Shown: positions 1-32,000 of the stretch, one piece after another | How the letters are laid out: each line of letters starts with the position of its first letter | Position numbering within the stretch: position 1 is the stretch's first letter | Program-made: the position numbers and the translations under genes | From: Candidatus Saccharimonadota bacterium | GTDB lineage: Bacteria; Patescibacteriota; Microgenomatia; UBA1406; GWC2-37-13 | Assembly (NCBI GenBank): GCA_016432445.1 | Contig: CP066689.1 | Location: forward strand, 1,071,690 to 1,103,689 | Direction: 5' to 3' | DNA length: 32,000 nucleotides | The notes under the pieces: generated by a model | Told to the model about the DNA's origin: nothing | The model's database searches: none | What the model saw: the letters and a program-made list of their open reading frames with translations, nothing else

Positions 1-667
1 TGCCTTCCTTTGCCAACGTATCATGCCATTTCTTAAAAAGATCTCTGTATCTCTTATCCAGTTGTGACAATCCCCAAACCTTCTCAATCAAAATTGCACG
101 ATCGCCAAAAACATATTCGGCTTCAAAAGCCTGTACGTATTTTTCTTCCTCTTTTTGAGATACTAGCTCTTTAAGTGCGTCAATGATCGGATGAGGCGTT
201 AGCCAAAAAGATCTGTGCCAAGGACCCAAGCCCCAACCTGAGACTTCGCGTCGAAGTTTATCTCGTAGTTCTCTCTTTTTTTCCGGAATTTCATAAGACA
301 AAATACGCCATTTTCCATCCCACTTTTCTTTTAAAAATCTCACGAACGGAAACTCAAGAGCAAGTTTAATAAACCCCTTCTCAGTCAAACGGTATTCAGC
401 TGCATTGTCATCCCGACCGGAGTGGAGGCTATAGTCCTGAGCTTGCGAAGGAGATCCCTCGGCTTCACTCGGGATGACATTGGAGGAATAGTTTTTCTCA
501 ATCAATCCTTCTTTTAATAATGCTGAAAGAGTACCGCGGGTTTTTTGGTTTAAAGATAAATCAAAAGCAAGCTGTATGGGCTCTTGCAATTTGACATATG
601 GAAAATTAACGTCTGATAGTAAAAATAGAGCAAGTAAAATTTTCGTCCGTCTTTCTTTGATTATCAT
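1..667 (-). CDS. PaaX-like (PaaX_C / Cas2-fold) winged-helix regulator, partial (C-terminus lies outside the window)
   Basis: I translated the minus strand by hand from ATG (revcomp of cat at 665-667). The frame stays open to position 1. It is absent from the ORF track because it has no stop in the window. It reads MIIKERRTKILLALFLL...LTEKGFIKLALEFPFVRFLKEKWDGKWRILSYEIPEKKRELRDKLRREVSGWGLGPWHRSFWLTPHP. The W-G-W...P...R..LR..L...G-G......W..P pattern is the PaaX C-terminal domain signature as I remember it. Confidence 0.6.
   Translation of the reverse strand, partial: MIIKERRTKILLALFLLSDVNFPYVKLQEPIQLAFDLSLNQKTRGTLSALLKEGLIEKNYSSNVIPSEAEGSPSQAQDYSLHSGRDDNAAEYRLTEKGFIKLALEFPFVRFLKEKWDGKWRILSYEIPEKKRELRDKLRREVSGWGLGPWHRSFWLTPHPIIDALKELVSQKEEEKYVQAFEAEYVFGDRAILIEKVWGLSQLDKRYRDLFKKWHDTLAKEG
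407..478. repeat. 72-nt palindromic element embedded in frame in the PaaX-like CDS
   Basis: Perfect 10-bp terminal inverted repeat: gtcatcccga at 407-416 and tcgggatgac at 469-478. It is GC-rich relative to its surroundings. Length is 72 nt, i.e. 24 codons. It encodes NVIPSEAEGSPSQAQDYSLHSGRDD, placed just before the EYRLTEKG strand of the winged helix. Confidence 0.6.
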
Positions 668-774
668 TTAGGAAAAAGAATAACAGACGGAATTTTTACT
701 GTCAAGAGGAATATAACTTTTGTAATTGATATATAATTGATATAAAGGTTGTACAATTACTCATTGAATTGCCC

Positions 775-803
775 TTGACAAAAAATGAAGAATACTCTTT
801 AAT
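775..803 (+). promoter_or_regulatory. Candidate sigma70-type promoter for the 829-4234 operon
   Basis: Exact TTGACA at 775-780, a 17-nt spacer, then TTTAAT at 798-803, about 25 nt upstream of ATG 829. It is a motif match only. Confidence 0.35.
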
Positions 804-828
804 TTAGTTTATCATTAATTTTTCATTC

Positions 829-2298
829 ATGAGAAAAAAACATCTCTGCTCTAAGATTATTCTTTTAGTGATATTTGTTTCTGTCTTTAGCGTTTTCTTC
901 TTCACCAAACCAAAAAAAGTAGATACTGCAAATTTTACCAATTCTTATGCTCTTTTAAGTAACTCACGACTTTCCTACCGCGCTGGTGTTGGCAATACTA
1001 CTGCTTCAGGCGATACCTTTATAACTATTGACTCTTCTGGAAATCCTGACAATAACACTAATCATTTGTTCCCTGGAGATACAGTTTGTTTTGAAGATAC
1101 TTCTTTAAGCGCTCCCTGTAGAGAAAGCCGATCAGTTGCAAATATAATCAGCACTACGAGTTTCAATACCTCAACTGGCGCCACTGTGGCTTTGGCCGCC
1201 ACTGACCTGGTGATTGTTAAACAGACTGGAAGCCTCACCATAAATTTTTTTACTGCCTCAGAAGTACCTGTTGGCGGAGATCTTTTGGTTACTGTACCGG
1301 CCGTAAATTCAACCGCTACTAATGATACTTATCCAGATAGTGCCTCAACTGTGGCTGTTAATGGTTTTGATTTAAACGGAGTAGCTGCTGGTGACGTCTC
1401 AATTTCAGGTGGTTGTACCCCTGCTAACTGGGGCAGTGCCACAGTTACAGCCGGAGACGCCAGCAACGACCACACTATCAGATTTGATCGAGTAACGACA
1501 GCTTGTTCAGCATCAATAGGTATCACTATAACTATTGATGCCTCCCCTGGTTTGCTTAACCCGGCTCCAATAACGTCCGGACATACTCAAGGCGGAGCTG
1601 ATGTTTACACAATAAATGTCAAAAGCCGTGATTCAAGCGACGCCACTATTGATCAAATTGATATTAAAGTAGCGCCGGTTGAGGCTGTATTTGTTTCAGC
1701 CACTGTTGATGAGTCACTGGCTTTTACTATAGCTTCTGTAGGGGTGGGCACAACTGTTTGCGGTCAAGTCGCTGATGTCGCCACTACTGCTATGACTGTA
1801 CCGTGGGGTACTATTTCTACGGCTAACACATTTTCTGAAGCGGCTCAACAGCTGACTGTCTCAACCAACGCAGATGGCGGCTATATCGTGAGAATTGAAG
1901 AAAATGACCAGATGGGTAAAGATGGGGTAGCCTGTAGTGGCGCTTCGGCTGATGAATCAGTCAACTGTATTAAAGATACTCTCTGCGGCAGTAGCAACTG
2001 TTCAGAAAGTACTTCTCAAGACTGGACTGATGCCTCAACCTATCAAGGATTAGGCTACTCTATTGAGAATGTCGACGGCACTGATGGCGCTTTTACTTAT
2101 AGTGAATCTTCACGGACATTCTCATCTAGACAATTAGCTGATCAAGAAGCTAGTGAAACTAAAGCTACTATTATGTCCAGTGCCACCCCTGTAAACTCAA
2201 AAGATATTTACGTCTGCTACCGTATTGCCGTATCAGCTACTCAACCAGCCGGATATTATTATAATAAAGTTAAGTACACAGCCACAGCCACATTTTAA
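829..2298 (+). CDS. Secreted surface/fibre-subunit-like protein, family not recognised
   Basis: 489-aa ORF with an N-terminal hydrophobic signal/anchor (KIILLVIFVSVFSVFFFT). The body is Thr/Ser/Ala/Gly-rich and looks beta-rich, ending in a beta-strand-like tail YYYNKVKYTATATF. It is first in a tightly packed co-directional operon. No LPXTG or WxL motif was seen. Confidence 0.75.
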   Translation: MRKKHLCSKIILLVIFVSVFSVFFFTKPKKVDTANFTNSYALLSNSRLSYRAGVGNTTASGDTFITIDSSGNPDNNTNHLFPGDTVCFEDTSLSAPCRESRSVANIISTTSFNTSTGATVALAATDLVIVKQTGSLTINFFTASEVPVGGDLLVTVPAVNSTATNDTYPDSASTVAVNGFDLNGVAAGDVSISGGCTPANWGSATVTAGDASNDHTIRFDRVTTACSASIGITITIDASPGLLNPAPITSGHTQGGADVYTINVKSRDSSDATIDQIDIKVAPVEAVFVSATVDESLAFTIASVGVGTTVCGQVADVATTAMTVPWGTISTANTFSEAAQQLTVSTNADGGYIVRIEENDQMGKDGVACSGASADESVNCIKDTLCGSSNCSESTSQDWTDASTYQGLGYSIENVDGTDGAFTYSESSRTFSSRQLADQEASETKATIMSSATPVNSKDIYVCYRIAVSATQPAGYYYNKVKYTATATF

Positions 2299-2304
2299 TA
2301 AATT

Positions 2305-3312
2305 ATGAGAAATATAATTAATCTAATTTTTATAATAGTTATAACCTTTATAACTGTTATACAGGCGACTGAAGCGAAGGCTCAAGCTACTCAAATGCTT
2401 CAGGTTGCCCCAGCGCGCCAGGAAATTACTTTAAACCCGGGTGAACAGGCCTCAATAGTAGTAAAATTTTATAATTTTAACGAAACTCCTGTCGCAGGCA
2501 TTGTTAAGGTTGCTGACTTTGAAGTCACTGATTCTGACGGCACAGTCAGGATTATTGATACGGCCTCACAGGCTTCACCAAAGTTCTCTGCTTCTCAATG
2601 GTTTACTATTGCCAATGAAAAAGTCATCATTTTCCCTCAAGATAAAGTTACAGTTCAGGCGCAAATAAATGTCTCTACTGATGCTCGCCCAGGAGGAAGG
2701 TATGCGGCCGTATATTTTGAACCCGCAGAATCTGTATCTCAGCCTGTAAACATTGGTAAAAGTGCCTCAACAGGCATTGCCTCAAGAATCGCCTCACTTA
2801 TCTATATCAGAGTTCCTGGAGATACTTTTGAAAAAGCCCTAATTTCACGTTTTTTTGCTTCTTCTTTTCTTGAAAATGGACCTATTAATGTTGAGACTGA
2901 GATTCTAAACCGCGGTGATTACCACATTAGGCCAAAAGGATTTGTCAGCCTAACTGATATGTTTAGCAATGTTCAGGCTCAGGAAAAAATTAAAGAGCAT
3001 AATATCTTTCCTGATGCCTCAAGAACCTATAAAAACTCTCTCGGTTCCAAATGGATGCTTGGACGCTATCGACTTGATCTTACTTCCTCTTACGGAGACA
3101 AAGCTCAGGTCATGACCCGCTTTATTTATGTCTGGGTCTTCCCTTGGAAAATAGCCTTAGCTATAGTTTTGGCTCTCATACTGTTTATAGTCTTTGGAAA
3201 AAATATTTATAAAAAAATAGTTGTTAAAGAAGCTGTCCTTGAAGCCGAGGTTAAAAAAGAAAAAGAAGAGATAGAAGAACTGAAAAAAGAGTTGCGTAAA
3301 AAAAATGACTAA
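2305..3312 (+). CDS. Membrane-anchored cell-surface protein with DUF916/DUF3324-like (CscA-like) architecture
   Basis: 335-aa ORF starting 7 nt after the previous stop. It has a signal peptide (IFIIVITFITVIQA). An Ig-like N-terminal half reads MLQVAPARQEITLNPGEQASIVVKFYNFNETPV. A second beta-sandwich-like half contains IRPKGFVSLTD...NIFPDASRTY...GRYRLDL. The C-terminus has a TM helix (WKIALAIVLALILFIVFG) and a charged KKEKEEIEELKKELRKK tail. The family assignment is from remembered motif patterns, not a search. Confidence 0.65.
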   Translation: MRNIINLIFIIVITFITVIQATEAKAQATQMLQVAPARQEITLNPGEQASIVVKFYNFNETPVAGIVKVADFEVTDSDGTVRIIDTASQASPKFSASQWFTIANEKVIIFPQDKVTVQAQINVSTDARPGGRYAAVYFEPAESVSQPVNIGKSASTGIASRIASLIYIRVPGDTFEKALISRFFASSFLENGPINVETEILNRGDYHIRPKGFVSLTDMFSNVQAQEKIKEHNIFPDASRTYKNSLGSKWMLGRYRLDLTSSYGDKAQVMTRFIYVWVFPWKIALAIVLALILFIVFGKNIYKKIVVKEAVLEAEVKKEKEEIEELKKELRKKND

Positions 3313-4234
3313 TAGTCTTACTCTAATCCTTCTAATCCCCTTAATCCTCCTACTCCCTTTCCCAATATCTGCTGCGTTGCCTCCTCAATCTTCGACTATT
3401 CAAGTCTCCGTCTCAATTGGAGAATACCAGTTCACGCTTTATGGACAGACTTCACCTAGTGCTTTAGTCTCAATTCAGGGTATGGGTATATATGATCAAA
3501 CCACAGCTGACAATGATGGTAATTTTGTGTTTGTAAACCGTTTCTCCCCTTTTTCGCCGCGTGAAGCTTGTATAACTGCTCAGGATCAGTTTGGCAGAAA
3601 CTCAGCCCCGACCTGTCTTCCCCCTTTCCCAACCCGCTACAACGTCACTGTTGGACCGGTTCTTATGCCGGCCACTCTTTCTCTTGATAAAAACGACTAT
3701 TTTTTGGGTGATGAGATAGTTTTGAGCGGACAAACTATCCCCAACAGCGAGGTTAATCTTTCTATGTTTGCTGCAGATACATCTTTATCAAAATATCTGG
3801 CATTAACCCCGATTGGATCAAAATCAATTTTAAAACGGGAAATCGTCAAATCTGCCCCTGCAATTAAGCTACCTGAGTATAAAACTAAGTCTGATGACAA
3901 AGGCAACTTTTCTATTTCCTTACCGTCATCTAAAACTTCTGACTACCGTTTATTCACTCAGACTGCTGTAGGTAAAGATAAATCACCTAAAAGTATTATC
4001 TTAAATCCTTCAGTTTTACCTTGGTGGATGATTATCTTCAAGTATTTTCTTTTTATCTGGAATATAATACGGCCAAGACTGCTGGAAATTATAATTATTA
4101 TTGAGATTGCGGCAACTACCTATTATATTTTCACTCATTATCTTCACCATAAAAAAATAAGAACGCTGATGGTGAGAGAAAAACATGAGATACAAATTAC
4201 AAAATCCAAATGTCAAATGACAAATATCAAATGA
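3305..4234 (+). CDS. Signal-peptide protein with two small beta-sandwich (carboxypeptidase-regulatory/Ig-like) modules and C-terminal TM segments
   Basis: 309-aa ORF overlapping the previous stop by 8 nt (ATGACTAA), which suggests translational coupling. Signal peptide LTLILLIPLILLLPFPISA. Two G-Q-T-x-P-x-x-x-V ... D-x-x-G-N-F modules are present. The C-terminus is hydrophobic (WWMIIFKYFLFIWNII, LLEIIIIIEIAATTYYIF). The last codons (KSKCQMTNIK) are contributed by the heptamer repeat at 4205-4234. Confidence 0.7.
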   Translation: MTNSLTLILLIPLILLLPFPISAALPPQSSTIQVSVSIGEYQFTLYGQTSPSALVSIQGMGIYDQTTADNDGNFVFVNRFSPFSPREACITAQDQFGRNSAPTCLPPFPTRYNVTVGPVLMPATLSLDKNDYFLGDEIVLSGQTIPNSEVNLSMFAADTSLSKYLALTPIGSKSILKREIVKSAPAIKLPEYKTKSDDKGNFSISLPSSKTSDYRLFTQTAVGKDKSPKSIILNPSVLPWWMIIFKYFLFIWNIIRPRLLEIIIIIEIAATTYYIFTHYLHHKKIRTLMVREKHEIQITKSKCQMTNIK

Positions 4235-4285
4235 ATGTTTGAATTTTTTTTGAAATTTGACATTTGGCATTTGAGCTTTGAATCT
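4205..4285. terminator. Imperfect inverted repeat built from TNNCAAA heptamers; candidate bidirectional terminator between convergent genes
   Basis: The left arm tccaaatgtcaaatgacaaatatcaaatga (4205-4234) pairs with the reverse complement of tttgaaatttgacatttggcatttgagctttgaatc (4249-4285) at about 22 of 25 core positions. The loop is T-rich. It lies between the convergent CDS ends at 4234 (+) and 4331 (-). Confidence 0.4.
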
Positions 4286-4330
4286 TAATATTGAGGCTTA
4301 ACAGAGCCTTAAAGATTGAATTAACGTTCG

Positions 4331-4744
4331 TTAATTAAAGCTTACGTGTGCTTTTTGATTTAATGAAGTATCCTCTACTTTAACGCTAACATAATATTCT
4401 CCTGCTTGATTGGCAGTTACATCAAAAACTGATTTACCTAAGTTATCACTTAATCCCTGTATTGCTTCTATACTCAAATGAGGAACAGGCTCGAGAGTTA
4501 CTTTCTTTCCCATCACGCCCAATCCTTGATTGTTTAGTATGAAAACAGTGATACGTATCTTCTCTTGGCCATTGGCCTTGGCCTGTAAAGGACTGACAAA
4601 AATATAAGAATTATCGGCTGAAAATGAATAACGGCTGACATCAGCCCGGCCAACCATATACTGAGTTTCATAAAACCAAAAGAAACCTGAGAAAGAAATA
4701 AGAACAACTAAAACCATTAATACATAAAAAAATTTCCTGTTCAT
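4331..4744 (-). CDS. Small membrane-anchored protein with one bacterial Ig-like (Big_1/invasin-like) domain
   Basis: The ORF track gives 4331..4783. I prefer the internal ATG at 4744, which gives MNRKFFYVLMVLVVLISFSGFFWF, a standard basic N-terminus followed by a TM helix. The remainder (QEKIRITVFILNNQGLGVMGKKVTLEP...FDVTANQAGEYYVSVKVEDTS) matches the Big_1-type pattern. Confidence 0.7.
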   Translation of the reverse strand: MNRKFFYVLMVLVVLISFSGFFWFYETQYMVGRADVSRYSFSADNSYIFVSPLQAKANGQEKIRITVFILNNQGLGVMGKKVTLEPVPHLSIEAIQGLSDNLGKSVFDVTANQAGEYYVSVKVEDTSLNQKAHVSFN

Positions 4745-5004
4745 AATATTAAATATAACATATATTAAAAAAAACAAGGCCAATTGTCATTTAACGCTTC
4801 GGATTGATCTGATCTGGAAACTTTGTGAAGTCGTCCCGACGTGGCGTCTTTACAGATGATTAAAACAAATTTTACATTTATCAAAATAAACATACGTCTG
4901 CTAAAAATTAAAAAAAAAGCTATAGCTTATTCCATAGACTTGAAACTTAATCAAGTTAACCTGGTGATAAATATTACTTGCAGACGTTAATTTTAAAATA
5001 AGAA

Positions 5005-5109
5005 TTTCAAATGTCAAATTTCAAATTCCAAATCAAATCCAAAATCCAAATAACTAAATTACTTAACCTTAGTTGATATTTGAAATTTGAGCTTTGACAT
5101 TTGATTTTT
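5005..5109. repeat. Intergenic inverted repeat of TNNCAAA heptamer arrays
   Basis: The left array is tttcaaa tgtcaaa tttcaaa ttccaaa tcaaa tccaaaa tccaaata (5005-5052). The right arm gatatttgaaatttgagctttgacatttgattttt (5075-5109) is its imperfect reverse complement. Confidence 0.6.
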
Positions 5110-5159
5110 ATCTAAAATTTCTTGTGGCTAACCATGGAGGAAATCATACAAACGTGTAT

Positions 5160-5187
5160 GTAGGTAACGCAGATCTGCGTCCCTTAC
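5160..5187. repeat. 28-nt imperfect palindrome, same length and termini as the coding palindrome at 5550-5577
   Basis: In gtaggtaacgcaga|tctgcgtcccttac, 11 of 14 positions pair in Watson-Crick fashion and one more as a G-T wobble. It has a perfect 14-nt core acgcagatctgcgt. It shares gtagg...cc(c/t)tac ends with 5550-5577. Confidence 0.5.
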
Positions 5188-5364
5188 GAATATCATATTA
5201 TACGCCCAAAATACTACAAGATACTTGATATCTTTCTATATATTAAGGACATTGAAATAATTTCACGTTAAATAAAATAAATACAATTAAATTATTTTAT
5301 AGGCCTTATAGTGCCAGCTCCCGAATCTGTAAATAACTATATCACAATACTACCAAAATACCTC

Positions 5365-5394
5365 TTGACAACCTTTTTATAATTGTAATAGTAT
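5365..5394 (+). promoter_or_regulatory. Candidate promoter for 5403-5948, possibly giving a leaderless or very short-leader mRNA
   Basis: Exact TTGACA at 5365-5370, an 18-nt spacer, then TAGTAT at 5389-5394 (alternatively TAATAG at 5386-5391). The ATG lies at 5403, only about 9 nt downstream. It is a motif match only. Confidence 0.35.
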
Positions 5395-5402
5395 GAGAGT
5401 GT

Positions 5403-5948
5403 ATGCAACTACAGTATAATCAGTATAATTTTGAATCTTCTTTTAAAAACTATTTACTTGCGGAAAAAGTAAAACCTGTTACTTTAAAAAATTATCTGTC
5501 CGATTTAAGACATTTTTTGGGGTGGTTAACAATCCCATCTCACATCAATGTAGGGACAGGTCGCGACCTGTCCCTACCAGATGAAACGTCATTCATCACC
5601 CAAAATCTGACCTTAGAAACCCTTGAAAATTACAAGCAGTATCTTATATCAAACAACCTGCCTTTACTAACTGTAAACCGCCGCCTCTCTACTCTTCGTA
5701 AGTTTTGCACCTTTTGTATTTCTCAAGGATGGATGAAGGAGAACCCAGCGAAAAAAATTTCAAATGTCAAATTTCAAATGTCAAGTGCAGGGGTCGGGCG
5801 TGACCGACCCGAGACAATGGATGAGGCAAATATCGGATATGTATTAAAAAAATATAAAACATTCATTGAAAAAGAAGGCCTTTCCAACAATCAAATCGAT
5901 AAAAATATTACAGACGTGAAGGATTTTTTACAAATTATAAATTCATAA
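5403..5948 (+). CDS. Stand-alone phage-integrase N-terminal SAM-like (core-binding) domain protein; no catalytic domain
   Basis: 181-aa ORF with three copies of the x-Y-xx-[YF]-L...T...Y/L..L..F..W pattern: FKNYLLAEKVKPVTLKNYLSDLRHFLGWL, LENYKQYLISNNLPLLTVNRRLSTLRKFCTFCISQGW and LKKYKTFIEKEGLSNNQIDKNITDVKDFLQI. These are typical of tyrosine-recombinase core-binding domains. No R-K-H-R-H-Y catalytic region follows. Confidence 0.6.
   Translation: MQLQYNQYNFESSFKNYLLAEKVKPVTLKNYLSDLRHFLGWLTIPSHINVGTGRDLSLPDETSFITQNLTLETLENYKQYLISNNLPLLTVNRRLSTLRKFCTFCISQGWMKENPAKKISNVKFQMSSAGVGRDRPETMDEANIGYVLKKYKTFIEKEGLSNNQIDKNITDVKDFLQIINS
5550..5577. repeat. Perfect 28-bp palindrome inside the SAM-like CDS
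   Basis: gtagggacaggtcg|cgacctgtccctac is perfectly self-complementary (14+14). It is GC-rich within AT-rich coding sequence. It encodes VGTGRDLSLP, located between the first and second SAM-like units. Confidence 0.8.
5758..5810 (+). repeat. Heptamer array (tttcaaa tgtcaaa x2) followed by a GC hairpin, inside the SAM-like CDS
   Basis: tttcaaatgtcaaa (5758-5771) and tttcaaatgtcaag (5772-5785) form a direct 14-mer duplication. A hairpin follows: gggtcgg (5791-5797), loop gcgtga, ccgaccc (5804-5810). Together they encode ISNVKFQMSSAGVGRDRP. Confidence 0.75.
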
Positions 5949-6125
5949 AAATATGATACAGCTAACCTCGTTTGTCGGTAAAGGTTTGGGAACTTTAAGA
6001 TTTTTATTGGATCCTGCGGTTGAAGGAAATCCTTACGGATCTTCATTTCATAAAAGAAAAAAACAAACCACGGATAAACCAAGGACACCTCTTTTTCGAA
6101 GAAGATTGGCCTGGCGTTAATAAAT

Positions 6126-6180
6126 CCCCTCTTGTAAGAGGGGTCCGGCCATTGGCCGGGGGGTGTTTTCTTATGAAAAC
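6126..6180 (+). repeat. Truncated copy (3 hairpins) of the modular hairpin array seen at 7169 and 12796
   Basis: Hairpin 1 is cccctct-tgta-agagggg (6126-6143). Hairpin 2 is ccggcc-att-ggccgg (6145-6159). Hairpin 3 is gttttc-ttat-gaaaac (6165-6180). It has the same order and the same conserved flanks (atcccctct...agaggggt, ggggtgtttt) as the other two copies. Confidence 0.7.
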
Positions 6181-6390
6181 CATAAAACATATCTGGAATA
6201 AATGGGAAGGCTTAATAGCTTCGCTCATTTTGTGGCTTTCCAAAAAGACTAGATACAATGTAGATAATGAAAAAACGGATCATTTTATCACTTACCCCAA
6301 CAAAAGTGCTAACATTTTTCAAATTTTTTTCAATGCAGTTTCCAAGCTCCAATCCGTGAGAATCAGCTTTAAATCCGTTTTAATCTCTAT

Positions 6391-7032
6391 ATGAAAAATC
6401 AAAAGAAACAAACCCCACTTCGTCTCGTTAAGCAAGACTACGCGGGGCAAGCAATTTACGCTTTTATCGACAGCCAGAATGTCAATCTGGCAATCAAAGA
6501 CCAGGGCTGGGCACTCGATTTCGCCAGATTTAAAATATATTTAAAAGATAAATATCACGTTTCAAAAGCCTATTTGTTTATCGGCTTAATCCCAGGTAAT
6601 CAAAAACTTTATGATTTTCTTAAAAAAGCCGGATATATCCTTTTTTTCAAACCAACGCTGGAAATTAAAGACGGAAAAACTAATAAGATTAAAGGGAATG
6701 TGGATGCAGAATTAGTACTACATTCAATGATTGAGTACCCTAACTATGATAAGGCCATCATCGTAACGGGTGATGGAGACTTTTATTGCTTAGTGGAATA
6801 TTTGTTACAGAAAAATAAACTATTACGGGTAATCATACCTAATATAACTAAGTATTCCCGACTATTCTACAAATTTAATCCTTACTTGGCTTTTATGAAT
6901 AACTTAAAAAATAAGCTGGAGCATAAAAAAAGAGAGGCGTCACTTAGGCATGAAAGCCTTCAGTTGTCCTCTCATCGTAATAATATAAATATACCAAAAA
7001 TTAAAAAGAAGTCAAGCACAAAAAATGTCTGA
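6391..7032 (+). CDS. NYN domain (LabA/DUF88-like, PIN-fold) putative RNase
   Basis: 213-aa ORF. The motif order AFIDSQNVNL ... GNVDAELVLHSM ... AIIVTGDGDFYCLVEYL matches the acidic-residue layout of NYN/LabA-like domains. The C-terminal tail is basic. Confidence 0.75.
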   Translation: MKNQKKQTPLRLVKQDYAGQAIYAFIDSQNVNLAIKDQGWALDFARFKIYLKDKYHVSKAYLFIGLIPGNQKLYDFLKKAGYILFFKPTLEIKDGKTNKIKGNVDAELVLHSMIEYPNYDKAIIVTGDGDFYCLVEYLLQKNKLLRVIIPNITKYSRLFYKFNPYLAFMNNLKNKLEHKKREASLRHESLQLSSHRNNINIPKIKKKSSTKNV

Positions 7033-7056
7033 ACCGGCGCGCGCGCCCATCCAGAC
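7027..7056. other. GC-rich nested palindrome just after the NYN stop codon
   Basis: gtctg (7027-7031) pairs with cagac (7052-7056), enclosing the 12-nt alternating CG palindrome ggcgcgcgcgcc (7036-7047). No U-tract follows, so it is a weak terminator candidate at best. Confidence 0.3.
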
Positions 7057-7168
7057 AAGTTAATAACAGTTTACAAAAAAAATTATTATTTGTCAAGAAC
7101 GAATATGACTAAAAATCCTTTGATAAAAATCTGGTACAGGTGGGAAGGGGTGATTGAATCTTTCATAT

Positions 7169-7311
7169 CCCCTCTTCTTAAGAGGGGTGGACTCCGACGT
7201 AACGTCGGAGGACGGGGTGTTTTAAACAATAAAAACACCTCACCCCGCTCAGCGGGGGACTCCTCTTACAAAGAGGAGAATAATTCTGTCATCCCGCACT
7301 TGATGCGGGAT
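7169..7311 (+). promoter_or_regulatory. Six-hairpin structured leader upstream of (and overlapping the start of) the LamG giant gene
   Basis: The hairpins are: cccctct-tctta-agagggg (7169-7187); ctccgacg-taa-cgtcggag (7192-7210); ggtgtttt-N8-aaaacacc (7216-7239); ccccgc-tca-gcgggg (7243-7257); ctcctct-tacaa-agaggag (7260-7278, whose 3' arm carries AGGAG); and atcccgca-cttga-tgcgggat (7291-7311, which contains ATG 7303). Confidence 0.65.
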
Positions 7312-10300
7312 CTAGCGAAGCGTAGGCTTTTACTAATCTCTTTACTCATCATCCTCATCGGCCTGCCTATCGTCTTTCTTTCCCTGAAATATCAATCCAA
7401 AACCGAAGCCGCATGGTATAACGAAAACTGGACATATCGTCAAACTGTCGCTATCACCAACTCCGGCACTGCTCAAACTGATTTCCAAGTGTCTATCGGT
7501 ATCGGTACCTCCGCCTTAATTGTCTCTGGTAAAATGCAATCAGACTGTGATGACCTAAGAGTTACTGATATTAATGGAAAAATTCTGCCCTTCTGGATTG
7601 AGCCTACAACCTGCAATAACGCTACAAACAGCACAACAGTTTGGGTAAAAGCTCCCTCAATCTCAACATCAGGTACAACGCTTTATGTATACTATGGTAA
7701 TCCATCTGCCCCCTCCGGAGCCTCTGCCACCACCCAGGTTTTTATCAGGGAAATCAGCAACCTGCAGGGATCTTGGAACTTGGATGAATCCTCAGGCACC
7801 TCTATAGCTGATTCTTCCGGGAACGGCAACACCGGCACCCTGGCTAATGCCCAGGAAACAAACACCACTCTGACTGCCTCAACCTCAACCTCAATTTCTG
7901 ACACCAACAACGGCAATCTCTCAACTGGTCAGGGTTACGATCTCAATGGCATATATAATGGTATGACTTTAACCATGTCCGGCGCCAGCTGTAATGTTAA
8001 TGGCGAATCACGGACAATATCAGACTATACAGGAGCCACCAAAACTATTACTGTTTCCTCTGCCTTTTCCGCCACTCCCAATACTGCAAATTGCGGCTAT
8101 ACCATTAATCACCATATAGCAGGTAAATTTGGCAATGGTATGGCCTATGATGGAGCCATGGATGTCGGTGATCAAATCACCACCATCAACAATGCCGGAT
8201 TAAATATTACAGGCTCTTTGACAATGGAGTTTTGGATGAAGTTCCCAAGTGGCGCAGGAGGTTATTATAATGCATATATGGGTAAGAGTTCTGATAATTA
8301 TCTTATTCATTCTTATTATGGACAAGTTATATTCATAATTTCAAATGGCAGTTATAGCAGTAATTTTAATAATTGCCAGACTCCTACCAACTGGAATCAC
8401 TTTGTCGCTACCTGGGATGGTTCTACCAGGAGGACATATGCGAATGGCTCTCTGTGTACTTCCACTTCTGTGACAACAGCTCCTGCAAGTGATAGTGGAG
8501 GTATTACTATTGGATCAGGTGGCGCTCTTAATTGGCCAACAGTCATGGATGAGGCTAAAATTTATAACAAAGCTTTATCTCAAGCAGAAATTTCTGATTT
8601 ATATGGCACTGGGAGCAACCAGGGTTATACCACCAGTAACTATGCCAATAAAGTTTTGGTGAGAAAGTTTTCCTCATCAGTTTCTGTTGGTTCTCCGGGC
8701 AGTGAAACCCAGGGCCCGGGACCTGTTGGTTACTGGTCCTTTGACGACGGTCAGGGTACAGTCGCTCAGGATAAAAGTTCCTCCAAAAACAATGGAACAA
8801 TTTCTGGCGCTACTTGGACAACAGAAGACCAATGTATATCAGGCAAGTGTTTAAAGTTTGATGGTAGCAATGACGTTGTAACAGTTCCTGATAGTAATGC
8901 TCTTACCCCCACAGATATTACCTTCTCCATGTGGATAAAATCCCCAAGTATTACCGGCAGCCAAACCTTTTTAGGAAAATGGTATACCGGTACAAATCAA
9001 CGCTCTTATTACCTCTATACGGGCAGTTCTAATGTTGGTCTTTGTATTTCCAAAGATGGCACAGATCCAGGAGCTTCTTGCGCAGGTTCAGCCAACAATA
9101 CCCTGACTAATAATACTTGGTATCACATAACGGCCACCTATCATTATGTGACTGATGGGACTTCAGTGATCCAAATTTATATAAATGGCGTACTTAGCGG
9201 AAGCAGCTCAACCGTTGGAGGTCCTATATACAATAGTACAGGCAATCTTAATATCAGCACTTATGACGGAACAAACCAACCCTTCAATGGCTTCATAGAC
9301 GAACCTAAGATTTATCCTTATGCCCGGACTGCTGCCCAGGTCAAGACAGACTATAATTCGCGAGGATCTGCAGTAAAATCCGGTTCAGGCACTGCTTTAG
9401 GAGCAAAAAATCAAGATTATCTCTCCAACGGCCTGGTTGGCTACTGGAAAATGGATGAAACAGCTTCTCCTGCTGTTGATTCCTCGGGGAATGGAAATAG
9501 CGGCACCTGGACTGGCGATGCTACTTCTGCTGTTGGTAAGTTTGGGAATGGAGTAACTTTGGATGGAACAGGCGATTATGTATCTCTTGGCAACCCCGCC
9601 GTACTTCGCTATGGCAGCGCTATTACTTTAAGTGTCTGGGTTAAGCCCACTGTTACTTTACAAAGCGGATCTCCTGCTGAATCATTCATCCGTAAGGAAA
9701 GCGGTTGGAGCGGCTACGATCTTTTTTACGATGGTACCAATGGACGTATTATGGCTATCTTAGATAACGGAACTTTTAACGGTTATGTTACTTATAATAC
9801 TAACTTAACTGCTGGAACCTGGTATCACATAGTTCTGACCTACGATAATTCAACAGGAGTTATTTATGTCAACGGAGCGCAAGCCGCCAGCCGGTCTTTT
9901 GCTACCACAGTCGCAGACTCAGGCGTTAATCTTACCTTGGGAGCTGCTGACGGAGGTTCATCAGCCTTTAACGGAGTCTTGGACGAGGCCAGGATTTATA
10001 ACCGGGCCCTTTCACCTGGTGAGGTGAGCCAGCTTTACAACTGGGCCCCAGGACCACTAGCCTACTGGAATATGGACGAAGCCTCAGGCAATTTAACTGA
10101 CAGTTCAGGAAACGGATACACAGGTACAGCATCAAGCTTAACTGTTGTTCCTGGTAAATACGGCAAAGCAAGAAGCTTCAACGGGAGTTCTAGCACAGTT
10201 ACGGGATCTGTCAGTTTCAATGCTGGTTATACGGTTTCATTGTGGGTTAATTCTGCAGGAAACGCCAGCGGCACACAAATGATTTGGGAAGGACAAGATC

Positions 10301-12789
10301 TTTCTGCTCCATCATTGGAAGGTAATGATACTGGATACCTTTTTTACATGAACAATTCCAACAGTCTTAACACAGGAGCTTTAAGTACAAATCGCTGGTA
10401 TTATGTGACTGCCACCTATGATGGCTCAAATCAACGATTATATATTGATGGAGTTCTAAAAGGAACAAACACATCTGTTGCTTCTGATAGCGTAACCACG
10501 TTCTACCTTGCAAATAGAGCTGGTAATAGTCTTTATTGGAATGGAACTCTGGATGACGTCAAGATTTACAACTACGCCCGTACATCTAAGCAGATTGTCG
10601 AGGACATGAATGCCGGCCATCCGGCAGTCGGCTCTCCGGTTGGATCGGCTCTAGCTCATTGGAAATTCGATGAGGGATATGGCTCGACCGCAAATAATAG
10701 CGGTAATGGAGGGAACACTCTAAACGGCACTCTCGGCACCGGCTCCTCCGCCCCAACATGGACAAACAACGGAAAATTCGGCAAAGCTTTAAGTTTCGAC
10801 GGAACAAACGATTATGTCAGTATCCCAGATTCGGATGCTTTTAATTTTGGCACTGGAGATTTTACTATCAACTTATGGTTTAATAACGCAGGGACAACGG
10901 TTTCTTATCCTGCTTTAATAAGCACATACGGAGGGTGGTCAAGCGGGTCGTTTGGAATAAGGCATGATAATAACGGGGCTGCAAGTAAAGTTACAGTCCA
11001 CTGGAATCCAGTAGGAGATCCATTTATAACCTCCACGAATACTTTTGCAGACAATACATGGAATTATGTCTCTTTAGTCAGATCAGGAACATCGTTTACC
11101 CTGTATGTAAATGGCAAGATTGAGGGGACAGGGACATCGGCAACTGCTTTGGACTTGGCTTATGGAGGAAATGTTGATATTGGTTGGGGTCCGTGGGATG
11201 GCGCAAGTGGTTATTGGAAAGGTTTAATTGATGAGGTTAAAGTTTACAACTATGCCCTAACTGCTGATGAGGTCAAGCTTGATTATAACAGAGGTTCTTC
11301 TTTAGTTTTAGGTTCACTTTCTGTAAATACAGGCAATACAGCGCCCATTTCTGCCGCTTCTCAAGAATACTGCGTGCCCGGTGACTCCACCTCCTGCGCC
11401 TCACCAGTTGGACAGTGGGATTTTAACGAAGGCGTTGGAGCAACCGCATTTGACACGTCCGGCAACGGCAATGTCGGTTACTGGAACGGCACCGGCTCCC
11501 ACTGGACAAATGGAAAATATGGCAAAGCCGGCAACTTTAACGGTAGTGACGATTATGTTTCCACGAGCTCTACTTTTGAAACAACTAGTGCTACTTGGGA
11601 AGTATGGATAAATCTTAATAACTTCACCGCAACAGGAGGATATAGTCCTCATATACTCTATCAAGCTGATGGGAGTGGTGCTCATGAAACCAGAATAGTT
11701 GTTAATACTAATGGCACTGTTGCTTGGAATGTTTATTCTACCTCTTACCAATGTCAATTAACATCAACAACAACATTAGCAATAGGTAATTGGTATCATA
11801 TTGCAAGTCAATATGGTGCAAATGGATGCAATCTTTATATTAATGGGGTAAGAGAAGCTAATAATTCTACTACTAACGGCCCAGGAACTGGTGCTGTCAG
11901 ATTTGCGATAGGTAGGTTAGATTTCAACTCAACAGGCTTTACTAATGGCAAAATTGATCAAGTCCGGATTTTTGACTATGCCCGGAGTGCGGCCCAGATT
12001 GCCTGGGATTATAACCGGGGCGGGCCGGTTGGCTGGTGGAAGCTGGATGAAGGACAAGGCTCGACTGCTTTTGATTCATCAGGCATTGGAAATACTGGAA
12101 GTATTAATATTGGAGCTTCAGGAACTCAAACCTCAATCGGCACAGGCAGCAGCGCCGGCACAGCTTGGGGCAATGGAGTAACTGGAAAATTTAACTATTC
12201 TTTAAATTTTGACGGGACAGATGATTTTATTGGTCTGGGCAGTAGTGTTCCTTCAGCATTGCAGATTCAAAATGAGATTACTCTTTCTGCCTGGATTTAT
12301 GCTACATCCTACCCTGCTTCCGATACTCTAAGCATGATTGTCGGCAGCCAGAATGATACTAATACACAGGGCATAAGCATCTTTTTGGACGGCAGAACGA
12401 ATCCTGATAGCCAAACATCACCGGCAGGACACATTCATTTTCAGATAGGTGACGGCTCATGGCACACAACTAACGCTAACGCTGCTGTTTCTCTTAATCA
12501 GTGGGTTCATATTGTTGCCACAAGAAAAGCTAACGAAAACGCCAAGATTTATTACAACGGCGTCCCGCAGCCTATAACCAGTGTCGCTTGGACAGGAGCC
12601 ATCACTTATACGGCTGCACAGCTTAACATAGGCAGACAAAGGGATGCCAGCGGAAGTACGTACCGCTATTTTAATGGTCAAATTGATGATGTGAAAATAT
12701 TCAACTATGCCTTAACAGCAGACCAGGTTACAAATTTATATAACGGCGGGGCGGCCTTGAGATGGGGACCGAATACAGGTAGTCCGTAG
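7303..12789 (+). CDS. Membrane-anchored giant surface protein: TM anchor + DUF2341 + seven LamG (Laminin_G_3 / concanavalin-A-like lectin) repeats
   Basis: The ORF track frame is 7090..12789. I place the start at the in-frame ATG 7303, giving MRDLAKRRLLLISLLIILIGLPIVFLSL (basic N-terminus plus TM), because 7090-7302 is the hairpin array. DUF2341 signature: WTYRQTVAITNSG...DCDDLRVTD..G..LPFWIE...TTVWVKAPSIS..GTTLYVYYGNP (about 7429-7720). Seven units begin with W-x-[FLM]-[DN]-E..G....D.SGNGN.G and end with [FL][ND]G.[IL]D[ED].[KR][IV][YF]N.AL[ST]. Confidence 0.85.
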   Translation: MRDLAKRRLLLISLLIILIGLPIVFLSLKYQSKTEAAWYNENWTYRQTVAITNSGTAQTDFQVSIGIGTSALIVSGKMQSDCDDLRVTDINGKILPFWIEPTTCNNATNSTTVWVKAPSISTSGTTLYVYYGNPSAPSGASATTQVFIREISNLQGSWNLDESSGTSIADSSGNGNTGTLANAQETNTTLTASTSTSISDTNNGNLSTGQGYDLNGIYNGMTLTMSGASCNVNGESRTISDYTGATKTITVSSAFSATPNTANCGYTINHHIAGKFGNGMAYDGAMDVGDQITTINNAGLNITGSLTMEFWMKFPSGAGGYYNAYMGKSSDNYLIHSYYGQVIFIISNGSYSSNFNNCQTPTNWNHFVATWDGSTRRTYANGSLCTSTSVTTAPASDSGGITIGSGGALNWPTVMDEAKIYNKALSQAEISDLYGTGSNQGYTTSNYANKVLVRKFSSSVSVGSPGSETQGPGPVGYWSFDDGQGTVAQDKSSSKNNGTISGATWTTEDQCISGKCLKFDGSNDVVTVPDSNALTPTDITFSMWIKSPSITGSQTFLGKWYTGTNQRSYYLYTGSSNVGLCISKDGTDPGASCAGSANNTLTNNTWYHITATYHYVTDGTSVIQIYINGVLSGSSSTVGGPIYNSTGNLNISTYDGTNQPFNGFIDEPKIYPYARTAAQVKTDYNSRGSAVKSGSGTALGAKNQDYLSNGLVGYWKMDETASPAVDSSGNGNSGTWTGDATSAVGKFGNGVTLDGTGDYVSLGNPAVLRYGSAITLSVWVKPTVTLQSGSPAESFIRKESGWSGYDLFYDGTNGRIMAILDNGTFNGYVTYNTNLTAGTWYHIVLTYDNSTGVIYVNGAQAASRSFATTVADSGVNLTLGAADGGSSAFNGVLDEARIYNRALSPGEVSQLYNWAPGPLAYWNMDEASGNLTDSSGNGYTGTASSLTVVPGKYGKARSFNGSSSTVTGSVSFNAGYTVSLWVNSAGNASGTQMIWEGQDLSAPSLEGNDTGYLFYMNNSNSLNTGALSTNRWYYVTATYDGSNQRLYIDGVLKGTNTSVASDSVTTFYLANRAGNSLYWNGTLDDVKIYNYARTSKQIVEDMNAGHPAVGSPVGSALAHWKFDEGYGSTANNSGNGGNTLNGTLGTGSSAPTWTNNGKFGKALSFDGTNDYVSIPDSDAFNFGTGDFTINLWFNNAGTTVSYPALISTYGGWSSGSFGIRHDNNGAASKVTVHWNPVGDPFITSTNTFADNTWNYVSLVRSGTSFTLYVNGKIEGTGTSATALDLAYGGNVDIGWGPWDGASGYWKGLIDEVKVYNYALTADEVKLDYNRGSSLVLGSLSVNTGNTAPISAASQEYCVPGDSTSCASPVGQWDFNEGVGATAFDTSGNGNVGYWNGTGSHWTNGKYGKAGNFNGSDDYVSTSSTFETTSATWEVWINLNNFTATGGYSPHILYQADGSGAHETRIVVNTNGTVAWNVYSTSYQCQLTSTTTLAIGNWYHIASQYGANGCNLYINGVREANNSTTNGPGTGAVRFAIGRLDFNSTGFTNGKIDQVRIFDYARSAAQIAWDYNRGGPVGWWKLDEGQGSTAFDSSGIGNTGSINIGASGTQTSIGTGSSAGTAWGNGVTGKFNYSLNFDGTDDFIGLGSSVPSALQIQNEITLSAWIYATSYPASDTLSMIVGSQNDTNTQGISIFLDGRTNPDSQTSPAGHIHFQIGDGSWHTTNANAAVSLNQWVHIVATRKANENAKIYYNGVPQPITSVAWTGAITYTAAQLNIGRQRDASGSTYRYFNGQIDDVKIFNYALTADQVTNLYNGGAALRWGPNTGSP

Positions 12790-12795
12790 TGAAAT

Positions 12796-12891
12796 CCCCT
12801 CTTTGCAAGAGGGGTGGATTCCGCCAAAGGCGGAAGACGGGGTGTTTTATAAAACACCTCGGCCTTCGGCCACTCCTCTTACAAAGAGGAG
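12796..12891 (+). promoter_or_regulatory. Five-hairpin structured leader in the 109-nt gap between the LamG gene and the fibre gene; the last hairpin pairs the SD
   Basis: The hairpins are: cccctct-ttgca-agagggg (12796-12814); ttccgcc-aaa-ggcggaa (12819-12835); ggtgtttt-at-aaaacacc (12841-12858); ggcc-ttc-ggcc (12861-12871); and ctcctct-tacaa-agaggag (12873-12891). AGGAG at 12887-12891 lies 7 nt before ATG 12899. Confidence 0.7.
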
Positions 12892-12898
12892 AATAAAA

Positions 12899-15800
12899 AT
12901 GGACAATATTAACAAAGACACAATTAGAAAATATATACAGACGTTAAAAGAACGTGGAGAGGCTGATGTGACTATAAAATCTAAGCTATCCTCTATTGAG
13001 AGATTCCTCAACTGGGCTTATAAACAGCACTTTATAGATCTTGAAAATTTTGAGCAAATGAAAAATGAGATTGATAACGTGACAATGTCAAATGTCAAAT
13101 GTCAAATGTCAAAAATGGGAGAGGGAGCGGGGCAAAACCCCAAGGATGATTCACGATTCATGATTCAGGATTCAGGAAAGCTAGGTGTCATTGCGAGCGA
13201 TCCGCCGACTGGCGGAGAGCGCGGCAATCCCATCAAGAGATTGCTTCAGTCGCTTCGCTCCTTCGCAATGACAATGAAGGGTCGAAATGACAAAGAATCA
13301 GTCAGAATGACTAAGATCTCAGATCAAAGATCTAAGATCGAAAATCGAACATCGAATATCGAACTGGGTATCCAACACTATCTCGGCTTTGCGATTTTTG
13401 TTATTTTTATGTCTGCTTTGGGCGTAGGGCTTTATAATCAGTTCTTTAAGAAAGTAGCCACTCCATTCGCTTACCCTTCTTCTCCCACTAAAGGGGCACG
13501 GACGTTATCTTTTCAAGGAAGATTAACTGACAGTCTGGGAAATCCTATCACGACTGCAACAAACTTAAGTTTCAGACTTTACAGCACTGGCACAGGCGCC
13601 ACCTCTCCCAACCTTTACTCAAGCGGTACTTGCGCTATCACCCCTGATGCGGACGGAATATTTTCAACTTTAATTGGCCAAGACTGTGGATCGGAAATCG
13701 GCAGTGATGTTTTTACAGAAAATGCCAATGTGTATTTAGGGATTATGGTCGGCACTGATGCGGAGATGACTCCCCGTCAGCAAATCGCTAATGTTGGATA
13801 CGCCATGAATGCTGAGACTTTGCAAGGTTTACCTGTTGGCACCGGTACGACCGTGCCTTTTATCCCTTTTGTAAATTCAACAGGAGTTTTACAGATTGTG
13901 GCGGCTTCTCCTAAAATACAATCCACGTCCGGTACATTTACCATTGAAGGAGTTGCATTGAGTTTGACCACGCCTTCTGGATCAAACGGAAATATTAATC
14001 TTATGCCTGACGGAACAGGTAATGTCGGTATTGGCACTACTGCCCCAGGCGCCAAATTACAAGTTAATGGAACTGTCAAAATTGTTGACGGCACTCAATC
14101 CTCAGGCTATGTATTAACCTCTGATGCTAATGGTCTGGCCTCCTGGACTGATGTTTCCTCTTCTGCCGGACCCTGGACATTAACCGGAAGCAATCTTTAT
14201 CCTGATGCCACAACTTACAATGTGGCCATCGGCGCCACCAATGCCGGCACAGCAAAATTATATGTTAATGGCAATGTTGGCATCGGGACAACCTCTCCTT
14301 TAGCTAAATTAGAAATTGGGAGTGGACAGATTTTTGTTCCTAATGGGAGCTACGCAGCCCCTTCATATTCTTTTAGTAATGATCCTGATACAGGAATTTA
14401 TCTAAACGGTAATGATTCTGGCAAAATAAGTTTTAGCACACAAGGAGCAGTAACATGGGAAATGACTGGTGATTTCTTTGGAAGTGCCAATGCTGGAGGA
14501 GCATACTTGACGAGTGCAACAGCTACTTCCACAACGCCCTCTATTGCTTTTAGAGGAGATGCTAATACAGGTTTAGGTTTTGCAGGTGCAGACATACTTT
14601 CTCTTATCGCTGGCGGAACCAACACCATGAATATAACCGGCGGCAACGTCGGCATCGGGACAACGAATCCAGGATATAAATTAGAGGTTGCAGGAGATAG
14701 TTCCTGGATTCATTTAGATGGTGGTAATGCAGGTTTGTACTCTGACAGAGGTGTAACAAACGATACTTCTGCCGTTTACTTCCAAACAGCAGGAACAACG
14801 AATTATATTGTAGGTGTTGGAGCTTATACTACAGGAACAAGATTTGATATCGGAAGCGCAAGCAGCTCATTTTTGACTATAGATACAAATGGTAATGTGG
14901 GTATAGGCAACACTAATCCTCAAGCAATGTTTGTAGTTGGTGTTGGTGTAACCACACCTTTCCAAGTCACTTCAACCGGAGATATTACAAGAATTAAAAG
15001 CATCACTTACAGCTGGCCTTCTGCTCAAGCCTCAACTGCGGGAAGTGTATTATCTAACGATGCAACAGGTGGACTCTCATGGACTAGTAATGCTTCTGTT
15101 GGCCCATGGACTTTATCAGGATCAGATCTTTTCCCTGACCTTGAATCTTACAACGTGGGTATTGGTACAACCACCGGAGCCGGCACTGCCAAACTTGCCG
15201 TCATGAACGGTAATGTCGGTATTGGAACAACGAATCCAAATTACATACTACATTTGAGAAAATTAGTAGCTGGAGATCTCGGTCCAACTTTATTCCTTGA
15301 CAATCCAGGCGGTGCGGCGGGCGATAAAGCTAATATAGACTTTGGTAGTACTCCAGGACCTACTACGAAAGCACGAATTCAATGGAATCAGGTGGCAAGT
15401 GGAAATGCAGAACTTTACTTTATGACAGATATCTCTGGAACATTAGCCAGCAGATTAATGATAAAAGACGGAGGAAACGTCGGTATTGGGACTACAAATC
15501 CTTCATCTTTTAAATTAGAAATGGCGGGGAATGTTGGACCGTCAACAAGCGCGGCTTATGACTTGGGTTCTGATACAAGAAGATGGGCAAATGTATATGC
15601 TAACAATCTCTGTCTGTCAGGAACTTGTGAATCTACCTTTGCTGATCTTGGTCCATGGGATTTGATTGACTCCAACCTCTTCCCTGATGCCACAACTTAC
15701 AATGTGGCCATCGGCGCCACCAATGCCGGCACAGCTAAACTTTATGTTAATGGTTTAGTAGGGCTAGGTACCACTGCTCCCACTTATGGCCTGACTATCA

Positions 15801-16540
15801 ACTCATCTTCTCCTGCGCTTGAATTTAGATACAACGAAACAACAGCTGGTTGGATAGGACATGCGTCTTCTCTTATTAGTGGCGGCGGAACAACTGATAT
15901 GGGTGTAAGAGCTGAATCAGGGAAAAACTTATTGTTTGGTATAGGTACGGCAGAAAAAATGAGAATCAATAGTGACGGCTACGTCGGCATCGGGACAACG
16001 AATCCAAGTTACCAATTAGAAGTTGTTGGCCTTACTGCTATAAAACCTTATTCTGCCACTGATGCTAGACTGATATATTTACACGCAAATAATGGTCAGA
16101 CAGCAATAGGACTTTATGACTCAAATAGTCAAAATCGAGCATATCTTTGGGGGACTGACCTTAGTGGAGGCGGTGGAAGTCTCATTTTACGAGACACTGG
16201 CTCTAATATCATGACTTATTTAAGTGCTTCAGATAAATCGTACATTACCGGTGGTAATCTTGGTATCGGCACCACTAATCCATTTGGAATGCTCCAAGTA
16301 GGCGCCACCAACTCACCTTATGTTCCAGCCTTGTTTGTCTCCACAGGTGGAAATATTGGAATTGGTACGACCAACCCTACCAGACAACTGACGATCGGCG
16401 GATCGGGTCAAATAAAGTTTTCAGGAGACTCTGACCATTATATTTATGATGAAGACGAAAATCCAAGAATCTATATTAAAAATGCGCCTCTCAAATTACC
16501 AATGCTCTTCCAACTCAATTTACATCTTCAGGTGATGTAA
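12899..16540 (+). CDS. Fibre gene, segment 1: cytoplasmic integrase-SAM-like module + repeat-derived linker + TM helix + extracellular GNVGIGTT-repeat fibre
   Basis: The track ORF is 12803..16540. I start at ATG 12899, which is preceded by AGGAG-N7. The N-terminus reads DTIRKYIQTLKERGEADVTIKSKLSSIERFLNWAYKQHF (SAM-like pattern). The TM helix is LGFAIFVIFMSALGVGLY. About 11 G-N-[VIL]-G-I-G-T-T-x-P-x-x-K-L-x-V motifs follow. It ends in an out-of-frame tail (APLKLPMLFQLNLHLQVM*) created by an indel at 16484-16491. Confidence 0.8.
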   Translation: MDNINKDTIRKYIQTLKERGEADVTIKSKLSSIERFLNWAYKQHFIDLENFEQMKNEIDNVTMSNVKCQMSKMGEGAGQNPKDDSRFMIQDSGKLGVIASDPPTGGERGNPIKRLLQSLRSFAMTMKGRNDKESVRMTKISDQRSKIENRTSNIELGIQHYLGFAIFVIFMSALGVGLYNQFFKKVATPFAYPSSPTKGARTLSFQGRLTDSLGNPITTATNLSFRLYSTGTGATSPNLYSSGTCAITPDADGIFSTLIGQDCGSEIGSDVFTENANVYLGIMVGTDAEMTPRQQIANVGYAMNAETLQGLPVGTGTTVPFIPFVNSTGVLQIVAASPKIQSTSGTFTIEGVALSLTTPSGSNGNINLMPDGTGNVGIGTTAPGAKLQVNGTVKIVDGTQSSGYVLTSDANGLASWTDVSSSAGPWTLTGSNLYPDATTYNVAIGATNAGTAKLYVNGNVGIGTTSPLAKLEIGSGQIFVPNGSYAAPSYSFSNDPDTGIYLNGNDSGKISFSTQGAVTWEMTGDFFGSANAGGAYLTSATATSTTPSIAFRGDANTGLGFAGADILSLIAGGTNTMNITGGNVGIGTTNPGYKLEVAGDSSWIHLDGGNAGLYSDRGVTNDTSAVYFQTAGTTNYIVGVGAYTTGTRFDIGSASSSFLTIDTNGNVGIGNTNPQAMFVVGVGVTTPFQVTSTGDITRIKSITYSWPSAQASTAGSVLSNDATGGLSWTSNASVGPWTLSGSDLFPDLESYNVGIGTTTGAGTAKLAVMNGNVGIGTTNPNYILHLRKLVAGDLGPTLFLDNPGGAAGDKANIDFGSTPGPTTKARIQWNQVASGNAELYFMTDISGTLASRLMIKDGGNVGIGTTNPSSFKLEMAGNVGPSTSAAYDLGSDTRRWANVYANNLCLSGTCESTFADLGPWDLIDSNLFPDATTYNVAIGATNAGTAKLYVNGLVGLGTTAPTYGLTINSSSPALEFRYNETTAGWIGHASSLISGGGTTDMGVRAESGKNLLFGIGTAEKMRINSDGYVGIGTTNPSYQLEVVGLTAIKPYSATDARLIYLHANNGQTAIGLYDSNSQNRAYLWGTDLSGGGGSLILRDTGSNIMTYLSASDKSYITGGNLGIGTTNPFGMLQVGATNSPYVPALFVSTGGNIGIGTTNPTRQLTIGGSGQIKFSGDSDHYIYDEDENPRIYIKNAPLKLPMLFQLNLHLQVM
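13085..13112 (+). repeat. Four perfect tandem copies of heptamer ATGTCAA inside the CDS
   Basis: Perfect atgtcaa units at 13085-13091, 13092-13098, 13099-13105 and 13106-13112. They encode MSNVKCQMSK. The unit length is not a multiple of 3. Confidence 0.9.
13148..13175 (+). repeat. Four tandem heptamers GATTCAN inside the CDS
   Basis: Units gattcac, gattcat, gattcag, gattcag, encoding DSRFMIQDS. Confidence 0.85.
13187..13272. repeat. 86-nt compound palindromic element inside the CDS
   Basis: Perfect 10-bp terminal inverted repeat: gtcattgcga (13187-13196) and tcgcaatgac (13263-13272). There is an internal hairpin tccgcc-gact-ggcgga (13201-13216). It encodes VIASDPPTGGERGNPIKRLLQSLRSFAMT. 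I recall peptides of this flavour as translated repeat elements in many uncultivated-bacterium proteomes. Confidence 0.75.
13323..13371 (+). repeat. Seven degenerate tandem heptamers (NANATCN) inside the CDS
   Basis: Units aagatct, cagatca, aagatct, aagatcg, aaaatcg, aacatcg, aatatcg, encoding KISDQRSKIENRTSNIE. They lie immediately before the TM helix. Confidence 0.8.
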
Positions 16541-17016
16541 GTATTGCTTATGATATTAACTTCACCAATCCAACCGCATCCTACATCAAGTCTCAAGCTC
16601 CTTTTTACATTCAATCTGGTGAATCTTTTGCTTCAAGTGACTTAACATTGGCAACATACAACTCCGGTGATTTAATGATGGATATTGGTGGAACCGGTAC
16701 AGGCACAGGAACGATTAAATTTTATGACTCCAATGTTAAAGGCGCCTCAACCACAACCGCTATCGCCTTCTCTGACTCATCATCTGACGTTAATCAATAC
16801 CGAACTAACTACACTGATGAAACTATCATTGGAGCTTTAAATGAAGTCTATGCCGCCGCACTTGGATCTTCCGGTTTCTGGCTTGACGGAGGAGATTACC
16901 TTTACCCCAACTCAACTTATGCAACCAATATCGTTGCTACCACTGGAAGAATTGGAGTCGGCACAACCAATCCATTCGGTATGTTACAGGTTGGAGCCAC
17001 CAACTCTCCTTATGTC
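16304..17016 (+). repeat. Intragenic cassette D, copy 1 (713 bp), carrying the frame-breaking indel
   Basis: Homologous to 28581-29330 with scattered, mostly third-position substitutions. The one major difference is that 8 nt (gcgcctct, 16484-16491) replace 45 nt of the other copy. Confidence 0.9.
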
Positions 17017-20000
17017 AATGACCCAAATGTAACCTCAGCCGTAACTGCGGTTTTAGACTCAGCCAGCGATGGCGGTGATGGGTATGGAAGCGGGATAACA
17101 TTTAACAGGATGCGGGGGACAATACCCAGTCCTACGGCAAACCAGGCAGGAGATACAATTGGTCAACTTATTTTCCAAGGTCGCACAGATGCCAGACACT
17201 CAGCAGCTGCAATCTATGCTGATGCCGATACCGGCTGGGGGGCAACCGGAACTGATTCACCGGGAAGGCTTAGATTTTTTACTACCCCTGACGGCTCAAG
17301 CACTTACGCAGAAAGAATGAGAATAGACAATCAAGGTAATGTCGGTATTGGGGATGCTTCTCCGGCATATCTTTTTACAGTTGGTGATGGAGATTTGTTT
17401 GGGGTTAACTCTTCAGGGTATGCCCTTTTGCCAGCCGGGGCAGCAACTACCCCATCTTTAACATTCACGGGGGACACAAATACCGGACTTTATAGTACAG
17501 CTGCAGATAAATTGGGTCTGGTGGCAGGCGGGACAGAGACAATGACAATCACAAATGGCAATGTCGGTATTGGGACAACTAATCCAAGCGAGAAACTTGT
17601 AGTTCAAAAGGCAGCTATTACTCCGGGAACTGTAACCTCTTATCATCTGGGTATTGGAGTAGGAACCGAGGGTGATGCTACTTTGACTCTGGGAGCAGAT
17701 AGTTCCTATGCTTACCTACAAAGCTGGAACAACAGGCCTCTACAAATAAACAACCAAGGAAATAACGTTATCTTCAATGCTACAGGTGGTAATGTGGGTA
17801 TTGGAACAACTAGTCCAGGGGAAAAGTTAGAAATAGAAGATAGTGGGGCAGCAAGGATTCTTATAGACGCAGGGACAACAGCACAAATTTATCTTGACAG
17901 AGGGGGTAATAGTAATGCTGATAGCTCTATAAATTTTCTAACCGCTGGTACAGATAAGTTTTCTATCGGGTTAGATAATGACAATACAGATAATTTCTAT
18001 ATAGCAAATGGGTCTATGACTGAGGCGAATAAAAAGGTCACAATAGATACCTCCGGCAATGTGGGTATCGGGACAACGGGGCCGGGGGCAAAATTAGATG
18101 TCAATGGGCATCTTAATGTGGGCGATACATTTTCTAACCCCGATGGCTATAATAAATTGATTAGAGTAGGCGACCCCTCTCATGCAAAAATCGTCGTTCA
18201 GGTTGGAACAAAAATAGGCCAATTAGTCACTGAATCTGACTGGTCTTATTTCCAGCTTGGCGCAAGATCAAATGACGATTTGCGGCTTATAGCTAATAAT
18301 GCTAATATTATGTCATTGACAACAACTGGCAACGTCGGCATTGGGACGACTAACCCTGCGAATAAACTGGAAGTAGTTGTTGGAACCAATAAACGAATTG
18401 CCATTGATGGTAACTTGGATTGGTCTTCATACTTTGGAGATCTTTCCACCCAAGGCCCAATTATTAGATTTTCTAGACCAAGTGATGGTGATTTTCTGGG
18501 TTTGATTGGTACTTATAATACTGCTGGTGGCAGAAACAACCTAGCCCTTTCCTCAAGAAATGATATTGTCTTTGATAGTGAAAATGGAACAGAAACCATG
18601 AGACTACAAACCGGCAATGTCGGTATTGGGACAACTGCACCATCCTTTAAACTTGAAGTGGCTGGAAATATTGGGCCGGATGCTAATGCCACAAGAGATA
18701 TTGGATCATCTGCCAGACATTACAGTACAATTTATGCTGACAATATCGTTGGTACCGGAGCTTTAGGTTATTGGAATAGAAATTCCACCTCCGGATATCT
18801 GTATCCGGCTACCATCACTGATTCTCTTGGTATCGGCACCACTAGTCCTTTTGGAATGCTCCAAGTAGGCGCCACCAACTCCCCTTATGTACCAGCCCTG
18901 TTTGTTAACAACGCTGGTACTAACGTGGGCATCGGGACAACAGCTCCTGCTTATAAATTAGATGTTAATGGATCGATAAGAGCCACTGAAGCTGATTGGG
19001 GCGCTGGAGGTCTTACTGTCTTTATGGGAGCTACAAATGCAGGCTCTCTTGGCACAACTGGCTCAGGGAGATTTGCTTTAACTGCAAGTGGTTCTGTAAA
19101 TGGCATGTATCTTTCAGGAGGAGGATCAAATATTGATTTTGCTTCCAATGCTCTAAATTTTAACAGTTCAGCCATGGTTCTCGACGCAGGGGGCAACTTA
19201 GGAATTGGAACTGCAACCCCAGGAAGTAAGTTTGTGGTTATGGGTGGCAATGTTGGCATTGGGACAACGAGTCCGTATGCTCTTGTTGATACCAATTTAC
19301 AGATAGCCAATTTTACAAGCGGGAATGCCAGTGCTTTAGAGCTTCTTGGAAATAGGACTACCGCAAGTGCACAGGTGGGACAAATCGCATTTCAAAATCA
19401 ACAATCTACAACTGCGAGTAAAGTTATTGCTAATATTCAAGGTATTACTGATGGAACCTATGATGCAGAATCAGGAGCCTTATCATTTTGGACAGCTAAC
19501 ACTGCTGGCACACTTTCTGAACAGGTCAGAATAACAAGTAACGGCAATGTCGGTATCGGAACAACTAATCCAGGACATGCTCTTGATGTTAATGGTGCTG
19601 TCAACATTGCAATTAATACTCCATATAGAGCCGCCGGTAATGCTATTTTAGGAACAGCCTCAAGTAGTGATACTTATTTAAGATCTTACAACGATGACAT
19701 TTTCTTTCAAGATTCATCTGGAAATAATTTAGCGGCAATCACAGATACAGGAAATTTAGGTATCGGAACTACTACACCAACTACTAAACTCTCCTTTGCA
19801 GGTTCTGCTGATGGATATGATGCTATCGATGTAGGAGGCACAGCTGGTAAACAATGGGGACTGTATTATGACCAAGGATCTTGGCTTGCAAGCCTTTTCA
19901 GTATTGATGAATTTTCATCCGATGGTTCGAGAACTCCTAGGCTAACGATTAACAACGGTAATGTTGGTATCGGGACAACGGCGCCGAGTGCACCACTTCA

Positions 20001-23000
20001 TGTTTGGGGAACTAATGGAGTAGTCGATATTGGCAAAGATGGCACTGGACAAAACTGGCTCAGGTTGTTTGGAACAAACTCAGATACTTACATAGAAGCA
20101 GATAGTAATGATGCTTACTTTACTACCAATGCAACTCATGCCTCTGGTGGATGGACTATTCCAGGTTCTGCTTTCAGCAGCTGGGCCATAGAAATGACAA
20201 GTAAAAATACCAGCGGAGAGAAATTTACTATTTATCACTCTGATCAAAGTTCAGCAACATTTAGTGAACGGTTCGTTATAGATGAAAATGGCAATGTAGG
20301 CATTGGGGCAACTAATCCGTCATCCTTTAAACTTGAAGTAGCGGGAAATATTGGGCCTGACGCTAATGCCACAAGAGATATTGGATCATCTGCCAGACAT
20401 TACAGTACAATTTACGCCGACAATATCGTTGGTACCGGAGCTTTAGGTTATTGGAATAGAAATTCCACCTCCGGATATTTGTATCCGGCTACCATCACTG
20501 ATTCTCTTGGTATCGGCACCACTAGTCCTTTTGGAATGCTCCAAGTAGGCGCCACCAACTCCCCTTATGTACCAGCCCTGTTTGTTAACAACGCTGGTAC
20601 TAACGTGGGCATCGGGACGACTAATCCAACCAGTTCATTACAAATTGCAGGTTCTACTCCCAGAATAGATATTGGTACCGGAATAAGCGGTGATTCAGCT
20701 GGTATTCTATACATACATAATTATAGTGCCGGACAAGATCGGCCTATGATTCTTCAACCTAATGGTAGCCCAGCAGGAATAGTCATGGCTGCTCCTTTCA
20801 CTATTCAAGGTAACTCTTTAACCTTTAATTATCATAATGGCTCTGCATATGTTGCCGGTCTTTCCATAGCTCAAACTTCAGGTGATGTCTATATTGCTCA
20901 AAATGGCGGCAACGTCGGCATTGGGACAACGGGACCGGATACAAAATTACATTTGTATGAAACTTCTGGCGCCTTGGTTGCAAAATTAAATTCTACAGAT
21001 ACTACAAGTTATCAAGCTATTGCTTTATTGGAAAGTGGAACAGGTAGTTACATAGAGCATATGAATAGCGCACATCCAACGGTAGCAAGAAGGAACAATC
21101 TTGAGCTTTATAACCAAACTGCGACTGGGGGTATAACTTTCCATACTGCAAACAATACGACGCCCAAAATGGTGATTGATTATCTCGGCAACGTTGGCAT
21201 TGGGACAACGGCGCCGAATGCTCCTTTAGAAGTTGTGGGCAATCTTTACGGAACAGGATTAAATGATCAGGGGGTTTATTTTAAAGATTCCACAACTGCT
21301 GCTCAAAATGTTGGTGGAAGTATCCTTTTAATGGGTAAAACCGGAACCGGAGACAATTATGCAACTTATGGAGAAATTCACGGAGGAAAAGAAAATGCGA
21401 CGGCAGGAAATTATGCTTCTTACTTGAACTTTGCTACCAGAGCTGATGGCGGAGCAGTAACAGAACAGATGAGAATTAACTCAAATGGCAACGTGGGCAT
21501 TGGGACAACTGCTCCAGCAGCTAAACTTCAGGTAGCTGGAGACCATATTCTCATTGATAACCTCAAGACATTTTCTGGCAAAAATACAAGTGGGACAGGT
21601 GTAGGGTTAATTGGCATTGACGATGGTAATGCTATCAATATTAATCGCAATGGGGCTGCTGTATCTACTGTTGTGAACATCGGTGCAAGTGATGGTATAT
21701 ATTTTATGGACAATTTTACTACTTATAATATGACAATTAAAGGAACAGGCAATGTAGGCATTGGGACTGATACCACCCCTGATTATCTTCTTGAACTCTA
21801 TGATGCTACTAATACCCCCACCTTTGCCCTGTCTGATGATGATGTAGCCCATTCATTTACAGATTTAGCCAATGCTGATACTTTTGCTCATCTCACTTCC
21901 CTTTCTACCACTGCAGGAGGGGCTCTTTTTCAATCATTCTCTGATGGTGATGCTTCAGGGTTTAACTTAAAAGTAGGTATTGGTACTACCGATCCTACAG
22001 ATTCTACCCCGGCCATTAAATTAATTGGAGGGAAATTATCTGGGACTACTTTAGGAGACCTGGCTGCAACTGAAACAGTATTGCAAATAGCTAACAATGA
22101 TGATGCAGCTGCTTTAACTATCCTGGGTAATGGCAACGTCGGCATCGGGACAACTAATCCGTCATCCTTTAAACTTGAAGTAGCTGGAAATATTGGGCCT
22201 GACGCTAATGCCACAAGAGATATTGGATCATCTGCCAGACATTACAGTACAATTTATGCTGACAATATCGTCGGTACCGGAGCTTTAGGTTATTGGAGTA
22301 GAAATTCCACCTCCGGATATTTGTATCCGGCTACCATCACTGATTCTCTTGGTATCGGCACCACCAATCCATTCGGTATGCTCCAAGTCGGCGCCACCAA
22401 CTCCCCCTATATTCCAGCTTTGTTCGTTAACAGCGCTGGTACTAACGTGGGCATCGGGACGACAGGGCCTTCTGCTCTTTTGCACCTCTACAAAACTGGT
22501 GCTAATGCTGATATAACCCTGGATACTACAGGAGATGCAGATAGATATAACAGACTATATTTCAATGCCGCCCGGGGCAGTAACGGACAAACTGTTGGTC
22601 AACTTAGCTTTAATAATGGCGGGGCAACTCCTGTAGCAGAGATTATTGGTATAAGAAGTGCAACTGCTACAACAGGATTTTTGAGTTTTTTTACAAGTAA
22701 TTCTGAGGCAATGAGAATAAGCAGTACAGGTGGACTATCACTGGGGTCAACCTATGTCAGCACAGACCCAGGGGCAGGAGCAATGATAGTAAGCGGCAAT
22801 GTCGGCATTGGGACAACCGGGCCAACTTATAAATTAGATGTTAGTGGTACAGCTCGGATTAACTCTACTACCAGCACCCTTCTTGATTTAACAAGCACCC
22901 AAACTTATGCTCAAATGCAATTTATTGAAGGCTCCACGACCAGAGGATATTTTGGTTATGGTGACAGTGGTGGAGTTTTAACTAATGCCTTACCAGATTC

Positions 23001-26000
23001 TATGGCTCTTTGGGGAGTTAACGGACTTCATCTAACGGCAAATGTCGATGCTGCCCTGGGAATGACAATTACAACTGGTGGCAACGTCGGTATTGGGACA
23101 ACTAGCCCGGGAGCTATTTTGGCAATTAGTGCTGCTCTATCCAGACCAACTATTACCTCCACCACAACCACTAATGATGTGCAGTTATCCTTTACCAATG
23201 GCGGTGGTTCATTGTATGTCGGAAGAGATAATGCAACAGCATCTTCCGGATCAACTTTCCTGACCAGCGGCGGATTAAACTATGCTGGTGTCATTAGTGT
23301 TTCCGGATTGTATCCTCTTCAGCTAGCTACAAACTCTATTTCCAGAGTAACAATCGATAGTACTGGCAACGTCGGCATTGGGACAACCAGTCCTCAGAGA
23401 AAATTAGACATTTTAGATGCTTCTAACCCTCAGACCAGGTTAACCTACAATGCCGCTACCTACACTGATTTCCAAACAGACATCAGTGGGCATTTGCAGA
23501 TTACCCCAACCGGAGACCAGATAGATATTAGAGGTACAACCCATGCCTATCTTAACTTTTACCGCTCAGGCACCAACAAATGGTCTATGTATAACTGGGG
23601 CTCCACTTCTCCGCTGGATAGATTCTTTTTAACTGACCAAACAGGCAGTGTTGATGTTTTAACAGTCAGGTCTAAAGTTACTGATGGGGCAGGACAAGTA
23701 GCTGGAATAACTATGGCTCAAAACTTTTCAGCCTTAAATACTGCCGGTGACGGCTATACAGGTTTAGTATTAAATGTCACTGATGCTGCTGCAGGTGCAA
23801 CTGGGACCAAACTTATTCAGGATTGGCAACTAGGAGGAGCCAGCAAGATGGTGCTTACCAGCATTGGCAATGTAGGCATTGGGACAACAAATCCTGGGGG
23901 AGCATTGGAATTAGCAACAAATATAACAGGGGCAACTGCAGTAACACAGTATGGAGTTAAGATTAATCCAAGATTAACCGGTACATTAGCCTCAGCTCAA
24001 ACTAATTTCTACTCTGAATATAATGTCTCAACTATTAATGTCGGCGGTACTTCTCCTAACCTCACTAATTTATTCGGTAACTATATCGGAGCCTCAGTTG
24101 GAACAGGTGTCACCTCAACTGTCACTAACTATTATGGCCTTTACCTTGCTTCCCCTTCAACTTCAGGTTCAGGAACAATAACCAATAAATACGCTCTAGT
24201 TACTGAAGGTAATGCCGGCAATGTTGGCATTGGGACTACTGCGCCTGGAGCAAAATTAGATATACTTGGAGCATCCAGCCCGACGATGCGAATTGTCAGT
24301 GCAGCAGGAACAGTTCCTGCCTATATGGATGGGCAGGCATATAAGGGTCTTTACATCACAACACCCTCCGGTTCGGGAGACTATCCTGGGATTGAGACTG
24401 TTGATACGTTGGGTGTACATATGGTTTTTGGTGGTAACACTATAGGGACTCTAACCAATACCACCTTACGTATTTTGACTAATAGCGGTGATGCTATAAA
24501 TATTCTTGGTAATGGAAATGTAGGTATTAATACTGGAGCTCCCCTGTCCAAACTGGGTGTTTTAGGCAATGCTGCTATTGGAGCTACTTATGGGGCAATA
24601 GCTGCCCCCACTTCTGGATTAATAGTAGAGGGCAATGTTGGCATTGGGACGACAGATCCTTCTTCATTCAAACTGGAAGTGGCTGGAGATGTGGGGCCTT
24701 CTGCAGACAATACTTACGATCTAGGCTCAACTGCAAAATCATGGCAGGATCTTTATCTTACAGGTAATCTTTGCTTTGATGATACTGATTGTATAAATGG
24801 TTCATCTGTAGGCGGTGGCTGGCAAGACTTAGGAACTGCAGTTGCCCTAATCACTCAAACTGACAACGTCGGTATTGGCACAACTGCACCACTTGGCATG
24901 CTTTCTGTTGGCGCTACCAACACATCCCCAATACTGTATGTCTCATCTGCCGGCAACGTCGGCATCGGGACAACTAATCCACAAGCTCCTTTTGTCGTCG
25001 CAGGTAGCGGCTATTCTAATGTTGAAATCAGAGGAAGCGCCAATAACTACAATGCCTATGTAGGAGCTAATGCCGGTAAAGCAGAAACAACTGGTGGTTC
25101 TAACGCTTTCTTTGGTGCCTATGCCGGACAATTAAACACTTCAGGTTATGGGAATACTTATATTGGTGGCCGGGTCGCAGAAAACAACACTGATCAATGG
25201 GGTAATACTTTTGTAGGTAGCTGGATCTTTGCAAGCGGCAACAATGCTACTATTATTGGTGATCAGGCAGGTTATGCCAGCAGCGGCAACAACACTGCAA
25301 TGTTAGGTTATCAGGCAGGTTATGGGAATAATGGAAATAATAATGTTATTCTTGGATATCAGGCCGGTTACAACGGAGACGGAGCCAGCAATGTTTTCCT
25401 AGGCTACCAAGCTGGTTACAATGAAACAGGATCAAATAAGCTTTATGTAGCAAACTCTGATACCACTTCCCTACTTTATGGTGACTTCTCTACCGGCCAG
25501 GTGGGCCTCGGTGGAACGGCTGCCAATACTAACCCTTCAGTTTATATAGGAAGCAATGGCAATGTCGGTATCGGGACAACCGGGCCGGAAGCTAAACTTG
25601 AAGTTTCAAGTACAAACGATGGTGGTGAAGTCATTCCTCTCAAACTGAGAAATACAGGGACAGCATTGAATACGGCGACTTCATTAGGATTCTTAACGAC
25701 TCCCAGCGTTACTGTTGGAGCAAAGATTCAGGCTTTGAGAACGGATTCTCCCCAGGGTGGAGATACGGGTTTTGCATTTTATACTTTGGGTTCAGCAACT
25801 TTGGCTGAAAGGGTACGCATACAACCAAGCGGTAATGTTGGCATTGGAGCAACTGTACCCAATGCTCCTTTGCAGATATCAACAGCTGAAGGAAATTCCA
25901 TGGCCTTAAATGTCACCACACCAGCTGGTGCAGATTATGATTTTGGATACTATATACAAGGTGCAGCAGCTATTACCGCCCATGGTACAGACGGCTGGCT

Positions 26001-27543
26001 ACGCCTCAATCAAAACAGTAGTTTTTCCTCTGGAGTTTACACTCCAGGTAGAATCCACACTGATGGCAGGCTCAGCGCAAACGGCAGTCTCTCAGTTGGC
26101 AGTTACGCAAACACCGATCCAGGAACAGGTAATGTTATAATCTCGGGTAATGTCGGCATTGGGACGTCAGTTCCAAGCATCACCAACGACAACGGCAATA
26201 CAGGTTCTTTCCTGCAAATAAGAGGAGTAAACGACGGTAATCTCATAACCGTGCTTTCTCTCACCAACCGGCCTGGAGGCAACGCTTCTGCCGGAACCGG
26301 CGCCAGACTGAGATTCTCCAATCATGCCAACTCATATTATGGAGTCGATATTGGTTCTATTGCCACTCAAGCTGACCCTGGTTATCCCAATGAAGCCTTT
26401 ACTGTCCGAACAACTTATAACTCAACCACATGGGCGGAAAAGTTTAGAATAACCGCCGATGGCAACGTCGGTATCGGAACTACTTCTCCATTCGGCATGC
26501 TTCAAGTTGGTGCCACCTCAACTCCATACACTCCAAACTTCTTCGTCTCAGCCTCAGCCAGTGGTAACGTCGGCATAGGGACTACTAATCCAATGGCAGG
26601 ACTACAAATCAGCAAGGCAAACGCAGACTATAAAGGTCAACTGGTACTGGTTGATCCTGACAATAACGGTGATACAAACGCAGCTATAACTGCTATTTCC
26701 GGTTATGGAAAAGATCTAGCTAATGGCAACAGTACTGGTCGGATGTGGTATCTGGGAAGCACTGGCGGCTCAGATAAAAAAATATACTTATACAATCACC
26801 TAGCCGATGATTTACTTCTTGGCACAGCACCGTCTTCTAAACTGCAGGTTGTCGGAAGCACGCAAATAAGAGGAAATCTTTCAATAAACGCTCTTGGGTC
26901 AGTGAACAATGGAAGAACTATAGATTTTGTTGCAGATAATGACGGAGTTGGTCAAATTTATAGCAGTTATTGGTCAACTGAAGGACCACTTGTTTTAGGA
27001 ACATACACTAATAGAGCAAATCAGTTGTCTTTGACAACAAGCGGTAGTGTCGGCATTGGGATAACTGCACCACTCGGGAGTGCTAGTTCGCTTGAACTAG
27101 CCGGAGGAGAGCTTTATGTTTCTGCTGATACTAGTGCAACTAGAAAGATGATTTTTATAGACCATAATGGCACCCTAGGTTACATCGCGTCAAGTTATGC
27201 GGGTAGTGGCGCATATAGTCCATTAGGAATTAGAACTAGTGGTCTTGATAGAATATACATAGAAACTGGTGGCAATGTAAGTATTGGAACTACTAATCCA
27301 TCATCATTCAAACTTGAGGTGGCTGGAGATGCGGGACCTTCTGCAGATGATACTTACGATTTAGGGTCAACTGCAAAATCATGGCAGGATCTTTATCTTA
27401 CAGGTAATCTTTGCTTTGATGATACTGATTGTATAAATGGTTCATCTGTAGGCGGAGGCTGGCAAGATCTTGGAACCGCTGTCGCTTTAATTACTCAAAC
27501 TGACAACCAGGGGATAAACTCCATGTTAATAATGGCAATATAA
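16648..27543 (+). CDS. Fibre gene, segment 2 (3631 aa from the track's TTG; the frame is open from 16480): GNVGIGTT-repeat fibre with no signal peptide or TM of its own
   Basis: About 40 GNVGIGTT-type motifs by my count. It contains cassettes A1-A3, B1-B2 and C1, plus a YadA-head-like stretch (25041-25515). The frame is -1 relative to segment 1. The sequence upstream of the TTG (KCASQITNALPTQFTSSGDVSIAYDINF...) is homologous to internal in-frame sequence at 28806 onward, so it is most likely a continuation rather than an independent gene. Confidence 0.8.
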   Translation: MATYNSGDLMMDIGGTGTGTGTIKFYDSNVKGASTTTAIAFSDSSSDVNQYRTNYTDETIIGALNEVYAAALGSSGFWLDGGDYLYPNSTYATNIVATTGRIGVGTTNPFGMLQVGATNSPYVNDPNVTSAVTAVLDSASDGGDGYGSGITFNRMRGTIPSPTANQAGDTIGQLIFQGRTDARHSAAAIYADADTGWGATGTDSPGRLRFFTTPDGSSTYAERMRIDNQGNVGIGDASPAYLFTVGDGDLFGVNSSGYALLPAGAATTPSLTFTGDTNTGLYSTAADKLGLVAGGTETMTITNGNVGIGTTNPSEKLVVQKAAITPGTVTSYHLGIGVGTEGDATLTLGADSSYAYLQSWNNRPLQINNQGNNVIFNATGGNVGIGTTSPGEKLEIEDSGAARILIDAGTTAQIYLDRGGNSNADSSINFLTAGTDKFSIGLDNDNTDNFYIANGSMTEANKKVTIDTSGNVGIGTTGPGAKLDVNGHLNVGDTFSNPDGYNKLIRVGDPSHAKIVVQVGTKIGQLVTESDWSYFQLGARSNDDLRLIANNANIMSLTTTGNVGIGTTNPANKLEVVVGTNKRIAIDGNLDWSSYFGDLSTQGPIIRFSRPSDGDFLGLIGTYNTAGGRNNLALSSRNDIVFDSENGTETMRLQTGNVGIGTTAPSFKLEVAGNIGPDANATRDIGSSARHYSTIYADNIVGTGALGYWNRNSTSGYLYPATITDSLGIGTTSPFGMLQVGATNSPYVPALFVNNAGTNVGIGTTAPAYKLDVNGSIRATEADWGAGGLTVFMGATNAGSLGTTGSGRFALTASGSVNGMYLSGGGSNIDFASNALNFNSSAMVLDAGGNLGIGTATPGSKFVVMGGNVGIGTTSPYALVDTNLQIANFTSGNASALELLGNRTTASAQVGQIAFQNQQSTTASKVIANIQGITDGTYDAESGALSFWTANTAGTLSEQVRITSNGNVGIGTTNPGHALDVNGAVNIAINTPYRAAGNAILGTASSSDTYLRSYNDDIFFQDSSGNNLAAITDTGNLGIGTTTPTTKLSFAGSADGYDAIDVGGTAGKQWGLYYDQGSWLASLFSIDEFSSDGSRTPRLTINNGNVGIGTTAPSAPLHVWGTNGVVDIGKDGTGQNWLRLFGTNSDTYIEADSNDAYFTTNATHASGGWTIPGSAFSSWAIEMTSKNTSGEKFTIYHSDQSSATFSERFVIDENGNVGIGATNPSSFKLEVAGNIGPDANATRDIGSSARHYSTIYADNIVGTGALGYWNRNSTSGYLYPATITDSLGIGTTSPFGMLQVGATNSPYVPALFVNNAGTNVGIGTTNPTSSLQIAGSTPRIDIGTGISGDSAGILYIHNYSAGQDRPMILQPNGSPAGIVMAAPFTIQGNSLTFNYHNGSAYVAGLSIAQTSGDVYIAQNGGNVGIGTTGPDTKLHLYETSGALVAKLNSTDTTSYQAIALLESGTGSYIEHMNSAHPTVARRNNLELYNQTATGGITFHTANNTTPKMVIDYLGNVGIGTTAPNAPLEVVGNLYGTGLNDQGVYFKDSTTAAQNVGGSILLMGKTGTGDNYATYGEIHGGKENATAGNYASYLNFATRADGGAVTEQMRINSNGNVGIGTTAPAAKLQVAGDHILIDNLKTFSGKNTSGTGVGLIGIDDGNAININRNGAAVSTVVNIGASDGIYFMDNFTTYNMTIKGTGNVGIGTDTTPDYLLELYDATNTPTFALSDDDVAHSFTDLANADTFAHLTSLSTTAGGALFQSFSDGDASGFNLKVGIGTTDPTDSTPAIKLIGGKLSGTTLGDLAATETVLQIANNDDAAALTILGNGNVGIGTTNPSSFKLEVAGNIGPDANATRDIGSSARHYSTIYADNIVGTGALGYWSRNSTSGYLYPATITDSLGIGTTNPFGMLQVGATNSPYIPALFVNSAGTNVGIGTTGPSALLHLYKTGANADITLDTTGDADRYNRLYFNAARGSNGQTVGQLSFNNGGATPVAEIIGIRSATATTGFLSFFTSNSEAMRISSTGGLSLGSTYVSTDPGAGAMIVSGNVGIGTTGPTYKLDVSGTARINSTTSTLLDLTSTQTYAQMQFIEGSTTRGYFGYGDSGGVLTNALPDSMALWGVNGLHLTANVDAALGMTITTGGNVGIGTTSPGAILAISAALSRPTITSTTTTNDVQLSFTNGGGSLYVGRDNATASSGSTFLTSGGLNYAGVISVSGLYPLQLATNSISRVTIDSTGNVGIGTTSPQRKLDILDASNPQTRLTYNAATYTDFQTDISGHLQITPTGDQIDIRGTTHAYLNFYRSGTNKWSMYNWGSTSPLDRFFLTDQTGSVDVLTVRSKVTDGAGQVAGITMAQNFSALNTAGDGYTGLVLNVTDAAAGATGTKLIQDWQLGGASKMVLTSIGNVGIGTTNPGGALELATNITGATAVTQYGVKINPRLTGTLASAQTNFYSEYNVSTINVGGTSPNLTNLFGNYIGASVGTGVTSTVTNYYGLYLASPSTSGSGTITNKYALVTEGNAGNVGIGTTAPGAKLDILGASSPTMRIVSAAGTVPAYMDGQAYKGLYITTPSGSGDYPGIETVDTLGVHMVFGGNTIGTLTNTTLRILTNSGDAINILGNGNVGINTGAPLSKLGVLGNAAIGATYGAIAAPTSGLIVEGNVGIGTTDPSSFKLEVAGDVGPSADNTYDLGSTAKSWQDLYLTGNLCFDDTDCINGSSVGGGWQDLGTAVALITQTDNVGIGTTAPLGMLSVGATNTSPILYVSSAGNVGIGTTNPQAPFVVAGSGYSNVEIRGSANNYNAYVGANAGKAETTGGSNAFFGAYAGQLNTSGYGNTYIGGRVAENNTDQWGNTFVGSWIFASGNNATIIGDQAGYASSGNNTAMLGYQAGYGNNGNNNVILGYQAGYNGDGASNVFLGYQAGYNETGSNKLYVANSDTTSLLYGDFSTGQVGLGGTAANTNPSVYIGSNGNVGIGTTGPEAKLEVSSTNDGGEVIPLKLRNTGTALNTATSLGFLTTPSVTVGAKIQALRTDSPQGGDTGFAFYTLGSATLAERVRIQPSGNVGIGATVPNAPLQISTAEGNSMALNVTTPAGADYDFGYYIQGAAAITAHGTDGWLRLNQNSSFSSGVYTPGRIHTDGRLSANGSLSVGSYANTDPGTGNVIISGNVGIGTSVPSITNDNGNTGSFLQIRGVNDGNLITVLSLTNRPGGNASAGTGARLRFSNHANSYYGVDIGSIATQADPGYPNEAFTVRTTYNSTTWAEKFRITADGNVGIGTTSPFGMLQVGATSTPYTPNFFVSASASGNVGIGTTNPMAGLQISKANADYKGQLVLVDPDNNGDTNAAITAISGYGKDLANGNSTGRMWYLGSTGGSDKKIYLYNHLADDLLLGTAPSSKLQVVGSTQIRGNLSINALGSVNNGRTIDFVADNDGVGQIYSSYWSTEGPLVLGTYTNRANQLSLTTSGSVGIGITAPLGSASSLELAGGELYVSADTSATRKMIFIDHNGTLGYIASSYAGSGAYSPLGIRTSGLDRIYIETGGNVSIGTTNPSSFKLEVAGDAGPSADDTYDLGSTAKSWQDLYLTGNLCFDDTDCINGSSVGGGWQDLGTAVALITQTDNQGINSMLIMAI
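18641..18938 (+). repeat. Intragenic cassette A, copy 1 (298 bp)
   Basis: Encodes SFKLEVAGNIGPDANATRDIGSSARHYSTIYADNIVGTGALGYWNRNSTSGYLYPATITDSLGIGTTSPFGMLQVGATNSPYVPALFVNNAGTNVGIG. It is nearly identical at nucleotide level to 20321-20618 and 22163-22460. Confidence 0.9.
20321..20618 (+). repeat. Intragenic cassette A, copy 2
   Basis: By-eye alignment to copy 1 shows only a handful of substitutions over 298 bp. The offset is 1680 bp. Confidence 0.9.
22163..22460 (+). repeat. Intragenic cassette A, copy 3
   Basis: Same cassette, offset 1842 bp from copy 2, slightly more diverged at the 3' half (TNPFGML, YIPALFVNS). Confidence 0.9.
24631..24867 (+). repeat. Intragenic cassette B, copy 1 (237 bp, Cys-containing junction module)
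   Basis: Encodes GNVGIGTTDPSSFKLEVAGDVGPSADNTYDLGSTAKSWQDLYLTGNLCFDDTDCINGSSVGGGWQDLGTAVALITQTDN. Confidence 0.9.
26461..26826 (+). repeat. Intragenic cassette C, copy 1 (at least 366 bp)
   Basis: Nearly identical to 31635-32000. It encodes GNVGIGTTSPFGMLQVGATSTPYTPNFFVSASASGNVGIGTTNPMAGLQISKANADYKGQLVLVDPDNNGDTNAAITAISGYGKDLANGNSTGRMWYLGSTGGSDKKIYLYNHLADDLLLGT. A shorter, more diverged copy of its first ~120 bp lies at 27783-27900. Confidence 0.9.
27271..27507 (+). repeat. Intragenic cassette B, copy 2; ends exactly at the second frame break
   Basis: Same 237-bp module. Its 3' half is identical to copy 3. Homology among the three copies stops at ctgacaac (27500-27507). Confidence 0.9.
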
Positions 27544-30500
27544 GAATAACCGGAACGGTTGATACGATAACAACGCCTTTAGATTCCACCAATTTCAATG
27601 GTTATATCGTAAACAATTTTTCTACTACAACTGGTGCATTATCAGGCATTGCGATGTATAACGGTGCCTCTTACAACGCCGCCGCAGGTGTTTTTGCTGC
27701 AAGAGAATCGGCGTCAGCCGCAAGCTTGGTTTTCTATTCCGGTAGCAACATGGCCACAGAGAGGATGAGGATAGATTCTGCAGGTAATGTGGGTATCGGC
27801 ACCACTTCTCCATTCGGCATGCTTCAAGTTGGTGCCACCTCAACTCCATACACTCCAAACTTCTTCGTCTCAGCCGCAGCCAATGGCAATGTCGGCATCG
27901 GGACAACCGGGCCAGCAGCTAAATTTGAGGTTATTGGAAATGCTAATTTTTATAATGGTACAACACCAGTACTACAGACTATTGGAAACTCAGTTCAAAT
28001 TACTGATGGCAATGCTAATTCCCCTGCCCTAACCTTTAATGGCGATACTAATACAGGCATATACAGGGCTGCTGCCGATATGCTGGCTCTGATTACAGGA
28101 GGACTGGAAAGATTAAGAATTAATGATAATGGCAATGTTGGCATTGGCGGTGTTGTGGGAACCGGGCCATATCCAACTTTTTCAATCAATGGGTTATTCC
28201 AGGTTGGCAATTCCAACACTCCTCCATTATTTGTAACTTCAGCAACCGGCAATGTTGGCATCGGGACAACTGCACCAGGCTTCACTCTAGATGTGTTAGG
28301 TAATGGCGTTATCAATCCTATGCGGGTAGCAAGTGCGGGCGGATCTTCTATCGCGATTCAGTCCACAGATGATAATTATGCTCAACTTAGTCTTAATAAC
28401 TCAGGGAACTCGGCCCTTGCCCAAATAAGATATACCTTCTCCGATAATAGTTTTGCGCTCAACAACCGTAATACCGGACCTTTCATTTTTAAAGTAGATG
28501 ATGTTGAAAAAATCAGATTTACTGCAAATGGCAATGTGGGGATTGGGACAACCAATCCATTCGGTATGTTACAGGTTGGAGCCACCAACTCACCTTATGT
28601 TCCAGCTCTCTTCGTCTCGACAGGTGGAAATATTGGAATTGGTACGACCAACCCTACCAGACAACTGACGATCGGCGGATCGGGTCAAATAAAGTTTTCA
28701 GGAGACTCTGACCATTATATTTATGATGAAGACGAAAATCCAAGAATCTATATTAAAAATAATGTTAACTTCTCAGGAACTGATGCTTTTACAGTTGGTT
28801 CTGCTCAAATTACCAATGCTCTTCCAACTCAGTTTACATCTTCAGGTGATGTCTCAATAGCTTATGATTTAAACTTTACTAATCCAACCGCCTCCTACAT
28901 CAAGTCTCAAGCTCCTTTTTACATTCAATCTGGTGAATCATTTGCTTCAAGTGACTTAACATTGGCAACCTACAACTCCGGTGACTTAATGATGGATATT
29001 GGGGGAACTGGTACTGGTACTGGCACCATCAAATTCTATGACTCCAATGTTAAAGGAGCAACCACAACCACTCCGATCGCCTTCTCTGACTCATCATCTG
29101 ATATAAATACTTACCGAACTAACTATACTGACGAAACTATAATCGGCGCTTTAAATGAAGTCTATGCCGCCGCACTTGGATCTTCCGGCTTCTGGCTTGA
29201 CGGAGGAGATTACCTTTACCCCAACTCAACTTATGCAACCAATATCGTTGCTACCACTGGAAGAATTGGAGTCGGCACAACCAATCCATTCGGTATGTTA
29301 CAGGTTGGAGCCACCAACTCTCCTTATGTCCAGGCAAGTAACACAGTTGGAATCTTTTTAGATAGTGAAGCAACAAATGCTGATGCTCTAGTTATTCAAG
29401 CAAAATATGCTGCTAATTTTACCCAAGACCTCTCTGGTGGATATGGTTTATCTGTTTCAAGGAATCTTAATGAAGCTGGGAGCTATCCTTTGGTATCTTT
29501 AGTTGATGATCATACTGCCAACACACAAACCACTTTAAAAATCCAACAAGACGGCACAGGAGATATTCTTAATTTATTTGACGGAGCTACAGAAGTATTC
29601 ACGGTATTAGATGGCGGCAACGTCGGTATTGGGATAACGGGGCCAGCAGCAGGCTTGGAAATAGCTAGGGTAAATTCAACTGGTGGTTCACTTAATGCCC
29701 TAACCTTATCTGGGACATTAGGAGTGATGGATGGATCTGATACCTTTAGAGGATTGTATGTGAACACTAATTCCAATACTGGCCACACTAATACCAATAC
29801 TATTTATGGTGTAGATATTAATAACAGTGGAACAACTAGTGTCTATGACAACACTACTGAGGGAGCAATTCATGTAGCCGGAAACTGGGATTATATGATG
29901 AAGCTGGAGAATACCGATAATGTCACCATCCAGGCTCCTGTAAGAGGTAGTATTGCAATGAACTTTATGTTCCCTGCTGCTTATCGATACGGCCGAATTA
30001 ATATGTCAGAAGCTCCTGCTGATACCACAGGATTAGGTTTCCATGCTAATTTTGATTTTGATCAAGCCGGTATCTCTGTAGATTCTTCAGTAGGCACACA
30101 GTTTATTCTCACTTCCAGTAATGAACCAAGCAGCAATGACTTTGACCATGCTGCCCAAACCAACCCCACCCTCTTTATTCAGGATGCTACCGACCCTGAT
30201 ATAACTAATAATAAATGGGGCTCTCTAAACCATGATGGCACAGGTTTTGTGATAACTTCCGGAGACAATACAGGCGCAGGTACCTCTCCTGCCACTATTG
30301 ATAACTACATTGCTTTTGCCCCAAGAGGCACAGAACGGGTAAGGATTGATGGTACCGGCAACGTCGGCATCGGGACAACAAATCCATTCGGTATGCTCCA
30401 AGTTGGTGCTACCAACTCTTCTCTCCCCAGTTTCTTTGTAGGTGTAGGCGCTACTGCTTATGTAGGGATTGGGACCACTGCTCCGGCAAATGCTCTCCAT

Positions 30501-32000
30501 GTAAAGGCTTATGACAATGTTAAAGGTATGCGTCTAGAAAGCACTAACGCTACCGTGTTGGAGTTCTATACTGCAGCTACTGGCAATAACAGAAACTGGA
30601 TGTTGGCAACAAACTATAATATCGCAGGCGATTTATCTTTTGTCCGCGGTACCACCAACAGCGACGCCCCCTCCACTACAGCTATGATTATCGACAGAAA
30701 CGGCAACGTCGGTATTGGCACGGCCAACCCACTCGGATCTTTACATGTTGGATCAACATCTTTCTTTGTCGCGACAAATGGCAACGTCGGCATCGGGACA
30801 ACGGGGCCAGTTAGAAAACTTGATGTCACTTCAGGAGGGGTTAGAACTGATTTAGCAAGCGGTTTAACCCTATCCAACACTTTTAGTAGCGGTAATAATG
30901 TTACTTATCTCTATGATAATGGTGGAGCTGGTACCTTTACTATTGCTACTACAATACACAGCGATAGTAATGGGAACAGCATGCCAATTACTTTCAGATT
31001 ATCCAACCCAACAGATGGCAGATTTGAGGCTATGCGAATTTCGAATACTGGCAACGTCGGCATCGGGACAACAGATCCATCTTCATTCAAACTTGAGATT
31101 GCTGGAGATGTGGGGCCTTCTGCAGACAATACTTACGATCTAGGCTCAACTGCAAAATCATGGCAGGATCTTTATCTTACAGGTAATCTTTGCTTTGATG
31201 ATACTGATTGTATAAATGGTTCATCTGTAGGCGGAGGCTGGCAAGATCTTGGAACCGCTGTCGCTTTAATTACTCAAACTGACAACGTTTATCCCAGCGC
31301 AGCAAGCAATCCTTCACTATCTGTTAATTCAAATAATTTTAATAACCCGAGAGTTGGCATTGGTGCAAACGGGGCAAGCATAGTTGGGCATGAAGGTGCT
31401 ATTTTTGTTTTAGCAGGTATTGGCACAGCTGCTGGAACCCAGAATAACGCTATTGAAATGCAGGTAGACGGGACTGATTTAGACGCTGGGACATCCCTAG
31501 AATTTCTTGGTGGTTCAAACCGCGTTGCAAGAATAAACGGTATGTTAGATGGTGCAATCAATTCAGGATATCTAACATTTAGCACAAATAATGCAGGTGC
31601 TGGGCTTACGGAGCGAATGAGAATATCAAAAGAGGGCAACGTCGGCATAGGCACCACTTCTCCATTCGGCATGCTTCAAGTTGGTGCCACCTCAACTCCA
31701 TACACTCCAAACTTCTTCGTCTCAGCCTCAGCCAATGGTAACGTCGGCATAGGGACTACTAATCCAATGGCAGGACTACAAATCAGCAAGGCAAACGCAG
31801 ACTATAAAGGTCAACTGGTACTGGTTGATCCTGACAATAACGGTGATACAAATGCAGCCATAACTGCTATTTCCGGTTATGGAAAAGATCTAGCTAATGG
31901 CAACAGTACTGGTCGGATGTGGTATCTGGGAAGCACTGGCGGCTCAGATAAAAAAATATACTTATACAATCACCTAGCCGATGATTTACTTCTTGGCACA
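27504..32000 (+). CDS. Fibre gene, segment 3 (partial, runs off the window): GNVGIGTT-repeat fibre
   Basis: It is not in the ORF track because it has no stop in the window. I translated the frame with codon starts divisible by 3 in three stretches: 27504 to about 27900, spot checks near 28623, and 30351 to 32000. No stop was found in those stretches. It reads QPGDKLHVNNGNIRITGTVDTITTPLDS...RIDSAGNVGIGTTSPFGMLQVGA... The first in-frame ATG is at 27654. I counted about 16 GNVGIGTT-type motifs. The frame is -1 relative to segment 2. Confidence 0.75.
28581..29330 (+). repeat. Intragenic cassette D, copy 2 (750 bp), reading frame intact
   Basis: Reads continuously as ...IYIKNNVNFSGTDAFTVGSAQITNALPTQFTSSGDVSIAYDLNFTNPTASYIKSQAPFYIQSGESFASSDLTLATYNSGDLMMDIGGTGTGTGTIKFYD... 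Confidence 0.9.
31050..31286 (+). repeat. Intragenic cassette B, copy 3
   Basis: Same 237-bp module, in segment 3. Confidence 0.9.
31635..32000 (+). repeat. Intragenic cassette C, copy 2 (truncated by the window end)
   Basis: By-eye alignment to 26461-26826 shows very few differences. Confidence 0.9.

Follow-up and report, generated by a model that had tools for sequence, protein, structure and literature searches.

The DNA analysed here, called the window throughout, is a 32,000-nucleotide stretch from one of the Microgenomates, a CPR group; its proteins have homologues in Roizman-, Woese- and Shapirobacteria. The same sequence is also present in the Logan assemblies SRR121134xx. A gene for a small integrase-SAM-like protein (5403-5948) is followed by one for an NYN-domain protein (6391-7032), by a giant gene for a DUF2341/LamG protein with its likely start at ATG 7303, and by a gene for a 1213-aa repeat protein whose start is ATG 12899. 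A search of the window for tRNA and tmRNA genes came back empty. A first-pass annotation had pointed to three loci in which hairpins recur in a common order, and this shared architecture was confirmed at 6126, 7169 and 12796, all on the + strand. The pattern CCCCTCT-N3-7-AGAGGGG has exactly three matches in the window, at these positions and all on the + strand, compared with none in 100 shuffled versions, and GGGGTGTTTT is found 3' of all three. The block CTCCTCTTACAAAGAGGAG, expected zero times from shuffles, occurs at 7260 and 12873, and the two full copies share the identical 3' end CTCCTCTTACAAAGAGGAG(AATAA). Alignment of the copies showed that the one at 6126-6180 is truncated just past the start of hairpin 3. 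As had been claimed, hairpins 2 and 4 vary in sequence from copy to copy yet keep their self-complementarity, and the stability of the RNA folds greatly exceeds that of shuffled sequences (z of -6.8 and -7.3). The placement of the full copies immediately 5' of two giant genes likewise held, with gaps of 7 nt (12891 to ATG 12899) and 24 nt (7278 to ATG 7303). All three loci are co-oriented with the genes and lie near their starts; a third giant gene, at 16648-27543, is without any copy.

The five-hairpin array is an inverted pair of one unit of ~50 nt, not a series of five independent hairpins, because a covariance model trained on 103 distinct left halves of loci in other genomes (among the matches listed) recognised five units in the window and no more, three on the + strand and two on the - strand, with E values of 1e-10 to 1e-13. 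From 5' to 3' the unit comprises a pyrimidine arm CCCCTCT, a loop, a purine arm AGAGGGG, a variable GC hairpin and a tail GGGGTGT(TTT). The five units form one solo copy at 6122-6169 and two doublets, at 7165-7282 (doublet B) and 12792-12895 (doublet C), and hairpin 3 of the original description arises where the G/T tails of two inverted units pair. A strict detector, in which a pyrimidine arm, a complementary purine arm and a mirror third strand were all required, returned just these five units and had no match in 200 shuffles.

The solo unit 1 (+ strand; 50.3 bits, E 4e-13), recovered by the covariance model, the strict detector and the alignment of copies, has its pyrimidine arm CCCCTCT at 6126-6132, its purine arm AGAGGGG at 6137-6143, a loop-2 hairpin CCGGCC/GGCCGG at 6145-6159 and the third strand GGGGTGT(TTT) at 6160-6169. 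On its 3' side, the alignment reveals a 5-nt stub of an inverted partner, GTTTTCTTATGAAAAC (6165-6180). Doublet B begins with unit 2 (7165-7223, + strand, 51.1 bits), in which the arms CCCCTCTT / AAGAGGGG precede a loop-2 hairpin CTCCGACG/CGTCGGAG and the third strand GGGGTGTT at 7214-7221. Its right half is unit 3, of a variant type (7232-7282, - strand; 39.9 bits, E 7e-10), with arms CTCCTCTT / AAGAGGAG, a loop-2 hairpin CCCCGC/GCGGGG and the third strand GAGGTGTT when read on the - strand. In doublet C, unit 4 (12792-12848, + strand; 51.2 bits, E 2e-13) has its pyrimidine arm at 12796-12802, its purine arm at 12808-12814, a loop-2 hairpin TTCCGCC/GGCGGAA at 12819-12835 and the third strand GGGGTGTTTT at 12839-12848. 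Unit 5, again of the variant type (12851-12895, - strand; 43.2 bits, E 7e-11), reads on the + strand as AAAACACCTC (12851-12860), a hairpin GGCC/GGCC (12861-12871), CTCCTCT (12873-12879), AGAGGAG (12885-12891) and AATA; units 2 to 5 were all detected by the strict search as well. Each doublet in the window thus joins one canonical, GGGG-type unit to one variant, GAGG-type unit. The same pairing is found in five loci from elsewhere (L022, L129, L136, L138 and L144), and doublets of planctomycetes and of Flavobacterium are likewise heterotypic.

The three blocks of the unit obey a rule that reaches beyond hairpin formation. The tail GGGGTGT mirrors the purine arm AGAGGGG in antiparallel fashion, with G placed on G and T or A on A, and in the variant unit of the window all three blocks are altered jointly (CTCCTCT / AGAGGAG / GAGGTGT), with A on A. 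This is the arrangement of BoxC, described in E. coli and later renamed PIT (potential intrastrand triplex) and then TM or TMECO, an intrastrand purine-motif triplex in which the purine arm is overlain by the third block (Holder et al. 2015, PMC4666352). The rule was then examined in loci that had been selected for the canonical pattern alone, where four arm types could be seen, each with its own third block. Among the matches listed, the purine arm GAAGGGG was followed by a GGGG[TA][TA]G tail 28 times and by the canonical third strand three times; GGAGGGG arms were followed by GGGG[TA]GG in nine cases versus one; AGAGGAG arms were followed by G[TA]GG[TA]G[TA]. Taken over the non-canonical arms among the matches listed, the antiparallel rule scored 109, as against 25 for the parallel rule and 14 for an upstream control. 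An origin of the tail as a direct repeat (GGGGTG twice) was considered and dropped, because the shifts of the tail to GGGGTAG, GGGGTGG or GAGGTGT are precisely those that the mirror rule calls for. In changing jointly, the three blocks supply evidence, by natural covariation, for the triplex rule itself. Since purine-motif triplexes cannot form in RNA (Holder et al., PMC4666352), the constraint on the third block acts on DNA.

The hairpin in loop 2 could be assessed independently of the search pattern, in which the stretch between AGAGGGGT and GGGGTGTTTT had been left unconstrained. Among the matches listed, this stretch holds 75 distinct inserts of 11-30 nt, nearly all of them hairpins. Covariation is strong (a score of 0.314 compared with 0.078, with none of 500 shuffles as high), which bears out, for hairpin 2, the claim that pairing is kept despite changes of sequence. 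In the alignment of these hairpins, 83.5% of cells are paired; shuffles give 54.9%, and sliding the partners gives no more than 41%. Double changes occur in 183 cells where 59 were expected. The wobbles in the stem comprise ten G.T and no A.C, all on the G-rich strand, and this one-sidedness indicates the folding of one particular strand. When each window unit was folded as ssDNA, with Watson-Crick pairing only, two hairpins and a free G/T tail were obtained; for unit 2 this fold had a z of -5.2. The stems of the window units span just 7-8 triads, and their loop 2 is 16-27 nt long, both of which count against triplex formation.

To follow the element beyond the window, a one-genome-per-species collection was scanned for the exact 25-base composite pattern CCCCTCT..AGAGGGGT..GGGGTGTTTT. 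At least 115 loci were found, in Bacteroidota, Proteobacteria, CPR, Verrucomicrobia, Planctomycetes and other groups, a spread that is not to be read quantitatively. Hosts among the matches listed include Flavobacterium, Pedobacter, Chryseobacterium, Cysteiniphilum and Caedibacter, together with Paceibacteria, Gracilibacteria, Parcubacteria, Dojkabacteria, Verrucomicrobiales, Planctomycetia, Kapaibacteria and Cloacimonadota. Many MAGs and isolates carry several copies per genome, often on many contigs. Of 126 copies among the matches listed, 104 are situated outside long ORFs. Orientation relative to the flanking long ORFs is essentially random (32 opposed to both, 28 aligned with both, 14 convergent and 11 divergent). 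The covariance model recognised 173 units in 100 of the loci listed, with neighbouring units arranged head-to-head in 24 pairs, tail-to-tail in 26 and in tandem in 11. The same pattern scan of viral contigs gave two loci only, and the unit, used as a blastn query against plasmids, gave no match, for which its shortness accounts. With the window and 12 loci as queries, Rfam returned no family at gathering score and only chance-level matches at E up to 10.

Within the window, the units coincide with the borders of a block of genes. Three relatives (L156-L158) are syntenic with the window through the genes at 829-4783, the small SAM-like gene, a small ORF and the giant gene, and comparison with them delimits a segment of 6.7 kb (6122-12898, + strand) that holds a 73-aa ORF, the NYN gene and the DUF2341/LamG gene. 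In the relatives this segment, with its NYN and LamG genes, is absent from the equivalent place, the small ORF and the giant gene are immediate neighbours, and no unit was detected in 40 kb by either the covariance model or the strict detector. Unit 1 stands at the left edge of the segment and doublet C at the right, while doublet B splits it at the NYN/LamG junction. The position of units at the edges fits the published link of such motifs to local rearrangement, with the units as no more than a possible cause of the insertion. The gene caller had stretched the LamG ORF back to ATG 7105, straight through copy B. That copy B might be an in-frame insertion in a LamG gene starting at ATG 7105 was rejected, if weakly, as the N-termini of homologues favour a start at ~7303; the peptide 'IWxxWEG' is not conserved at those N-termini.

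The purine arm of unit 5, AGAGGAG, resembles a Shine-Dalgarno (SD) sequence on the + strand (12885-12901 region), is base-paired in every predicted fold and is the only SD-like motif before ATG 12899. Among 26 metagenome loci retrieved with a pattern for the right half, a start codon stands at SD distance in three (an ATG in L138 and possible GTGs in L143 and L150), and the relatives have no strong SD at the start orthologous to ATG 12899. Because the variant unit rarely precedes a start elsewhere and the relatives do without a strong SD, the motif is probably incidental, although it has possibly been co-opted; the window copies possibly have a local, secondarily acquired role in expression.

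A protein family recurs beside the units. Among the matches listed, ten ORFs in the pattern-selected loci belong to DUF559 (PF04480), all of them within ~100 nt of a unit, and in six of the ten the layout is unit, DUF559 gene, inverted unit. The genes found between inverted units are DUF559 genes; they occupy the position of the hairpin-3 loop, and their 3' end sometimes reads into the right-hand unit. Two of these loci are in CPR genomes (L091, Gracilibacteria; L095, Parcubacteria), and elements composed of DUF559 plus units are also seen inside large ORFs (L057 and L124). An independent sample of DUF559 loci was picked by protein similarity only, and comprised ten plasmid or chromid loci with 3-kb flanks. 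A strict triplex motif lies within 200 nt of the DUF559 gene in eight of these ten (five of eight in a first, short-flank batch), and 16 motifs were counted in the 7.5 kb near the gene as against 11 in the 55.6 kb farther out. All 11 of the distant motifs belong to one Photobacterium array, without which the counts are 15 in ~6.7 kb and none in ~50 kb. A flanking association for all DUF559 genes was rejected, since 20 near-full-length loci on viral contigs are mostly without flanking inverted repeats; 80 DUF559-like loci on viral contigs yielded one triplex motif in 111 kb.

Further DUF559 genes show the same neighbourhood. The 3' end of E. coli ycjD, itself a DUF559 gene, overlaps a TMECO unit beside fabI (then envM), which we take to be the site where BoxC was first described. 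In N. gonorrhoeae a DUF559 gene is flanked by CCTCTCTCCCTGTGGGAGAGAG repeats, and several others are solitary and reversed inside operons (hpa, a carboxylase cluster), in the manner of insertions. Of 5426 complete E. coli genomes, 3378 have ycjD and the remainder carry the eef efflux operon at that site; according to a 2026 paper (PMC12817139), ycjD has taken the place of eefRABCD in phylogroups A, B1 and C, independent losses having occurred at least twice. No report linking BoxC, PIT or TM repeats to DUF559 was found in the literature searched. The adjacency of DUF559 genes to units is an observation, from which we infer that the nuclease may act on the repeats. Tentatively, and at somewhat less than even odds, the repeats would be DNA partners or targets of DUF559 nucleases, in a relationship like that of REPINs with RAYTs or of homing endonucleases with their sites, and this would drive their spread, their maintenance or rearrangements. 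The DUF559 protein would then recognise the units or a structure formed by them, and ORF-less units such as those in the window would be non-autonomous relatives of the DUF559-bearing elements. With this small, uncharacterised nuclease family, E. coli YcjD included, placed beside the repeats, an old question becomes testable at the bench in E. coli.

Several other explanations were weighed. One of the two readings offered by the first-pass annotation was a structured RNA leader. Such a cis-acting riboswitch, thermosensor or translational operator would control the giant surface-protein genes, with hairpin 5 hiding the ribosome-binding site. The very stable fold, the covarying hairpin 2, the AGAGGAG placed 7 nt 5' of ATG 12899 and paired in the fold, and the location of both full copies 5' of large genes all speak for such a leader. 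Against it, the at least 115 loci in many phyla are oriented at random with respect to genes, none of the queried loci matched an Rfam family, and the element is missing 5' of the orthologous giant gene in all three syntenic relatives. Many copies in random orientation and context, without association to gene starts, had been named in advance as pointing to a generic repeat, and this is what was found. Within the window, copy B ends 24 nt short of the start favoured by homologue N-termini, the third giant gene has no copy, and the tail obeys a triplex rule that belongs to DNA. PIT elements, in the account that PMC4666352 gives of work it cites, showed neither promoter nor terminator activity in E. 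coli. A leader function is therefore very unlikely. The alternative named alongside it, a mosaic of BIME-like palindromic units, was essentially right as to kind, as units occur solo, head-to-head and tail-to-tail, but not as to class, which is that of BoxC/PIT/TM and not REP/BIME.

REP elements are known to stabilise mRNA or to act in a terminator-like manner between the genes of an operon, and the window array might in the same way block 3' exonucleases or pause RNA polymerase. Stable hairpins do follow the LamG stop codon (12789) directly, and a simple scan flags hairpin 2 with its TGTTTT tail as terminator-like; the T run is, however, short and set apart from the stem, and units lie 3' of co-directional and of opposed genes about equally often (~50 versus 45 among the matches listed). 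Such a role would leave the third-strand covariation unexplained, and the absence of terminator activity from PIT elements in E. coli, as far as work cited in PMC4666352 is related there, also argues against it, so that it is judged improbable. A conventional MITE or REPIN, moved in trans by a classical transposase or a RAYT (HUH) enzyme, would account for the doublets with inverted-repeat ends, the multi-copy units with one solo or truncated copy, and the units at the edges of a lineage-specific insertion. It is nevertheless highly improbable: the GTAG head of REPs is missing, no clear target-site duplication could be defined in the window, where the three copies share the element alone, and the core is common to many phyla, unlike the species-specific REPs. 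Among the matches listed, no transposase stands beside the units, DUF559 genes being found there instead, and neither a transposase nor an integrase is found near TMECO (Holder et al., PMC4666352). Integron-like attC sites marking gene cassettes, suggested by imperfect palindromes of conserved structure and variable centre, all co-oriented at gene boundaries in the window, and by nearby proteins with integrase SAM-like N-terminal domains, can practically be dismissed. The R''/R' core sites (RYYYAAC / GTTRRRY) are missing, the ends reading ATCCCCTCT ... AGAGGAGAATAA, and this refutes the attC reading; in addition, the nearby proteins lack a catalytic integrase domain, and elsewhere the units stand in both orientations and in non-cassette contexts.

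We therefore assign the window array, with a probability of about 80%, to the repeated DNA of the BoxC/PIT/TM intrastrand-triplex class, as a new branch with a hairpin in loop 2. Such repeats have been known since 1992 and their triplex has been characterised biophysically, yet neither an agent of their spread nor a function is known to have been identified; the literature on BoxC and PIT elements reportedly includes Bergler (1992) and Hoyne and Maher (2000, 2002). In a unit of the window, the pyrimidine and purine arms would form a Watson-Crick hairpin, on whose purine arm the G/T block could lie antiparallel, giving the triads G*G.C, T*A.T and A*A.T when the strand is single-stranded. The G-rich strand would probably adopt this fold transiently, during replication, repair or transcription. 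Units, as selfish or neutral repeats, would spread or be retained, probably along with DUF559 nuclease genes habitually nested beside or between them; those in the window mark, and may have promoted, the junctions of the lineage-specific 6.7-kb gene insertion, and effects on adjoining genes, such as that of the SD-like AGAGGAG within a stem, would be by-products. The BoxC/PIT/TM class would accordingly extend well past the Proteobacteria and Cyanobacteria, into CPR, Bacteroidota, Verrucomicrobia and Planctomycetes. For annotation, the window serves as a warning that gene callers read through such arrays and that the arrays can mimic RNA leaders.

The units share with BoxC/PIT/TMECO the succession of C-rich arm, loop, G-rich arm, loop and G-rich third block under the class II purine-motif rule, as well as an intergenic, multi-copy occurrence without strand bias, a core conserved across distant taxa, inverted pairs of two subtypes and a link to variable genome regions. 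TMECO itself follows the pattern CCCTCNCCC-N3-6-GGGNGAGGG-N3-GGGNGAGGG, lies between genes without preference for either strand, joins two different types in inverted pairs and is tied to variable regions, with 29 copies in strain 55989 and one in IHE3034 (PMC4666352). It has been reported from proteobacterial genomes, G/C-rich triplex motifs having been noted in cyanobacteria too, and no transposase, integrase or other mobility function has ever been found near it (Holder et al., PMC4666352). Its triplex is stable only in isolated single strands, and was seen neither in duplex DNA nor by DMS footprinting in vivo (PMC4666352). The window units do not match the TMECO pattern, and because their stems differ in length and sequence and their loop 2 is a hairpin of 16-27 nt, they represent a different branch and are not members of TMECO. 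Across the loci, stems here have 7-8 triads (CCCCTCT/AGAGGGG/GGGGTGT) where TMECO has nine (CCCTCNCCC...), loop 2 measures 9-39 nt and carries its own covarying hairpin where that of TMECO is 3 nt, and hosts include CPR, Bacteroidota, Verrucomicrobia and Planctomycetes; DUF559 adjacency goes unmentioned in PMC4666352. The hairpin-bearing second loop is new, and so is the strong adjacency to DUF559 genes. Two published triplex searches limited loops to 1-6 nt and 0-10 nt (PMC4666352), so that a loop 2 of 9-39 nt exceeds what they allowed, which is probably why the branch, along with its presence in CPR and Bacteroidota, went unreported there; the loop-2-hairpin form is undetectable by the published search tools.

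With REP, BIME and REPIN sequences the units have in common their shortness, palindromic nature and intergenic position, singly or in clusters of alternating orientation, as well as strand-specific folding and the layout in which an inverted pair flanks a small nuclease-type gene, DUF559 here and RAYT there. The unit consensus, AATTCCCCTCT...GGGGTGTTTT, is however without a GTAG head, has a third, mirror-repeat block and a core sequence common to many phyla, and is accompanied by a PD-(D/E)XK, Vsr-like nuclease and not by an HUH/Y1 transposase. Like the RPE of Rickettsia and the Correia MITEs of Neisseria, the window units are small, ORF-less palindromic insertions beside or in genes, sometimes read through by gene callers, but their sequence logic is another and no sign of a transposase or a target-site duplication was seen here. 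A survey of the PD-(D/E)XK superfamily groups DUF559 with Vsr and I-Bth0305I (PMC3424549). The DUF559 genes described here resemble such Vsr-like (EDxHD) homing endonucleases in appearing as independent insertions into operons and spacers, and differ from those of the I-Bth0305I type in being free-standing genes outside introns and inteins.

Repeats carrying the triplex motif, a BoxC-like unit with a pyrimidine arm, a purine arm and a mirror third strand, were found habitually to flank genes for DUF559 (Vsr-like) endonucleases, often as an inverted pair. In loci drawn from other genomes (L-numbers), this arrangement could be seen around the DUF559 gene at 5658-6124 of L022, around those of L039, L085, L091, L057, L243, L245, L248 and L251, and around E. 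coli ycjD (L239/L241). The reading frame of the 3' end of the DUF559 gene sometimes enters a unit. No report of such flanking was found in the literature searched.

In two loci, a Pseudanabaena plasmid (L124) and a Psychracetigena MAG (L057), the entire unit-DUF559-unit element lies within a much larger annotated ORF, which in L124 encodes 1621 aa, and the repeats leave the frame of the enclosing ORF open. These elements look as if they had been inserted in frame into a DUF1156/methylase-type gene.

More extended arrangements were also observed. On the Photobacterium sp. GJ3 chromid (L242), triplex motifs belonging to two subtypes, at least 12 in all, form an array at 3518-4811, alternating in orientation at a spacing of approximately 70-150 nt. 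A DUF559 gene lies 190 nt upstream of the point at which this array starts. In Verrucomicrobiales (L014, L018, L021, L028, L036, L040 and L119), a conserved hairpin (AGCGTT...AACGCT) occupies the centre of the element, with a unit on either side, and in Planctomycetia (L026, L042, L044, L078, L089 and L109), the repeat reaches approximately 30 nt past the units on both sides. The composite elements of these two groups are lineage-specific.

Within the window, the 181-aa SAM-like ORF (5403-5948) contains two GC-rich palindromes, both perfect and both in frame: GTAGGGACAGGTCGCGACCTGTCCCTAC at 5550-5577, with a 12-bp stem and a GTAG head (translated as VGTGRDLSLP), and GGGTCGGGCGTGACCGACCC at 5791-5810 (GVGRDRPE). 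These two may be palindromic repeats of another type that were inserted here. Just 3' of the inverted unit pair at 7165-7282, the sequence ATCCCGCA-CTTG-ATGCGGGAT (7291-7311) forms an additional hairpin, and the probable start codon of the LamG gene (ATG 7303) falls within the 3' arm of this hairpin. Two short ORF starts, at 6173-6215 directly 3' of the solo unit and at 7105-7165 directly 5' of the same inverted pair, share a peptide (MKTIKHIWNKWEGLIASL and MTKNPLIKIWYRWEGVIESF), which was not conserved among LamG homologues. Further downstream, at 13990-31700, giant proteins are made up of dozens of GNVGIGTT-type repeat copies (families D1-D8, 30-56 copies), and recent segmental duplications relate 16252-16789 to 28529-29103 (approximately 90% identity) and 26446-26745 to 31620-31919 (96%).

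In E. coli, the sapF-fabI interval (L241, L252 and L253) holds ycjD together with BoxC in 62% of complete genomes, and the eef efflux operon in the remainder. The one O157:H7 genome checked, strain 7386WT, lacks ycjD; the 34-mer of the type-B E. coli triplex motif (TMECO) is present as a single copy in the O157:H7 entries, compared with 2-5 copies in most other genomes.

Follow-up and report, generated by a model that had tools for sequence, protein, structure and literature searches.

Members of the CPR/Patescibacteria are ultra-small episymbionts whose host attachment and communication are largely unknown, and for host contact, their giant surface proteins are the foremost candidates. The window analysed here, i.e., a stretch of 32,000 nucleotides taken at its full length, carries the gene of such a fibre, which opens with a DNA-binding-type module of tyrosine recombinases. 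What is a piece of a recombinase doing ahead of the membrane helix of a surface fibre, and is it there for a reason?

The start of the fibre gene

The elements of the fibre gene are the following:

12899–16540 (+): fibre ORF 1, 1213 aa, with a stop 19 codons past a 37-nt deletion at 16484
12899–13081 (+): C'-D' half of a SAM-like/core-binding domain, then a third helix (together fibre residues 1–61)
13082–13378 (+): variable linker, inferred to be cytoplasmic, mostly built of repeats
13379–13435 (+): single transmembrane helix (signal anchor), YLGFAIFVIFMSALGVGLY, residues 161–179
13484–13828 (+): conserved beta domain, the first extracellular one in the fibre (RTLSFQGRLTDSLGNPI...), all beta, pLDDT 93–97
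16540–27543 (+): fibre continued in a different frame, an ORF of 3631 aa with GNVGIGTT repeats
27504–32000 (+): further fibre-type open frame, reached via a frame change near 27504 and leaving the window

The ATG at 12899 is preceded by a GAGGAG Shine-Dalgarno sequence. With residues 1–184 as the query, Phage_int_SAM_1 (PF02899) matches fibre residues 2–43 (E 2.6e-5, 24.9 bits), above its gathering cut-off of 22.3 bits; in the whole 1213-aa ORF the score is 20.5, under the cut-off, and Phage_int_SAM_5 reaches 22.3 bits on the N-terminus. That a SAM-like module opens the fibre, as the original prediction had it, is thus supported by both Pfam and NCBIfam, but the module is not whole. The PF02899 match is confined to profile positions 41–82 of 83, and the NCBIfam models are met at positions 42–97 (XerC) and 39–94 (XerD); the module therefore comprises helices C and D only, half of a four-helix domain, and no complete PF02899 domain was recovered within one fibre chain. 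AlphaFold places helices at residues 6–18, 23–42 and 48–73 (pLDDT 92–97). Foldseek, run on a model of the 330 N-terminal residues, returned weak matches to beta domains only and none for the three-helix module, because so small a module is lost in a model of several domains.

The repeat-derived linker and single transmembrane helix said to follow the module were both recovered. The linker contains a perfect heptamer array (13084–13113), two other period-7 arrays (13148–13177 and 13311–13364) and, in frame, a palindromic element (13186–13275; RNA fold −42 kcal/mol, z −4.4). Its pLDDT drops below 50 at residues 85–109 and 127–138, and its sequence and length vary in every homologue. The transmembrane segment has a mean Kyte-Doolittle value of 2.0, is spanned by an AlphaFold helix (residues 158–184, pLDDT ~95) and is the only hydrophobic segment of ORF 1.

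An N-in topology, with the module on the cytoplasmic side, is inferred from indirect arguments only, because the net charges flanking the helix (+0.9 N-terminally, +1.2 C-terminally) do not discriminate between orientations. These arguments are the absence of an N-terminal signal sequence, the 100–300 residues that precede the single transmembrane helix in 80/80 relatives, the absence of any hydrophobic segment from the putative partner protein described below, and the beta-rich fibre that makes up the C-terminal part; all of them agree with the cytoplasmic placement first proposed. The whole region ahead of the helix averages a charge of +9.8.

Beyond the membrane, the first beta domain is nearly invariant in columns R201–Q309 and was found in 451 species-level genome loci. 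The thousands of extracellular residues that had been announced do not lie in an uninterrupted frame and hold only with two frame changes, one at 16484, where 37 nt are deleted relative to the paralogous copy at 28761–28797, and a second near 27504.

A putative soluble partner, and split and fused loci

Upstream of the fibre gene, the window holds a second SAM-like gene and several associated elements:

5336–5402 (+): conserved operon promoter, ACTATATCACAATA, then CTCTTGACA (−35) and TAGTAT (−10)
5403–5948 (+): stand-alone SAM-like protein, 181 aa, with A-B and C-D, a linker and an extra A'-B'
5415–5429 (+): TATAAT-N3-TATAAT motif in codons 5–9 (YNQYN), its sole exact copy in the window
5755–5784 (+): in-frame heptamer array (AAATGTC/AAATTTC) directly following ENPAKKI, with which the C-D module ends
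5953–6120 (+): small conserved gene, 55 aa, motif LDPAVEGNPY, tail RRRLAWR
6121–6170 (+): G+C-rich hairpin block past the small gene (−23.9 kcal/mol, z −2.5)
12790–12898 (+): nested hairpin array 5' of the fibre gene, including the Shine-Dalgarno sequence (RNA fold −56.5 kcal/mol, z −7.9)

The stand-alone protein had been described as three SAM-like modules. Three helix-hairpins are indeed present, but they amount to 1.5 domains: one complete core-binding domain (helices A-B and C-D, residues ~7–118) and an extra A'-B' hairpin (residues ~141–180, nt 5823–5942). It matches PF13102 (E 3e-11), PF02899 (E 2e-9, 38.1 bits) and XerC at positions 3–99. Its AlphaFold model (pLDDT 84) has exclusively tyrosine recombinases or their core-binding domains among its best 50 Foldseek matches in the PDB (3nrw, TM 0.71; 2oxo, TM 0.70), and a sequence search of the PDB with the family profile gave one weak match, 2key (E 7e-4). 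The SAM-like fold is thereby backed by profile searches for both proteins and by fold comparison for the stand-alone one. Of the two outcomes that were to refute the original prediction, failed profile searches and a module placed outside the cell, neither occurred, the second on indirect evidence.

Homologues of the latter (n = 272) are mostly 150–210 aa long, and an exhaustive profile search yielded 245 cluster representatives at E<=1e-30, again of conserved length. Stand-alone matches span profile positions 1–170, and long proteins (680–4715 aa) match with their N-termini over positions ranging from roughly 1–125 to 1–163. Little or no variation is seen in KNYLSDLRHF and NRRLSTLRKF...ENPAKK across 51 sequences, and the complete domain carries a mean net charge of +6.2. 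Period-7 arrays occur at the position equivalent to 5755–5784 in several relatives.

No catalytic Phage_integrase domain (PF00589) was detected at E<=1 in the stand-alone protein, in ORF 1 or in the first 1000 aa of ORF 2, as anticipated for the region after the module, and the XerC and XerD models are matched over their first ~100 positions only in both proteins. On this basis, neither is a recombinase. Proteins of the family are nevertheless recurrently misannotated as “site-specific integrase” or “XerD” despite having no catalytic domain.

The survey of relatives that had been suggested bears out the architecture. A search with fibre residues 1–330 gave 72 homologues, the named ones almost all from CPR/Patescibacteria lineages, and many of these have full query coverage and precomputed SAM-like Pfam matches. 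In all 80 species-level loci surveyed, a transmembrane helix precedes the conserved fibre domain, ~40 residues ahead of its FQGRLTD motif, and in 78 of them (CPR/Patescibacteria, same fibre family) SAM-like sequence lies ahead of the helix. Loci fall into 47 split, 26 fused, 5 divergent fused and 2 undetermined. In split loci, a stand-alone protein contains the full domain and A'-B', and the fibre begins with the matching C'-D', which is conserved at this place; in fused loci (31/80), the complete domain is joined to the fibre in one ORF. The window locus is of the split type, with its SAM-like sequence, transmembrane helix, FQGRLTD domain and upstream AB-CD-A'B' gene. The suspected link between the genes at 5403 and 12899 is therefore real and stronger than proposed, the pair being conserved in 47/80 loci and replaced by a single ORF in 31/80. 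Unsplit two-domain forms also exist (P0044, L062, L076). The stand-alone gene had been placed upstream of the other giant gene, which holds here, where a giant LamG gene separates it from the fibre gene (as in L015, L017 and L040), but in close relatives (L001–L007) it lies directly 5' of the fibre gene; the LamG protein has no SAM-like module.

The small gene is conserved in split loci (across 26 loci, amino acids are kept and third codon positions vary), and its motif was found in 0/31 fused loci. We considered the intergenic gap as an intron or recoding site and rejected this, since the frame linking the ORFs has several stops and the gap encodes the small protein under amino-acid conservation.

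The promoter consists of a −35 element (CTCTTGACA, 5362–5370), an 18-nt spacer and a −10 element (TAGTAT, 5389–5394) ahead of the ATG at 5403, a layout from which the operon mRNA would be leaderless or nearly so. The block stands at a fixed 39–42 nt 5' of the start codon in most of 64 related loci, namely those with CTCTTGAC upstream of the start codon. The −35/−10/ATG arrangement recurs as a general type of promoter across these genomes, and CTCTTGACA, tried as an operon-specific signal, was rejected as a general −35 signature; operon specificity is limited to the spacer, the upstream block and the TATAAT pair. Allowing at most one mismatch, TATAAT-N3-TATAAT occurs 6 times in the window vs. 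0.48 expected, and 216/220 codons within the motif end in T vs. 721/1106 elsewhere in the same genes (p 2e-30). The hairpin block at 6121–6170 resembles 12792–12848 in sequence. No Rfam family matched the window at gathering thresholds, and no tRNA was found in it.

Proposed docking to the fibre base, and other readings

We consider it probable, if by no means settled, that a domesticated half of a core-binding domain serves as the tail of a type-II (N-in) giant fibre and that its pairing with the soluble protein docks a complete domain. Having lost its enzyme, the recombinase domain would have been re-used as a cytoplasmic tail, of which the missing A-B half would be the C-terminus of the 181-aa protein; A'B' and C'D' would join non-covalently into one four-helix domain, and this reassembly would bring the near-invariant, basic, Xer-like complete domain to the fibre's inner end. 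A covalent route to this end state would be taken by ~40% of the related species, where the complete domain stands directly ahead of the transmembrane helix. Among the three functions first envisaged, scaffold docking is accordingly the best supported, a membrane-tethered DNA binder being left open.

The pairing itself is inferred, and there is no physical evidence for contact. The third module of the stand-alone proteins is a hairpin of A-B type, a near-repeat of the first in P0148 and P0177, and the fibre N-termini align with the C-D columns of the family HMM. Once concatenated, A'B'+C'D' give one PF02899 match over positions 11–82 (35.6 bits), vs. 24.9 bits for C'D' alone, no match for A'B' alone and 28.6 bits, at positions 41–82 only, for the reversed order (C'D'+A'B'). 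The pair of L003 behaves likewise, although the gain is modest (~7–11 bits). Mean charges are complementary (A'B' −3.0, C'D' +4.8). Against the pairing, some fused forms (P0015/L023, L039, L058) hold an A'B' hairpin without any C'D', so that A'B' can exist unpaired. The tether itself could be transient, since a conserved (L/F)AYP motif ~12 residues past the transmembrane core might be a processing site.

If the proteins do associate, the recombinase fold might serve protein–protein contacts only and bind no nucleic acid, for instance to gather fibres, which are probably trimeric, into bundles at their inner ends or to bind another cytoplasmic factor. The protein–protein relationship evidenced by the split/fused pattern would fit, as would the small third protein restricted to split loci and the Peptidase_S74 and Shufflon_N marks of the L003 giant protein, which are typical of oligomeric fibres. 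We nonetheless judge a pure scaffold unlikely, for the residues defining helices B and D in Xer core-binding domains are the very ones kept invariant, and the complete domain is strongly basic.

We give as little credence to an aid in export or biogenesis, with the module and its soluble partner acting only during synthesis of the giant chain, e.g., by holding or targeting the nascent N-terminus at the Sec machinery, a role played by the extended signal peptide region (ESPR) in very large autotransporters and TpsA proteins, before the N-terminal segment is cut at (L/F)AYP. The conservation of this motif would fit; the module also sits where long signal-peptide extensions do, ahead of the only hydrophobic segment, and is associated specifically with giant secreted proteins. 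Yet the site lies rather far (12 residues) from the hydrophobic core for signal peptidase I, it often has the disfavoured P at position −3, a holding function does not account for the near-invariance of basic residues exposed on helices B and D, and the neighbouring LamG giant does without such a module.

Returning to the docked domain, we favour, speculatively and without binding data, a nucleic acid, most likely DNA, as its ligand. Hints are indirect: the invariant basic helices B and D, the positive net charge and a conserved candidate site in the promoter. Without its catalytic partner, the core-binding domain generally binds DNA weakly (Xer, Cre, lambda Int). The best candidate, equally speculative and without binding data, would be the operon's own promoter, preferable to the hairpins, which vary between species, since domain and promoter are both invariant across the same species. 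A tentative extension, which we regard as doubtful, is that the domesticated domain, attached covalently or through the split domain, forms a physical link between DNA and the inner ends of the giant fibres used for host contact; this DNA could be the invariant promoter with the TATAAT-pair region or another conserved chromosomal site. If true, this would amount to a novel type of membrane-tethered system for binding nucleic acids, in which fibre assembly or engagement is linked to transcription of a very long operon or, alternatively, DNA is positioned or taken up at the contact site.

Recognition of the hairpin and heptamer elements around these genes, another of the initial suggestions, is very improbable. 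Many such arrays and hairpins do lie within the genes and next to them, but both kinds of element change in sequence from species to species (heptamer units AAATGTC, AAAATTC, AACATCC, ACCAACC and others), whereas the candidate recognition helices on the domain surface are nearly invariant, and an array lies near the genes in just 21/81 loci. Finally, a decayed recombinase gene joined to the fibre gene by repeat-mediated rearrangement, or a true start at an internal Met just ahead of the transmembrane helix, either leaving the module functionless, is hardly tenable in spite of the mobile-looking repeats of the linker and the frame breaks of the gene, being contradicted by comparative data (module kept in 47 species, full domain fused in 31 more, length conserved among the 245 representatives) and by a module that AlphaFold folds at pLDDT >92 from the homologue alignment. 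As far as sequences can tell, the split/fused architecture is not accidental.

Meaning and known counterparts

A literature search retrieved no account that links proteins made only of SAM-like modules to surface fibres of CPR bacteria. The locus represents a widespread fibre family with a recombinase-derived domain on the (inferred) cytoplasmic side, a soluble partner and a small third protein; it offers a testable handle on events at the inner end of the fibres, points to an undescribed link between cell interior and surface fibres in CPR bacteria, and gives a clear example from nature of one small helical domain that is divided over two genes in some lineages and rejoined in others.

The closest relatives by fold are the core-binding domains of tyrosine recombinases (XerC, XerD, XerA, lambda Int, Cre; PF02899, PF13102, PF13495), with which the four helices, helix B (N-Y-x-x-D-L-x-x-F), helix D (N-R-R-L-S-x-L-R-x-F) and the ENPA end are shared. 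In contrast to these enzymes, neither protein here has a catalytic domain (R-K-H-R-H/W-Y active site), and one copy is split over two polypeptides and attached to a transmembrane helix and a giant extracellular fibre. The same fold occurs in isolation in integrase-like N-terminal domains from structural genomics (2key, 2kob, 2kd1, 3nrw), but these are fragments or relatives of full recombinases without known link to membranes or fibres.

By inferred topology, the fibre resembles the one-component regulators ToxR, CadC and TcpP, i.e., a cytoplasmic N-terminal domain of DNA-binding type, one transmembrane helix and an extracytoplasmic C-terminus. Those regulators use an OmpR-type winged helix, for which our proteins gave no Pfam or NCBIfam match, and a small periplasmic sensor, whereas a recombinase core-binding fold, lacking DNA-binding data, and a fibre of thousands of residues take their places here. 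Lastly, the ESPR of very large autotransporters and two-partner-secretion (TpsA) exoproteins is likewise an N-terminal extension before a hydrophobic export segment, but it is an unstructured stretch of ~25 residues removed together with the signal peptide, whereas the fibres described here carry at least one folded, conserved domain of 60–300 residues and have a dedicated soluble partner.

Half of a core-binding domain at the fibre N-terminus

The giant surface-protein gene starting at ATG 12899 (hereafter, the fibre gene) opens with the following features:

12899-16540, + strand: fibre ORF1, 1213 aa, its ATG at 12899 preceded by a GAGGAG ribosome-binding site
13084-13113: perfect AATGTCA array of 4.3 copies, in the fibre linker
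13148-13177 and 13311-13364: further period-7 arrays, in the fibre linker
13186-13275: palindromic element in the fibre linker (fold -42 kcal/mol, z -4.4)

Fibre residues 2-43 (DNINKDTIRKYIQTLKERGEADVTIKSKLSSIERFLNWAYKQ) match the Pfam profile Phage_int_SAM_1 (E 2.6e-5; 24.9 bits for a gathering cut-off of 22.3 bits), and Phage_int_SAM_5 and the NCBIfam XerC and XerD equivalogs likewise match the fibre N-terminus. The fold given in the original prediction, a SAM-like module, is thus correct, but only part of it is present: the alignments all begin midway through the domain (profile positions 41-82 of 83; XerC 42-97), which implies that the fibre starts with helices C-D (here C'D') and not with the whole four-helix core-binding (CB) domain of tyrosine recombinases. 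The remainder of the predicted architecture was recovered. Neither ORF1 nor the first 1000 aa of the next ORF gave a match to the catalytic Phage_integrase domain, and a single transmembrane (TM) helix follows a repeat-derived linker, since there is one hydrophobic segment (residues 161-179, nt 13379-13435, mean hydropathy 2.0), modelled by AlphaFold as a helix at residues 158-184 (pLDDT ~95). The model of the N-terminal part, built on 57 homologues, further comprises three helices within residues 6-73 (pLDDT 92-97), a linker mostly disordered except for one short predicted helix, and an all-beta domain at residues 200-300 (pLDDT 93-97).

The period-7 arrays and the palindromic element encode most of the linker (residues 62-158), which differs in length and sequence in every homologue and behaves as a tolerant spacer taking up mobile repeats in frame. 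The heptamer arrays, with counterparts of the same period directly following ENPAKKI in several other species, may undergo slipped-strand phase variation; the 7-nt unit not being a multiple of three, the gain or loss of one unit would turn the fibre gene off. Elsewhere in the window, a heptamer array lies within a coding linker (5755-5784) and inverted heptamer arrays form part of intergenic hairpins (4191-4274 and 5003-5104). The element at 13186-13275 is MITE-like, as is another at 400-485; it is translated in frame (VIASDPPTGGERGNPIKRLLQSLRSFAMT), part of the product being predicted as helical, and similar element-derived peptides are found in loops of homologues (proteins P0093 and P0172, locus L078).

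The fibre had also been credited with thousands of extracellular residues. Its three open frames do sum to >6,300 codons (for up to 3,000-3,700 aa in uninterrupted relatives), but the frame is broken twice. At 16484, 37 nt are missing with respect to a 90% identical paralogous copy (28677-28940, the missing part being 28761-28797 there), and the resulting frameshift leads to the stop of ORF1 19 codons further on; the fibre then goes on as a 3631-aa ORF to 27543, with a second frame change near 27504 followed by an open frame beyond the window end. The gene could thus be a pseudogene, the breaks could vary within the population, or the repeats could have been misassembled; we cannot decide between these options.

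One domain split over two genes

5403-5948: stand-alone SAM-like gene, 181 aa, complete CB domain plus a third helix hairpin
5953-6120: small unannotated gene directly after it, 55 aa, with the motif LDPAVEGNPY and the C-terminal tail RRRLAWR

The 5403 product, described in the original prediction as three modules, does have three hairpins, but these correspond to a single complete CB domain with an inserted loop (XerC positions 3-99) and an extra hairpin (A'B'). The profile and Foldseek checks proposed at the time uphold its SAM-like fold, the structural matches to its model being exclusively tyrosine recombinases and isolated CB domains. It belongs to a family of stand-alone proteins of ~150-210 aa (272 matches), including an identical database entry annotated as Candidatus Roizmanbacteria. 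In an exhaustive profile search (245 cluster representatives at E<=1e-30), short members span the entire profile (positions 1-170), whereas long members (680-4715 aa) match only by their N-terminus (~positions 1-125 to 1-163).

In close relatives, a 5403-type gene lies directly upstream of a giant gene opening with the same half-module as the fibre. Stand-alone proteins have a third hairpin of A-B type, almost a copy of the first one in homologues P0148 and P0177 (TIKNYLSDLRHFLGW), while the family HMM aligns its C-D columns with the fibre N-termini, which still resemble Xer helix D in less diverged lineages (STIKRRLSTLRKFCDWA...NPF in locus L088). When joined, A'B' and C'D' of the window yield a single PF02899 match over positions 11-82 (35.6 bits), compared to 24.9 bits for the fibre fragment alone, 28.6 bits over positions 41-82 only for the reversed order and no match for A'B' alone; the pair of locus L003 behaves likewise. 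Unsplit two-domain versions exist (P0044, L062, L076), and the two halves carry opposite average charges (A'B' acidic, -3.0; C'D' basic, +4.8). We infer, without direct contact data, that A'B' and C'D' re-form one domain, docking the soluble protein onto the fibre tail. Some fused forms retain A'B' without C'D', so this pairing is not obligatory everywhere.

A search with fibre residues 1-330 returned 72 proteins, many of which align end to end and bear precomputed SAM-like Pfam marks. Their named sources are almost all CPR/Patescibacteria (Roizman-, Woese- and Shapirobacteria, Microgenomates and others), with a few outlier labels (e.g., Methylococcales, Marinimicrobia, Pacearchaeota). Both half-domain (P0001, P0002, P0004, P0011) and full-domain variants (P0006, P0007, P0025 and P0015, the latter with 60.7 bits over positions 4-83) were found, and P0044 has two full SAM-like domains; in all variants examined, the SAM-like part, a variable linker, a conserved TM helix and a conserved RILSFQGRLTD domain follow each other in that order. 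Architectures were surveyed by scanning one genome per species (451 loci with the fibre domain), the best 80 being analysed with the stand-alone-family HMM. The TM helix lies ~40 residues ahead of FQGRLTD in 80/80 loci. A separate upstream SAM-like gene accompanies a C-D-type fibre N-terminus in 47 of them (split loci), whereas 31 are fused, with a strong (26) or divergent (5) full SAM-like domain in the fibre ORF; two could not be judged.

The small gene sits between the stand-alone and fibre genes in split loci and was not found in fused loci (0/31). Its product has no Pfam match, but its amino acid sequence is conserved across 26 loci despite freely varying third codon positions, indicating that the family is protein-coding.

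Operon head and neighbouring genes

5336-5402: conserved promoter, 41 nt ahead of the ATG, leaderless layout
5415-5429: TATAAT-N3-TATAAT, two perfect -10-like hexamers in codons 5-9 (YNxYN) of the 5403 gene
6391-7032: NYN-domain (putative RNase) gene, between the stand-alone and LamG genes
7090-12789: LamG surface protein, 1899 aa, seven Laminin_G_3 repeats and a DUF2341 domain

The promoter is of a general type also found before other genes of these genomes (CTCTTGACA-N17/18-TAnnnT-N6-8-ATG, leaderless), but conservation of the upstream block ACTATATCAAAATA and of the spacer TTATTATTATTGTTTTA is restricted to this operon. The TATAAT pair occupies the same relative place in loci L010-L089. T-ending codons amount to 216/220 (98%) within it versus 721/1106 (65%) in the rest of these genes (p 2e-30), and it is located in the 5' UTR in divergent lineages. 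Both observations point to a nucleotide-level element, which, at the head of a very long operon, may cause sigma-dependent pausing or serve as an operator.

The pair is separated by an inserted giant gene of the LamG-repeat type in the window and, as orthologues, in loci L015, L017 and L040 (34% identity, in equivalent position, for L017 and L040); compared to these loci, only the window also has a small ORF and the NYN-domain gene in this interval. The latter is probably an insertion: intergenic gaps are short and devoid of an NYN gene in most split loci, L089 having an uncompared ~190-aa ORF there. The LamG protein lacks a SAM-like module; its TM helix is at residues ~79-99 of the nominal ORF and its true start is likely the Met at ~7303. 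The insertion as a whole (6173-12789), comprising the small ORF and the NYN-domain and LamG genes, is flanked by similar G+C-rich hairpin blocks (AAATCCCCTCTTnnAAGAGGGG...GGGGTGTTTT) at 6121-6170 and 12792-12848. The 7090 ORF apparently includes another copy, translated as part of its nominal N-terminus, and the fibre gene has its Shine-Dalgarno sequence inside the 12790-12898 structure. A W-E-G amphipathic motif (IWNKWEGLIASL, IWYRWEGVIESF, FWEGVKRRL), common to 6173-6394, 7105-7180 and the P0007 linker, is present in neighbouring proteins, within their short N-terminal regions on the cytoplasmic side, as well as in linkers of the fused type, and may be a common docking motif. Upstream, a cluster (829-4783) encoding 489-aa, 335-aa (weak WxL-interacting-protein-like match), 309-aa and divergent Big_1 proteins is syntenic across species (L001-L009); in relatives, it comes after ComEA/ComEC competence genes and PaaX-like regulators.

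Topology, possible ligand and relation to known systems

The positive-inside count near the TM helix is uninformative on orientation. An N-in topology is nevertheless inferred from the lack of an N-terminal signal sequence on the fibre, the long, strongly basic, folded pre-TM regions (100-300 aa, mean net charge +9.8, positive in 76/81), the absence of any hydrophobic segment in the 5403 product and the beta-rich, fibre-like C-terminal part (with Peptidase_S74 and Shufflon_N marks in the L003 giant protein). The fibre would then carry a complete AB-CD domain at its cytoplasmic base, attached covalently in fused species and via the split second domain here; this complete domain would be the conserved business end. 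Its mean net charge is +6.2, and 51 sequences show little or no variation in the motifs of helix B (KNYLSDLRHF) and helix D (NRRLSTLRKF...ENPAKK). Such motifs are typical of Xer CB domains, which touch DNA via helices B and D (Cre, XerD and lambda Int structures). Hence, nucleic-acid binding is the most economical guess, albeit without binding data. An invariant domain surface would predict an invariant ligand. As the heptamer and hairpin repeats vary in sequence between species while the promoter region of the operon is conserved across the same species, the latter is the better candidate, again in the absence of binding data. Two other explanations remain open: the domain may serve purely as a protein scaffold, or it may assist export and be removed at a conserved (L/F)AYP site. 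The comparative data rule out a relic or accident.

We found no description in the literature of SAM-like-only proteins tied to CPR surface fibres. That they represent a new kind of DNA-to-fibre coupling system is possible, if rather unlikely. With tyrosine recombinases, these proteins share the sequence and fold of the CB domain, but they lack the catalytic domain and so fail the defining test; an integrase identity is rejected on this ground, despite source names such as “site-specific integrase” or “XerD”. The inferred topology is similar to that of ToxR/CadC-type regulators, with another DNA-binding fold and a giant fibre replacing the sensor, while the ESPR of large autotransporters has a similar position, the domain here being folded and partnered. 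Compared to these systems, we regard it as a recombinase domain that has been exapted, its membrane-tethered, split-domain setting being new.
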